Below are positions 1-64,000 of a stretch of 64,000 bases of DNA, in pieces. The notes beneath the pieces are model-generated. The model worked only from the letters and a program-made list of their open reading frames with translations, did no database searches and was not told the DNA's origin. The DNA comes from a virus. Its lineage: Duplodnaviria; Caudoviricetes. Within the stretch, counting starts at the first letter, position 1, and each line of letters starts with the position of its first letter. Where the stretch lies: positions 1 through 64,000 of the IMG/VR virus record IMGVR_UViG_2509276065_000002, one strand, 5' to 3'. A program made the translations under genes and the position numbers.

Positions 1-522
1 TCAAGGTTGCGGTTTTGCTTCGGTTCCTTCATGGCTTTCCTCCGTTCTTGCTGTTCTCAGCAGCTGGTTGGCTTGCGCCTGGTTCTCGAACTCCAGTTCG
101 TCGAGGCGGCGCCAGGCGATCCGCAGGTCACGCTTGAGCGACTCGCTCTCGGCGCTGTAGCGCAGGTTCTCGCCAGTGAGGTTGCCGACCGTCGCGCGCA
201 GCTCCGCGTTCTCAGTGAGCAGGCGGGTGTTCTCCTCGTGCAGGTGCTTGTTGCGTTCGCCGAGCGCGGCCAGCTCGCCCCGCACGGTGGCGAGCTCACT
301 GCGCACTTCACTGACTTCCTGACCGAGGTTGATGCGCTCCTGGCGTTCCTCACCCAGCTGCTTCTGCAGGGTGGTCAGCAGCCACTGCCCACCGGACTGG
401 CCGAGCTCTTCGGTCTTCTGCCGGCGGTTGTTCCACGCGATGATCAGGTCAGCGAGGAGTTTGATGATCGCGATGATGACCGCGGGTGGTCCAAAAATCT
501 CGAAGGCACGATCGAGGGTCAC
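1..522 (-). CDS. Holin/spanin-like protein: N-terminal TM helix plus long coiled coil
   Basis: GTG start at 522; hydrophobic IFGPPAVIIAIIKLLADLIIAW then heptad repeats; downstream of tail genes; next gene starts at 32 with a GGAGG RBS. Confidence 0.6.
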   Translation of the reverse strand: MTLDRAFEIFGPPAVIIAIIKLLADLIIAWNNRRQKTEELGQSGGQWLLTTLQKQLGEERQERINLGQEVSEVRSELATVRGELAALGERNKHLHEENTRLLTENAELRATVGNLTGENLRYSAESESLKRDLRIAWRRLDELEFENQAQANQLLRTARTEESHEGTEAKPQP

Positions 523-580
523 GGTGCCCCCACGAGCGGAGATGGATTTGTGTGCATGGTGCTCCTTCCGCCGTGGCGGG

Positions 581-610
581 CAATGAAAAACCCCCGCGCT
601 CGGCGGGGGC
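581..610 (-). terminator. Intrinsic terminator after the moron genes
   Basis: CCCCCGC/GCGGGGG stem followed by TTTTTCATTG on the minus strand. Confidence 0.75.
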
Positions 611-628
611 TCATGGGTTGGCAAGGTG

Positions 629-1048
629 CTACTTTTTGGTGTTGTATGGCTGGCCGTTGAGCCAGACTTCCCACTTCTCGGCATCGCCAAGGTCAGTGAA
701 TCGTTGCCGGACCACGACATTCTGATTGTCCTTGGAGAACGACACGAACTGGACGTGGAAGCTCACCCAATCATTGGCGTCCATGCCCTTTACCGTCGAT
801 TTCAGAGCGGTCGTCAGGCCCTTGATCTGCGCATAGATGGAAGGGAACTCCTTATCAAAATCGCCGATTTTGGAGTCAGTGGCCGAGAAGCCATACCCAG
901 GCAGGTACATGAACTGCTCGAAGTCTGTCTTCGCGCCGGCATCGATGGCCGACAGAAGGACTTTCGTGGACTCGGCGGCAAGCTTCGTGTCGGCGGCAGC
1001 AGCAACTGAGGACAGAAGCACTGCGGTGAGAACCATGAGTTTGGTCAT
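629..1048 (-). CDS. Secreted hypothetical protein (moron)
   Basis: Signal peptide MTKLMVLTAVLLSSVAAA; lower GC; own terminator. Confidence 0.75.
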   Translation of the reverse strand: MTKLMVLTAVLLSSVAAAADTKLAAESTKVLLSAIDAGAKTDFEQFMYLPGYGFSATDSKIGDFDKEFPSIYAQIKGLTTALKSTVKGMDANDWVSFHVQFVSFSKDNQNVVVRQRFTDLGDAEKWEVWLNGQPYNTKK

Positions 1049-1078
1049 ACAGCCGTAGCGTAGCGGATCAACAGAGGG

Positions 1079-2002
1079 TCAGTAGTCGAATTCGCCGACC
1101 GTGTTTGCAGGCATCACCCAAAGCAGAGGCTCGAACGCGGCACTCCCTGGAATGATGGCGCCGCTCTGATCGGTCTGGTACTGGCCGCTGTATGTCGCCA
1201 CCCTCAGCTTGAACAGCTGCCCAGCGCGGTCCCGCCCAACCCAACGGGTCACCGGCGCCGAGCCTCGTATGGCTTCGCTTCCCAGCTCGATCACGGCTGG
1301 CGCTGCATTCCAGTCCAGGGCGGTCAGGTCGAGCGGAGCTCCCATTTTCGCTTCGTCGATCGCGAGGACGCCGCCCGGCACATGCAGCCGGTACGAATCG
1401 CCCTGCTGCGCGTGCCCGTCCGGGAAATTCGGACTCTCCAGCCACACGTCGGCCACGTCCTTCGTCGTCACCTCACCGGCGATCCGCACCGCCGAGGCGA
1501 GCGAGGGGTGCTCATCAGGCCGGTCCGTCAGTGTAAACGCCGGGTAGACCTTCAGCGTGGCCGTCTCTACAGGGGCGTCCGGCTCGACGGGTGTGGCCGT
1601 CAAAGTCGCGAGACCAGGAGCCGTCGCCATCACATCCGCAGACGCGTCCCCGGTTGAGTACAGTGACAGCTTGTCGCCAGGCTCAAAAGACACCCTGGCT
1701 TTCACTGCCTTGCCTTCGCTGTCCTGCACTGTCACGACGGCCGAGGCGCCCATCTGGACCGATACCCGAAAATCCCCGTAAGCGGCGCCGAACTCGTCCG
1801 CTGGCACTTCGACCGCTTGCGCGCCGACTGATTGACTGGTCATCCCTCCCCCTTTTACAACCCGGAGGGTCGTGGTGTACTTCGCCGGCTGAGGCGTTGG
1901 ATCGACCACAACCGGACCTGAATCCGTGATGACCGGCGCCGCTGGCCCTGAGCATGCCGCCAAGATCAACGCCAGAACGCCCACCGAAAATGCTTTCCTC
2001 AT
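1079..2002 (-). CDS. Lipoprotein (moron)
   Basis: MRKAFSVGVLALILAAC lipobox; GGAGG RBS before ATG 2002. Confidence 0.8.
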   Translation of the reverse strand: MRKAFSVGVLALILAACSGPAAPVITDSGPVVVDPTPQPAKYTTTLRVVKGGGMTSQSVGAQAVEVPADEFGAAYGDFRVSVQMGASAVVTVQDSEGKAVKARVSFEPGDKLSLYSTGDASADVMATAPGLATLTATPVEPDAPVETATLKVYPAFTLTDRPDEHPSLASAVRIAGEVTTKDVADVWLESPNFPDGHAQQGDSYRLHVPGGVLAIDEAKMGAPLDLTALDWNAAPAVIELGSEAIRGSAPVTRWVGRDRAGQLFKLRVATYSGQYQTDQSGAIIPGSAAFEPLLWVMPANTVGEFDY

Positions 2003-2053
2003 CCTGCCTCCAGGGTTCCCTACGCACCCCACTGTAATTCGTTCCAGACTGCC

Positions 2054-2797
2054 TCAAGGCAGCAGGATCGGATCGAAAATGACTTCTGTCGCCACGGTGA
2101 ACGTCGCGCCGTAATTGTTCGTGATCCACACCGCAGGCCCGTTGGTCGAGTCCGTCTTTCTCCACTGGGCCCCGGTCAGTTGCGTGCCGTCTGCCGTGGA
2201 CAGCGTAAGGTTCGCCGCAGGCAGCGTGCCCCACGAGTACCAGCGGGTGGTCGCTTCAATCACTCCCGTGAACGTGAAGCGAATCGCGACGGGCTCGGCG
2301 GCAACGAACGTGGAGGGTTGCGTGCTCGCCAGTGGCCCGACGAGCCCGATGGCCGCTCCACCACCACTTCCGCCGACGGACTGACCGGGAGTGTTGACCT
2401 TCAACCGTCCGGGTGCCACCTCAGCCCAAGGCAGCCACGTACCGGACGACGGGTTGAGCGAACGGTAGAACACCCGGGGTTGCCGGCCGGCCGTGGTGAT
2501 CGTCACCGTGAACTGCTGCCAGGCGTTCGTCAGGCTCGCGTTCGTGTTGAAGGCGGCGTACGTCAGCAGCATGCCCGGCAGGGTGCCACCCGCCGGCATG
2601 CCGGCGTCGTTGCCCGCTGTCGAGTACATCATCATCGAGTACCCGGGTGGGATCTTCGTGGCACTCGTGGCCGTGTGGCTCGACAGCACCTCACCTGGCA
2701 GGAGTTCGCACACCACGTTCTCCTTGATCAGGTTCAGCACGCGGGCCGTGACGGCCTGCCCGCCACTGAAGTCGGGGACCAGCTTATTTCTCGGCAT
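2054..2797 (-). CDS. Tail fibre / receptor-binding protein
   Basis: Last gene of the tail module; Gly/Thr-rich; WQQF...FYRS...GTWLPWAEV tail-fibre-type motif. Confidence 0.65.
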   Translation of the reverse strand: MPRNKLVPDFSGGQAVTARVLNLIKENVVCELLPGEVLSSHTATSATKIPPGYSMMMYSTAGNDAGMPAGGTLPGMLLTYAAFNTNASLTNAWQQFTVTITTAGRQPRVFYRSLNPSSGTWLPWAEVAPGRLKVNTPGQSVGGSGGGAAIGLVGPLASTQPSTFVAAEPVAIRFTFTGVIEATTRWYSWGTLPAANLTLSTADGTQLTGAQWRKTDSTNGPAVWITNNYGATFTVATEVIFDPILLP

Positions 2798-2807
2798 TCA
2801 CTCCCCC

Positions 2808-3275
2808 TTACCCGGCCGTGAGGTTGATGACCCACTCAACCGTGCACGCCAGCAGATTGGTCTTTTGAAAAGCGGCGACGTTCGCGGTCGCCAGCGTCGT
2901 GAAGGCGCCGGCCTGCCCGAGGTACAGACGCGCTCCGTTGATCGTCACGGGCTGCAGCGCGGGCTGCAGCGTCGAAATGTAGAGGATGTTCGTCACGCTG
3001 CCACCGACCGTGAACTGATCGGTCAGGTCCGCGCGGAACACCTCATTCGCGCCGCTGTGCACCCCGAGCTGGGTGATACCGTACTTCAAACCGCCGTTCA
3101 GCGGATCTGCCAGCAGCATCTGCGCGATGTACACCAGACCCAGACGCTCGATGGCGTTGTGATCGTCGTGCACCACGCGCGCCTGCTGGTAGGTGTCTCG
3201 GCTGTACGCGTACGCGGGGGGGTGTTCGAACACCCGCACGTGACCGGTCAGACCGAACGTAGCGTTCAGTTTCAT
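2808..3275 (-). CDS. Minor tail (baseplate-like) protein
   Basis: Position in the tail-tip cluster; RBS GGAGA; C-terminal KTN...TVEW.I motif. Confidence 0.6.
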   Translation of the reverse strand: MKLNATFGLTGHVRVFEHPPAYAYSRDTYQQARVVHDDHNAIERLGLVYIAQMLLADPLNGGLKYGITQLGVHSGANEVFRADLTDQFTVGGSVTNILYISTLQPALQPVTINGARLYLGQAGAFTTLATANVAAFQKTNLLACTVEWVINLTAG

Positions 3276-3691
3276 GTCTCTCCTTCCAGCCACGCCTCGG
3301 AGGCGCGCGTGAATGCACTCGTGAACAGGCGCGCGCTGCCTCCGATCAACTCGAAGGTCAGCTCGTCCTGCAGGAACGCCAGAACTTCACCGAGCTCCTC
3401 GTACAGCGCTTCGGAGGCCCGGGTGAATTCGCTGAGGTACGCGGTATCGCGCTCGTCGAAGTCCAGTGAAGTCAGGCCGGTGAAGGTCGCGTCGGCCGCC
3501 CCGAGCACCTGCGAGCGGCCGACCTGCATGTAGCCCAACCGGCAGCGTGCCGCGCCGAGGGTGGCGGTCACGCTGTCGGTCATCAGCACGGTGTCCGAGA
3601 ACAGCACCAAGCTCTCGACCGTCTCGTTGCCACCCCTGAGGGTTTTGGGACGCAGCAGGTCCGCCAGGGTGCGCTCCAGCTCGCGGGCCAT
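3272..3691 (-). CDS. Minor tail protein with C-terminal double FTRAS module
   Basis: Coupled to both neighbours; C-terminal 48 aa align without gaps to the 16895-17149 product. Confidence 0.65.
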   Translation of the reverse strand: MARELERTLADLLRPKTLRGGNETVESLVLFSDTVLMTDSVTATLGAARCRLGYMQVGRSQVLGAADATFTGLTSLDFDERDTAYLSEFTRASEALYEELGEVLAFLQDELTFELIGGSARLFTSAFTRASEAWLEGET

Positions 3692-4974
3692 CAGCCGACC
3701 ACCTTGCTGCCCGTCACGAACCACTCGCGCAGGTAGACGCTCGCGCCTTGCATCAAGGTGGTGCTGTGCGTGAAGCCTCTGAGGCGCAGCTCGACGTTCT
3801 GCAGTAGAAACGTCGAGCTGACCCCCAGGCGGGGTACGTTCACACGCTGACGCAGACCGCTCGTGAGGCCCGGGCGGGTGGTTTTGTACTGGATGGTCAT
3901 GGCGGGCGCCGCGAAGTACACCAGCTGCGCCTTGGCCACGGCGTTCGCTACCGGCCTCGAGGTGATCTGCTCATCGGTGACGGTGTGCTCCCACTCGCCG
4001 AACCGCGCAATGCTCGCTTCATCGCGCGCGCGCGTGATGATCTGCGTGAAGTACCGGTAGACCAGGCTCACCGTCGCGCCGGCCGCCGGGGTGGGCGTGC
4101 CCGCCTTCGCGGCGAGCACCACGCGGTTCTTGTAGTTCACCAGCCAGTCGACGGTGCCCACGTCGGCGACGCCTTCCTCACCCACGAGCTGGCCGACACC
4201 GTTGATCTTCATGATGAATGACCCTTCGGTGACTTCTCCGAGCGTCAGGGCGAACGAGCGTTGCACACCGTCTGCTTTGACGTCCTGAGTCACGAGGTCA
4301 CTGTCCATCCGCGCACCCTTCACCGTGACGACATTCCGCACCTGCAGCACGTCCTCGGTGTAGAGCAGGTCGCTGTAGGGCGCGCTGGCCGCGAAGGGCG
4401 TGCTGGCCTCCTCGGTCAGCGCCCACGCTTCCGGCGCTTCCCCAGGTGCCCGGAAGACCACATCCCGGCTTGTCGACGTGCTGGAGACGAACCAGTCGAA
4501 CCCGGCGAGGCGCGCGATGTCCTCGATGGCGTCAGCGGCATTGCGGTAGTTGATGGCGTACTTCTTCATGACCGGCCCGTCCTGCACGCCATTCGTCGTG
4601 AAGCCGTTGCCGACCTGCGCCACGATGTCGCGCACGATTGCGCCCGCAGTGACGTTCTCGTACGTCGCCGCGATCTGCTTGCGGGTCAGGAGCGTCTGGT
4701 TGTCATGCGCGGTGACGGGCACGATCACCTCGCCGGTGTTCCCGACATTCTGCCGGGGGGCCTGAACGATCACGCCGGCGAAGATGACCTCGGTGTCCTC
4801 CCGGAACACCACCGTCTGAGGTGGTGAAGGAATCAAGGGGAGCTGCGACGCCGCCAGGCGCATCGTGAAGTTGAAGGTGTCGACCTGGCTGGTGAGGTTG
4901 TACGCCACCACGACCGACGCCCATTCCACCTGCGCAGCGCGATCGACGCCGTTGATCTCAATAAAGAGCGCCAC
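3691..4974 (-). CDS. Tail-tip hub protein
   Basis: Directly after the tape measure gene; AGAIVRDIV...AADAIEDIARLAGFDWFV and SIARFG motifs. Confidence 0.75.
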   Translation of the reverse strand: MALFIEINGVDRAAQVEWASVVVAYNLTSQVDTFNFTMRLAASQLPLIPSPPQTVVFREDTEVIFAGVIVQAPRQNVGNTGEVIVPVTAHDNQTLLTRKQIAATYENVTAGAIVRDIVAQVGNGFTTNGVQDGPVMKKYAINYRNAADAIEDIARLAGFDWFVSSTSTSRDVVFRAPGEAPEAWALTEEASTPFAASAPYSDLLYTEDVLQVRNVVTVKGARMDSDLVTQDVKADGVQRSFALTLGEVTEGSFIMKINGVGQLVGEEGVADVGTVDWLVNYKNRVVLAAKAGTPTPAAGATVSLVYRYFTQIITRARDEASIARFGEWEHTVTDEQITSRPVANAVAKAQLVYFAAPAMTIQYKTTRPGLTSGLRQRVNVPRLGVSSTFLLQNVELRLRGFTHSTTLMQGASVYLREWFVTGSKVVG

Positions 4975-4977
4975 AGT

Positions 4978-7944
4978 TCACCTCAGGGCCGGCAGGTCGG
5001 CCCGCACGAGTTCACGCGTGCCTTGATAGATGCGCTGACCGACCTGCTGCGCGATGGTGCGGCCGTCCAGAATGACTTGCACGATGACCGACTCGCCACC
5101 TCCGCCGAGGCTCACCTCACCGTCGCGCAGGCCTTGCGCGAAGTTTTTGGGGATGATCATTTCGCCATCGTGAATCTGCGCCAGCTGGTCGCCTTTCACG
5201 TAGGTGGTTCCGACGTCGAAGCTGTTCACCAGCATCTTGGCGCCCTCGAACGCCAGGAAGGCCGCTCCGGCCGCAGCGACCATGCCCGGGATGGCCAGCA
5301 GGCTCGCCCCGAACGTCGCGGGAGCCTGCATGATCGCCACGGCGATCCCGGCCACCTGCTGCGCGATGATCTGCGCCTCGAGGCCGGTGAGCATCTGCAG
5401 CAGGAACTCCTTGAACGCCCCACCGAAATTCGAGAAGCCCTCTTGCGCCTGACCCCCGAGGAACTCGGCGAACTGCCCGGCGACCTGCATGCCCACGGCA
5501 GCCCAGCCAGTCATGCCTTGCGACCACTCGGTGAACTTGCCTTTCAGGAACGAACCGAATTTCGTCCAGCCTCCCTCGGTTGAAGTGAACGCCGCGAGGG
5601 CCGCTTCAGCGAAGTCCTGCACCTGCTTCAGGATCGGCCCGGCGCCTTCGCCGACCGCGGCTTTCACGGCCACCATTCCGAGCGTCATGATCGCGCCCCA
5701 GCGGCTTTTGTTCCCGTCGTGCTGGGTGGACCGGAAGGCGGTCAGGACGTCCATCCCGGCTTTCATGACACTGGAGAGCGTGCTGTCCTTCTCGCTCTCG
5801 ATGCCCCGCGTCAGACCTTCCATCAGCCAGCCGCCCATCTCGGCCGTCGCGCGAGACGGCGACTTCATCTTGAAGGTGTCCTTGAACCACGTCAGGACGT
5901 CCCCGCCGATGCCGACGACTTTCTTGCGGGTGTCTTCGTACTTCGCACTCAGGCCCATCATCAAGCCACCCAGCAGGTCGCTCCCGACGGTCTTCATGCG
6001 CGTCACCCACAAGTCGAAGCCTGCCTGCAGGTCACTCCAGCGGTTCGTCGCCCATGGCACGATGCCCTTGGTGCCGGTGATCGCCTCACTCCAGCTGGCT
6101 TTGGTCAGTTCCCACCACGCGGCGCCGGCATCCTTGATCTTCGACCCGAAAATCTTGCCGTCGATCCACAGGTTGCTGAGGGTCGTGACGGTGTCCGTGC
6201 TCCAACTGGTGACGAACTCCTTGACCGACTCGAGGGCCGGGAAGAGTTTGCGCATCAGCAGGTCGCTGCCTGCCTGGCCGACCTTGCCCGCGAGGACCTT
6301 GCCGTCCGTCCAGAGGTTCGCGAGGCTGGTGCCGACGTCGCGCGCCCAACTGGTCAGGAACTCGTTGGCGCCTTCGACCGTGGGCAGCAGTTTGGTGAGC
6401 AGGAAGTCGACTGAAGCGGCTTTGAGTTTGCCGCTGAAGATTTTGCCGTCCACCCAGAGGTTGCTGAGGGTCGTGGCGACGGTGTCACCCCAGCCCTGCA
6501 GGAACGTGCCGGCTTCGTTGAGCGAGGGCAGCAGCTTCTCCCACAGACCTTTGACCATCTTCTCGTTCTTGTCGAGCAGCGCGGTCAGGCTGTACTTGCT
6601 GAAAAAGCCCTTGATGGCCGGGGTGGCGACGTCATTCCACCACCAGATGATCGCCTCGTTCACCTCGTCCCGGTCCGCGCCGATCAAGGTGGACACCAGG
6701 CCATTCTTCATGTCCAGCAGGCCCTTGCCGACCTTGCTCCAGTCGGTCTGCGTGAAGCCGACCAGCGCGTCCATGATGCCCGTCGCGGCCTTCTTGACGC
6801 CTTCCCACTGGTTGCTTTTGCTGATGTCGGCCAGGAACTTGTTCCAGCTCTTGGTGATGTCTCCCTCGACGGACGCGCGGGTGACGTCCGCTGCACTTTT
6901 GACGCTGCCTTCGTACCCTTGCAGGGCCTGCTTGATGCGTTGAATCGCGTCGCCCGTGTAGCCCGCCGCGGCCTGCATGATCGGGCCGACCTCTTCACCG
7001 AACAGCACGCCCAGGGCCTGCTGTTCTTCTGCGGTGATTTTGTTGTCCGCCATGGCATTTTTCAGGCTGAGCATCATCAGCTCACCCGTGAGGATCGCGT
7101 CATTCTGCACGGTCTCCCGGTTGATGCCGAGGATCCCGAACATGTCGAGCAGCCCTTCGTCCGGATCCTCGCCTTTTTTGAAGGCGTTGCGGATGTCCCC
7201 CACGGCCTGGGAGAAGGTAATCAGGGCGTCCTTGGCCACCTCGGCATCACCGGCGTAGTAAGCGATCTGCCCCAGGAACGAGAGGCCATCGTCGAAGTCC
7301 TGGAAGGCGGTTTTCAGCAGGGGTGCGGCCTCGGCCATGGCGGCCGCCAGGCCTCCCGGGTCCACACCGATGGCGCGCGCGACCGCGTAGATTTTGTCGC
7401 CTGATTCACGCAGGGCCTCCAGCGTGTCCCGGTCCTTGAAGTACACCAGGATCAACCGGCGGAAATTCTTGCCGGCCTCCTCGATCGCCTGGCCCGTCGC
7501 GGCTTTCCAGTCGATCAGGTAGGTGGCGATGCCTTCTTTGTTTTTGGGGTTGAAGATCAAAAAGTCCGTGGCAACCGACTTCAAAGCCGCGCTGACGTCG
7601 GACATGCTGGCGCCCGTCGCGGCCGCCAGGTCCTTGAGCTGCCCGGCAATTTCAGGCAGTGAATCTTTCGTGGCGCCACTGATCCCACCGAGCTCCGCGG
7701 CGGCCTGCTGCACCTCGCGCTCCAGCGCGATGAGTTGCGCTCCGACCAGCAGCGCCGCGCCACCCAGGCCGAACAGGGCTGCGCGGGCGATGTTCGCCCC
7801 GGCCGCCAGGGCGCCCTGCATGCTCCGCCCGGCATTGTTCACCTGCTTCTCGCTCTTCTGCGCGTTGTTCCCTGCTTGCTGCATGACCTTGGACGCTTCG
7901 TCCCGGGCCCGCATGATGATTTCGATGATGCTCTCTGCAGCCAT
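4978..7944 (-). CDS. Tail tape measure protein
   Basis: 988 aa, Ala/Gly/Trp-periodic helical; MKSPSR and FDVGT..V..DQLAQIHDGEMIIP motifs. Confidence 0.92.
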   Translation of the reverse strand: MAAESIIEIIMRARDEASKVMQQAGNNAQKSEKQVNNAGRSMQGALAAGANIARAALFGLGGAALLVGAQLIALEREVQQAAAELGGISGATKDSLPEIAGQLKDLAAATGASMSDVSAALKSVATDFLIFNPKNKEGIATYLIDWKAATGQAIEEAGKNFRRLILVYFKDRDTLEALRESGDKIYAVARAIGVDPGGLAAAMAEAAPLLKTAFQDFDDGLSFLGQIAYYAGDAEVAKDALITFSQAVGDIRNAFKKGEDPDEGLLDMFGILGINRETVQNDAILTGELMMLSLKNAMADNKITAEEQQALGVLFGEEVGPIMQAAAGYTGDAIQRIKQALQGYEGSVKSAADVTRASVEGDITKSWNKFLADISKSNQWEGVKKAATGIMDALVGFTQTDWSKVGKGLLDMKNGLVSTLIGADRDEVNEAIIWWWNDVATPAIKGFFSKYSLTALLDKNEKMVKGLWEKLLPSLNEAGTFLQGWGDTVATTLSNLWVDGKIFSGKLKAASVDFLLTKLLPTVEGANEFLTSWARDVGTSLANLWTDGKVLAGKVGQAGSDLLMRKLFPALESVKEFVTSWSTDTVTTLSNLWIDGKIFGSKIKDAGAAWWELTKASWSEAITGTKGIVPWATNRWSDLQAGFDLWVTRMKTVGSDLLGGLMMGLSAKYEDTRKKVVGIGGDVLTWFKDTFKMKSPSRATAEMGGWLMEGLTRGIESEKDSTLSSVMKAGMDVLTAFRSTQHDGNKSRWGAIMTLGMVAVKAAVGEGAGPILKQVQDFAEAALAAFTSTEGGWTKFGSFLKGKFTEWSQGMTGWAAVGMQVAGQFAEFLGGQAQEGFSNFGGAFKEFLLQMLTGLEAQIIAQQVAGIAVAIMQAPATFGASLLAIPGMVAAAGAAFLAFEGAKMLVNSFDVGTTYVKGDQLAQIHDGEMIIPKNFAQGLRDGEVSLGGGGESVIVQVILDGRTIAQQVGQRIYQGTRELVRADLPALR
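6120..6545 (-). repeat. Three ~48-aa repeats within the tape measure protein
   Basis: TLSNLWVDGKIF / SLANLWTDGKVL / TLSNLWIDGKIF. Confidence 0.8.
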
Positions 7945-7953
7945 GGGGTCTCC

Positions 7954-8212
7954 TCAAAGGTCCGGCAGGTTGTCACCCGTGCCGCGTTTGCCACGCACAC
8001 GGGAGCGGTTCAGCGCCGCGCGTGCATTCGGGTTGTTCGCAGTGCGCGCCTCCGCTTCGTGCTTCCAGAAGCGCGTCAGCACGGCGTAATCGAAGCCGAC
8101 GTGCCAGCCGGTGCGTTCGGTCAGCGCGGCCTGGCCGAACAGCACCACGGTCGGCAGGGTGCCGCAGGCGGTCGCCATGCGGCCGATGACCAGCGCCAGG
8201 TCACTGGTCAGG
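7954..8212 (-). CDS. Tail assembly chaperone T-part (probably reached by frameshift)
   Basis: Between chaperone G and the tape measure gene; no obvious RBS; overlaps the end of G in the +1 frame. Confidence 0.6.
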
Positions 8213-8659
8213 AAATCGCGCGGTGTCTGCCGCCTCCACGGCAGGCTGGCCAATCTTCTTGATTTCCACTTCGAGCTCTTTGGCGAGCTCCAGCGGAATC
8301 AGGTCGACGTTGATCTCACCGTCCTGCAGCTGGTGTGCGGGCTTGCTGACAAAAGTGAAATACACCGATTCCCCGGTAGGCAGCACTTCGCCGATCAAGC
8401 CGGCCTTGAGGGTGGCGGGGCGCATGTTCATGCCCATCTCCACGATCTTCGCGGCCTGCTCCGGGTTGCTCGCGAGCAGCTGCTCCATGTAGACCTTCTC
8501 GTCGACGCCCGCGGGCGCTTCGCTGCGCAGCAGGTCCGGCAGGGCGCCCTGCGCGACGATCAGCGTCGTGCTGTTGACCATCTGCAGGATGTACATCGCG
8601 CCATCGGAGGCCTGGAAGATTTTGGTGGCGGTCGCTTGGATTCGTTTGGTTAAGCTCAT
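8201..8659 (-). CDS. Tail assembly chaperone G
   Basis: Between tail tube and tape measure genes; GGGAG RBS; ends CGA TTT CCT GAC CAG TGA. Confidence 0.75.
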   Translation of the reverse strand: MSLTKRIQATATKIFQASDGAMYILQMVNSTTLIVAQGALPDLLRSEAPAGVDEKVYMEQLLASNPEQAAKIVEMGMNMRPATLKAGLIGEVLPTGESVYFTFVSKPAHQLQDGEINVDLIPLELAKELEVEIKKIGQPAVEAADTARFPDQ

Positions 8660-8720
8660 GGCTCCCTCGGGAAGACAGGGCAGCCGAAGCTGCCCTGCTG
8701 GTGTTCAGAGTGGTGGGCGT

Positions 8721-9671
8721 TCAGTTGAAGCTGGCGACGGAGTTGACCAGCTGAGCCTGGAAGGCACGGGAAGTACCCGTGTCGTACTGCGCTTCGCCGC
8801 TGTAGCTCAGCGTGATGCGCCCGTCCCCTCCGATGGCAACGCCGGCATCCGTGATCAGCGCTTTGGGGACGCTGAAGGTCAGGGTGTGCGCGCCTTGCGT
8901 GTGCACGATCGACCAGGCTTCCTGCGTGAAGTTCTTGAACGCGGTGTAAAGCGCCAGGGACTGGAAGTCCGCCGCACCGCCGATGGTGATGGTGCGCGCG
9001 CCGCTGAACGCCACGCGGCTGATGGTGTTGCCCGTGCCGATGAGCTTCACGCCCTCGAGGCTGTTGGTGATGCTGAGGTTGTAGTCCTGAATCGTCGCGT
9101 CCGAGCCGCCACCGCGTGACAGGGCGCAGTTGGTGTTGAAGGGCGTCGATGTCGGTAGGGTTACGGTGGGCGCGGCGACACTCGCGGCGTCCTTACCGAT
9201 CCACTGACTGTCGAACATCAGCAGTCCGTTCGCGGCGTACTTGAAGCTCAAGCTCTGGCAGACCATGCCGCTGTACTGCACGACCTGCCCGGCGAGGCTC
9301 GACGCGCTCGGCCGCACCACCGTGAAGGTGTACGAAGGCAAGGCGGACAGGGCACTCCACGCGCTCTGTGTGGGGTTGAAGGTGTGCGTGTACGGGCCGA
9401 CACCCGTGACGGTCGGGATGCCCAGCACGGCGCGCAGCAGGTGGCCGATCTGGTCGGGCAGCACCACGCCGGACAGCGAACCGCTGACCATCAGGGTGCC
9501 GGCGTACTTGGGACTCTGATCGAGGATCCCGCGGATCTGCAGTTCAGAGAGCGCTTCGGGGCCGTCCTTGAAGCCTTCGGACGCGAAGGGAATGAAGATG
9601 GTAGGAGCGACGGCCGTGCCCCAGGTGACTTCCCGGGCCAGGCCGACGGAACCGAGGGCGCCGACGTTCAT
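8721..9671 (-). CDS. Major tail tube protein
   Basis: GLAREVTWGTAV start, YTHTF, SYTF motifs; position. Confidence 0.88.
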   Translation of the reverse strand: MNVGALGSVGLAREVTWGTAVAPTIFIPFASEGFKDGPEALSELQIRGILDQSPKYAGTLMVSGSLSGVVLPDQIGHLLRAVLGIPTVTGVGPYTHTFNPTQSAWSALSALPSYTFTVVRPSASSLAGQVVQYSGMVCQSLSFKYAANGLLMFDSQWIGKDAASVAAPTVTLPTSTPFNTNCALSRGGGSDATIQDYNLSITNSLEGVKLIGTGNTISRVAFSGARTITIGGAADFQSLALYTAFKNFTQEAWSIVHTQGAHTLTFSVPKALITDAGVAIGGDGRITLSYSGEAQYDTGTSRAFQAQLVNSVASFN

Positions 9672-9922
9672 TGCTCACCGCTTTCCGTGGGGATTCCGGC
9701 GGTTTCGGGGCTTGTTTCCACCGAAAACCGTTGCGATTGTGGCGTGACGGCTTCTTCGGTCCATGCGAAGTTGGCGTTCGTGAACTCGCCCGCTTCAGTC
9801 GTGAGACCCTCGGGCAGCTCCTCGCGGGCGTACACCGTGCCCGGCTGAAGTACTCCCACGCCGGGCAGGTGCGCTTCAGCCTCACCGGCGAAGCGGACGT
9901 TTTTTGGTTTCTGTTTGGCCAC
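9668..9922 (-). CDS. Small virion protein
   Basis: Coupled ORF between tail completion and tail tube genes. Confidence 0.6.
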   Translation of the reverse strand: MAKQKPKNVRFAGEAEAHLPGVGVLQPGTVYAREELPEGLTTEAGEFTNANFAWTEEAVTPQSQRFSVETSPETAGIPTESGEQ

Positions 9923-9933
9923 GTGGGCCCCCT

Positions 9934-10362
9934 TTACAGCACCTGCTCAAGCAGGGTGATTTCAAACGAGAGTTGCCGGCAGTCGCTGTACGCGCTCCCG
10001 GTTGGACTGGGTACCGGCGAGACCGGCAGCTTGATGACCGGCTGACGCGTCAGGCCACCCAGGAACGGGTCACTGAGGACCGCGTCACGCACGTCATCCA
10101 CGAGGTCCCACAGCACGCCACGCTCACGCACCTGAGCGCGCTGCAGCGTCACGAACAAGCGAACCTGCACTTTGCGTTCCCGCAGGCCCATCCCGGGCGC
10201 CGAGGTGTCATCTGCGGTGGTTCCCGCGTTGACGTGCAGTGCCGGGAAGTCCTCGCAGAAGGGAAACTCGGCGGTGGTGATATCGGCGAACTTCGCGCCC
10301 AGCTTGCCGCGCAGGTACGCCTCCAGGGCCGCGAGGGTCGTGCTGATCCGCTGGGTGCTCAC
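9934..10362 (-). CDS. Tail completion/terminator protein
   Basis: FPALHV, DPFLGG motifs; position. Confidence 0.7.
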   Translation of the reverse strand: MSTQRISTTLAALEAYLRGKLGAKFADITTAEFPFCEDFPALHVNAGTTADDTSAPGMGLRERKVQVRLFVTLQRAQVRERGVLWDLVDDVRDAVLSDPFLGGLTRQPVIKLPVSPVPSPTGSAYSDCRQLSFEITLLEQVL

Positions 10363-10889
10363 CGGACACTCCCGGCGAGGCGTTGCACTTCCTGCCGGTG
10401 ACGCACGACGGCGTCACTGATGAAGCGGTTCGTCAAGGCGTCCAGCCCGGTGCTCGCTTCGTCCGTGATGTACATCGCCTGCCGACTGCCTCCTTCACCG
10501 GCGCCGGCGTACCGGGGGTACACGCGCGAACTGCCGAACCGCACGGAAGCTTCGGTCTGACCGATCAGGTACACCTCGATGGTGTGCTCGCTGCCCGTCG
10601 TGAGGTCCGACGCGAACGCCCCCGTGAGTTGCAGGATGTCCGTCGGGTGGGGTGAGGTTTGCTTGCGGGCAGACGCGAGGTACTGGTCGCTCAGGTCTCG
10701 CCAGGCGGGGTGGCCACCCGTGCCGTTCTTCCCGTTCGCGTGCGCCCGGAAGATCTCCGGTTGCGCGACTTCCCGGTAGTACTTCACCCAGGATTCCAGC
10801 AGCGGCTGCAGGTCCGAGACATCCCGCCCGACCGCCTGCAGGAAATCGCGCGCCTGGCGGGACTGGAAGTTGTAGCTGGAATTGAACAC
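10359..10889 (-). CDS. Neck / virion morphogenesis protein (Mu gpG-like)
   Basis: W..LS..Y...K......IL.LTG motif and FGS..VY. Confidence 0.7.
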   Translation of the reverse strand: MFNSSYNFQSRQARDFLQAVGRDVSDLQPLLESWVKYYREVAQPEIFRAHANGKNGTGGHPAWRDLSDQYLASARKQTSPHPTDILQLTGAFASDLTTGSEHTIEVYLIGQTEASVRFGSSRVYPRYAGAGEGGSRQAMYITDEASTGLDALTNRFISDAVVRHRQEVQRLAGSVR

Positions 10890-11462
10890 TCAGCCCTCCC
10901 CTTCCCCGGTACTCGCATCGAACGGCGCGCCCGTGGCGGGATCGTTGTACACGCCGAACAGGCCTTCACGCTGGTGCCGGAGGCCCGGCCGGGCCTTGCG
11001 TCTCGACTTGCCACTCGGCTGCACGCGCACCAGCAGATCCGGCAGGGCGGTGATACCGTACGCGGGCAGGTCCTCGACTGCGGCGATCAGCGAGGGACCC
11101 TTCACGAGGCTCGCCAGCTGCACGCGCGCGCTCACCCGGTACGTCTCGGCGGCCGAGCGGTCCTCTTGAGGCTGAATGCCGCGAGCGGGATCCAGCAGGA
11201 ACGCACCGGCGAGCATCATCACGATCGGCCCGAGGGCCGTCTCGACCGGGTCAGCGATCGGCGCGCCGTTCAGGAGCGGTGCGGTGATCACGCCAGCCAC
11301 GTCGCGCGTGACGCGGGGAAGCTTGTAGAGGGTGGCCAGCGCGCCGCGCACTTCGTTGCCGGCCGTTTTGAGGTGCTCCTGGTAGCGGGCTTTCTGTTTG
11401 GCGGTGAGGCTGTCGTAATCCTGCTCCAGGTACGTCGCGAGGGCTTGCGCGCTGACCAGCAT
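10890..11462 (-). CDS. Head-tail adaptor (Mu gp36-like)
   Basis: A.NEV.GAL...YKLP motif; position after capsid. Confidence 0.65.
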   Translation of the reverse strand: MLVSAQALATYLEQDYDSLTAKQKARYQEHLKTAGNEVRGALATLYKLPRVTRDVAGVITAPLLNGAPIADPVETALGPIVMMLAGAFLLDPARGIQPQEDRSAAETYRVSARVQLASLVKGPSLIAAVEDLPAYGITALPDLLVRVQPSGKSRRKARPGLRHQREGLFGVYNDPATGAPFDASTGEGEG

Positions 11463-11465
11463 GGC

Positions 11466-11783
11466 TTACTCCTGGTTCGCCAGGAGCTTCGCGGCCGCGT
11501 CGACCACCTTGGCCGCCGAGGCTTCGTCGAGCCCGGCCTCGACCAGGTCCTCGGGGGTCTTGCCCTCCAGCTGCTCGAGCAGGGGAAAGCCCGCTTCGAT
11601 CACCTTGGAGCGTGCGACGAAGTTCGACGGCAAGTCGCTCTTGACCTTGCTGAGCACCTTACCTTCGCCGACGAGGGCGCTCTCTTCCTCTTTGGAGAGG
11701 TCGAGCGACACGATCTGCCCGGGCTGAACGTCCGTGCCGTTGATGCTGAGCAGCCACGCTGCCAGAAAAAGCTGTTTGGCCAT
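11466..11783 (-). CDS. Small head-associated protein
   Basis: GGAGG RBS; position after capsid. Confidence 0.6.
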   Translation of the reverse strand: MAKQLFLAAWLLSINGTDVQPGQIVSLDLSKEEESALVGEGKVLSKVKSDLPSNFVARSKVIEAGFPLLEQLEGKTPEDLVEAGLDEASAAKVVDAAAKLLANQE

Positions 11784-11814
11784 GTTGGTGCCCTCCTGTA
11801 GGGCGAGAAGGAAA

Positions 11815-11853
11815 CAATGAAAAGCCCTGAGGGGGAGTGTCCACCCCCTCAGG
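11815..11853 (-). terminator. Terminator after major capsid gene
   Basis: CCTGAGGGGG/CCCCCTCAGG stem plus TTTTCATTG. Confidence 0.7.
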
Positions 11854-11873
11854 AGAGAAGCCTCAGGTTGGAA

Positions 11874-12827
11874 TCAGGCGACAGCGTTCTCGAAGAAAAA
11901 GCCGGCATCCGAGGCGATGACCTTCACGTCCTCGTTCCAGCCGTCCTTCACGTAGACGCTGCCCTTCACGCCTTTCTTGCCGTCGAAGTCACGCACGATG
12001 TTCGACTGGCTCTCGCTGAAGGTGACCGCCAGGCTGACGTCATTCAGGCCAGGGTTGGCGATCACGCGGGCGAGCAGGGCGTGCTTGCCCCACGCGCGCG
12101 CCAGGGTGGCCGCGGCACCCGGGTTGGCGGTGTTGACGCGCGCCCGGCCTACCACGACCTCCTCGAGCTCCAGCACCTCAGCGAGCTGCGCCAGGGTAGT
12201 CAGCGTGCCGCCCGCCTGGGCGTTGCCGCCCATGGGGAAGATCGCCGCGGCCACTTTCGGGTGACGACGCAGGATCTTCCACACGTCAGCGCCGATGGCC
12301 AGCAGGGTGGGACGCACGATCATGTTCTCGATCTCGTTGGTGAGGTCGCCGATCGGGTCGCTGTTGACGAAGTCACTCCACTGGCTGGTGCCGGCCAGGG
12401 TGCGCTTGTTGCCCGCCAGGTAGGCGGTAGCGACGAACAGACGGTCCGCCACGCGTTTCTCGTGACGGTTCTCCAGCTGCTGCTTGATGCTCTCGACCGC
12501 ATCGAGCTCAGGCTTGATGGGATCGTCCGCCTCGTCGACAGCTTCCTGAGGGACCCAGGCGCCGAGGGCGTGATCTTTCACGCTGTAGTTGTCCTCGGAG
12601 GTCTTCAGGGTGATCTCGTTGGCGTCCGCGTTGGGCGCCGTGGTGTCATCCGACTGCTCGAAGGCGGTGGCCTTGTCGAAGATGGTGTACTTGTCACTGC
12701 GCTTTTTGACCTGTTTCAGGGGCGCGAGTTTGCGCCAGATCGCCTCGGCGTTGACGTACTTGACGCTGAAGTCAGTGAGGGTTTGTTTGGTATGGACGTC
12801 ATTGGGGTTGAACGAGTTGCCAGCCAC
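11874..12827 (-). CDS. Major capsid protein
   Basis: 317 aa; LTDFSVKY, WSD..NSDPIGD, W..LRRHP motifs; AAGGAG RBS. Confidence 0.9.
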   Translation of the reverse strand: MAGNSFNPNDVHTKQTLTDFSVKYVNAEAIWRKLAPLKQVKKRSDKYTIFDKATAFEQSDDTTAPNADANEITLKTSEDNYSVKDHALGAWVPQEAVDEADDPIKPELDAVESIKQQLENRHEKRVADRLFVATAYLAGNKRTLAGTSQWSDFVNSDPIGDLTNEIENMIVRPTLLAIGADVWKILRRHPKVAAAIFPMGGNAQAGGTLTTLAQLAEVLELEEVVVGRARVNTANPGAAATLARAWGKHALLARVIANPGLNDVSLAVTFSESQSNIVRDFDGKKGVKGSVYVKDGWNEDVKVIASDAGFFFENAVA

Positions 12828-12898
12828 GATGGGCTCCTTTCGCGAGAGGGCGGAATGACAAACCCCGCCAGTGACGGCGGGGCGCAGTCAGGTCAGGG

Positions 12899-13270
12899 TT
12901 AACCCTGGAAAACGCCAGGGCTGAGCAGGACGTCGATCTCGTCACCGGCCGCAGCGGCCGCCTCGAGGGCGATCCCGGCAATGCCGTTGTTCACGCCCGC
13001 GGCGGGTGCGGCGGTCACGGCGCGCCCCTGCGCGTCAGCGGTGACGCGGGCACCGGCAGCGACGGCGGCGCCAGCGCGCACCTTCGCGACACCGGACACC
13101 ATGACGGTCGCGCCGGACCCGGCGGGCGTGTCGAACTCGACAACACCGACGGGCTGGTCAGCGGCTGCCACGGCGGTCGTGGCAGTCTTGCTGGCGCTGA
13201 GTTTGACGAGCGTGCGGCCGGTGAGTGCGATCGCAGCAGTGAGGGCGATGGATTGTCCACGTTGAGCCAT
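12899..13270 (-). CDS. Capsid decoration/cement protein (DUF2190-like)
   Basis: Ala-rich; GIALEAAAAAGDEIDVLL C-terminus. Confidence 0.85.
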   Translation of the reverse strand: MAQRGQSIALTAAIALTGRTLVKLSASKTATTAVAAADQPVGVVEFDTPAGSGATVMVSGVAKVRAGAAVAAGARVTADAQGRAVTAAPAAGVNNGIAGIALEAAAAAGDEIDVLLSPGVFQG

Positions 13271-13309
13271 GAGGTGTTCCTCCTAGGAACTGGATTGGGT
13301 ACAGCGGCT

Positions 13310-15121
13310 TTACCCGCGCAGGTGCGGGTACTTCTTACGGGCAAGGACGATGGCGTCCTTTTGGCGGACGGACGGGTTTTCCGCTTTGACTTCCTCCAGC
13401 GCCTGGTCGAGGGTGACGTGGCTGGTGGTCTGGTGGAAGGTCTGCTCGCCCGTCTTGACGATGCCGACTTTCGCGAACTCCAGCAGGGCGAGGGCGATGA
13501 CCTCACCGGGCTTGTGTTCGCTGGTTCTGCCGCCGCGCGTGAGCTTGATGGTGGCCTGGCTGTCGAAGTCAGCCTCGAGGAGCGGGCGGGCGAGATTCAC
13601 CACGTGAGGGGGAACGCCGGCGCGCTGGAAGTGATCGAGGGTGATGGCCAGGGAACCGTCGAAGTTCTTGCGCCTGAGCTTGATGACTTCAGCCTGCGCG
13701 TCGGCCAGTTCGCGTTTCAGCTGCACTGACCGGGCGGGGCGGAGGTCTGAGAGTTGGATGGCCTCCAGGCCAGGAACGAAGGGGCGGTTGGTGAGTGCAC
13801 CACCGAGCATGACGGGCCCCGTGGGGTTGCCCGTCTTGTCATTGATGCCCGGGTGAACGCTGACGGACCACCAAGAGAACTCGCCGTTCTTGATGGACTC
13901 AGCGGCAGGTTTGGTGAAGTCGACCAGCGCGTACACCCGCTCGCCTTCGAGCTTCAGGTCGCAGATGTACCCGCTGGCTTTCTGGCTGGCCGGATCCGCG
14001 CTGGGGTCATCCATCGCGTGCCCGTAATCCGCAGCGACGCGTGGCTTGCCGTCCGGACCGATGCCGCCGAACACACCGGCCTGCAGGTTCTTCTGCCAGC
14101 TGTTGAAGTCGTCTTCGGTGAAGGTGATCGTGCCGTACTCGTCGTGCTCGTACGTGCCGAGGTTGATGACGTTCACCCAGGTGGCCGTCTTGCCTTCCTC
14201 GAGCAGGGTGGGCTTGAGGGGCGTGAAGAACCGCCGGCGGGACGTGGGCCGGTCGCTGAGCTGCAGGCCGGGCAGTTCCCCGCCAGCGCCCTCGGTCGCC
14301 GGGGGTGGCTCGGCGGTCGCGCTGGCCTCCTGGGGTTCCCCGAGGGTGGGCGTGCCGTCCGGTGCGACGCGCAGTTCCACGGTGTGCAGGGTGCCTTCGT
14401 CCGTTTCATCCTCGGGGTTGAGGACATCGAAGGTCACCTCGGATACCAATTCCTCGCCTTCACCGGCATCTTCGACGGTGACCTTGGTGATGGTGACGAG
14501 CTGACCCGGGTACTTCGCGCCGAGCAGCGACGTGGCCGCGTCACGCACCTGCGTTTCGCGATCGTCCGGTGTGGCCAGCGTCTGCGCCTCTTCCTCGACG
14601 GGAGGTGCAGCGGCCGCGGGCGAAGCGGGCGGCTCGTCGATCACGGCCGTGATCGACGCTTCGGTGGCAGCCACCTGCTTCTTCAGGATCCCGGCGATCG
14701 CTGCGGTGGTTTCCGCGTCGCCTGCCTGGGCGGCTTCGACCATGGCCGCCTGCAAGTTCTCGTTGAAGACGCGGGTGCCGCTGCGCAGCATGCTGGTCAG
14801 CAGGTGGCGCGTCAGCGTCGACGTGGGCTGCTCGGGCGGGATGGCTTCTCCCTCACTTGCAGTCGCGCTGGCCTCGCCGGGCGTGGCGTAAGTCGGCACG
14901 ACTTCCACCGGACTGCCGGCCAGGCTGACGGTCAGGTCGGTGACGGTGAAGTCCTGACGGTACAGTTTGCCGTCTGATTCGTTCTGGTACACGGCGTAAG
15001 TGCCGTACAGGTCACGCACCCAAATGACCCACGGAACGTAGGTACCGTCCGGCTGATCACCGGCGCCGGGATTCAGGAGGGCTTGGAGTTGCTGGCGAAT
15101 CTGGTCTGAGCTGAGTTCCAC
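13310..15121 (-). CDS. Prohead protease/scaffold (Mu-like) with long acidic N-terminal extension
   Basis: DYGH, ASGYI, FT..A...IKNGEF..WS, GALTNRPFV.GL motifs; GGAGG before GTG 15121. Confidence 0.88.
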   Translation of the reverse strand: MELSSDQIRQQLQALLNPGAGDQPDGTYVPWVIWVRDLYGTYAVYQNESDGKLYRQDFTVTDLTVSLAGSPVEVVPTYATPGEASATASEGEAIPPEQPTSTLTRHLLTSMLRSGTRVFNENLQAAMVEAAQAGDAETTAAIAGILKKQVAATEASITAVIDEPPASPAAAAPPVEEEAQTLATPDDRETQVRDAATSLLGAKYPGQLVTITKVTVEDAGEGEELVSEVTFDVLNPEDETDEGTLHTVELRVAPDGTPTLGEPQEASATAEPPPATEGAGGELPGLQLSDRPTSRRRFFTPLKPTLLEEGKTATWVNVINLGTYEHDEYGTITFTEDDFNSWQKNLQAGVFGGIGPDGKPRVAADYGHAMDDPSADPASQKASGYICDLKLEGERVYALVDFTKPAAESIKNGEFSWWSVSVHPGINDKTGNPTGPVMLGGALTNRPFVPGLEAIQLSDLRPARSVQLKRELADAQAEVIKLRRKNFDGSLAITLDHFQRAGVPPHVVNLARPLLEADFDSQATIKLTRGGRTSEHKPGEVIALALLEFAKVGIVKTGEQTFHQTTSHVTLDQALEEVKAENPSVRQKDAIVLARKKYPHLRG

Positions 15122-15178
15122 GGTGGACCTCCAATGAAAGAGCCCCACCGATCGGTGGGGCGGGCTTGTGGTGCGGGG

Positions 15179-15298
15179 TTAGGGGCGCCGGCGGGGGGCG
15201 TGCAGCCAGTTGAGCCAGGCGAAGTAAGCGAGGATCAGCACGGCCAGGATGAAACCGAGAATCCAGGGCAGGACGAGCCAGAACGCCCAGCACTTCAC
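15179..15298 (-). CDS. Small membrane peptide (39 aa)
   Basis: GTGA-coupled; single TM helix with basic tail. Confidence 0.5.
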   Translation of the reverse strand: MKCWAFWLVLPWILGFILAVLILAYFAWLNWLHAPRRRP

Positions 15299-15648
15299 AG
15301 GAACACCGCCACGGTCGGCGTGATGGTCTCGTCGACCAGCGTGCCGTCGTCTTGCTTCACTTTCACGGTGCGGGGTTCCATCTTGTGGACCTGCCACTTT
15401 TTGAGGTGCTTGGCTTTGAAGTTCGCGCGGCTGGTCCCGAACGATTCGGGCGGCACGGGTTTATCGGCGGTCTGCCGCACGCGGCACACGAAGGTTTTGT
15501 TGCCTTGGGCGTCAACGGCCTCACCGCCGCCGAGGGCGGGCGCGCACGCCTCGAAGCCGCTGCTGTCCGGCACGCCCAGGCCGACGCCGTGCTCGTCTTT
15601 GGCTTCCGGCAGGACCATGATGTAATCGGTAAATTCACGCATAGTCAC
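15295..15648 (-). CDS. Hypothetical virion protein
   Basis: Coupled ORF with phage-like codon use. Confidence 0.6.
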   Translation of the reverse strand: MTMREFTDYIMVLPEAKDEHGVGLGVPDSSGFEACAPALGGGEAVDAQGNKTFVCRVRQTADKPVPPESFGTSRANFKAKHLKKWQVHKMEPRTVKVKQDDGTLVDETITPTVAVFL

Positions 15649-15649
15649 C

Positions 15650-16891
15650 TCAGATGGTGGGCAGGGTGATGCGGTTGAGTTCGGCGAGCCAGCGCACGTC
15701 CAGGTCGGCGATTTCCTGTGCCGTCATGGCGCGCGGCGTGATGAAGGGGATGCCCAGGCCAGGAGCGCCAGGGGCGATCAGGCCAAACGTGTGCTTGGCC
15801 TGCCCCTCTTGACTTCCAAGAACGAGGGTGGTCGCCTGCACCTGAAGTGGTGTGGCAACCGTGCCACTAAGAGCGCCTTCGCTGTAGACGCTGACGCTGG
15901 AACCGTCCGAAGTGACAATCGTTCTTAACCAAGTGCGGGCCACGTTGTTTGGCTGTGCGACTGCATTACTTGTCCCGTTGTAACGTACTTGGCGGCCATA
16001 GCCGGTGCCGTGCCGCACTTCGAGCGCCACGCCCAAATCACCCCCGGAACCCGTGCCGAAGCTGAGCGGGGGTTGCTGAAACCCCGTAACTCCCTCGTTC
16101 CAGTGAGCGACGGCCAGCGTGAACGGCTGGAACGGCTTGAGGAGTCCGGCCAGCCCATTGGCCGTCCATGTGTCGTGGGCTCGCGTGGTCGCCGTTCCCG
16201 CTGTGGAGGGAATGAACGAGGAAGAAAAGGCCGCGCTGCGCTCGAACTGTGGCGCGGCGATTCTAAAGGTGTGGTCCACCGCGAAGGGCAGGGCCGCGGT
16301 GGACGGAATGGTGACGGTCACGAAGAAGCGGTCAAGCGCATTGGCGGGCTCGGCGGGAGCGGCGACGCTGGCCACCCCACTGATGCGCTTGAAGGTGCGG
16401 TCAAGTTGCGCGTGGACATTGACTGAAATACTCGTCAGGTACGATCCGTCGCTTTGCTTGGTCAGGTCCGAGTACAGCGCAAAGGTGTTGAGCTGCGCCT
16501 TATCCCCAGAGCGGAGCGCGGCGTGGATCGAGTAAGCGTGGTTATCCCCTGCGGTGTACGCGCCCACGACGGCGCCCGTTTGGAAAATGAAGTAGAAGCC
16601 GCGTGTCGCTTCGATGTTGCCGTATACCCGCACATCGAGGTAGTTCAGTCCATCCTGAACGCCGCTCCCGACGACTTCCGCGTTGAGGTTGCCGTTGTCG
16701 TAGCGGTGGAAGCTCCAGTGAGTCGAAAGGGCGGCGCTGCTCCCTGTTGTTCCCGCGAAGATCGGGCCGCTCATGGGTGCTCCGGGGTCGGTGCGTTTGA
16801 TGAGGTTGGTGCGCTGCCCTTCGATCAGCACGGCGGGACTTCCGGTGTTCTTGCCGTAAATGCGGGGCACGTCATTTGCTACGAGGGGCAT
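15650..16891 (-). CDS. Head-spike/fibre protein with LamG/concanavalin-like C-terminus
   Basis: N-terminal NDVPR...LIEGQRTNL, APQFER...SSFIPST...TTRA.D, C-terminal PRAMTAQEI. Confidence 0.78.
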   Translation of the reverse strand: MPLVANDVPRIYGKNTGSPAVLIEGQRTNLIKRTDPGAPMSGPIFAGTTGSSAALSTHWSFHRYDNGNLNAEVVGSGVQDGLNYLDVRVYGNIEATRGFYFIFQTGAVVGAYTAGDNHAYSIHAALRSGDKAQLNTFALYSDLTKQSDGSYLTSISVNVHAQLDRTFKRISGVASVAAPAEPANALDRFFVTVTIPSTAALPFAVDHTFRIAAPQFERSAAFSSSFIPSTAGTATTRAHDTWTANGLAGLLKPFQPFTLAVAHWNEGVTGFQQPPLSFGTGSGGDLGVALEVRHGTGYGRQVRYNGTSNAVAQPNNVARTWLRTIVTSDGSSVSVYSEGALSGTVATPLQVQATTLVLGSQEGQAKHTFGLIAPGAPGLGIPFITPRAMTAQEIADLDVRWLAELNRITLPTI

Positions 16892-16894
16892 GTG

Positions 16895-17149
16895 TTACTC
16901 CCAGGCGCCCGAGGCGCGCGTGTACGTCGAGGTGAACAGGAGGGGGTTCGCTTCGTTCTGCGTGAAGTTCAGGCTGACGGGCAGGCGCGCGTAGACCCCG
17001 CCGACGGCGTCCCACTTGGCGGCGCTGGCGCGCATGAAGGCGCTGAAATCACTGCCGCGCGAGGTACGGAAGCCCAGTGCGTTGTCCTGTGGAGCGAACG
17101 TCGCGCCACCCGTCGCGCGCTTCTTGCGCAGGGCGATGACCGCGCTCAC
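16895..17149 (-). CDS. Small fibre adaptor with double FTRAS module
   Basis: In frame with the downstream fibre gene, separated only by TAA CAC; FMRAS and YTRAS motifs. Confidence 0.65.
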   Translation of the reverse strand: MSAVIALRKKRATGGATFAPQDNALGFRTSRGSDFSAFMRASAAKWDAVGGVYARLPVSLNFTQNEANPLLFTSTYTRASGAWE

Positions 17150-17150
17150 C

Positions 17151-17432
17151 TCAGGCTCCGGTGGACTGCGCCCAGACCACGACGATCGTGCCGCTGGTGT
17201 ACGCACTGCACCTTGCCCGGGCGAAGGCGGCATCTTCGAGAATGTTGCGCAGTACCGGCGCGCTCTCCGTGCTGGCGGGCAGCCAGTCGACCCCGTTGTT
17301 ACTGATCTCGATCACAACGGTGCCTGAGAACACTCCGCTCACCTGAAAGGACTTCAGGGGGGAGTTCTGGATAGGAATAGGGTTGGCGGCGCCGACGGCG
17401 TTCAGTTCCTGGCGGGTTTGTTGTGCGGGCAT
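17151..17432 (-). CDS. Small head-associated beta protein
   Basis: FQVSGVFSGTVVIEISNNGVDW motif common in phage head regions; GGAG RBS. Confidence 0.7.
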   Translation of the reverse strand: MPAQQTRQELNAVGAANPIPIQNSPLKSFQVSGVFSGTVVIEISNNGVDWLPASTESAPVLRNILEDAAFARARCSAYTSGTIVVVWAQSTGA

Positions 17433-17446
17433 AGGGTCTCCAAGGA

Positions 17447-17473
17447 GAAACCCGCCACAAGGGCGGGTTTCTT
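17447..17473. terminator. Terminator downstream of the HEPN moron
   Basis: GAAACCCGCC-acaag-GGCGGGTTTC inverted repeat. Confidence 0.8.
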
Positions 17474-18846
17474 CAGCTTTTAATGAGGGGTATGGGGACG
17501 GATTCCTGATGGAGTTGTAGAAGTAGGTTGCGGTGAGGTAGCGACAGCAGAGCCCTATCTAACAAACCCATCAGGTTATCCTTACGTGAGTTTGATTTTT
17601 TGAGTAGCAAGCTTAGCAGGATTAAAACACGAGTGAACTGGAGCAGTATTGGCAGATGATTCTCGGCCTCGGCCCGCTTTTTAGCACTGAGCAATCCTCC
17701 ATGAACATATGTGCTGCGATTGTCGTAGCACTTCGCGAGCATGGTACTTGCCTCTATTGGCTCGACTCCTTCGAGACTAAGAAGCAAGGCAGCTCGCTGG
17801 CAGAGCCGTCGCTTCAACTCCGGCTTATTCTCTCCAAAAAGAGCTTCTAGGGCACCAACTAGACGAGCGATTTTCGCGTCAGTAATGGTGTCCACTTTGA
17901 ACGACTCGTGATAGCGGCTGAGAGCTATGTCGATTTCAGGGTATCCAGTCCAAGTATCCCGACTACCGCTCGGTTTGCCCGAGTCAATCACCGCCAACAC
18001 AGGCTCCCGAAGCACGCGGAACAACTCAAGGTGCTTGCTGCTGAACTCGAACCCTTGGTCTACTTTCCAGGATTCAGTCGACCATGACGTATGGACGTTG
18101 TTAAACGGCACATAGTTTTCTGCGATCGTCATGACCGCCTCAACACTGCCTGTTCCGATGAGGGAGAGGGTTTGGAGCATTCTGACAGCATCTTCTTGGT
18201 ACGCATCTGCTGAGGGGTACTTCTTGTGGATATCGAGGACTGCGGATGGGTAATCACGAAGTGGTGAGTTTCGCTCCCCGAGTATCCTTAAATCCGCAGC
18301 AATATCCTCGGCAGTAATCCTCCTGAGAACTACTCCGGGCTCTAACCCGTACGACTCCTCCATCAAGTAGACGCCAGTTATCCAGGAGGTCGTTATGAAC
18401 GTTGGTCGTTCCCCAACCGCTCGGTCAACAAGGGCATCTCGCACCTTGGTGAATAGGTGAGGGTTGTCGAGCTTTCCTTCGAGAAGGGCATGGACAATTC
18501 TTCGGAGAGTGGTGTCTATAACTACCTCACGCCCCGCCTCGCCTTGGTAAGGAGGTCCTAAGAGGGCCTCTCTCGCTTTAGCAATAGGATGCGCAGGATC
18601 TTCGAACTCTGCCATCATCTGGACGAAGGAGGACATACCCTTAACTAAACGAGGTCTCTCTTCCGAGTGATGCGAGGTGATTTGAAGTCTTGGCTCAAAT
18701 CGCATTTCTGACGGAAGCCAGACTTGTTCGGTTCGGCGATAGACCAATAACTTCCCACTTTTAGCAGCGTCCGCAACCTCGTGCACAATAGTTTGCAGGT
18801 ACAGATCAGCGAGCCTGGTTGCAGTGTTGCGGTCGGGGTGGGTCAC
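17473..18846 (-). CDS. HEPN-domain (ApeA-like) protein, candidate anti-phage RNase
   Basis: ALSRY...LVGALEALF...L.RRL.QRAA.LL...YDNRSTYVHG (R-X4-H); visibly lower GC. Confidence 0.82.
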   Translation of the reverse strand: MTHPDRNTATRLADLYLQTIVHEVADAAKSGKLLVYRRTEQVWLPSEMRFEPRLQITSHHSEERPRLVKGMSSFVQMMAEFEDPAHPIAKAREALLGPPYQGEAGREVVIDTTLRRIVHALLEGKLDNPHLFTKVRDALVDRAVGERPTFITTSWITGVYLMEESYGLEPGVVLRRITAEDIAADLRILGERNSPLRDYPSAVLDIHKKYPSADAYQEDAVRMLQTLSLIGTGSVEAVMTIAENYVPFNNVHTSWSTESWKVDQGFEFSSKHLELFRVLREPVLAVIDSGKPSGSRDTWTGYPEIDIALSRYHESFKVDTITDAKIARLVGALEALFGENKPELKRRLCQRAALLLSLEGVEPIEASTMLAKCYDNRSTYVHGGLLSAKKRAEAENHLPILLQFTRVLILLSLLLKKSNSRKDNLMGLLDRALLSLPHRNLLLQLHQESVPIPLIKS

Positions 18847-18852
18847 TCGATC

Positions 18853-18858
18853 AATTTA
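18853..18858 (-). promoter_or_regulatory. -10 element for a leaderless HEPN transcript
   Basis: TAAATT six nt before the GTG start, no RBS. Confidence 0.55.
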
Positions 18859-18862
18859 GGGC

Positions 18863-21046
18863 TTACAGATCGTGTATGCGACGCACCCAGTTGCCGTTCG
18901 CGTCTTCCTCTTCGAGCCAGCAGCGGCAGTAGATGCCGCACTGGGTCTTGCCGTCGCCTGGAATGGCGGGCAGGTCCCGAATGGAAGCGTAGACGCCCGC
19001 ATGCCGGGGGCAGTCAGGGCAGTGGCTGGCGAGGTTGTCGAGCACCCAGCGGATGCGGCCGTGCGTGACGTCCGGGTCCTCTTCGCGCTGCATGCGCTTG
19101 TCCACCCAGCCTTCGACGATGGTCGCCCAGTAGTCACCGCCGCCCTGCTTGGTCACGTAGCCCATTCTGACCTGGATGAGGCCGTGCAGCTCGCTCGCCG
19201 TGGCGCCGGGCAGGTCTGTGGCGATCTTCTGCCCGACTGTGGCGATCGTGCGGGCCAGTCCTTCCTCGAGGAGCTTGAGCCGCTCAGCGAGGGTGGCCAG
19301 GCTGTCTGGTGTGGGGGTGGGGCCGAGGCCGAGGGTGTAACCGGCCGGGATGGCTTCACGGTACGCGGTGAGGGCCAGCTTCTGCAGTTGCCGCAGTCGG
19401 GACTCCAGCACGGCCGGACGCTCGACGTCGATCACGTCAGCGAGGGCTTTCGCGGTCCCTTTCGACCAGGTCTCGTACAGCTCGCCGAGGAGTTCCTGGA
19501 AGGCTTTCGTCTGCGTCTCCCACTCGCGGCCGTGTGTGGCTTTGCGCACGCCGGGCACATCGAGGTCGAAGGTGTGAACCTTGGGGACCTTGGCCGTGGC
19601 CTGAATCGCTGCTGGAGCTGCAGCGGCGTGCCCGGGCTGGTCGCTCCCGGCGCCCTGGGCCGTCACGCCGTCCCCGATTTCCGAAGCGAGCACCGGCACG
19701 CCGAGTTCCTTGGCGAGAGCCTCGGTGTCGACCTTGAGGGCGCCGGGATTGTACATCAGCACCTGACCGAGGAACTGCTTGAAGAAATCCTGCAGGAAGC
19801 TCTTGTTGCCCTGGCTGAGCTTCACCGGCGCGAAGGAGGCGTCGACCACGGAGGATCCGAAGTTGTAGTCGATCAAGGGGCGCGCCCAGCTGGCCGCGAT
19901 GAACTCCAGCATCTCGGCGGCGAGGGCCTCTTCGGACATCAGGAAGAAGTCCGCGAGGCTCTCGACCATCGCGAAGCTGCCGCCACCCTGGCCACTCGCG
20001 ATGAGCTTCTCGGGGACGAACATGGCGCGCAGTTTCTTGAAGTCGTAGTGATCGAGCAGCGTGATGAACTCGCCGGCCTTCTGCGGGCCGGTGAGGTACT
20101 CCATGTCCCAGCCCTTCTGGTAACTGAGGCTCTCGCCGTTCTGCACTTCCTGCAAGGGGAAGGCGATGGCACTGCCGGCCCGGCTGTCCTCGGCGACACG
20201 TAGGGCGTCAGCGAGGGCGAGGTCCACGTACGCGCTCTCGGGGTTGTTGGGGTCGGAGACTCGCAGGTCGGGCTCGTAAAAGACTTTGCGCTGCGGGATC
20301 GCCTGGTCTTCCATGTAGCGGTTGCTGAACTGGTAGAGCAGCTGCTGCCACCACCAGTACTTGTACGCCGCGCGCGTGCGGGGGTTGCCGTAGCGGTTCC
20401 CGAACTGCTCGTCGTGCGTATAGATCAGCGCCTTGTCTTCAGGGACGTCCGCGCGACCGCCGCTGGTCTGCTTGAAACCCAGGCCTTCGCCGCGCTCTCC
20501 GGTGATCAGTTCGATCGCCGCGGGGTGCATCCACTTGAGCTTCTCGTACACCACGGCGTTCCCGGACCACAAAGTGCGGCCACGGCGCTGAATGGTGGTG
20601 TCCTTGTACGTGAAGACCTTCTCGGCGGCCGCGAAGCCGAACTCGAGGGCGCGCAGGATGTTGCGCATCAGGCGCAGGCGGTTGCGGTCGAATTCGTGCT
20701 GCAGGAACTCGCGCACTTCCGGCTCGGGGTGCACGACCTCGGGGCGCAGCGTGAGGATCGGCAGCTTGATGATCTCCAGCCCGGCCTTCACCTGCCCGTC
20801 GAGCGCCAGGCGTTCGAGTGTCACGGGATCGAGGCGTGTGAGGACGCCTTTGCGCGGGTCTTCGATCTGGGTGTAGTAGCGGCCGGTGGTCTGCACTTGC
20901 GGATCCTGCCGGCCGGTGAGTTCCCCTTTGGGTGGCCGGGTCAGGCGGCTGTCAGCGGCTTCGAAGAGTCGAGCGGCGCGGGAGCTGCCGAGCGTCAGCG
21001 TGAGCTCCGCGCGTTCGGTGCTGGAGAGCTGCAGTTCTTTGGTCAT
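18863..21046 (-). CDS. Portal protein (Mu gp29/DUF935-like) fused to a minor-head gpF-like C-terminal domain
   Basis: ALEFGFAAAEKV, YGNP...AYKYWW motifs; C-terminal W...HCPDC...PGDGKTQCGIYCRC. Confidence 0.88.
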   Translation of the reverse strand: MTKELQLSSTERAELTLTLGSSRAARLFEAADSRLTRPPKGELTGRQDPQVQTTGRYYTQIEDPRKGVLTRLDPVTLERLALDGQVKAGLEIIKLPILTLRPEVVHPEPEVREFLQHEFDRNRLRLMRNILRALEFGFAAAEKVFTYKDTTIQRRGRTLWSGNAVVYEKLKWMHPAAIELITGERGEGLGFKQTSGGRADVPEDKALIYTHDEQFGNRYGNPRTRAAYKYWWWQQLLYQFSNRYMEDQAIPQRKVFYEPDLRVSDPNNPESAYVDLALADALRVAEDSRAGSAIAFPLQEVQNGESLSYQKGWDMEYLTGPQKAGEFITLLDHYDFKKLRAMFVPEKLIASGQGGGSFAMVESLADFFLMSEEALAAEMLEFIAASWARPLIDYNFGSSVVDASFAPVKLSQGNKSFLQDFFKQFLGQVLMYNPGALKVDTEALAKELGVPVLASEIGDGVTAQGAGSDQPGHAAAAPAAIQATAKVPKVHTFDLDVPGVRKATHGREWETQTKAFQELLGELYETWSKGTAKALADVIDVERPAVLESRLRQLQKLALTAYREAIPAGYTLGLGPTPTPDSLATLAERLKLLEEGLARTIATVGQKIATDLPGATASELHGLIQVRMGYVTKQGGGDYWATIVEGWVDKRMQREEDPDVTHGRIRWVLDNLASHCPDCPRHAGVYASIRDLPAIPGDGKTQCGIYCRCWLEEEDANGNWVRRIHDL

Positions 21047-21120
21047 GGTGGTGCTTCACCTCCTTTCGGTTGGCGGGAAGGCTGGAAAGGTAGGCGAGGT
21101 ACGAGGAGCGGGTGAGGGTG

Positions 21121-22818
21121 TCACCCGTGGCACGAGGGCGACGCGCGAAGCGTGCGGCGATCTTCGCCCACGCTTCGCGCCAGCGGCGACCGAATTCTCT
21201 GGCCCAATCGAGCAGCGCCTGGTGAAGGGGTGTACGGTCGTGCACGTCGTGTTCCTCCAAAAGTCCCGGTGGGTGTGGTGCTGGCCCGGCCGATCGTGCC
21301 GGCCCGGTTTGGTTTGGGTCGCTCGTTCACTTCACCGAGCAGCCAGTTGTAGGCGGTGGTGTCCACCTGGTCATCGTTCTTGTCCTTGTCGGTGCCGGTG
21401 AAGCGCGCGTGCTCGGTCACGAAGGCCGCGCGGTCCCACTGGACGTGCTCTGCTTTCGGAACGCGGATGGCGCCGCGGTTCCAGGCGGCCGAGGCGGGCA
21501 GGGCGCGGGTGTACTTGTCACCCATGGTTCGCGGGTTGAGTCGGTTCGTCCGGAGGCCGCGCTTCTCCAGGTACTTCACGACGGCCACCTGGTTCATGAC
21601 GCACTCGATGGCCACCTCGACACCCCAGGTCTTCTGCACGGCGAGGGTCTGCTCGAGCAGTTCGTCGAGATCCCACTGGCCACGCCGGACGTCGATGATG
21701 TCCATGCGGTGCTCGACGCCCGTGCCCCAGTGCGCGGCGACTTCGATGGTGGTGAAGTCGGCGGTGCTGCTGTCGCTCGCACCCTGGTCGCACACGACGG
21801 TGATGCGCGCGCCGAGGCTGCGCAGGGCCTGCGGGGTGTAGACGTTCGGGTACTCAGCGGGCGCGTCGCTGAAGACGTTGCCGCCCTTGAGGTAGGGCCG
21901 CTGCTGGAACTGCGCGGCCCAGTCGTACTCACCGACGAGTTTGCGGATCCCGTTGTACCGCTCGCTCGGGAAGCGCTCAGGCCACAAGCCCTCGCCTTCC
22001 TGGCGTCCGAGCGGGTCAGCTTCCTCAGCGGTCGGTTCGGCAATCGCGGGCAGGCTGACCACCTTCCAGTTGAAGGCACCGAACTCCGGATCCTGCCGGT
22101 TCTCCAGCAGCCACCCTGTGAGGTCCTCCGTGTGCCAGCGCGTCTGGATGATGATGATGCGCGCGTTCGGAGCGAGACGCGTGAAGGCGTCACCCTTGAA
22201 CCAGTCGATCACCATCTGCCGGATCTTCCCGCTCTCGGCCTGCTTGCGGCCTTTGATCGGGTCATCGACGATCAGCAGGTGCGCGCCTTTTCCGGTAAGG
22301 GAGCCATCCACACCGGACGCGAGGAAGCCGCCGTCTTCAGCGGTTTTCCACTCGGTGACTTTCTTCTGGTCAGCGGCGAGACGGAAGGTGGGAAAGAACT
22401 TCCGGAAGGTCTTGCTGGTCCGGACGTAGTTGCGGATCTTGCGGCTGCGTTCGGTGGCCAGCTGGGAGCCGTAGCAGGTGTACATCACTTCGTGGTCGGG
22501 ATTCTGGCCCATGTACCGCTCGATGAACGCGCCGACCGTCTCGCTCTTGGAGTGGCGGGGTGGCATGTTGATGATCAAGGCCTCGTTCGGACCGAGCTGG
22601 TCGAGCTCACGGCACAGCAGCTCGATGTGTCGGCCGACGGTGTACTTCGGGTACCGGGCGCGGTAGTACTCCTCAAGGGTAACGTCCTGGCCTTCGTTGC
22701 TGGCGTCTTCGAGGCGTGCACGCCTCAGGGCGTCAGCTGCCGGGTTTGCCGAGGACGGGGATGGTGGCCCAGCGTCGCTCGACGTTTTCGAGAAGCTTGG
22801 TGCGCGTAGCTGGGTCAC
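21121..22818 (-). CDS. terL: Terminase large subunit
   Basis: MPPRHSKS (Walker A), LTGKGAHLLIVDDP, IQTRWH.EDL, DDQVD nuclease motif. Confidence 0.95.
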   Translation of the reverse strand: MTQLRAPSFSKTSSDAGPPSPSSANPAADALRRARLEDASNEGQDVTLEEYYRARYPKYTVGRHIELLCRELDQLGPNEALIINMPPRHSKSETVGAFIERYMGQNPDHEVMYTCYGSQLATERSRKIRNYVRTSKTFRKFFPTFRLAADQKKVTEWKTAEDGGFLASGVDGSLTGKGAHLLIVDDPIKGRKQAESGKIRQMVIDWFKGDAFTRLAPNARIIIIQTRWHTEDLTGWLLENRQDPEFGAFNWKVVSLPAIAEPTAEEADPLGRQEGEGLWPERFPSERYNGIRKLVGEYDWAAQFQQRPYLKGGNVFSDAPAEYPNVYTPQALRSLGARITVVCDQGASDSSTADFTTIEVAAHWGTGVEHRMDIIDVRRGQWDLDELLEQTLAVQKTWGVEVAIECVMNQVAVVKYLEKRGLRTNRLNPRTMGDKYTRALPASAAWNRGAIRVPKAEHVQWDRAAFVTEHARFTGTDKDKNDDQVDTTAYNWLLGEVNERPKPNRAGTIGRASTTPTGTFGGTRRARPYTPSPGAARLGQRIRSPLARSVGEDRRTLRASPSCHG

Positions 22819-23461
22819 TGATCACCTCCTGGGTGGCGTGGAGTACTTCGACGGCGAACTGCTCGAGCAGGTGGTTGACGGCCGCCATGCTGAGCGATTG
22901 CTGCTGCTTGTGTTTCTGGATGCGGTCCGCCATCGCGCCGACCTGCCCGAGCAAGCCCACGACGCCGGCGATGTCCGGGACCTGGCGCGGCTTGGGGGCG
23001 TACTTCTCTGGGAGGGGCAGTTCGGGTGGTTCGCCTTCCTCGTACCCGAGGTGCTGGCATTCCTCGATCCACTCGGCGAAGGCTTTGCGCCACTCGCGCA
23101 TGTCACTCTCGAAGGCGTGGTTGAAGCTGGCGTGCCACGCGAGAATCGCGTCCGTCACCAGGCCGTGCCGGTCGAGGTAGTCGTGCACGACGGCGCGCAT
23201 CAGCAGCACGTCCTGCGTCAGGTCGAGCGGATCGGGATCCTGCTCTGCCTGCTCGAGCAGTTCACGCAGCCGGGCATGCTTGAGCAGGCTGTACCGGCCG
23301 TGCTTCACCGGGGTCTTGCCGCCGTGCAGGTAGCATTTGCCCTGGCTGGGGTGGTCAGTCTTGAAGCCCGCCGCGTTCCGGCACGTCGCTTCCTTCCCGC
23401 GCAGCTTGGCGCCGCAGAGGGGGGAACCTCCATAGGGTTCCGTGCGCTCTCTCTTCTTCAT
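22733..23461 (-). CDS. Terminase small subunit (HGGxSTG-like N-terminus)
   Basis: CGAK....TC...CYLHGG..PVKHGRYS; directly upstream of terL. Confidence 0.8.
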   Translation of the reverse strand: MKKRERTEPYGGSPLCGAKLRGKEATCRNAAGFKTDHPSQGKCYLHGGKTPVKHGRYSLLKHARLRELLEQAEQDPDPLDLTQDVLLMRAVVHDYLDRHGLVTDAILAWHASFNHAFESDMREWRKAFAEWIEECQHLGYEEGEPPELPLPEKYAPKPRQVPDIAGVVGLLGQVGAMADRIQKHKQQQSLSMAAVNHLLEQFAVEVLHATQEVISDPATRTKLLENVERRWATIPVLGKPGS

Positions 23462-23549
23462 AGGGTATCGACATCACCTGCTTCGCGCCCATGAAGAAGC
23501 CCCACCGAAGTGGGGGCTCTTGGGGGTCGATTTACTCTTCTGGTGCGTT

Positions 23550-23795
23550 TTACTCTTCTGGTGCGTTCTTTCGGTGGTGAATGCGGTACAGCAAGCGCTC
23601 CACGATGATCTGCGCTCCGGAGTGGTGTGCGCGCGGGCTCGTGGTGACCTGGTGCTCCGCTCCACTGGTATCTCTGATCACCACGTGATGACCTGGGCCC
23701 TCGCTTCCAACGATGTCCACCGAGACGATGTGGTTGAGAAGGACGAGTTCACCGGTGCTGGTCTCGACGACTGTTTGCTCAATGATGTTTTCCAC
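23550..23795 (-). CDS. Hypothetical protein, probably leaderless
   Basis: TAAGCT seven nt before GTG 23795; followed by a hairpin. Confidence 0.5.
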   Translation of the reverse strand: MENIIEQTVVETSTGELVLLNHIVSVDIVGSEGPGHHVVIRDTSGAEHQVTTSPRAHHSGAQIIVERLLYRIHHRKNAPEE

Positions 23796-23867
23796 GTCGA
23801 GCAGCTTAACAACAGCCCCCCGAATGGCTGTCAAGAGGGAGCGCAAAAACGCGCATCAGGACAGAGT

Positions 23868-24185
23868 CTATCGGAGAGGTGTGCTCGGGACTGGTCGGCC
23901 TCGCCGGGCTTTGCAGCTGGTGCAGACGGTCGTGCCGGGCCCGTGGCTGGTGCGCTTCTCTCCGCAGTCGGGGCAGGGATCGACGAAGACGATGCGGGTG
24001 CGGCCATTGTGGCCGTGGATCTGCTCGACGTCGCTGATAGAGTCGTAGAAGGCGTTGCTGCAGGGTGGGACGAGCCAGCGCATGGCGACGCGGCCGTCCG
24101 TGAAGATCACGCCCTCGACGACGGTGCCGGTGCCGCTGCTGCCGCTGACGTCTTCATCACGGATGAGGTGGAAGCGTTTCGTCAT
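23868..24185 (-). CDS. Conserved phage hypothetical protein with C-terminal Zn ribbon
   Basis: RFHLIRDEDVSG.SGTG.V.EGV.F.DG motif; CPDC/CTSC. Confidence 0.75.
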   Translation of the reverse strand: MTKRFHLIRDEDVSGSSGTGTVVEGVIFTDGRVAMRWLVPPCSNAFYDSISDVEQIHGHNGRTRIVFVDPCPDCGEKRTSHGPGTTVCTSCKARRGRPVPSTPLR

Positions 24186-24360
24186 GGACTCCCCGGAGGG
24201 GCTGGCGGCCCCATGGTGCGTTGAGGACCCAGATCAGGTTCTGGATCGGCGTGCCGTCGACGTCGGCGAGCTGCAGGGCTGCGTTGACAGCAGTGAGTTG
24301 GCCGCGGTCGTAGGCGAGCAGGATCCGCTCCCGCTCTGCCAGGCGCTCGGAGCGCGTCAC
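24157..24360 (-). CDS. Hypothetical protein
   Basis: GTGA-coupled small ORF. Confidence 0.45.
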   Translation of the reverse strand: MTRSERLAERERILLAYDRGQLTAVNAALQLADVDGTPIQNLIWVLNAPWGRQPLRGVHDETLPPHP

Positions 24361-24551
24361 CGTGGCCGCACCAGGTGGTGACGGTAGTGCGGGTCGGTGT
24401 CGCGGATGGGCAGGAAGTTCAGCGAGTGGGCGAGTTGCTCGAGGCTGGTCGTTTCGATGAACTCTCGCTCGGTTTCCGGTCTGAGGCGGGCTTTGCGGCC
24501 AGCGTGGAGGCGCGCCCGGGCCGCTTGCTTTTTGCGTTTGCGTCGGCTCAT
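24357..24551 (-). CDS. Small basic protein, first gene of the late operon
   Basis: AGGAGG RBS; MSRRKRKK. Confidence 0.55.
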   Translation of the reverse strand: MSRRKRKKQAARARLHAGRKARLRPETEREFIETTSLEQLAHSLNFLPIRDTDPHYRHHLVRPR

Positions 24552-24685
24552 GGCGGTCCTCCTGGTTGCCCTATTGGGCGTTTCTGGTGTTTCCCCGCGG
24601 GGAACGCCCGGACTGCTTCCTGCAGGGAGCAGGGAGGGTGCCGGGCGTGGGGTGTGTGCCTGGAGTTGGCGGTCGTGCCGGAGGC

Positions 24686-24712
24686 AATGAAAAAGCGCCC
24701 TCAGGGGGCGCT
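24686..24712 (-). terminator. Terminator just downstream of the late promoter
   Basis: AGCGCCC/GGGCGCT stem plus TTTTTCATTG. Confidence 0.7.
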
Positions 24713-24735
24713 GGTGTCCTCGGGGACGATACCTC

Positions 24736-24764
24736 AATGTAGGCTTTCTGAGTCAAGCATTCAA
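24736..24764 (-). promoter_or_regulatory. Putative late promoter
   Basis: TTGAAT-N17-TACATT on the minus strand. Confidence 0.6.
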
Positions 24765-24781
24765 GCGTCTTTAACTGTGAC

Positions 24782-25681
24782 TCATGTTACAGGCCGGACA
24801 CGGCGGGCTCGGCCGGAGTAGGCCGGTGCCAGTTGCTCGACCGGCACGCACTCTTCCTCGTCGATGTCCGGGGCGACAAGGATGACCAAGGGCTTCACCC
24901 GGGGCTTCTCTGCCAGGAGGCTCACGCCCAGCAGCAGCAGCCTCGCCAGGTTCTCCCAGGCACGCATCGCCGTAGCGTTGGGATCGAGGTCCTGGAAGTA
25001 CTGACGCAGGGCCACCTTGTCCTGAGGCTCGAGGTTGAAGAAGGCGACGCGGTACTGGGCGGTGGTGATGTCGCGCTGACAGCCGATCGTCAGGACGCGG
25101 CTGTCCGTCATGACGGTGGTGCGGACGCTGATGCGGATCTGGCCGCGGTCCGGGTACCCGCGCGACTCTCCCGGCCGGCCATAGGTGGCGTTCGGCATCA
25201 CGAGCGGCTCCCACAGGCCCTGGGTGATCTTGTCGGCCAGCTGGTACACGATGACCGTGAAGAGGATCTCGCTCTGGGTCTTCTGCCGGCGCGTGACGAC
25301 CGGCGCCGCGGGGTCCGGGGTGTGCCGGGCGATGACGCTCAGCGGCACCAGCTCGCGCTCGACCGGAGTGTGGTCCCGTTCGGGGTACGGCGTCGTGCGG
25401 CCCCACACGTTACGTGGCACGTGGGTCAGCTGCGCCTGGCCGACCGTCAGGGCGTGCCCGTCCGGGAACTGCACGCGGACGCTGGGGTTCTTCGCCTCGA
25501 GGTTCGGGGCGCGCAGGATCGAGACGCGCTGCCCGGCCCGCTCGGCGTGCTGGCTGGTCTCGCGTGGCGCGAAGATCCACTCTGTGCCCACCGTGAAGTC
25601 GGCCAGGCGGCGGACACGGCGTTGGCGAGTGACGAGTTGCGCCTGGATGTTGGGGGGTGGGCGCACGGCGGCCATGGTCAT
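24782..25681 (-). CDS. Hypothetical protein at the late-regulator position
   Basis: Last early gene, directly before the late promoter. Confidence 0.55.
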   Translation of the reverse strand: MTMAAVRPPPNIQAQLVTRQRRVRRLADFTVGTEWIFAPRETSQHAERAGQRVSILRAPNLEAKNPSVRVQFPDGHALTVGQAQLTHVPRNVWGRTTPYPERDHTPVERELVPLSVIARHTPDPAAPVVTRRQKTQSEILFTVIVYQLADKITQGLWEPLVMPNATYGRPGESRGYPDRGQIRISVRTTVMTDSRVLTIGCQRDITTAQYRVAFFNLEPQDKVALRQYFQDLDPNATAMRAWENLARLLLLGVSLLAEKPRVKPLVILVAPDIDEEECVPVEQLAPAYSGRARRVRPVT

Positions 25682-26076
25682 CGGGTCTCCATTTCCTGGG
25701 CGATCAAGAGGGCTTCTTCGACGGTCCAGGCGACGAAGATTGGCAGACCGGCGCGGCGCAGTTCAGCGTGCCGCGCCAGCTGCTCCGGGGTGGGCCCGTT
25801 GCCGGGCTGCTTGAGTTCCAGCCAGAAGGCCCGGCCGGGCCGGAAGACGTACAGGTCGGGGATTCCTGTGGTGCACCAGATGGCGCCGCCGCGCGTGCTG
25901 CCCTTGAACAACTCCCAGCAGATCCAGCCGAGGTTTCCGAACTCGGCAACGATGTCCGCCTGCAGCTCGCGCTCGGTGGCGCTCGGGCCTGTTGGGACCG
26001 GCGTGGCAACGCTCTCTTCGGGAGCGAAGAGATGTGGGTGTTTGCGCTTGTACCGGGCGAGCTGGTCTTCGTTCAT
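25678..26076 (-). CDS. VRR-NUC domain nuclease
   Basis: E.ELQ..I, GIPDL, WLELK.PG..PT.EQ motifs. Confidence 0.9.
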   Translation of the reverse strand: MNEDQLARYKRKHPHLFAPEESVATPVPTGPSATERELQADIVAEFGNLGWICWELFKGSTRGGAIWCTTGIPDLYVFRPGRAFWLELKQPGNGPTPEQLARHAELRRAGLPIFVAWTVEEALLIAQEMETR

Positions 26077-26269
26077 CGGGCCTCAATAAATGAAGTGAGT
26101 TACGGGCGAGGCTTGAGGGGACTCTCAGGGATACTCATATGTTAAGGCCGAAAAAGGTTGTTGTCTCTATGGAAACAAACAAGCTCATAAACAGCGTCAG
26201 ATTCTTTAGGTGATCGAACCGTGAAACCCTCTCGTCAGCGCCTGAGTCACACTGAATTCGGAGGCTCCC

Positions 26270-26470
26270 TTGAAAAAATTCGTACTCGTCCCGCTGCTGA
26301 TCGTGATCACCGCCTGCGCGCCCAGCGCGTCGTATGGCGGCGGCCCCAACTGCACCATCGGCAAGCCCTGCGGAAACACCTGCATCTCGCGCGACAAGAC
26401 CTGCCGGATCGGTGACGCCGACATCGCTGAAGAACTGCTGACCGAGCACCCCGGCATCACGGGCACCTGA
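26270..26470 (+). CDS. Small Cys-rich lipoprotein (moron)
   Basis: GGAGG RBS, TTG start, lipobox ITAC, C.IGKPCGNTCISRDKTC. Confidence 0.75.
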   Translation: MKKFVLVPLLIVITACAPSASYGGGPNCTIGKPCGNTCISRDKTCRIGDADIAEELLTEHPGITGT

Positions 26471-26528
26471 ACGGGCCAGCCACCAACCCTCGTCGTCAAC
26501 TGAACCAATGCCCTAACACCTCTCCTAC

Positions 26529-26825
26529 TCAGTCGCTTTCGACCGGGTACAGGTGGTCGCACAGGCTGTCTACGCTGATCTCGTAGAACCGGGCGAACCA
26601 CACGAGCTGGCGTGCCATGACGTTCTGACGCCCACTCTCGATGTGCGATAGTCCCGAGCGGACGAAGAGCCCACCGCTGGCTTCCACGACTTCCTCTTGT
26701 GACAGGTCGTGCTGCTGACGGAGGGCACGCAGTTTCGAGCCCAGCACCTCGTCGCCTCGCTCGCCGCCTTTGCCTTCGCGTGCGGGCTTCTCTCGGAGTT
26801 CCGAAATCTTCTTTGCGGTCAGCAT
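26529..26825 (-). CDS. XRE-family HTH protein
   Basis: LGSKLRALRQQHDLSQEEV...LSHIESGR. Confidence 0.85.
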   Translation of the reverse strand: MLTAKKISELREKPAREGKGGERGDEVLGSKLRALRQQHDLSQEEVVEASGGLFVRSGLSHIESGRQNVMARQLVWFARFYEISVDSLCDHLYPVESD

Positions 26826-26841
26826 CGTCGTTCCTCTCAAG

Positions 26842-27174
26842 TCAGTCGGCCGCTTCGAGCAGCTGGAGCTCTTCAGGTGCGCTCCAACCACGAGGCTTCC
26901 GGACGGGTGTCTTCATGCGATCGATGCGGTCGAGCGCTTCCCAGCCTCCCACGGCGCCTCCCAGGAAAAGCAGGGTGGCCACGGCGAGCTGTCCTGGGTT
27001 CTCGATGCCGCCAGAGCCGTCCTCCATTTCGCTCCGCCGGCGAGTTGTGCGGCCAGGCCGGACTGATGTGGCGTCCAGGAAGCCGGCGCACATGGGCAGC
27101 CAGCACAGGAACAGCGTGATGCCGGTGAGGGTGCGCAGGAACAGCTTGCTGGGCGTGGCGCTGTAGAGGATCAC
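26842..27174 (-). CDS. Membrane protein
   Basis: Two hydrophobic segments; coupled. Confidence 0.5.
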   Translation of the reverse strand: MILYSATPSKLFLRTLTGITLFLCWLPMCAGFLDATSVRPGRTTRRRSEMEDGSGGIENPGQLAVATLLFLGGAVGGWEALDRIDRMKTPVRKPRGWSAPEELQLLEAAD

Positions 27175-27602
27175 TGCGTGCCGCCCTGCGGGCGGCTGAG
27201 GCCCTGCTGGCGTTCGTCGACCGTGGCGTAATGCTGCTCGAGCAGGTGCAGCTTCGTCAGCAGGCTCGGCAGGCGCACCCGTTCCTTGATTTCGACGTAG
27301 CGCAGCGCGGCCTCCACGCGCTCATCCGGATCGCTCGACGGATTGCTGGAGTAACGCAGCGCGCTCTCGGCAGCTTCGTAGAGGGCCATCTGACAGCAAT
27401 CCTCACGACGGCGGGTGTAGGTGTGCTCACGGATCGTCACGGTCACACCCTCGGCACGGCAGTGCGGGCACTCGGCCTGTTGTGCCGGGCTGACAGGGCG
27501 AGGCTTCTTGACTTCGCGGTGCTGCAGCGAGGTGGCCAGCGCCTGCGCGGCGACCGGGTGGCGCCTCAGGACATCCCACACCGACTCGGCTTCCTGGGTC
27601 AC
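27171..27602 (-). CDS. Cys-containing protein after the replication initiator (possible helicase-loader partner)
   Basis: CPHC...DCC; coupled to the initiator gene. Confidence 0.55.
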   Translation of the reverse strand: MTQEAESVWDVLRRHPVAAQALATSLQHREVKKPRPVSPAQQAECPHCRAEGVTVTIREHTYTRRREDCCQMALYEAAESALRYSSNPSSDPDERVEAALRYVEIKERVRLPSLLTKLHLLEQHYATVDERQQGLSRPQGGTQ

Positions 27603-35947: not shown

Positions 35948-36006
35948 ACTCGCTGAGACACTGTTTTTCTATTCCGGGGTGTTCCTGGGAGTGGGGTTTT
36001 TAGGGG

Positions 36007-36085
36007 TGTTGCCAAGGGACGGCAACATTTTTTTGTTGCGTGTTCCGGGGGTTTTTCGGGTGGCTTGCCGTCACTGTTGCCGTCA
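36007..36085. repeat. Integrase arm-type-like repeats
   Basis: TTGCCGTCA twice (36065, 36077) plus TGTTGCC/GGCAACA inverted pair. Confidence 0.55.
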
Positions 36086-36230
36086 TGGAGTGGATTGTTT
36101 TTCGCGCAGTTCGAGCTCCAAGTCGAGCGCTTCGGCCAGGCGGTCGAGCAGGTCGAGCGGCAGGGGACTGCGGCCGGTGAGCACGTGGTTGAGATAGGTG
36201 CGGCTGAGGCCGAGCTGCCGGAAACGCCCT
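36083..36230 (-). pseudogene. 5'-truncated XRE HTH gene
   Basis: LGLSRTYLNHVLTGRS...LAEALDLEL without a credible N-terminus. Confidence 0.55.
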
Positions 36231-36394
36231 CTACCAGATCGCCAGCAGCCGCTGACCAACAAAACAACGCCCCCACCCGCGACTGGTGGGGGCGTTGTTT
36301 TGGGTGACACGTCAGTCGGCTCGCGCCTCAGTGCCTCGCTTTAAGCCGTTTTGCTTACTTGTATCGGGTGCCTCCGATATCGCACGATTACGCT

Positions 36395-36706
36395 ATGAGC
36401 AAAAAAATCACTGTCAAATTCATGATCAGCCAGCCCATCCCCGAGCGAGACAGCAAAGGCAAACCCAAGCCCGGCCCTCGGCTCGACACGGACGCCATGA
36501 TTGCCAGTGTGCAGGAGCAACTCACCCCGATGATCCACAAGAAGTGGCCGGGCGTCGAGGTGGTTGTCGTCGAATCCAAGACGATCGACGTGCGCGTCGA
36601 CGGACAGTGGCCTATGAAAACCAGCGAGGTGCGCGCGCACGTCAACAGCTGTATTGACCTGCTGATGGAAGACTTCGACGCCGAGCCGTTCCTCACGCTG
36701 CCCTGA
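36395..36706 (+). CDS. Hypothetical protein
   Basis: ORF with host-like codon use. Confidence 0.7.
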   Translation: MSKKITVKFMISQPIPERDSKGKPKPGPRLDTDAMIASVQEQLTPMIHKKWPGVEVVVVESKTIDVRVDGQWPMKTSEVRAHVNSCIDLLMEDFDAEPFLTLP

Positions 36707-36708
36707 GT

Positions 36709-36984
36709 ATGAAGTTCTCGCCTTTGCTGCTGGTTCAGTACGACTGCAGTGCGCTCGAACCGGCTCAACGTGCCGAGGCTGAAGAGCAGCTGCGCGGTCT
36801 GGTCGAGCTGGTGTTCGGGCATGTCACGGTGCGTTTTGAGGAGCTGCCAGGCTACCTCACGCGGACGCAGGTGCGGATGTTGGGCCGCTGGGACGACCCG
36901 CGCATGACGGTATTCGATTCACTCGCTGCCTTGCTCAGCGAGTGGGAAGTGCTGGCCAGGAGAAGTGATCATGCTGCTTCTTGA
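36709..36984 (+). CDS. Hypothetical protein
   Basis: Adjacent to the previous gene. Confidence 0.6.
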   Translation: MKFSPLLLVQYDCSALEPAQRAEAEEQLRGLVELVFGHVTVRFEELPGYLTRTQVRMLGRWDDPRMTVFDSLAALLSEWEVLARRSDHAAS

Positions 36985-37106
36985 AGCCGGGATGCTGCTG
37001 CTGCTGGTCGGGGCAGCACGAGTGGTGGTGGTAAGCTCTCGGGTTTTGAAACGCGCGCGATCGCTTGACTCGTTGCGGCAGCGAGCAAGGAACCGCTGAC
37101 CGAACA

Positions 37107-37144
37107 GAAGTGCGGCCCCAGCAATTATTCTGGGGCCGCACTTC
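37107..37144. terminator. Long hairpin between convergent genes
   Basis: GAAGTGCGGCCCCAG/CTGGGGCCGCACTTC inverted repeat. Confidence 0.65.
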
Positions 37145-37162
37145 TGCACGTCTGTTCTTCGA

Positions 37163-37348
37163 CTAGCGCTCGACCTTGCGCCTGAGATGCTCGGATCCGG
37201 GAGTAAGTGTTTCAGTGATTTGCGGCTTCTCTGCTGCAGCGAAGGCTTGAGGCGCCATGGCCCTCAGCCAATCGCGTTGACGTTTCGCGCCCTCAGGGTC
37301 GCGCTCAATGCGCCAATCGCGAATGACTTTCGTTGGCTCGGAAGACAT
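37163..37348 (-). CDS. Small hypothetical protein
   Basis: 61-aa ORF; TAAACT five nt before ATG. Confidence 0.45.
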   Translation of the reverse strand: MSSEPTKVIRDWRIERDPEGAKRQRDWLRAMAPQAFAAAEKPQITETLTPGSEHLRRKVER

Positions 37349-37491
37349 GACCCAGTTTACTTCTCGTTGGGTCGGATGATGATTTCCCGATTGAACGCAT
37401 CGAGTACTTCAGCTGTTTCAGCTGGTTAACTTCTCGGGAAAAGCCTGCTGCAGGGGCACATTCAGGTCGCGCATGGGATTCACGCCCTGTG

Positions 37492-37725
37492 TCACTGCTT
37501 GTCTCCCTTCGGAATGAGTTGAATGCTGACACCCAGAAAGTCCAAAAGGTCTTTGCCGGTTTCGGTGAGCAAGGATTTTTTGCCACTGAAGTACGGGTTT
37601 ACCGCTTGCCTACTTGTCTCTTGATGAGCGGCGAAGTCAGCTTGCGTCTTCCCACTTTGGCGCATGACCTGTTTGATTTGCTCGAGCAATTCCTGTTCGA
37701 TAGTCCTCACCTCCTTACAGTACAA
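37492..37725 (-). CDS. Small HTH repressor
   Basis: IKQVMRQSGKTQADFA...SRQAVNPYFSGK; start codon uncertain. Confidence 0.75.
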   Translation of the reverse strand: MYCKEVRTIEQELLEQIKQVMRQSGKTQADFAAHQETSRQAVNPYFSGKKSLLTETGKDLLDFLGVSIQLIPKGDKQ

Positions 37726-37727
37726 GA

Positions 37728-37770
37728 GTAAACCTCACGGATTGACAAGTCAACCCCAAAGGTTTACAAT
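37728..37770 (+). promoter_or_regulatory. Near-consensus sigma70 promoter with two overlapping 19-bp operators
   Basis: TTGACA(37742)-N17-TACAAT(37765); imperfect palindromes at 37728-37746 and 37749-37767. Confidence 0.8.
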
Positions 37771-37846
37771 ACAGGCATCAAAGAAGGCGCGCCTCTCCGC
37801 AAAGATCAACGCGCCTTCTTTGAAATCCCCTCTCCCGGAGAGAACT

Positions 37847-38149
37847 ATGGACGATCTTAGCACCCCCTACATCAAACAGCCCCGCCCCGGGGTCATCTTC
37901 GAGCGCAGCAACCAGGGCGAACAGGTCATCCTCAACAGCGACCTGACCGTCACGATCGTCAAGGACGGCGAGAGCCGCGTCACCGTCCCCAGCTTCGAGC
38001 AGTGGGACACCTGGGCCGTCGACGCATTCGACGCCATGGTGGGCATCGCGCCCCACATCAAGCTCGGTGAAGTGGGCCTGCGTATGGGTGAGAACTACGA
38101 AGTGCGCATCATGGCCGCCCGCAACTGCCGCAGCGACTACGCCGCCTGA
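37847..38149 (+). CDS. Hypothetical protein
   Basis: GGAGA RBS; first gene after the promoter. Confidence 0.7.
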   Translation: MDDLSTPYIKQPRPGVIFERSNQGEQVILNSDLTVTIVKDGESRVTVPSFEQWDTWAVDAFDAMVGIAPHIKLGEVGLRMGENYEVRIMAARNCRSDYAA

Positions 38150-38199
38150 GACGCCACGCGGGGGCTTCGGCCCCCACTCTCCCCCACCTGGAGCGCACC

Positions 38200-38535
38200 A
38201 TGAACCTGACCGAAACGACCATCGAACACACCACCGCCAAAGTGAAGCAAGCCCGCGTGCGCCTGCACGCCGCGATCGACAACGAAGCTGACAAGCGTCT
38301 CACGCTCGAATACCACGAGGCAGAGAAGCTGCTGGAAGGCGTACCTGGCAAGAACGAGAGCGAACGCCAGGCCCGGCTGCTGGTCGACCTGCACGAAGAT
38401 CACGAAGCCCTCGAAGAGGCCGAGCAGGAAACACGCGCAGCGCGGCTCGACTTCGACCTCGCCGTGGCTGACCTCGACGCGCTTAAACTGGCCCTGCGCC
38501 TGCGCGAAAGCTCCGTGAAGGAAGGAACCGCGTGA
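38200..38535 (+). CDS. Coiled-coil hypothetical protein
   Basis: GGAG RBS; GKNESERQARL motif. Confidence 0.75.
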   Translation: MNLTETTIEHTTAKVKQARVRLHAAIDNEADKRLTLEYHEAEKLLEGVPGKNESERQARLLVDLHEDHEALEEAEQETRAARLDFDLAVADLDALKLALRLRESSVKEGTA

Positions 38536-38894
38536 AGATCAGCAAGGAGCAGGTCGCCGCAGGTCGGGCAGTTGCGGTGGAGGTCGTGGGCGAGGCGCGC
38601 GTCGCAAAGCTCGAAAAGGCTGGCCTCGTGATCGTGCGGCGCGCTGACGTGGGCGCCCGGCAGGGGCAGGCTCAGGTGTTGGAGGGTGTGCAGCTGCGCC
38701 TTCCTGACCCTTGGGTGGAACCCTGGGAGGTCGTCGTGGTGCATGGTACTCAGGTGCTGGAAGTGCTGGTGGAACCTTCGGCGATGCCGGCCGTGCGTGA
38801 AGCGGCGATGCTCGCGCGGGTGATGGGTCACATAGTAAGCGTCGAGGTGCGGGATGACGAGGTGCTGACGCACGTTTGGACGGTGGAAGCGTGA
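38532..38894 (+). CDS. Hypothetical protein
   Basis: GTGA-coupled. Confidence 0.65.
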   Translation: MKISKEQVAAGRAVAVEVVGEARVAKLEKAGLVIVRRADVGARQGQAQVLEGVQLRLPDPWVEPWEVVVVHGTQVLEVLVEPSAMPAVREAAMLARVMGHIVSVEVRDDEVLTHVWTVEA

Positions 38895-39216
38895 CGCGCC
38901 TGATCATCCTGCACCCGGATGGGCGACGGGAGGAACGTCCCTGGCCTAAGGAGGACGACGCGCTGCTCGCCGTGTTAAAGGATCCGTGGGCGGTTATGTC
39001 GAGTACGTCTCCCCGGCCTGGCATGCACTGACGAACTGGGACGTGTATGTGAACGAGGAGGGCCTCGATGTGCTGCCTCACAACGTGGTGGGAACGCGGC
39101 TGGCCAAGCTGGATCTGCGGATGTACGCGCCGTGGTGTGGGCCTGTGGTTCTGGCCTCACGGGTGGGGAGTTCGGCAGAAGAGCGCGAGCGGGCGCAGGA
39201 GCTTTTGTGCCGCTGA
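38891..39216 (+). pseudogene. DUF3846-like gene with a frameshift near 38985
   Basis: N-terminal VTRLIILHPDG in one frame, VGGYVEYV...YVNEEG...N...GPVVL in another. Confidence 0.6.
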
Positions 39217-39366
39217 CCTGCCGCACCGTCAGCCTGCTCGTCAAACTTGTACTTCTCAGCTCATTCTGCTGACAACTCTTACGTCTCTTTGGTGAAGAAT
39301 AGATTACTATTCCCTTATGTCAGGCATAGTCTCCCAGCTGGCTTTCTGGTCCTCTGGTCAGCCGTC

Positions 39367-39801
39367 ATGAAGCGCGCACCCATGATGCTGCTCATCGAGG
39401 ACGATCCAAATGATGTCTTCATGGCTACGCTCGCCTTCGAAGCCACCGGCCTCGATCAGGAAGTGGCCATCACCAATGACGGAAGAGACGCGCTCGATTT
39501 CCTTTACCGCGCTGGCCGTCACGCCGAGCGACCTGTGGGCTTCCCCCAGCTGATCCTGACGGACCTGAACATGCCTCGAATGAATGGCCTGGAGCTGTTG
39601 AAAGCCATCAAGCACGACGAAACCCTGGCCCACATCCCTGTCGTGATTTTCACCACCTCAGATGCAGAGCGGGACCGTGAAGCTTGTGCCGCGCTCGGCG
39701 CCGAAGATTACCTGGTCAAGCCGGGGGACTTTCAGGATTTCGTCAGCCTGGTCGGGAACCTGACCAGCCGCTGGCTTCAGTCAGACAGCCTGGCCATGTA
39801 A
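39367..39801 (+). CDS. Single-domain response regulator
   Basis: LLIEDD, LTDLNMPRMNGLELL, IPVVIFTTS, YLVKP. Confidence 0.93.
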   Translation: MKRAPMMLLIEDDPNDVFMATLAFEATGLDQEVAITNDGRDALDFLYRAGRHAERPVGFPQLILTDLNMPRMNGLELLKAIKHDETLAHIPVVIFTTSDAERDREACAALGAEDYLVKPGDFQDFVSLVGNLTSRWLQSDSLAM

Positions 39802-39834
39802 GTACGGGCGACGCAAGCGTCAACGCTCCACGCT

Positions 39835-41250
39835 TCACTTGGGCCAGGTGAAGTGAAACGTGCTGCCGCTCCCCAACGTCGATTCCACCCACAAGCGACC
39901 GCCTGCCCGCTCCACGATTTTCTTGCAGATGGCCAGTCCCAGACCACTGCCCTCGAAGCGCAGGGTGGTGTGCAACCGCTCCATCATCCCAAAGACCCGC
40001 TCGGCGTACTGCTGATCAAAGCCAATGCCGTTATCCTCGACCACGAACTGCCAGGCCTCAGTGTCATGGGTGACCCGCACCTCGATCACCGGCGCGACGT
40101 CGTGACGCCGGAACTTCAGCGCGTTCCCGATCAGATGCCGCCACAACTGCAAAAATTCAACACTGTCCGCATGCACCATGGGTAACGGCGCGATGGTCAC
40201 CGTGGCGTTGGTGGCCGCGATCAACGGGGCATACTCACCGATGACCTGCGTCACGATCAAGTTGGCGTCCGCATCCCCCCGATGCGGTTCGGCCGCCCCG
40301 AGGCGCGCGAACTCCAGCAGGTCATGGACCAGCTCGCGTTCACGTTTCAGGGCGTCCTGAATCACCTCGAGGTACTGCCGTCCCTGATCATCGAGCGCTT
40401 CGGCGTAACGGTGGTGGAACAGCGAAGCATACATCCCGATGGTCCTGAGCGGTTCCTGCAGGTCATGCGCGGCTGCCCGCGCGAAGCCTTCGAGGTCGCG
40501 GTTGTTGCTGAGACGTTCCTCGCGTGACCTCGCCAGGGACGCCGCGATGTGGTTCAAGCTGCGGGCCAGGGCGACACCTTCGACCATCCGCGGTTCAGGC
40601 ACGGTCTCCCCCAGGTGACCCAAGGCCAGGCGAGCGGCCGCGTCGGTCAGGTCACTGAACATGCTTTCGAGGTCCAGCCTGGCGATCTCTTCCACGGTAT
40701 GCTGCACGGCCAGGCTGAGGGACGCCACGGGTTCGGCCACCTGCTCCATCTCGTTGTCCTGGAGGGCCGTGTGAACCTTATCCCCAATGCGCTCGAGCTC
40801 CGCGACCTGCTGGGCTGAGCTGGTGTTGTCCTGTGCCTCGGCGATCAATTGTTCGAGGTTGGCGAGCTGTTCGTGGGCGGTATCGCTGATGCCTTGCAGG
40901 ACTTGCGCGCTGATGTGCTCAACGGGCGTGGTGGTCACTTTGCGCAGCGCTGCCCCCACTACGCCCTCCAGGTGCGCCACAGCGGCCAGTTGTCTGCGCG
41001 CGGTGTCCATCAAAGTCTGCACTTCTGCCGTTGATCTCGTGGGATCCTGCCGCCGTAATGACTCGGCCACCTGCCGCAGGGCGACGGTGATGTCCGCCTG
41101 ACCTCGTCCGATGGTGATGATGCGCTCCAGTGCCGAACTCTGTTCCGCTCCGGCGGCGCCGATGTGACGCCGCGCCTCACTTGCCCCTTCCCGATCGAAG
41201 TTCGCGCTGTCATTGTGCGAGAGCGAAGAGGGTAGAGTGTCGTCGGTCAT
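39835..41250 (-). CDS. Soluble sensor histidine kinase
   Basis: AHDLQEPLR (H box), NALKF, DNGIG, GSGLGLAIC; TATACT six nt before ATG 41250. Confidence 0.92.
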   Translation of the reverse strand: MTDDTLPSSLSHNDSANFDREGASEARRHIGAAGAEQSSALERIITIGRGQADITVALRQVAESLRRQDPTRSTAEVQTLMDTARRQLAAVAHLEGVVGAALRKVTTTPVEHISAQVLQGISDTAHEQLANLEQLIAEAQDNTSSAQQVAELERIGDKVHTALQDNEMEQVAEPVASLSLAVQHTVEEIARLDLESMFSDLTDAAARLALGHLGETVPEPRMVEGVALARSLNHIAASLARSREERLSNNRDLEGFARAAAHDLQEPLRTIGMYASLFHHRYAEALDDQGRQYLEVIQDALKRERELVHDLLEFARLGAAEPHRGDADANLIVTQVIGEYAPLIAATNATVTIAPLPMVHADSVEFLQLWRHLIGNALKFRRHDVAPVIEVRVTHDTEAWQFVVEDNGIGFDQQYAERVFGMMERLHTTLRFEGSGLGLAICKKIVERAGGRLWVESTLGSGSTFHFTWPK

Positions 41251-41445
41251 CTGGGAAGTATAAAACCGAGCAGAGTTAAAACCGTGCGGGACGGCCATCC
41301 ATCGTCGTGGAGCCGCTGAGCGAACGGGATCAGCACTTCCGGGTTTGTCCATAAACCAGGGACAACGGTGCACTTCACCCATACTTAAGCTTCACCTCGC
41401 AGGGAGCGCCGGTATTGCCGTTCGTTCATTGACCTACTGTGAGGA

Positions 41446-41712
41446 ATGAAATCAAAATTTCGAGCGACTGAATTCAATTGGATGGCGGCGTTGAGTGCAC
41501 CTGAGAAAATTCGCTTGAATGAACTGGTCAGAATGGGTTGTCGGGTGCGAGCGTCCCACCATGATGGAGATGTCATCCGCGTTTCGGTTCGGTTCCGAGA
41601 GAACCTGGTGGCCGAAAGTTCTGGGTCTCAGCTCGATCAGGTGTTCGGCGAAGCGTGCGCTCACACGCAACAAGCCATGTTCGGTATGGCTGCCACCTCA
41701 CTCCGAGGCTGA
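41446..41712 (+). CDS. Small hypothetical protein (paralog family A)
   Basis: Aligns with the products at 45935 and 51688; TACTGT five nt before ATG. Confidence 0.65.
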   Translation: MKSKFRATEFNWMAALSAPEKIRLNELVRMGCRVRASHHDGDVIRVSVRFRENLVAESSGSQLDQVFGEACAHTQQAMFGMAATSLRG

Positions 41713-41980
41713 ATCAGGCACATCAAACCAGCAGCCAGAGCCAGGTTGGGAGGAGTGCGCGACTCCGCCTGATGGAGCGCGTCAACCAATGCCTGCCGCA
41801 GCAAGGTCTAGACCAAAAGATCCTGTCGGCAACATCGGCGCGCTGTATTCCAGTTCGGTGCGCAAGACAAACCGGCTACTCTCACCGGTTCCGATGTTTC
41901 CTGTCAGCCGCCCGCGATTGACGCTGACGTCATTTAGGGCTCAGGCAGGCACGTCCAGAATGAGGCGTGCACGCTGCATT

Positions 41981-42472
41981 TCATCGTTCAGCTGGTGTGC
42001 GAAGCAGGTCAAAGACCAGCTGAGGTTCGACGGGTTTCACCAGGAACGCGTCCGCGTCGAGTTGCCTGACTCGCGGCATGTCCTGGTCAGCAGTGCTGGC
42101 CGTCATCACGAAGACCGGCAGGCTCTTGAGGTGCGGATCCTCGCGGAGGTGCTGCAGGAAGGTGAAGCCGTCCATGCGCGGCATATGCAGATCGAGGAGC
42201 ACCGCCGCTGGTCGTGGCTGGCTGGCATCCCGCAGGAAGGTCAGTCCGGCGTGGCCATCGTGCACGATATGCAACGTGCAGGGTTGGGCTATGTCCTGGA
42301 AAGCGAGCTCGGTGAGGAGGAGATCGTATTCGTTGTCGTCAATGACCAGCAGTTCGAGAATAGAGGCGCCTCTTTCCTGGGGTGATGGTGGTGTGGGAAA
42401 GCTGGCGTTCCGGGGTGTCCATGCTGGACGAACCTCGGGGAGCTGGTACGGAAGCTCTCCGAGGACCATCAT
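41981..42472 (-). CDS. Single-domain response regulator (start uncertain, possibly decayed)
   Basis: LVIDDN, LLDLHMPRMDGF, LPVFVMTAS, FLVKP. Confidence 0.75.
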   Translation of the reverse strand: MMVLGELPYQLPEVRPAWTPRNASFPTPPSPQERGASILELLVIDDNEYDLLLTELAFQDIAQPCTLHIVHDGHAGLTFLRDASQPRPAAVLLDLHMPRMDGFTFLQHLREDPHLKSLPVFVMTASTADQDMPRVRQLDADAFLVKPVEPQLVFDLLRTPAER

Positions 42473-42510
42473 TCGTAGGTGCCCTGCTGCTTCCGGTGCT
42501 GGCCAGGTGG

Positions 42511-42825
42511 TTACTGGCTGCTGAAGACTTCTCCGCCCCAGACTTGCGCGGGATCATCCCACTCTGCTTCGTGTCCCATCACGCCATCTTTGCGGGTGAA
42601 GCTGGTGAGCACGAAAAAGGCGGTGGGCATGCCTTCGAGCTTGTAATGCCCGCGCTGCGATGAGGCCTGACCCTCCAGGGTGGGCTTGCCCTGGACGAAG
42701 GTCACGACCACGGGGTCACCGGGGTGCAGATTCAGCACGCCCGTTTGCTCTACGTGGCCTTCGAAGCGGCGGTGCTCGTCGTGGGGTTCGCCGGACCAGC
42801 GGCCTTTGAGAATAAAGGTTGTCAT
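42511..42825 (-). CDS. Hypothetical protein
   Basis: AGGAGG RBS. Confidence 0.7.
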   Translation of the reverse strand: MTTFILKGRWSGEPHDEHRRFEGHVEQTGVLNLHPGDPVVVTFVQGKPTLEGQASSQRGHYKLEGMPTAFFVLTSFTRKDGVMGHEAEWDDPAQVWGGEVFSSQ

Positions 42826-43255
42826 GCGTGCCTCCTGATTTGGTGCGTCAGCGGGTGGGGCATTGGTGCACCGGCACCGCTGGTATGAAGAGGCGTCAAA
42901 AGAACTTTACTGGCTTCTTTTGTTACGTTCATCTTAAGGGTTATGAGCTTTGTCTAATGTTCGTCACTTGCCTTGTGAAGGTGTCACCAAGATTACGATC
43001 TGCTGGTAGCTGCTCCTGCTCGAAAGCCCAGCAGAAACAGCACTTTGCGGATTGTCCATAAACCAGGAATCTTGCGTATAGGCTCACAAGGCAACTGCGA
43101 TACGCATGCACCCCGCTGGATTGCGCTACCATAAAAAAACCAACACACATTGGTATACGTTCTTTTGACGCGCACTGGCGCTTCAAATACCGTTCACCGG
43201 ACCGGCCACTTCCTCAGGCGAGGTGGCCAGCGTCCATCCAAGGACGGAGGCAGGC

Positions 43256-43696
43256 ATGCACATCCACAACATCCCCGATTCCCTGTTCAAGCCGCATACC
43301 ATGACCGCCGCGTTCAACCGAAAGCAGGATGTCATCGCCTTGCGCGATACCCTCAGCGGCCTCGGCTTGAACGGCCGCCACATGCACGTCCTTCACGGCG
43401 CTTCGGGCCTGCTCACACTGAATGGCAGACGTGATGTCCGCAAGCAGACGCTGCTGGCTCGTCTGCTGAACTTCCTGCTGAGCCGAGTACAGCCGTCCGC
43501 TGACCTGCAAGGAATTGAGACTCTGCAGCAGGGAGGCTGGGTCGTACTGATCGACCTTCCGCAGGACCCCAGCGACCGGAGGCTGATTCAGGCAGCGTTC
43601 CACAGAGCGGGTGCGGTGGGCGTCACTGATCCTGATCGTCCGCTTCCCGAGGCACCACAGCCAAACATTCTTGGTGGGAGCGTTTCACCGGCCTGA
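43256..43696 (+). CDS. Hypothetical protein
   Basis: GGAGG RBS before ATG 43256. Confidence 0.65.
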   Translation: MHIHNIPDSLFKPHTMTAAFNRKQDVIALRDTLSGLGLNGRHMHVLHGASGLLTLNGRRDVRKQTLLARLLNFLLSRVQPSADLQGIETLQQGGWVVLIDLPQDPSDRRLIQAAFHRAGAVGVTDPDRPLPEAPQPNILGGSVSPA

Positions 43697-43961
43697 CCAT
43701 CAGGGAGAAATGACTGCAGTGGTATCTCAACAGCAAGGGATACGCTGCTGTCAATGGGCTCCCAATGATCTCAAGACGCGGAGACAACGCAAAAAACGCC
43801 CCGCTCACCGGTACAACGCCAGGAGCGGGGCGACTCAGGTCTGGGTTGTGGAATGGTCATGTCGGGCGGCACGAGCGTCTTGACGAACACCACCCCACCA
43901 CGGGTGTAGGCGGCGTCGACCACGACGTTCTTCCCATTAGAGGCGGTCCAGTAAAGGCCAT

Positions 43962-44285
43962 TCAAACCTTCTGCCAACCTTGACCCCATCCATTCAGCTG
44001 GACGACCGCAGCGTCCATGGTTACCCACGACAAGCACGATGCGGGCTCCATAACAATGCCGTCATCAACGAAGTCTCCTGCCCACTCGGGAACCCAGCAC
44101 AGCACCAATCGACCTGTGCTGCCTTCGGGATCGGGCGGTAAGGTCAGAAGCCACGTATCCCAGGGCGGCACATTATTGACGTCCAGGTACCCGTTGCTTG
44201 CCACCCACGCAGCACCATCAAACAGTGACGCCGCCGGGTCGCTCTTCTGCTGGGCCAGGTGACCCCCAGAACCGGAAATAGACAA
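43962..44285 (-). pseudogene. Fragment of a conserved hypothetical gene
   Basis: DGAA..S.GYLDVNNVPPWDTW...L.CWVP motif without a credible N-terminus. Confidence 0.4.
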
Positions 44286-44492
44286 CGCCGTTCAGGACAA
44301 CCAAAACCTAAAGGTGTCCTGTACCGAAGGCGCGATCTTTCCCGGCGTTCTTCGCTGATCCGTATGACATAAAGGGCAATGCAACAACTCCGGAAGACTG
44401 CCTGAAGGGCGAGCCGACCGTACGAAAAAAGTGACAGGCAGACTGAGGCATCAGGAGAAATCCCACATTCCTGGTTACAAAGGACCCTGCCC

Positions 44493-45167
44493 ATGCCGAA
44501 AACCATCCTCGTGATCGAGGACGACCCCGATATCCGCAACGTCGTCACCTATACCCTGCAGGACGCCGGGTACCATACCCTCACGGCAGACAACGGCATG
44601 AGCGGCCTGATCACCGCACGTGAACAGCACCCCGATCTGGTCCTGCTCGACCTGGGCCTGCCGGACTTCGATGGCAGCGAAGTCGCCCGCCGGCTGCGCA
44701 GCAACCATGACAACGTCCCCGTCATCGTGCTGTCCGCCATGGACAGCATCGACCGCAAACTCAACTTGCTCGACGATGGCGCCAACGATTACCTCACCAA
44801 ACCCTTCCTTCCAGAGGAACTGCTGGCCCGCATCAAAGTACAGTTGCGTCACCGGCAGGCTCCACCCTTGCAGCGCATCGGCCCACTGGCCATCTCGGTG
44901 GATCAGCGTCAGGCCAGCTGGAACGGCGTGGAAATTTTGCTTTCACCTAAAGAGTTCGAGCTGCTGGTGGCGCTGGCTCGCCAGCCAGGACGGGTGTACT
45001 CACGTGAGGAACTCGAACGGGATGTCTGGAGCAACTCACTGCAAACGGGGAGCAACACGGTGGATGTGCACTGCGCGAACTTGCGGGGGAAGTTCCGCGC
45101 GGTAGGCGCGAATCGTGTGGTGCGCACGGTGCGTGGCCTCGGGTACGCCCTGTACATCGACAGTTGA
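44493..45167 (+). CDS. OmpR-family response regulator
   Basis: Receiver domain plus winged helix (LSPKEFELL...VDVH..NLR.K...VRTVRGLGY). Confidence 0.95.
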   Translation: MPKTILVIEDDPDIRNVVTYTLQDAGYHTLTADNGMSGLITAREQHPDLVLLDLGLPDFDGSEVARRLRSNHDNVPVIVLSAMDSIDRKLNLLDDGANDYLTKPFLPEELLARIKVQLRHRQAPPLQRIGPLAISVDQRQASWNGVEILLSPKEFELLVALARQPGRVYSREELERDVWSNSLQTGSNTVDVHCANLRGKFRAVGANRVVRTVRGLGYALYIDS

Positions 45168-45623
45168 GCTGAAGCCTGGCGAACACCAGGAGTAGACAAA
45201 AAGATCCTGGCGGGCATTTTATGGTCAGCGCACTGCCTTTTGGATTGACCTTGGATCTGGTCCCGCCGAGGACCAGTAAAGCAGCTGGCCAGCTGCCACT
45301 GGACCTCAGGACGTGATCACCTCAGCGTCACGCCGTGCGCGCTCCACCGGAGTTGCCCGGATCGTGCCTTCAGGGCCTCGATCCGCTGTCGCTGGTCGTC
45401 ATCAAGTCACACTTTTCAGGGGAACGACCTGCTCGGGGCCAAGGGTAGACTGATGCACTCACGCCCAATGCGCACCTCAACTCTGGCATTGCGTCTTGCA
45501 CGCTGTAGAAAGCTGTGACAGCACTGATGAAGATAAGTTCACCCATTCAAGGTTACGACCCCAAAATTACGGACGACGGGTTCATCCGGATCACATGACG
45601 CGCACCCACGTATCCGAAACGCT

Positions 45624-45833
45624 GTGGTGGTGGAAGAGGTCTTCGCCACCCACCGTGCTGCCCGGCGTGCTGTCGCCGAAGCGCAGGTGCTCGTGATGCA
45701 AGCAGAGCGTGATGACCTGATGCCGCAGGTGCAAGAACTCCGCTTGCTGTTCATTACAGCGCCATGGCGGGCTGACTACCTTCGCGCCGTGCGCAGGATC
45801 GCGCTGGAATTCACCGCCCGTTTGAAGAACTGA
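45624..45833 (+). CDS. Hypothetical protein
   Basis: Helical ORF; start uncertain. Confidence 0.45.
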   Translation: MVVEEVFATHRAARRAVAEAQVLVMQAERDDLMPQVQELRLLFITAPWRADYLRAVRRIALEFTARLKN

Positions 45834-45934
45834 CCAGTCCATCACCCCATCACACCAAGCGCACCATGATGCCGGTAAAGCAACCCTTACGAAAGGCGTT
45901 GATCCACTTCAACCTCAAGCGGTTCACTGAGGAA

Positions 45935-46207
45935 ATGACGCCAACAGAACCGCCACTCGAACCGTGGGCTGAAGCGCTCAGTGAAGCCCAACGGGAGCAG
46001 TTGCAGTGGTTGCGCTTGCAGAAGTGCATCGTCACCACCACGGAAGCCGCCGAGGAACCCCTCGCAGGCTTGCCCGCTGGACTGCTGATCGAAGTGCACG
46101 TGGATCATCACATCGTCATCAAGGAACGCGGATCGAACGTTCCTGAGCTTTTCCGGCAGGTGTACGAAGCTGCGAAGCTCTTCTTGTCCTTTCCCGACCC
46201 GCAATAA
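45935..46207 (+). CDS. Small hypothetical protein (paralog family A)
   Basis: W..AL...Q..QLQWL....C.V motif. Confidence 0.7.
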   Translation: MTPTEPPLEPWAEALSEAQREQLQWLRLQKCIVTTTEAAEEPLAGLPAGLLIEVHVDHHIVIKERGSNVPELFRQVYEAAKLFLSFPDPQ

Positions 46208-46574
46208 TCTTCCGTATCCCATCGAATAGGGGCTCACCAGTGACGCGATCGTACTTATAACCGCTGTCGGGGGTCAGGGATCCCTGAACGACACTGGCCA
46301 ATATTTCAAGCACCCAGGGGCGGCCGCTGCACTCAATGCAGACGAGGCCCCACGCACTACCCGGCCAGGTCTTCGAACGAAGTGCGTGAGTCACGCGGCT
46401 GTCCACTCCTCGGTATCATGCACGGTCACGACGTACCAGAATGACGCTTCGTCCCGCTTCAGGCTGACGGTCACGCGCTCGCCTGGCTGAAGGGGCGTGT
46501 CGGTTCTGCTCATACCGAAATTCTACCCTTCGGTTTACCATGAGTCATGATTCAAGTGGGCGTGGTGACCTGAC

Positions 46575-47240
46575 GTGTGCGGACGCGTGAACGGGAACTT
46601 CCACCCCACAAACTTCCGGAGCATGTTCGGTCTGCTGCTCCCTCCGCAGTGGCCAGGCGCGTACGCAGTCGCACCCACCATGCCTTACCCGATTGTCAGG
46701 CTGCCTCCTGGTGAGCGTGTGCAGGTGACTCTGGCCCGCTGGGGCCTGGTACCGGCGATGTACCACGGGGTACTGCGCCAGTTCAAACCCAGCACCTTCA
46801 ACGCCCGCAGCGAGGACGTGAAGCAACGTCCGTCCTTCGCCCTGGCATACCGGGAAGCACGCCGTTGCCTGGTGATGGTTCAGAGCTTCTACGAGTGGAG
46901 CGGCAAGCAGGGCCAGCGCCAGCCGTATGAGATTGGGCGCGCTGATGGCCGCCCGCTGGTTCTCGGAGGGCTGTGGGAAACCTGGCTGAGCGAGTTCGGC
47001 CTGATGGAGACCTTCACCCTGCTGACCTGTTCGGCCAATGACCTGATCGCACCACTGCACGACCGGCAACCTGTGATTCTCGAGCGTTCGGACTGGCGGG
47101 CCTGGCTCGATCCCCGCACACCGGAGGAGAAGATCACAGCCCTGCTGCGGCCTTGTTCCGCCGACGTTCTGTCCATCTCCCCTGTCAACAGTCAGGACAC
47201 CCGACCGATGCACAAACGCTCGATAGAGCAGGTGGCCTGA
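46575..47240 (+). CDS. SRAP (YedK/HMCES-family) abasic-site protein
   Basis: N-terminal (M)CGR, RWGLVP, FNARSE, RRCLV...FYEW, LHDRQPVIL. Confidence 0.95.
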   Translation: MCGRVNGNFHPTNFRSMFGLLLPPQWPGAYAVAPTMPYPIVRLPPGERVQVTLARWGLVPAMYHGVLRQFKPSTFNARSEDVKQRPSFALAYREARRCLVMVQSFYEWSGKQGQRQPYEIGRADGRPLVLGGLWETWLSEFGLMETFTLLTCSANDLIAPLHDRQPVILERSDWRAWLDPRTPEEKITALLRPCSADVLSISPVNSQDTRPMHKRSIEQVA

Positions 47241-47479
47241 TGGGCGGCAAGCACGGCATGAACGGCAAAAGCCTGTTCGAGCTGATGGGCGGTCCAGAGC
47301 GCGAGCGGGAGAATGCAGAGCTGCTGAGGATTTGGGGAGATGCCCTCGCCAAAGGTGGCGATACGCCACGCCTAGTGTTCCGCATGATCGGCCAGGAACT
47401 GAGGGCGCGGAACCTCATCCGGCCGGTGGATATTGACCCCAGCTGGAATTACTCCCCGCACCGGTGGTCCAGAACTTAA
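47240..47479 (+). CDS. Hypothetical protein
   Basis: TGATG-coupled to SRAP. Confidence 0.6.
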   Translation: MGGKHGMNGKSLFELMGGPERERENAELLRIWGDALAKGGDTPRLVFRMIGQELRARNLIRPVDIDPSWNYSPHRWSRT

Positions 47480-47493
47480 GCTGAGGAGGACCT

Positions 47494-48135
47494 ATGAAGC
47501 GCCTTCTTACCCTCGCCTGCAGCTTGTGCCTCTCCGCCACCGCTCAGCCTGTTGCGCCACCACCCACAGCACATACGCCTTCTACGCTGGTGTACGGCCT
47601 GGCAGTCAAGCGCAACTGGACCGAGCAGAGCACGCCGTTCTGCACTTCACGCGCTGCTTCCAACATCAGCGTGTCCTACCCGAAAGCACCAAAGGCTGCG
47701 TACCGGCACGTTCGCACGTTCGGCTTCACGTCACGCAACAGTCCGACGACCGAACGAACTATGCTTGATTACACTCCAGCTGGTTTTCAGGTTCCTTACC
47801 CGTGGCAGGTGGGGCAGTGGATGAGCCGGCAGTATGCCGCCGAAGCAACGCCCGGGTACGCTTACCTGCTTGAAGTTCAGGAACGAGCAGATGTGGGTTC
47901 TGGAGGAGCCAACATCTGCATGACCGTGTTCAGCCAACGCAAGTGGACAGCAAAACGAAAACGCCCCGCTCACCGGCACAAAGCCACAAGCGGGGCTGAA
48001 TGTTGTTACTGGCGCTTTGGGATGAAGGAGAGGGCGAGGAAGATTACCCCGCTGAGCGCGACGATGGCCAGAATGACTTCAAGCACATCGACAGCGTACG
48101 CCCAGCGCTACTCATACTTCCTTTACCTTATCTAA
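47494..48135 (+). CDS. Secreted hypothetical protein (C-terminus probably aberrant)
   Basis: GAGGAGG RBS; signal peptide; 3' end runs through a terminator repeat. Confidence 0.5.
   Translation: MKRLLTLACSLCLSATAQPVAPPPTAHTPSTLVYGLAVKRNWTEQSTPFCTSRAASNISVSYPKAPKAAYRHVRTFGFTSRNSPTTERTMLDYTPAGFQVPYPWQVGQWMSRQYAAEATPGYAYLLEVQERADVGSGGANICMTVFSQRKWTAKRKRPAHRHKATSGAECCYWRFGMKERARKITPLSATMARMTSSTSTAYAQRYSYFLYLI
48006..48086 (-). CDS. 26-aa membrane micro-protein (leaderless)
   Basis: TACGCT-N6-GTG; MLEVILAIVALSGVIFLALSFIPKRQ; terminator downstream. Confidence 0.6.
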   Translation of the reverse strand: MLEVILAIVALSGVIFLALSFIPKRQ

Positions 48136-48249
48136 AGGCTGTTGTACAAGCTTCTCTTTCCGCCTTGGGACGACACCCCAGGCGAGCCTGAGCGAGATAA
48201 CGACGAGGGAGGCGGCGAGAATGATTGCGGCATCGATAGCTTCGAGCAC
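48112..48249 (-). CDS. 45-aa membrane micro-protein (leaderless)
   Basis: TATCGT-N6-GTG; MLEAIDAAIILAASLVVISLRLAWGVVPRRKEK... Confidence 0.55.
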   Translation of the reverse strand: MLEAIDAAIILAASLVVISLRLAWGVVPRRKEKLVQQPLDKVKEV

Positions 48250-48338
48250 GGTCAAACGATACAAGATGAATCACAAATAAACGTCAAATATCACTGTACC
48301 CACCTGATCTTCGTCCCAGGCGGGTACCGAACTGCAGG

Positions 48339-49298
48339 TCAGAAGGTGACGGTGCCCGCCGCGACCATCGCCACATTACTTTGGGCAGGCGTCAGCCCGG
48401 TGGCATTGTTCAGGTCGACGTTGTACGAACGGACGTAGGTGTTGTATGTCCCACTGGGCATCTGCTGGCTTGTGAATTCGCGGCTGGCAGGCAAGCTCGA
48501 CACCGGAAGCAGGCTCAATGTTGTGGTGGTACTGGTTCCGGTATGAAAGACCAGGGCTTGCACGTAGGTGACGCCCGTGCCGGCAGTCCCAGTGAGGGTG
48601 TAGCCGCTCGCCGTCAAGTTTACTACCGGATTTTGCATTGCAGGAAGAAGCATATCGGCGTCGATCGAGAATTTGCTGGTGAACGTCTTACCATTCACCA
48701 CCGTGCTCGCCGTGTATTCGCCATCGACTGGCGTGACCGCGGAGTAGTAGGCGCCCCCAAAGCGTACTTCCGTCACGTTCGTCTTCAGAGGGAGGGTTTG
48801 CGTCCCGGTGAAGGCCTGACCACCATTGAACGCTGCGGGTCCTTGGATGGTGACCGGGGCAGCAGCGTCAGGGCCCGTCTGATCGGCTTCACGGAAGCGG
48901 ATCAGGAAGTGGGTACCGACGAGCTTGCTGATGGTGTTGTTGTACGTTCCACCGGTCACCTCCAGGCCGTAGGTGGTGACGTTGGCTGACACGCTTTTTC
49001 CGTCGACGGTAGCAGTGATTTGCACTGGGCTAGCACTGAGCTTCTTGGCGGTGAGGGCGCCGTCGGCTGCCACGGCCACAATGGTGGGGTCGCTGGACGT
49101 CCAGGTGATGGTTTTTCCGTTGAGCGTGTTACCGTTGGCGTCTTTGGCGGCGGCGGTGGCTTTGGTGGGGGCGTTGATCTCGAGTTGTGAGGCGCTGTTG
49201 ATGCTGACGCTGCTGGTCGTGGGGGCGGTGGGGGCGCCGCCTCCACACGCGGCCAGGGCTGGGACGAGCAGCAGGGTCAGTGCAAATTGCTTTTTCAT
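48339..49298 (-). CDS. Lipoprotein with Ig-like (Big_2-type) domain
   Basis: LAAC lipobox; ITWTSSDPTIVAVAADG...ITATVDGKS. Confidence 0.88.
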   Translation of the reverse strand: MKKQFALTLLLVPALAACGGGAPTAPTTSSVSINSASQLEINAPTKATAAAKDANGNTLNGKTITWTSSDPTIVAVAADGALTAKKLSASPVQITATVDGKSVSANVTTYGLEVTGGTYNNTISKLVGTHFLIRFREADQTGPDAAAPVTIQGPAAFNGGQAFTGTQTLPLKTNVTEVRFGGAYYSAVTPVDGEYTASTVVNGKTFTSKFSIDADMLLPAMQNPVVNLTASGYTLTGTAGTGVTYVQALVFHTGTSTTTTLSLLPVSSLPASREFTSQQMPSGTYNTYVRSYNVDLNNATGLTPAQSNVAMVAAGTVTF

Positions 49299-49590
49299 TT
49301 ATTCCCCTTTCAATAAGGCTCGCTCAGCGTAGCCTCATCGTTCCCGTATTCACATTTATCTGTTCAAAATCATCACTTAAGGAGCTGTTTAACTGCAATA
49401 TAAAAAAGATCCCACCTTTCCAGCACTTTGATGCTCAACTACTGACGCAGCTGCTCCACTGCGGCTTGGTGTTGCGCGAGATCGTCCAAGAGTTGAAGAC
49501 ACGACACCTCATCTGACCGGTCAATATCGATCCCGGCTGGGAATAAGATCTTTCTTCTTAACATTTACTCATTTAGCGTTAGAGTGATGT

Positions 49591-50106
49591 ATGGAATTCC
49601 TGCTCGTCATCGCCGTGCTGGCCATTGTCATCATCTTCGTTCTCACACGCCGTCAAGGCGCCATCGGTAGGAACGAACGACCATCGAGCAAGACCCTGCC
49701 CGACCACCTGCCCGTCAAAGCAAAGACCTACTTCTTCTCGCGCAGTGAAAATGCCTTCTACACATCGCTCACTGCCATGCTGGAAGGTACGCCATACCGC
49801 GTCTTCCCAAACGTCCGGCTGAATGACCTCTTCCAGATCACTGCTGACAGTTCGCAGCGATCAAGCGTCTACAACCGGCTGCGTGACAAGCACGTCGATT
49901 TCCTTGTCGTCAGTGCCCGTGACTACAAGCCGCTCTTCGCCATCGAACTGGACGGCGCATCGCACGAGCGCGCCACACAACAGCAGCGCGACGTTGTGAA
50001 GGACCTGGTCTTCAAGAGTGGCGGTTTGGCTCTCGTTCGCTTAGATGCCCGGCAGCCGCATACAGCAGCAAGCCTGCGAGAGGTCCTCGGCAAGTATCTG
50101 AAGTAA
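49591..50106 (+). CDS. DUF2726 family membrane-anchored nuclease-like protein
   Basis: N-terminal TM; SE..FY, VRL.D, KHVDFLV, AIELDG.SH, RD..KD. Confidence 0.88.
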   Translation: MEFLLVIAVLAIVIIFVLTRRQGAIGRNERPSSKTLPDHLPVKAKTYFFSRSENAFYTSLTAMLEGTPYRVFPNVRLNDLFQITADSSQRSSVYNRLRDKHVDFLVVSARDYKPLFAIELDGASHERATQQQRDVVKDLVFKSGGLALVRLDARQPHTAASLREVLGKYLK

Positions 50107-50344
50107 CCCAAGAAAGACGATTTCGAAGCCGATCGACAAACGGAATGACCAAAGTCCCTGGGTTGCATGGCGTTCTACGTGACGGGCAGCGTGCTGGCCG
50201 CCCTCGTGTTCTTTGTCGGATTGCTGCTGATCGCGTACGCACACGCTTCGAGCCTTCCGGCTCCGGAGGCTGGGTCGAGGAGTAACTGTCCGCCTCAGGG
50301 CAGCCTAAAGGAACCTACGCAAAACCCCTGACGATACCCAAGCG

Positions 50345-50378
50345 AAAAAAGCCCCTGCCGATTCCCGGCAGGGGCTTT
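50345..50378. terminator. Bidirectional terminator at the end of the prophage 2 late operon
   Basis: AAAGCCCCTGCCG/CGGCAGGGGCTTT inverted repeat. Confidence 0.85.
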
Positions 50379-50380
50379 CG

Positions 50381-50863
50381 TTACCGCTTCAGGTAAATCA
50401 GGATTGGCCTGACTCCAGAGGCCGGTCGGTAAAACGACGCGCTCGCGGTATCCACCCGGCCATTGGTGAAGGCCAGCGTGAAGTAGGATCTGGCCGCGAC
50501 GTTCGGAATGGTGCAGCGCCACCAGCCCGGCACCGGCAACGGTTGCCCGTTCGATTCCTCTGTGACGGCCGTGCACAGCTTCGCGGCTCCGGCGTCCGGG
50601 GTGAGTCCCGCGCTTCCCACCACCAGCACACCCGGTCCATCCTGCGGATCGGTCGGATCACCCGTGACCGGCGCGTCCGACGGGTTCGTGAGGGTCACCG
50701 CGTCCACCGCCGCGCAGAAGCCCTCAGCGGTCGGACATTTCAGCGCGGGCAGCAGTTGCGCGCTTTCCTCCTGCACCCGTTCGAGCCCCCGCGACAGCGC
50801 CTGCCGGGGCGCACACGACACGAGCGGTATTACCAGCAACGTCAACATCCACAGCCGCTTCAT
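50381..50863 (-). CDS. Lipoprotein at the end of the lysis cassette (spanin-like candidate)
   Basis: LVSC lipobox; four further Cys; position. Confidence 0.65.
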   Translation of the reverse strand: MKRLWMLTLLVIPLVSCAPRQALSRGLERVQEESAQLLPALKCPTAEGFCAAVDAVTLTNPSDAPVTGDPTDPQDGPGVLVVGSAGLTPDAGAAKLCTAVTEESNGQPLPVPGWWRCTIPNVAARSYFTLAFTNGRVDTASASFYRPASGVRPILIYLKR

Positions 50864-51060
50864 AGTCCACGCTCCCGCAAGGCACGCTCCAGGCGGACCT
50901 GCAGATCCAGGCGGGTGTCGGCGTTGAGGTACGCGCTGCCCTCGAAGAGGTCGTCGAGGACCTGGCCGGCCGCTTCGGTCGCGCCGTCCGGTACGCGGTC
51001 CGCCTGGCCGAAGCGTTGCAGCAGCAGGTCCAGCACCATCTTCAGGAGTTGCGCTCTCAT
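50860..51060 (-). CDS. Small hypothetical protein
   Basis: ATGA-coupled at both ends. Confidence 0.6.
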   Translation of the reverse strand: MRAQLLKMVLDLLLQRFGQADRVPDGATEAAGQVLDDLFEGSAYLNADTRLDLQVRLERALRERGL

Positions 51061-51557
51061 ATCCTCCCTCGTCCTGTTTTCGGCGTGGGCGTGTCCACTG
51101 ACCGGATGGGTTCCGCAGCCTCCACCCCGCTTTTGGTGGACTGCTGCAGCTTTACGTAATCACCGAGTCCCTTCAGGACCGCCGTGACGAACGCGATGCC
51201 AGCCGCCGTCCAGCCTTCGACGCCTTGCCCAAACGCGCCGGTGGCAAGGCCGAAAATGGCGGTGATGAGCGTGACGAGGAGGATGTACACGACGCGGGTC
51301 ACGGTGCCATGCGTAGCGCCGTACCGCTTCACGAGCGCCGTGATGGGTGACGCGATCTCCTTGACGAGCCAACCCACCGCAGCGGAAATCAGCGCCCAGA
51401 GCTCCGGGGGAATGCTGTACTTCCCAACGACCACCATGCCGTCCTGCGCGAGTACGAACGGCACGAACAGCATCAGCAGCAACGCGAAACCGAACGTCAG
51501 CAGGAAATGCAGGCGCAGTGCACTGAAGCACCGCAGGGCCATCACAAAACTGTTCAT
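51057..51557 (-). CDS. Multi-TM holin-like protein
   Basis: About four hydrophobic segments; GGAGG RBS. Confidence 0.65.
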   Translation of the reverse strand: MNSFVMALRCFSALRLHFLLTFGFALLLMLFVPFVLAQDGMVVVGKYSIPPELWALISAAVGWLVKEIASPITALVKRYGATHGTVTRVVYILLVTLITAIFGLATGAFGQGVEGWTAAGIAFVTAVLKGLGDYVKLQQSTKSGVEAAEPIRSVDTPTPKTGRGRI

Positions 51558-51641
51558 GGTGTTGCCTCCAAACAAGGCGGGTCGCCCTGACGAGCGACCC
51601 TGGTCGAATTGCCTCTGCGCCACCCAGCGCACCTGGCCCAT

Positions 51642-51671
51642 GAAAAATCACGCGGTGACCTCACCGCGTGA
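51642..51671 (-). terminator. Terminator inside the lysis cassette
   Basis: TCACGCGGTGA/TCACCGCGTGA perfect stem plus TTTTTCA. Confidence 0.65.
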
Positions 51672-51687
51672 AGAGCAGACTGCAAGG

Positions 51688-51936
51688 GTGTCGAACTCTC
51701 TCTCTTCGTCCTGGATCGACCAACTCACCCCCACCCAACGCCAGCAGCTGCAGTGGCTCACCGCGCATCAATGCGAAGTGCAAGCCGTGTGCGTCAAACC
51801 AAACCACACCCGGCTGGAAGTCATCGTGAAGCCTCACATCCTACTCGTCGAAAGCGCACCGAACGTCCGAGAAGCGTTCGAGGTCGTGCACCGGTTGGCC
51901 CGGTACTTGATCACGAAGTCGCTGCACCTGCCGTAG
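51688..51936 (+). CDS. Small hypothetical protein (paralog family A), antisense moron
   Basis: WIDQLTPTQRQQLQWLTAHQCEV; flanked by hairpins. Confidence 0.65.
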   Translation: MSNSLSSSWIDQLTPTQRQQLQWLTAHQCEVQAVCVKPNHTRLEVIVKPHILLVESAPNVREAFEVVHRLARYLITKSLHLP

Positions 51937-51961
51937 TGTCCACCCTGGTGGACACGGTAGT

Positions 51962-53725
51962 TCACCGAGCCACGTCTTGCGCGCCGATGTGCACGCGGCC
52001 TTCTATGACCGGCAGGCCCAGCAGGCGCAATGGGGCGCCCGTGCCTGTCCACACGGCGGGACTGCCCGCCGAGAGACGCAGGTCGTTCGCGCCCGGGTTC
52101 ACGAGGCGCGGATCGACCGTGCGGTTCGTCGTGGGGCGCGTGGCACCGTTCGTGTAGCGCACGCTGGGATTCCCGCCGACGCGCCAGAAGAGGTTGTGAC
52201 CGTCATCGAAGGTGCCGTCCGTCCACAGCGCGTGGTTGCGGTCGTTAAGGCTCTGCTGCTGCACGATGATGTTGTTACGCGCGCTGAGAATCTCGGGTGA
52301 GCAGCCGTCCGAACAGAGGATGCCGTCCCGCACGCCCCAGGCGGTGTTGTTGTAAAAGCGCGTGCCGGGATTGCCGCCCCACTTGGCGCCGTGACCACGC
52401 ACGATCAGCGTCTGCCCTCCCACCCTGGTGCTGTAGGCATTGAAGGCGAAGGTGTTGTTCTCGCTGCGGCAAGTGGGCGTACCGCCCAGTTCGGCCATGG
52501 TCGTTTCGTCCACCAGGGTGTTTTCGAGGATCAGATTGCCGCTGGTCTTGTACAGCTCGAACGACGCGCCCTCGACACCGTAGTCCTCGCTGCAGCCGGA
52601 ATTGCCGCTGAAGTAGTTGTTGATGACCCGGTTGTTTTTACCGTTGAGCAGCACGCCCCACGCGCCGGAGTCGTCGTCGTACTTCACGCTCGCGGGCGTG
52701 TTGGTACTGATGACGGTGTTCTTCACGAGCCGCGAGTCGCGCACCTCGTTGTGTTCGCTGCCCTCCTGGAAGTGCACGCCGGCGGTCATGCCGTAGGCCG
52801 TGCTTTGCCGCACGACATTGTTTCGCGCGGAAGCGGTGAAGGTGAAACCCGTCGTCCAGCCCTGCGGCTGATTGGGACACCGGAGGGTGCCGCTGAAGGA
52901 GGGGTTCTTGGCCTTCCAGCTGCTCGGCAGGTCCGCACTGACCTGCAGATGCTCGAAGATCAACCACTCCCCGCGGATCTGCACCACCGGCCCGTTGCTG
53001 CTGCCCTTCACGAGAGGAGAGTCACCATTCGTGCCGTACGCGCTGATCACGATGGGTTTTTCACGCGTGCCTTTCCAGGTGGCGTTCAGCACCTCCTTGA
53101 ACACCTGCCCCTTGCGCAGCCGCAAGGTCGCTCCGGGCGGCAGGACCTCCCGGCTGGCGCGCGCCAAACTCTTCCAGGGTCGTGCCTGCGTACCGGGATT
53201 CGTGTCGTTGCCGCTGACGGCGTCCACGTACCACGCGGGCGTCACCTGGGCAGGTTGCACCACGACGGGCGCGTCGCCTTCCACCGTGACTTCCGTGATG
53301 GCGCTGGCGGTGTTCTGGGTGTTGCCGAAACTCGTGACGCGCACGAAACGCGCGGTGCTCGGCGTGAGGTCGAAGGGTTGCAATTCACGCGACAGGCCGG
53401 AACTGATGCCGAGCGGCAGCACCTGCCGCCACGTCGTACCGTCACTGGACGTCTCGACGAGAAACGCTGCCCGGCGCGCGTCACCCGCGTAGAAGGCGAC
53501 GTTCAGGCGCCGCACGACCGAATTCGCGGGCACTTCCACTGTGAAGGTGTGGTAGGGCTGGCCGGGCGTCCAGTCGGCACTCCACCAGGTGTTGAGGTTG
53601 CGGTCGATCGCGGCGGAAGCGGGATTGGTGGATTTCTGTGCGGACGCAGTGACACCCCGGATGGTGAGGGGTGCGGCGAGCGCGAGTGAACCCGTCAGGA
53701 CGAGCAAAGGAAACAGGCGGTGCAT
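51962..53725 (-). CDS. Secreted discoidin (F5/8C) plus right-handed beta-helix protein
   Basis: Signal peptide; AIDRNLNTWWS...ARFVRV; YVDAVSGND.N.GT...PWKSL; Asn-ladder repeats. Confidence 0.85.
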   Translation of the reverse strand: MHRLFPLLVLTGSLALAAPLTIRGVTASAQKSTNPASAAIDRNLNTWWSADWTPGQPYHTFTVEVPANSVVRRLNVAFYAGDARRAAFLVETSSDGTTWRQVLPLGISSGLSRELQPFDLTPSTARFVRVTSFGNTQNTASAITEVTVEGDAPVVVQPAQVTPAWYVDAVSGNDTNPGTQARPWKSLARASREVLPPGATLRLRKGQVFKEVLNATWKGTREKPIVISAYGTNGDSPLVKGSSNGPVVQIRGEWLIFEHLQVSADLPSSWKAKNPSFSGTLRCPNQPQGWTTGFTFTASARNNVVRQSTAYGMTAGVHFQEGSEHNEVRDSRLVKNTVISTNTPASVKYDDDSGAWGVLLNGKNNRVINNYFSGNSGCSEDYGVEGASFELYKTSGNLILENTLVDETTMAELGGTPTCRSENNTFAFNAYSTRVGGQTLIVRGHGAKWGGNPGTRFYNNTAWGVRDGILCSDGCSPEILSARNNIIVQQQSLNDRNHALWTDGTFDDGHNLFWRVGGNPSVRYTNGATRPTTNRTVDPRLVNPGANDLRLSAGSPAVWTGTGAPLRLLGLPVIEGRVHIGAQDVAR

Positions 53726-53782
53726 AGGGCAACCTCCGTAAAACAGCGTGGACTCCGAGGAGTCCACTGGGCAGATTGAGCT

Positions 53783-54418
53783 TCACTTCTTGCCGGAGAC
53801 GAGCACCGTGCCGTCATCACGCCGCGTGACCGTCAAACCGCCGTAACGGGTGACTTCCCCGGTCATGCGGACTTCCCCACCGCCAGGCTCTTCGAAGAAC
53901 ACTTCCGCGAGGGCGTCCAGCGGGGGTGGTTGAATCAACACCAACGCCGAGCGAACCAGGGTCACGTACCGCTCCCACGGCCAGGTGGGACCCGGGCAGT
54001 TCTTGCGGGCCGTGCGTTTCGGGTTGACTTCGTTGTGCCCGATCAGGTGCGTGCGGTCCGCGGGAATGCCGTAGCGCAGGCACAAGCCGGCCACGAGGCT
54101 CGCGCTGGCCCGCAGTTGCGCGTCGCTGGGCGTCCAGGGTTCCACGCTGGGGCGTCCCTCGTGCTCGATGCCGATCGAGCGGCGGTTCATCAAGGTGTCC
54201 CCGGCATGCCAGGCGGTGTCGTCCTCCCGCACGCTCTGCCCCACCCGGCCGTTCATTGCGACGGTGTAGTGCGCGCTGACGTTGCAGTCGGGATTGGCGA
54301 ACCAGCTGAGGGTGCCGTCGTACGAACCGTCCGCCACGTGAATCACCACCCGGTCGATGGGCACCCCGCGACCGCGCGCGTAATTTCCACCGTGGGCAGG
54401 TCGTTGTTCGATGCTCAT
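53783..54418 (-). CDS. Endolysin, N-acetylmuramoyl-L-alanine amidase (Amidase_2)
   Basis: VVIH, SAHY, AWHAG, SIGIEHEG, GHNEV, CPG. Confidence 0.95.
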   Translation of the reverse strand: MSIEQRPAHGGNYARGRGVPIDRVVIHVADGSYDGTLSWFANPDCNVSAHYTVAMNGRVGQSVREDDTAWHAGDTLMNRRSIGIEHEGRPSVEPWTPSDAQLRASASLVAGLCLRYGIPADRTHLIGHNEVNPKRTARKNCPGPTWPWERYVTLVRSALVLIQPPPLDALAEVFFEEPGGGEVRMTGEVTRYGGLTVTRRDDGTVLVSGKK

Positions 54419-54708
54419 GCGCTTTCCCTTCGGGTGGTCTGGTGCTTCCGCAGGCGCCGTGGGCGTTGCCGGAGCGTCACCAGGGTGATCAACAGCAGGT
54501 GCAGCGCCACCCCGCCCGCCAGGACCAGCAGCGCCATACCCATCCCGGGCAGCCACACGGCGAGGCCGACGACCATCAACGCGGAGAGCAGCCCGGATAT
54601 TTTGAAGGCGTTTTCTCGTCTGAACAGCCAGATCAGCGTCGTCGACGCGCCGAGAGCGAAGGCCAGCAGCAGCGTCGTGAGTTCCACGTACGCGAGCGCT
54701 TCATTCAT
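54415..54708 (-). CDS. 3-TM holin-like protein
   Basis: Three TM segments with basic tail, directly before the endolysin. Confidence 0.65.
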   Translation of the reverse strand: MNEALAYVELTTLLLAFALGASTTLIWLFRRENAFKISGLLSALMVVGLAVWLPGMGMALLVLAGGVALHLLLITLVTLRQRPRRLRKHQTTRRESA

Positions 54709-55168
54709 CGCGGTCCTCCTGAGGGGTTTCGTATCGGGCGAGCGCGGCGCGCATCACCTCGAAATCCTCGCGCAGTTCGCTCGCGCGCACTTCCAGCCGC
54801 GCATACTCCACGCGCATGCGGTCATTCGCGCGGAAAGTGCGCTCAGCCTGCCGGGCGAGCAGTTCGAGCGTGATCGACCCGGCACTGAGAAACGCGGCGA
54901 GCGTCATGGTGCGAATCGATGACAACAACGGCAGGCTTTCGCTGCTGGGCGCCAGGAACACCAGCACTTCCAGCACGCCAGGAACGTCCGCGGAGACCAT
55001 CAGGACGTACAGGAGTCCGCAGAGCACCATCACGACCGCCCAGGCGTACAAGGCGGGGTTGTGCGCGCGGGTGGCCCAGCGGATCACCTGAAAGGAGAGC
55101 GCGCCGATGCTGCCCACCAACCACGCGAGCGCCAGCACCGCCAGAAATTCTTCACGGCTGACTGCCAT
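54701..55168 (-). CDS. Membrane protein with C-terminal coiled coil (holin/antiholin-like)
   Basis: TM segments then heptads. Confidence 0.6.
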   Translation of the reverse strand: MAVSREEFLAVLALAWLVGSIGALSFQVIRWATRAHNPALYAWAVVMVLCGLLYVLMVSADVPGVLEVLVFLAPSSESLPLLSSIRTMTLAAFLSAGSITLELLARQAERTFRANDRMRVEYARLEVRASELREDFEVMRAALARYETPQEDRDE

Positions 55169-55364
55169 CGTCGTCCTCTTCTTTCTTGGCTCGGTTGTTG
55201 ACCATCCCGGCGATGGCGGTGACCAGCGTGCCGGCCAGCGTGAACAGCGGCACGCCGATCTCACGGTCGAACGTGCCGGTGACGGCGTAACGAAACACGA
55301 CGGCCAGCAGTGCCACGCCGACGCAGACGGCGAATGAGATCAAGATCCAGAAGGTGCTTCCCAC
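55152..55364 (-). CDS. 2-TM holin-like protein
   Basis: GGAGG RBS before GTG 55364; two TM segments, charged tail. Confidence 0.6.
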   Translation of the reverse strand: MGSTFWILISFAVCVGVALLAVVFRYAVTGTFDREIGVPLFTLAGTLVTAIAGMVNNRAKKEEDDDGSQP

Positions 55365-55452
55365 GGTTCCTCCCCTCACCCGGCGGGGAGCGGACGCGCG
55401 GCGTGCCGCCCGCGCGTCCGTGAGGAATCACCGGTCCGTATAGTGCAAGGAG

Positions 55453-64000: not shown

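What the first reader, a model, noticed from the sequence alone, without database searches (positions are those of the whole stretch)
3272..3440. The same 48-aa double-FTRAS module ends a tail-tip protein 13 kb away
Seen: SEFTRASEALYEELGEVLAFLQDELTFELIGGSARLFTSAFTRASEAW aligns without gaps to SAFMRASAAKWDAVGGVYARLPVSLNFTQNEANPLLFTSTYTRASGAW (16895 gene). I count 22/48 identities, and both proteins end within a few residues of the final W. No LamG gene follows the tail copy. This argues that the split at 16892-16897 is not accidental. Inference: one fibre protein may be displayed at both capsid and tail tip through a shared docking tag.
Basis: partly seen in the sequence, partly recalled or inferred. 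Interest (0 to 1): 0.8.

Follow-up and report, generated by a model that had tools for sequence, protein, structure and literature searches.

The report
Split phage lectin fibre, two handles
A prophage has cut the first strands off its sugar-binding fibre protein and carries those strands on two small proteins, one beside the fibre gene and one at the tail tip. The same free fibre subunit may therefore plug into two sites on the virus particle, but binding has not been shown.

Summary
The two 48-residue stretches align without gaps (22/49 identical, pairwise E 1e-9; 0 of 2000 shuffles reach the score). They are the only two copies in the 4.5 Mb genome. Each ends 1 to 5 residues before a stop.

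The stretch is not a free-standing tag. It is the opening strands of a concanavalin-like jelly roll of the RcGTA head-spike-fibre (Rcc01080) family.
- In every other relative that carries the strand (about 30 proteins, 29 metagenome loci), it runs on in the same frame into the LIEGQRTN motif.
- Only here is the chain cut: TAA, one codon, then ATG behind a GGGAG ribosome site.
- This yields an 84-aa strand donor and a 413-aa lectin body.

No lectin gene follows the tail copy. The one related prophage found lacks both the fibre cassette and the tail small gene.

The best reading (about 0.45) is that both small proteins hold the same lectin body by completing its fold in trans. "Capsid" for the 84-aa protein is not supported: its cassette is an insertion in the head module, and its closest relatives are tail fibres.

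This scan noted similar free-lectin/shared-handle patterns on other genomes (e1-5194030, e1-5330463; not checked here).

The parts
3290..3433 (-). Tail-module copy of the 48-aa double-FTRAS module (C-terminal end of the 139-aa protein)
   Evidence: BLASTP against the other copy: 22/49, E 1e-9. tblastn coordinates. Shuffle test 0/2000.
3272..3691 (-). Gene for the 139-aa small protein (P0008). Its ATG overlaps the stop of the hub-like gene, and its TGA overlaps the ATG of the next gene (ATGA).
   Evidence: No Pfam, PHROG or NCBIfam hit. No homologue of near length among 5.8 billion proteins. The Atlas model has pLDDT 0.34.
3691..4974 (-). Hub-like tail-tip protein (427 aa), directly after the tape measure gene (4978-7944)
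   Evidence: Pfam YQBQ-like, E 4e-7. PHROG 196 baseplate hub.
2808..3275 (-). 155-aa protein downstream of the tail copy. It is not a lectin body; it belongs to a widespread family of small viral structural proteins.
   Evidence: hhalign against the fibre profile gives probability 0.4%. Atlas structure matches at TM 0.76-0.80 to viral clusters of 140-190 aa.
16901..17044 (-). Second copy of the 48-aa module (C-terminal end of the 84-aa protein)
16895..17149 (-). Gene for the 84-aa strand-donor protein (P0009). GTG start one base after the stop of the 93-aa gene.
   Evidence: Present as an 84-aa protein in the public collection.
16889..16906 (-). The split: the last codons contain GGGAG, then TAA, one codon (CAC), then ATG. 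All are in one frame.
   Evidence: Sequence read. The genome search counts one TAA inside a 553-aa open frame. Unchanged in contigs of 4 runs.
15650..16891 (-). 413-aa lectin body (P0003). It starts just after the FTRAS strand and carries the LIEGQRTN, SSFIPS and ATRA motifs and the conserved C-terminal helix.
   Evidence: A profile containing it hits RcGTA head spike fibre Rcc01080 at E 2.3e-14. Weak Pfam Laminin_G_3 match.
15295..15648 (-). 117-aa gene coupled to the lectin body; function unknown; part of the inserted cassette
   Evidence: No homologue in the related prophage.
17151..17432 (-). 93-aa conserved head-module gene that marks the upstream border of the inserted cassette
   Evidence: A 45% identical homologue lies directly between portal and protease in the related prophage G156.

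Best explanation
The 48-residue module is the N-terminal 'opening' part of the outer concanavalin-like jelly roll of an Rcc01080-type receptor-binding fibre. It consists of a beta-hairpin and the FTRAS strand, preceded by an extra FTRAS.

In this prophage that fold is split between two translationally coupled genes. An 84-aa protein carries the opening strands, and a 413-aa protein carries the rest of the fold. A second, diverged copy of the strands ends a 139-aa protein encoded right after the tail hub.

Most likely both small proteins are anchors that hold the same free lectin subunit by supplying its missing strands in trans. This would give the particle two attachment sites for one swappable receptor-binding protein.

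Shown: the homology, the split, its position inside the predicted fold, and the lack of any other partner in the genome. Inferred: the binding itself and the location of each site on the virion.
For: - Module homology is significant.
- In about 30 protein relatives and all 29 metagenome loci, the FTRAS strand, where present, lies about 30 residues upstream of LIEGQRTN on the same chain. Only the window has a stop between them. No other retrieved locus has an ORF that ends just after FTRAS.
- The Arg of FTRAS is at least 90% conserved across 41 family members.
- The AlphaFold model of the closest short contiguous relative (P0013; pLDDT 80, pTM 0.80) places the hairpin (31-43) and the FTRAS strand (55-58) as strands at pLDDT 82-88.
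- Solved concanavalin-like jelly rolls align to that model from residue 26-28 to about 350 at Z 11-17.5. The strands are therefore part of the fold.
- The split has a stop, GGGAG and ATG within 12 bases. The small gene is itself coupled to its upstream neighbour.
- Both copies keep the family motifs despite having diverged to 45% amino-acid identity and roughly 60% DNA identity by eye, and both end at the same point.
- The genome holds one lectin body of this family and it lacks the strands.
- The related prophage in G156 lacks both the 84+413+117 cassette and the 139-aa gene.
Against: - No binding test could be run.
- The AlphaFold model of the window's own read-through is poor (pLDDT 52; residues 1-114 below 50), so it says nothing about how the strands pack in this particular protein.
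- Only one genome shows the arrangement, and the presence/absence comparison rests on one distant relative (30-45% identity).
- The first FTRAS of the module has no counterpart in the modelled relative, so its role is unknown.
- The tail already has its own fibre-like gene (2054-2797).
- The lectin body has lower GC3 than the 84-aa gene, so the pair may be a recent and untested combination.
Confidence: 0.45

Rival explanations
1. The tail copy is a relic. The 139-aa protein is the anchor part of a former tail fibre whose lectin part was lost or replaced, like the 'anchor with truncated protein' forms described in Klebsiella phages. It no longer holds a lectin, or at most serves as a spare site.
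For: - Truncated first RBPs that keep only the anchor are documented (PMC6872550, read).
- The closest contiguous relatives are tail fibres with varied N-terminal stems joined to the same conserved junction. That is the pattern expected of modular exchange at this junction.
- The module part of the 139-aa gene has lower GC3 than its N-terminal part: 0.75-0.82 against 0.93-0.97.
Against: - Both FTRAS motifs in the tail copy match the family consensus perfectly.
- The gene ends in a tidy ATGA overlap with the next gene.
- No lectin remnant lies downstream.
- A random truncation would rarely fall within 5 residues of the same point as the other split.
Confidence: 0.25
2. The head-module pair is simply a fibre gene broken by a stop codon. 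The 413-aa product, made by restart, is either useless or folds without the strands. The two modules are alike only by common descent.
For: - The two ORFs are in the same frame with one codon between them.
- No second genome with the split was found.
- All records of these proteins come from one strain.
Against: - A ribosome site and an ATG sit right at the stop.
- Compared with relatives, the junction differs by several codon changes and a one-codon insertion, not by a single nonsense change.
- The second copy ends at the same point after long divergence, which suggests that the cut is old and maintained.
Confidence: 0.15
3. The module is an autonomous assembly or oligomerisation element with different partners at each site (for example the 155-aa or 247-aa tail proteins), and it does not bind the lectin body.
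For: - The 139-aa gene is coupled to the 155-aa gene.
- The first FTRAS and the segment after it have no counterpart in the modelled relative.
Against: - The downstream tail proteins show no likeness to the lectin family.
- The 155-aa protein belongs to a family of complete small proteins.
- In relatives the homologous strands are part of the lectin fold.
Confidence: 0.12

Closest known systems
RcGTA head spike fibre Rcc01080 (GhsB) on its pentameric base Rcc01079 (PDB 6TB9/6TBA/6TSU/6TUI; PMC7296036, PMC10218006)
   Same: Same protein family at profile level: E 2.3e-14 with a profile of the window protein and four close relatives, and E 1.4e-50 with the wider profile. Same motif series (FTRAS, N.PR, LIEGxRTN, SSYIPT, ATRAxD). 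Both are lectin-like, polysaccharide-binding accessory fibres.
   Different: - Rcc01080 is one chain, anchored by its own residues 2-10 in the base pentamer. Here the chain is cut after the first strands.
- No base homologue was detected.
- The cassette is an insertion in the head module.
- A second copy of the strands sits on a tail-module protein.
- The window protein itself does not reach NF048003.
Adapter and anchor-branched receptor-binding systems of podophages (K1-5/SP6 gp37 adapter; G7C gp66/gp63.1; Klebsiella KP32/KP34 groups, including 'anchor with truncated protein'), PMC6872550
   Same: A receptor-binding protein encoded without its own particle anchor is held by a small separate anchor protein. 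Truncated anchors persist as docking sites. The arrangement allows host-range modules to be swapped as whole genes.
   Different: - Those systems dock a short N-terminal peptide of the RBP onto a T4gp10-like or T7 gp17-like adapter. No such domains are found here.
- The proposed joint here is completion of a split jelly roll.
- The same joint is carried by two different proteins 13 kb apart.
Solved phage proteins with the same inner domain: 9B45 gp46 'baseplate wedge 2', 8ENV/8EON gp45, 9OCC tail fibre gp17 (names as in the PDB)
   Same: Profile matches from the LIEGxRTN region onward (E 7e-22 to 3e-11). They show that the family is used on baseplates and tail fibres as well as on heads.
   Different: The matches start after the FTRAS strand. 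All are single chains. I did not examine their structures.
Donor-strand complementation in chaperone-usher pili (textbook knowledge, not tested here)
   Same: An incomplete beta-sandwich is completed by a strand from another polypeptide.
   Different: No homology. The pilin fold is Ig-like, and the donor is the next subunit rather than an anchor protein.

Membership tests
Rcc01080-type head spike fibre / NCBIfam NF048003 GTA_spike_fiber domain | Match to NF048003 above its cut-off (36 bits) | tested here: not met
   The window read-through and the 413-aa protein give no hit at E up to 1. Close relatives do: P0011 79.7 bits, P0012 104 bits, P0022 165 bits. P0013 scores 34.4, just under the cut-off.
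Rcc01080-type head spike fibre / NCBIfam NF048003 GTA_spike_fiber domain | Sequence homology to Rcc01080 itself | tested here: met
   The profile of the window protein plus four close relatives against PDB 6tb9_F3 gives E 2.3e-14. The wider profile gives 1.4e-50. Single-sequence phmmer finds nothing, so membership is at profile level only.
Rcc01080-type head spike fibre / NCBIfam NF048003 GTA_spike_fiber domain | Motif series FTRAS ... N.PR ... LIEGxRTN ... SSYIPT ... ATRAxD on one chain | tested here: not met
   All motifs are present, but FTRAS is on the 84-aa protein and the rest on the 413-aa protein. The relatives that carry FTRAS have it on the same chain.
Rcc01080-type head spike fibre / NCBIfam NF048003 GTA_spike_fiber domain | N-terminal hydrophobic plug bound to a pentameric jelly-roll base on capsid vertices | tested here: inconclusive
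   The 84-aa protein has no Leu-Gly repeat like Rcc01080 residues 2-10. The neighbouring 93-aa and 117-aa proteins give no PDB match to Rcc01079. Only sequence was compared.
Adapter / anchor-branched RBP systems (K1-5 gp37, G7C gp66) | Adapter carries a T7 gp17-like anchor or T4gp10-like docking domain | tested here: not met
   No Pfam, PHROG or NCBIfam hit for either small protein.
Adapter / anchor-branched RBP systems (K1-5 gp37, G7C gp66) | RBP encoded without its own anchor and held non-covalently by the adapter | not testable with these tools
   The gene structure fits, since the 413-aa protein starts just after the strands.
Concanavalin-like / LamG jelly-roll fold | Fold match of the lectin body including the N-terminal strands | tested here: met
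   Tested on the contiguous relative P0013 (pLDDT 80): Z up to 17.5, about 190 residues aligned, over model residues 26-28 to 350. The window protein has only a weak Pfam Laminin_G_3 hit (E 0.007), and its own model was poor.

The most novel reading that the evidence does not exclude
One free lectin subunit is hung at two different places on the virion, possibly head and tail. Two unrelated anchor proteins each end in the same strand set, which completes the lectin's split jelly roll. This would be a plug-and-socket system for receptor-binding proteins, and it may recur in other phages: scan notes e1-5194030 and e1-5330463 describe similar layouts elsewhere.
Probability: 0.3. Interest if true: 0.75.

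Novelty: new variant of a known kind. Interest (0 to 1): 0.55.

Why it matters
Phage host range is set by receptor-binding proteins and by how they are fastened to the particle.

- The known fastening modes are a fused anchor or a short peptide that docks onto an adapter. A lectin fold cut after its first strands and completed in trans by either of two anchor proteins would be a third mode.
- It would allow one swappable gene to arm two sites at once.
- It would give a simple handle for engineering what a phage particle displays.
- It also explains a class of small 'hypothetical' proteins next to fibre genes.
- If instead the tail copy is a relic, the locus still documents that the FTRAS junction is a preferred break point in the modular evolution of this widespread fibre family.

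Tried and rejected
The genomic context of the closest contiguous relatives (P0011, P0012, P0013, P0015, from Logan/ENA assemblies) could not be fetched.
- The AlphaFold model of the window read-through was too poor to use (pLDDT 52).
- No match for the window or the 139-aa protein in the phage collection.
- No relatives of the fibre in 60 related genomes or in 364 genomes of the phylum.
- Both scans of genome contigs found nothing.
- IMG/VR gave only one distant jumbo-phage locus with a contiguous 948-aa fibre.
- Hub-based scans for more related prophages gave only G156 plus two very distant hubs. The co-occurrence test therefore rests on a single comparison.
- The phmmer job with the read-through N-terminus did not recover even the window's own tail copy at E 0.001. 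It cannot show that other module-ended small proteins are absent.
- Two of its hits (P0014, P0016) are FG-GAP-like repeat proteins and were rejected as chance matches.
- The idea that the whole 84-aa protein is a shortened paralogue of the 139-aa protein (LR.K...GG near both N-termini) is not supported statistically.
- The idea that the first FTRAS unit is a duplicate of the first 38 residues of the fold is not supported beyond the motif itself.
- The idea that the 155-aa protein is a second strand-less lectin was rejected.
- Stop-codon read-through was considered unlikely (TAA, my own knowledge) and was not tested.
- No RNA holder was listed among the sequencing runs.
- Foldseek top hits to clostridial neurotoxin binding domains reflect the shared lectin-like jelly roll only.

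Full report
**Setting.** The window lies in a 4.5 Mb, three-contig bacterial genome. Other notes of this scan point to a Deinococcus-type host. Bases 1-23000 carry the late operon of a prophage on the minus strand:
- large terminase, 21121-22818
- portal, 18863-21046
- a low-GC 457-aa gene
- a 93-aa gene
- the 84-aa gene, 16895-17149
- the 413-aa gene, 15650-16891
- a 117-aa gene
- protease, scaffold and major head protein
- connectors
- tube, 8721-9671
- chaperones
- tape measure, 4978-7944
- a hub-like 427-aa gene, 3691-4974
- the 139-aa gene, 3272-3691
- genes of 155, 247 and 317 aa

**The observation.** The two stretches are as written.
- BLASTP gives 22/49 identities without gaps, E 1e-9.
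- A shuffle test gives score 87 against 21.5 +/- 4.3, with none of 2000 shuffles reaching it.
- The similarity does not extend significantly upstream.
- These are the only two copies in the genome.
- The DNA is roughly 60% alike by eye, so the copies are old.
- Real gene starts make the proteins 139 aa (ATG overlapping the hub stop) and 84 aa (GTG one base after the stop of the 93-aa gene).

**What the module is.** A phmmer search of 1.84 billion representatives with the read-through of the 84-aa gene into the start of the 413-aa gene found five true relatives.
- In these relatives the FTRAS strand runs straight on into the segment that ends in LIEGQRTN. They match the window residue for residue across the stop codon, with one extra codon in the window.
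- They also share the C-terminal helix of the 413-aa protein.
- Their N-termini are unrelated to each other. Two have collagen-like tail-fibre stems (Pfam Collagen; PHROG tail-fibre families). Two have an unknown 125-aa domain. One has a short 55-aa leader.
- A profile search then brought in 34 proteins, and a metagenome scan brought in 29 loci.
- Wherever FTRAS (or FKRAS, FTRAT) is present, it lies about 30 residues upstream of LIEGxRTN in the same frame with no stop.
- No retrieved locus other than the window has an ORF that ends just after FTRAS.
- The family is that of the RcGTA head spike fibre Rcc01080. A profile of the window protein with four close relatives hits PDB 6tb9_F3 at E 2.3e-14, and the wider profile hits it at 1.4e-50.
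- NCBIfam NF048003 (GTA_spike_fiber) covers only the stretch from LIEGxRTN to ATRAxD. It is met by the relatives but not by the window protein itself.

**Where the cut lies in the fold.** The model of the window read-through was poor (pLDDT 52). The closest short contiguous relative, P0013, modelled well with a 41-sequence alignment (pLDDT 80, pTM 0.80).
- A hairpin (31-43) aligns with the segment between the two FTRAS motifs of the window module. That hairpin and the FTRAS strand (55-58) are confident strands, at pLDDT 82-88.
- VIA-align matches to many solved concanavalin-like jelly rolls (Z 11-17.5, about 190 residues aligned) span the model from residue 26-28 to about 350. The smaller pentraxin-type matches begin at 80-83.
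- I read this as an outer jelly roll made of the N-terminal strands plus the C-terminal half, with the NF048003 domain inserted between them. Only alignment ranges were available, not coordinates, so this reading is an inference.
- The Arg of FTRAS is at least 90% conserved in 41 sequences, as expected for a core element.

The cut after FTRAS therefore falls inside a domain. The 413-aa protein lacks strands that its relatives have, and both small proteins carry them.

**Is the split accidental?**
- The junction reads GGGAG, TAA, CAC, ATG, all in one frame. That is a ribosome site, stop and start packed into 12 bases.
- Against relatives it differs by several codon changes and a one-codon insertion, not by a single nonsense change.
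- The 93, 84, 413 and 117-aa genes are separated by 1 to 3 bases.
- The TAA is the same in contigs of four runs, but these are all the same strain.
- The tail copy ends 5 residues after the same W, with an ATGA overlap into the next gene.
- Two ends at one point, after divergence to 45% identity, mean one of two things: the cut predates the divergence of the copies, or the junction is a favoured break point. Either way it argues against a fresh lesion. I could not find a second genome with the split, so conservation cannot be shown.

**Partner of the tail copy.**
- The three genes downstream are unrelated to the lectin family.
- The 155-aa protein belongs to a widespread family of complete small viral proteins.
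- No lectin remnant lies nearby.
- The genome holds only one lectin body of this family, and it is the one lacking the strands.

**A related prophage.** One was found in another family of the same order (G156, 30-45% identity from terminase to hub).
- There the 93-aa homologue lies directly between portal and protease.
- Neither the 457-aa gene nor the 84+413+117 cassette is present.
- The hub is followed by a weakly 155-aa-like gene (E 0.02), with at most a 69-aa unrelated ORF in between.
- The cassette and the 139-aa gene are therefore absent together. This is a single comparison with a distant relative.

**Head or tail?** The cassette is an insertion in the head block, so its position says little about where the protein sits.
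- The closest contiguous relatives look like tail fibres.
- Solved relatives include a baseplate wedge protein and a tail fibre as well as the GTA head spike.
- RcGTA anchors its fibre by residues 2-10 in a pentameric base (PMC7296036). The 84-aa protein has no such repeat, and no base homologue was detected.
- I therefore keep 'two attachment sites' and drop 'capsid' as unsupported.

**Composition.**
- GC3 falls from 0.97 in the last 40 codons of the 84-aa gene to 0.75-0.80 in the lectin body.
- Within the 139-aa gene it falls from 0.93-0.97 in the N-terminal part to 0.75-0.82 in the module.
- The samples are small. The pattern fits exchange of lectin cassettes at this junction but proves nothing.

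**Comparison with known systems.**
- In family terms this is an Rcc01080-type fibre at profile level.
- In working terms it resembles the adapter and anchor-branched systems of K1-5, SP6, G7C and the Klebsiella podophages, where a receptor-binding protein without an anchor is held by a small anchor protein and truncated anchors persist (PMC6872550). The adapter domains of those systems are absent here. The proposed joint, completion of a split jelly roll, is different.
- I found no paper describing a split Rcc01080-type fibre in a limited search.
- Two earlier notes of this scan describe similar layouts on other genomes. I did not check them.

**Verdict.** My best reading, at about 0.45, is a split lectin fibre with two strand-donor anchors. 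The main rivals are a relic anchor at the tail (0.25), a broken fibre gene (0.15), and a module with other partners (0.12).

Noticed in passing
window 17473-18846 (-): A 457-aa gene with much lower GC (0.52; GC3 0.55) than its neighbours (GC3 0.83-0.87) lies between the portal and the 93-aa gene. It is absent from the related prophage G156, so it looks like a moron insertion. Another note of this scan calls it HEPN-like; I did not test that.
   Followed up: partly
window 15295-17149 (-) versus L037 9700-9990: The 84+413+117-aa cassette is an insertion relative to the related prophage in G156, where the 93-aa homologue sits directly between portal and protease.
   Followed up: yes
window 16770-17020 and 3272-3691: GC3 steps at the module borders: 0.97 in the last 40 codons of the 84-aa gene against 0.75 in the first 40 codons of the lectin body, and 0.93-0.97 in the N-terminal part of the 139-aa gene against 0.75-0.82 in its module. 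This hints at separate histories, but the samples are small.
   Followed up: partly
window 2808-3275 (-): The 155-aa protein after the tail copy has no Pfam or PHROG hit. It matches several large clusters of 140-190-aa viral proteins by predicted structure (TM 0.76-0.80); about 14% of the members of one cluster carry Pfam Phage_tail_fib. This is a common, unnamed tail-tip component.
   Followed up: partly
window 2054-2797 (-): The 247-aa protein starts with the ..VTA..LN.I..N.. motif. The same motif begins the 429-aa fibre-like protein of the G156 prophage. It is probably the tail's own fibre.
   Followed up: partly
proteins P0019 and P0021 (898 aa, metagenomic): These family members have three nested or tandem lectin units and, near the end, three consecutive copies of a 12-residue TATRAAD-type strand. 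Strand motifs of this family therefore do get duplicated elsewhere.
   Followed up: no
window 13310-15148 (-): The protease gene is long (612 aa), and the Mu-like protease match covers only residues 372-505. The G156 homologue (636 aa) has the same layout, so it is a conserved fusion with an unexplained N-terminal half.
   Followed up: no
proteins P0014 and P0016: Cellular FG-GAP-like repeat proteins score against the module (E 1e-5 to 2e-4) through a recurring YVFTRS.G.W motif. This is a trap for motif-based searches for FTRAS.
   Followed up: yes

What the first reader, a model, noticed from the sequence alone, without database searches (positions are those of the whole stretch)
15650..17149. 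Fibre gene split in frame at its FTRAS/PR junction: candidate split-domain docking
Seen: ...YTRASGAWE-TAA-CAC-ATG-PLVANDVPR...LIEGQRTNL, same frame, with a GGAG RBS overlapping the last codons of the upstream gene. From my knowledge of head-spike/LamG fibres, FTRAS....N.PR....LIE..RTNL is normally one continuous domain. Here the FTRAS half is on a separate 84-aa protein, in two copies. Inference: the fibre is completed in trans by a strand from an adaptor, giving a plug-in receptor-binding module.
Basis: partly seen in the sequence, partly recalled or inferred. Interest (0 to 1): 0.8.

Follow-up and report, generated by a model that had tools for sequence, protein, structure and literature searches.

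The report
Lectin fibre gene split in two
A prophage encodes its sugar-binding fibre as two separately translated proteins, cut inside the first hairpin of a domain that is one piece in most relatives; five distant relatives start at the same point, so it is probably a working two-part fibre, but binding of the parts is untested.

Summary
On the minus strand an 84-aa ORF (17149-16895) ends YTRASGAWE-TAA. CAC follows, then the ATG of a 413-aa fibre (16891-15650) in the same frame, with GGGAG 6 nt upstream.

- **Family:** a family profile matches the RcGTA head-spike fibre Rcc01080 (E 5.6e-24).
- **Fused relatives:** of 101 cluster representatives with the motif, 89 have at least 46 residues upstream of it, enough for the FTRAS strand. 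Every junction I inspected was continuous.
- **Split relatives:** five others (26-31% identical) begin at exactly the window's Met (MxxVxxDVPRIYG). Their upstream DNA could not be fetched.
- **Predicted structure:** in AlphaFold models the stop sits in a beta-turn. The 84-aa tail appears to supply the first strands of a ConA/LamG-like sandwich. Without it the fibre's first strand is lost.
- **Second copy:** the same docking strand ends a 139-aa tail protein (3272-3691), not a second 84-aa protein.
- **Related prophage:** one syntenic prophage in another genome lacks fibre, both handles and the motif.

Best reading: a two-gene fibre joined by strand complementation (0.55). A recent nonsense mutation is unlikely.

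Unchecked notes from this scan describe three-part head spikes in other genomes, and the tail copy here.

The parts
16895..17149 (-). 84-aa handle gene (GTG start, TAA stop). Residues 1-70 are predicted disordered or low-confidence and probably form the anchor and linker. Residues 71-84, LFTSTYTRASGAWE, are the two strands that precede the break.
   Evidence: ORF and translation. GC3 0.89. AF2 strands at 73-77 and 82-84, block pLDDT 81-88. The ESM Atlas model of the protein alone has pLDDT 0.29.
16892..16902 (-). The junction: GGGAG Shine-Dalgarno (16902-16898) inside the last codons, TAA (16897-16895), then the CAC spacer (16894-16892). The ATG follows at 16891.
   Evidence: Read directly from the sequence. 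No unusually stable RNA structure around or after the stop (z +1.15).
15650..16891 (-). 413-aa fibre body. Residues 1-30 hold the conserved N-terminal strands MPLVANDVPRIYG...LIEGQRTNL. Residues ~31-232 form an inserted beta-sandwich, the Rcc01080-like domain. Residues ~233-390 are the rest of a LamG/ConA-like sandwich. A C-terminal helix spans 391-405.
   Evidence: phrog_1419 tail protein at E 3.8e-5 and a sub-threshold Laminin_G_3 hit. Family profile against PDB gives Rcc01080 at E 5.6e-24. AF2 models. VIA Z 15-17 to ConA-like lectin domains.
16802..16891 (-). Fibre residues 1-30, the proposed acceptor end. This is the best-conserved part of the split forms: 55% mean identity against 21-22% for the domain bodies.
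   Evidence: Alignment A1 and the identity tally. The MPLV strand and its confidence are lost when the 84-aa part is left out of the model.
15295..15648 (-). 117-aa gene of unknown function, the third gene of the inserted cassette, coupled to the fibre stop through a GAGGTGA site.
   Evidence: ORF and junction. No Pfam or PHROG hit. No match in the syntenic G156 prophage. The Atlas search gave nothing usable.
17151..17432 (-). 93-aa gene upstream of the handle. It belongs to the conserved head-gene backbone and is not part of the cassette.
   Evidence: A 45%-identical homologue sits between portal and protease in the G156 prophage, which has no fibre. No PDB sequence match at E up to 0.1, and none to the RcGTA spike base.
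3272..3691 (-). 139-aa tail protein after the hub gene. Its C-terminal ~50 aa (3275-3436) repeat the handle module and end LFTSAFTRASEAWLEGET. The next gene overlaps it (ATGA) and is not a fibre of this family.
   Evidence: tblastn and BLASTP, 45% over 49 aa, E 7e-10 pairwise. The docking strand is 10 of 13 identical. No match in G156.

Best explanation
This is a naturally two-gene version of an Rcc01080 (GhsB)-type lectin fibre. It is carried on a three-gene cassette (84 aa, 413 aa, 117 aa) that is present between the 93-aa head gene and the protease gene of this prophage and absent from the one syntenic relative found.

The gene is cut in the turn of the first beta-hairpin of the fibre's ConA/LamG-like sandwich.
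- The 84-aa product carries a disordered anchor and linker plus the first two strands (TSTYT, AWE).
- The 413-aa product starts with the next strand (MPLV) and carries the rest of the sandwich and the inserted sugar-binding-type domain.
- Each is translated from its own Shine-Dalgarno site and start codon.

I infer that the two chains rejoin without a covalent bond. The handle's C-terminal strands would complete the fibre's sheet, so the small protein acts as the mounting handle.

**Shown:** the anatomy, the homology, that most relatives are fused, and that five relatives start at the same residue.

**Inferred:** the fold topology (from models, with no coordinates seen), docking in trans, and the handle's role as an anchor.
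For: 1. **Translation signals.** The stop, GGGAG and ATG form a normal coupled gene junction. All four genes (93, 84, 413 and 117 aa) are joined this way. The fused relatives inspected have G, A, V or T at the Met position, never Met. A single nonsense mutation would therefore not produce this junction.
2. **Recurrence.** An exhaustive HMMER scan with the read-through protein gave 341 hits.
   - Of 101 cluster representatives with the LIE..RTN motif, 89 have at least 46 residues upstream, enough for the FTRAS strand and an anchor. About 30 junctions inspected directly were continuous.
   - Six, including the window, start 19-21 residues upstream, at the same aligned position: P0015, P0017, P0020, P0046 and P0095.
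   - These five align with the window's fibre end to end at 26-31% identity.
   - The tree needs at least 2 split/fused changes across well-supported branches, with terminal branches of about 1-2 changes per site.
3. **Fold.** In the read-through model the break is a turn between strands 82-84 and 87-90, block pLDDT 81-93.
   - In the fibre-alone model the first 10 residues fall to pLDDT 63 and the first strand disappears.
   - ConA-like lectin domains align better to the read-through model. AbnA domain 4 (5hon_A) gives Z 16.7 with 181 aligned residues and chain range 652-845.
   - For the fibre alone the same chain gives Z 15.3, 164 aligned and chain range 675-845.
   - The handle therefore seems to supply the target fold's first ~23 residues.
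4. **Conservation.** The fibre's N-terminal 30 residues are the best-conserved part of the split forms, 55% against 21-22% for the bodies.
5. **Second handle.** The docking strand LFTS[TA][YF]TRAS[GE]AW is 10 of 13 identical between the 84-aa protein and the 139-aa tail protein, while their N-terminal parts are unrelated. The genome holds one fibre and these two handles only.
6. **Co-occurrence.** The syntenic G156 prophage gave no match for the fibre, either handle or the 117-aa gene, and has no FTRAS motif in 33 kb.
7. **Handle alone.** The 84-aa protein is predicted disordered on its own, Atlas pLDDT 0.29. That fits a partner-dependent fold.
Against: - No binding test of any kind was possible.
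- The AF2 read-through model uses an alignment dominated by fused relatives, so it would tend to draw the hairpin anyway.
- I saw no coordinates. The topology is inferred from the first and last aligned residues and from aligned lengths.
- The DNA upstream of the five other split forms was never seen. An upstream FTRAS-ending gene there is assumed, and their starts are gene-caller starts.
- No small homologue of the 84-aa or 139-aa protein was found in 5.8 billion proteins, although that search depends on shared 5-residue words.
- No close relative of the prophage carries the cassette, so purifying selection on this particular copy cannot be measured.
- The co-occurrence argument rests on a single comparison genome.
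- The tree is poorly resolved: 11 of 17 inner branches are unsupported.
Confidence: 0.55

Rival explanations
1. The two proteins are made separately but do not dock. The fibre body works or mounts by other means, for example through its conserved C-terminal helix. The FTRAS-ending small proteins have their own role, such as an assembly factor, or are what recombination left behind at a conserved module boundary.
For: - In tandem-array relatives the (F)TRAS/TRAAD element is an inter-domain connector, and some arrays omit it (P0024, P0033, P0146). It may therefore be dispensable for the fold of the following domain.
- The fibre-alone model is still confident overall, mean pLDDT 81.6.
- GC3 falls from about 0.9 in the handle to about 0.77 in the fibre. 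That is compatible with a recombination boundary at the junction.
- The gene after the tail handle is not a fibre of this family.
Against: - The docking strand is the best-conserved part of two otherwise unrelated handle proteins.
- The fibre's N-terminal 30 residues are the best-conserved part of the split forms.
- The fibre's first strand is lost in the model without the handle.
- Fibre and both handles are absent together from the one syntenic relative found.
Confidence: 0.2
2. A recent in-frame nonsense mutation, or a sequencing error, in a normally fused gene of a decaying prophage. The 84-aa ORF would be a remnant and the fibre a pseudogene fragment.
For: Most relatives are fused. The closest relative by identity, P0037 at 32%, is fused. 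No close relative of this prophage carries the cassette for comparison.
Against: - Stop, Shine-Dalgarno site and ATG occur together. The Met position carries no Met in the fused forms inspected.
- Five diverged relatives start at the same residue.
- GC3 of the 84-aa frame is 0.89-0.98.
- Identical 84-aa and 413-aa proteins are on record from 4 contigs.
- A second handle ends at nearly the same place.
- The surrounding late genes are intact and coupled.
Confidence: 0.1
3. The functional product is a fused ~499-aa protein made by read-through of the TAA, alone or alongside the two separate products. This would resemble the minor read-through coat protein of Qbeta-type phages.
For: Same frame with only one sense codon between stop and start. 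The read-through product gives a coherent, confident model whose loop is one residue longer than in fused relatives.
Against: - TAA is generally the least leaky stop codon (general knowledge, not tested here).
- There is no stimulatory RNA structure around or after the stop; the region folds slightly worse than shuffled sequence, z +1.15.
- The strong SD and ATG argue for re-initiation.
- The tail handle's junction is an out-of-frame ATGA overlap, so read-through cannot explain that copy.
Confidence: 0.07

Closest known systems
RcGTA head spike: fibre Rcc01080 (GhsB) on the pentameric base Rcc01079 (GhsA). PDB 6TB9/6TBA/6TSU/6TUI; Bardy et al. 2020, PMC7296036; PMC10218006.
   Same: - The family profile built here hits the Rcc01080 chain as its best PDB match, E 5.6e-24. 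The match covers the FTRAS...PR...LIE..(R/S)TN start through the PQLE...S.IPT...TRAAD end.
- Both have a short N-terminal anchor and linker before the FTRAS strand.
- Both fibre genes sit with head genes.
- Rcc01080 binds capsular polysaccharide (PMC10218006), which makes glycan binding the likely function here.
   Different: - Rcc01080 is one 325-aa chain. Here the anchor, linker and first two strands are a separate 84-aa protein.
- The window's fibre has an extra LamG-like C-terminal part of about 180 aa.
- The 84-aa N-terminus has no (I/L)-G repeat like the IALGLGLGL peptide that plugs into the base (PMC7296036).
- No Rcc01079-like base gene was recognised.
- The window's protein alone does not hit the PDB chain. 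The link is at profile level only.
Fused relatives in phage tail proteins: phrog_1419 and phrog_5939 'tail protein', about 800 aa (for example P0037 at 1089 aa, P0009, P0010).
   Same: Same fibre body, including the conserved C-terminal LIAPGAPGLGIPF...RWL.EL segment in some members. Same junction sequence: FTRASQAW-DGTG-LVAPDTMRVFG in fused forms against YTRASGAW-E*HM-PLVANDVPRIYG here.
   Different: In those proteins a 150-700-aa anchor is covalently joined to the body. Here the anchor is a separate small protein, and the break replaces the glycine-rich turn.
Donor-strand complementation in chaperone-usher pili, and split-protein strand complementation in general. This is from general knowledge and is an analogy of mechanism, not homology.
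   Same: A beta-sandwich that lacks an edge or first strand is completed by a strand from another polypeptide.
   Different: Different fold family and biology. Here the complementation is only predicted, and the donor is a dedicated small protein or a tag on a tail protein, not the neighbouring subunit of a polymer.
Adaptor-mounted receptor-binding proteins of phages, for example the lactococcal BppU/BppA/BppL tripod (PDB 5E7T) and the branched tailspike systems of CBA120- and G7C-type phages (the latter from general knowledge).
   Same: A separate adaptor carries an exchangeable receptor-binding protein. 5e7t_B appears among the weak sequence-profile and Foldseek matches.
   Different: Those partners are whole folded domains that bind each other. 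Here a single domain appears to be divided between two genes.

Membership tests
Rcc01080 (GhsB)-type head-spike fibre family | Sequence homology to the Rcc01080 lectin-like body, with the FTRAS...PR...LIE..RTN and PQLE...S.IPT...TRAxD motifs | tested here: met
   A profile of 83 relatives, with the window's read-through protein as first row, matches 6tb9_F3 at E 5.6e-24 over chain residues 24-285. All the motifs are present in the window. The single sequence finds no PDB chain.
Rcc01080 (GhsB)-type head-spike fibre family | One polypeptide: anchor peptide, FTRAS strand and body are contiguous | tested here: not met
   A TAA stop, then a new SD and ATG, lie between the FTRAS strand and the PR...LIE..RTN stretch.
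Rcc01080 (GhsB)-type head-spike fibre family | N-terminal (I/L)-Gly repeat peptide that plugs into the pentameric base (PMC7296036) | tested here: not met
   The 84-aa protein starts (M)SAVIALRKKRATGG and has no LGLGL-type repeat. A different anchoring mode is not excluded.
Rcc01080 (GhsB)-type head-spike fibre family | Adjacent Rcc01079-like jellyroll base gene | tested here: inconclusive
   The upstream 93-aa protein has no PDB sequence match at E up to 0.1. It is conserved in a relative that lacks the fibre.
Rcc01080 (GhsB)-type head-spike fibre family | Located on capsid vertices | not testable with these tools
   Only gene position speaks for it: the gene lies between portal and protease. 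A second handle on a tail protein argues that the tail is at least as likely.
ConA-like lectin / LamG superfamily (Pfam PF13385 Laminin_G_3) | Pfam match above the gathering score | tested here: not met
   17 bits against a cut-off of 27.6, E 0.0068, residues 280-372. The relative P0009 passes at 32.4 bits.
ConA-like lectin / LamG superfamily (Pfam PF13385 Laminin_G_3) | Beta-sandwich fold of ConA-like lectin type | tested here: met
   The AF2 models (pTM 0.77 and 0.80) align to AbnA domain 4, the trans-sialidase lectin domain, pentraxins and clostridial-toxin lectin-like binding domains. Z is 14-17, rmsd about 3 A, 164-190 residues aligned. This shows a shared fold only, not a shared function.
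PHROG phrog_1419 (tail protein) | Significant profile match | tested here: met
   E 3.8e-5, residues 21-370 against profile positions 433-772 of 793. The first ~430 profile positions, the anchor, have no counterpart.
Strand-complemented split domain (mechanism, not a homology family) | The acceptor lacks a strand of its own fold and the donor chain supplies it | tested here: inconclusive
   Model-based only. 17 more residues of 5hon_A align when the handle is present, and the first strand is lost without it.
Programmed stop-codon read-through | Leaky stop context or a stimulatory downstream RNA structure | tested here: not met
   TAA-C context. The 126 nt around and after the stop fold no better than shuffles, z +1.15.

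The most novel reading that the evidence does not exclude
The FTRAS strand may act as a portable docking tag. The prophage's single fibre would complete its lectin sandwich with a strand from either of two unrelated carrier proteins: the 84-aa protein encoded in the head-gene block, or the 139-aa protein encoded after the tail hub. One receptor-binding subunit could then be displayed at two places on the particle. Fibre bodies could also be exchanged by recombination without touching the anchors.

Two further observations fit this. Each handle carries a second, degenerate FTRAS-like element about 38 residues upstream (FMRASAAKW, FTRASEALY), so it might hold two fibres. In another element, three paralogous split fibres appear to share a contig; this is inferred only from matching contig lengths of 14,046 and 101,954 bp.
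Probability: 0.3. Interest if true: 0.75.

Novelty: new variant of a known kind. Interest (0 to 1): 0.6.

Why it matters
Phage receptor-binding proteins are usually described as whole proteins that bind an adaptor domain. A fibre whose own lectin fold is divided between two genes would be a different attachment principle, closer to pilus donor-strand complementation. It would be more so if the small piece also occurs as a tag on a tail protein.

If true, it would explain how one fibre can be shared between sites and swapped between phages at a fixed joint. It would also give a short (about 14-residue) natural tag for mounting lectin domains on phage particles. The idea is directly testable by co-expression and virion mass spectrometry.

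It also matters for annotation: members of this family that start at MxxVxxDVPRIYG should not be called truncated.

Tried and rejected
The contigs of the split relatives could not be read.
There was no multimer test of handle plus fibre.
There was no read-level check of the TAA and no expression data.

**Searches for DNA context of the split relatives: none obtained**
- Viral contigs with alignment A1.
- Metagenome contigs with A2 gave four loci. All four are open in frame from the (F)TRAS-type strand into the LIE..RTN stretch, so all are fused forms.
- GenBank phages by tblastn with P0001, P0017 and P0095: no match.

**Searches among related genomes**
- 61 related genomes with the read-through protein, and 364 genomes of the phylum with the fibre alignment. 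Only the window's own genome holds the fibre; the other hits are weak LamG-only matches.

**Searches for small homologues of the handles**
- The 84-aa and 139-aa proteins each found only themselves. This search depends on shared 5-residue words, so it is weak evidence of absence.

**The 93-aa protein as an Rcc01079-like spike base: not supported**
- No PDB sequence match.
- No similarity to the gene upstream of a fused relative.
- It is present in a prophage that has no fibre.

**Other**
- The 117-aa gene gave no usable lead from Pfam, PHROGs or the Atlas.
- The Atlas look-alikes of the 84-aa protein are ~100-aa viral proteins with LamG_3, scoring 0.87-0.88. That is below the level that counts, so it is a lead only.
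- Read-through signal: none found.
- Recent gene conversion between the two handle modules is rejected: 60% nucleotide identity.
Full report
**1. What is there**

The window has 63% G+C. Its first ~21 kb carry the late genes of a prophage on the minus strand.

| Gene | Coordinates | Evidence |
|---|---|---|
| Mu-type portal, 727 aa | 18863-21046 | PF06074, E 3e-22 |
| 457-aa gene of lower GC3 (0.55), followed by a hairpin-plus-T-run terminator | 17473-18846 | |
| 93-aa gene | 17151-17432 | |
| 84-aa ORF | 16895-17149 | |
| 413-aa 'fibre' | 15650-16891 | |
| 117-aa gene | 15295-15648 | |
| Mu-like protease/scaffold | 13310-15148 | |
| Cement protein | 12899-13270 | |
| Major capsid protein | 11874-12827 | |

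Head-completion, tube, tape-measure (4978-7944) and hub (3691-4974) genes follow.

The junction reads ...GCC TGG GAG TAA CAC ATG CCC..., in the same frame. GGGAG lies 6 nt before the ATG. The 84-aa frame is coding: GC3 is 0.89 overall and 0.98 in its last 50 codons, against 0.58 in the other frames. It starts at a GTG, with GGAG 6 nt upstream, directly after the stop of the 93-aa gene. The 93-, 84-, 413- and 117-aa genes are all joined by such coupled junctions.

The 84-aa and 413-aa proteins are on record letter for letter from four contigs, the 84-aa protein from several sources.

**2. What family it is**

Pfam gives only a sub-threshold Laminin_G_3 hit. PHROGs gives phrog_1419 'tail protein', covering profile positions 433-772 of 793.

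An exhaustive HMMER scan with the read-through translation (P0003, TAA read as Q) found 341 relatives. A profile of 83 of them has the RcGTA head-spike fibre Rcc01080 as its best solved match (6tb9_F3, E 5.6e-24). The match runs from the FTRAS strand to the TRAAD strand.

In RcGTA that fibre is a single 325-aa chain. Its residues 2-10 plug into a pentameric base, and the rest binds capsular polysaccharide (PMC7296036, PMC10218006).

**3. Is the family normally continuous?**

Mostly yes. Among 101 cluster representatives with the LIE..RTN motif, 89 have at least 46 residues upstream, enough for the FTRAS strand and an anchor. About 30 junctions that I printed were continuous.

In the closest subfamily the junction of fused forms reads FTRASQAW-DGTG-LVAPDTMRVFG...LIEGQRTN. 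The window reads YTRASGAW-E*HM-PLVANDVPRIYG...LIEGQRTN. The stop and start replace a glycine-rich turn, and the loop is one residue longer.

**4. Is the split a recent accident?**

Probably not. Five other cluster representatives begin at exactly the window's Met: P0015, P0017, P0020, P0046 and P0095. Each represents a different 50%-identity cluster. Their N-termini are MPLVDPHVMRWYG, MLSVSNDVPRIYG, MIPVVADVPRIYG, MPQVANDVPRVYG and VALVANDTPRVYG.

They align with the window's fibre over its whole length at 26-31% identity, including a conserved C-terminal LIAPGAPGLGIPF...RWL.EL.RI.LP segment.

On a tree of 20 subfamily members, split and fused forms are interleaved. At least two changes are forced by well-supported branches. 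The tree is otherwise poorly resolved, and terminal branches are about 1-2 changes per site. The split state is therefore old, recurrent or both.

The fused forms inspected have no Met at that position. The window's stop, SD and ATG together are not what one point mutation gives.

Variants of P0017, P0020 and P0046 appear to share contigs, judged from identical 'longest contig' lengths of 14,046 and 101,954 bp. One element may therefore carry three split fibres.

The weak point is that I could not read the DNA upstream of any of these relatives.

**5. Where the cut falls in the fold**

*Read-through model* (AF2, pTM 0.77):
- Residues 1-70 of the handle have low confidence.
- Strands follow at 73-77 (TSTYT) and 82-84 (AWE), then a two-residue turn at the stop, then strands at 87-90 (MPLV) and 96-98 (RIY).
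- Block pLDDT across this stretch is 81-93.

*Fibre-alone model* (pTM 0.80):
- The first ten residues fall to pLDDT 63 and the MPLV strand is gone.

*Structural alignments.* These show two lectin-type beta-sandwiches.

| Target lectin domain | Read-through model | Fibre alone |
|---|---|---|
| AbnA domain 4 (5hon_A) | Z 16.7, 181 aligned, model 57..485, chain 652-845 | Z 15.3, 164 aligned, model 5..399, chain 675-845 |
| Trans-sialidase lectin domain (3b69) | 189 aligned | 177 aligned |
| NTNHA (3v0a_B) | 183 aligned | 172 aligned |

My reading is that the handle's C-terminal strands and the fibre's first strands belong to the same sandwich as the fibre's C-terminal LamG-like part. The Rcc01080-like domain (about residues 31-232) would then be an insertion. 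The handle would supply roughly the first 20 residues of that fold.

This is an inference from aligned ranges and lengths. I could not see coordinates, and the alignment used for folding is dominated by fused relatives.

Tandem-array relatives show that (F)TRAS/TRAAD is a recurring connector strand after each ...PQLE..TS.IPT unit. The window's fibre has a second copy, TTRAHDTW, after its inserted domain.

**6. The second copy and the comparison phage**

The last ~50 residues of a 139-aa protein encoded just after the tail hub (3272-3691) match the handle module: 45% identity over 49 aa, pairwise E 7e-10.

The docking strand itself is LFTSTYTRASGAW in the handle and LFTSAFTRASEAW in the tail protein, 10 of 13 identical. 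The N-terminal parts are unrelated, and the modules are only 60% identical in DNA. The gene that follows overlaps it (ATGA) and is not a fibre of this family. The whole genome holds one fibre and these two handles.

A syntenic prophage in a genome of the same order (G156) shares these genes at 27-45% identity: portal, the 93-aa gene, protease, cement, capsid, tube, tape measure and hub. It gave no match for the 457-aa gene, the handle, the fibre, the 117-aa gene or the 139-aa tail protein. It has no FTRAS motif in 33 kb.

Relative to that one prophage, the handle, fibre and 117-aa genes behave as an inserted cassette, the tail handle is also an extra gene, and all are absent together. This is a single comparison, so it is suggestive only. 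The 93-aa gene belongs to the head backbone and is not evidently a spike base.

**7. How it most likely works**

The 84-aa and 413-aa proteins are translated separately. I infer that the handle's last ~14-28 residues complete the fibre's lectin sandwich by strand complementation. The disordered N-terminal ~70 residues of the handle would tether the fibre to the particle.

The tail protein with the same strand could mount the same fibre at the tail tip. That second step is more speculative (about 0.3).

By analogy with Rcc01080 and the lectin folds, the ligand is probably a surface polysaccharide. This was not tested.

**8. Rivals**

- **Separate proteins that do not dock (0.2).** The connector strand is omitted in some tandem arrays, and GC3 falls at the junction. 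Against this stands the selective conservation of exactly the two ends that would meet.
- **Recent nonsense mutation or sequencing error (0.1).** Argued against in section 4.
- **Read-through fusion (0.07).** TAA stop, no stimulatory structure (z +1.15), and an out-of-frame overlap at the tail copy.

**9. Novelty**

The fibre family and adaptor-mounted phage fibres are both known. I did not find a described case of a lectin domain divided between two genes at a fixed hairpin, with the small part duplicated as a tag on a tail protein. A full-text search for strand complementation together with phage receptor-binding adaptors returned nothing.

Notes from this scan, unchecked by me, describe three-part head spikes (base, micro-adaptor, fibre) in other genomes. 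Another agent described the tail copy in this window and reached a compatible reading.

I class this as a new variant of a known kind, interest 0.6.

Noticed in passing
window 17473-18846 (-), terminator about 17436-17472: A 457-aa gene with clearly lower GC3 (0.55, against 0.75-0.89 for its neighbours) sits between the portal gene and the 93-aa head gene. A hairpin-plus-T-run terminator follows it. It gave no match in the syntenic G156 prophage. The only family hit is a weak PHROG of unknown function (phrog_28161). A scan note calls it a HEPN defence moron; I did not test that.
   Followed up: partly
L016/L017 (G156 contig C40, 1-33000): A genome of the same order but a different family carries a syntenic prophage: portal, 96-aa gene, protease, cement, capsid, tube, tape measure and hub, at 27-45% protein identity. 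After the hub it has a conventional 429-aa tail fibre instead of the window's 139-aa handle and short 247-aa fibre.
   Followed up: partly
window 2054-2797 (-) and 2808-3275 (-): The 247-aa protein has a tail-fibre-like N-terminus (NKLVPDFSGGQAVTARVLNLIKENV) that resembles the start of the G156 429-aa fibre, pairwise E 0.013. The 155-aa protein aligns weakly but collinearly with the G156 186-aa post-hub protein, E 0.02. The phage therefore seems to have a short tail fibre of its own as well as the split lectin fibre.
   Followed up: partly
window 17021-17047 (-) and 3404-3430 (-): Each handle carries a second, degenerate FTRAS-like element about 38 residues upstream of the terminal one: FMRASAAKW in the 84-aa protein and FTRASEALY in the 139-aa protein. 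AF2 models this stretch of the 84-aa protein as a low-confidence helix. Its role is unknown; it might be a second docking site.
   Followed up: no
proteins P0087, P0099, P0108, P0127, P0116: Several relatives start just before the LLIE..RTN strand or exactly at the PR motif, some with non-Met first letters. They may be partial gene calls, or further break points in the same junction region.
   Followed up: no
window 18863-21046 (-): The portal ORF is 727 aa. The Mu portal domain covers only residues 78-402. The long C-terminal part may be a fused Mu gpF-like head-morphogenesis domain (from general knowledge, not tested). The G156 homologue has the same length.
   Followed up: no
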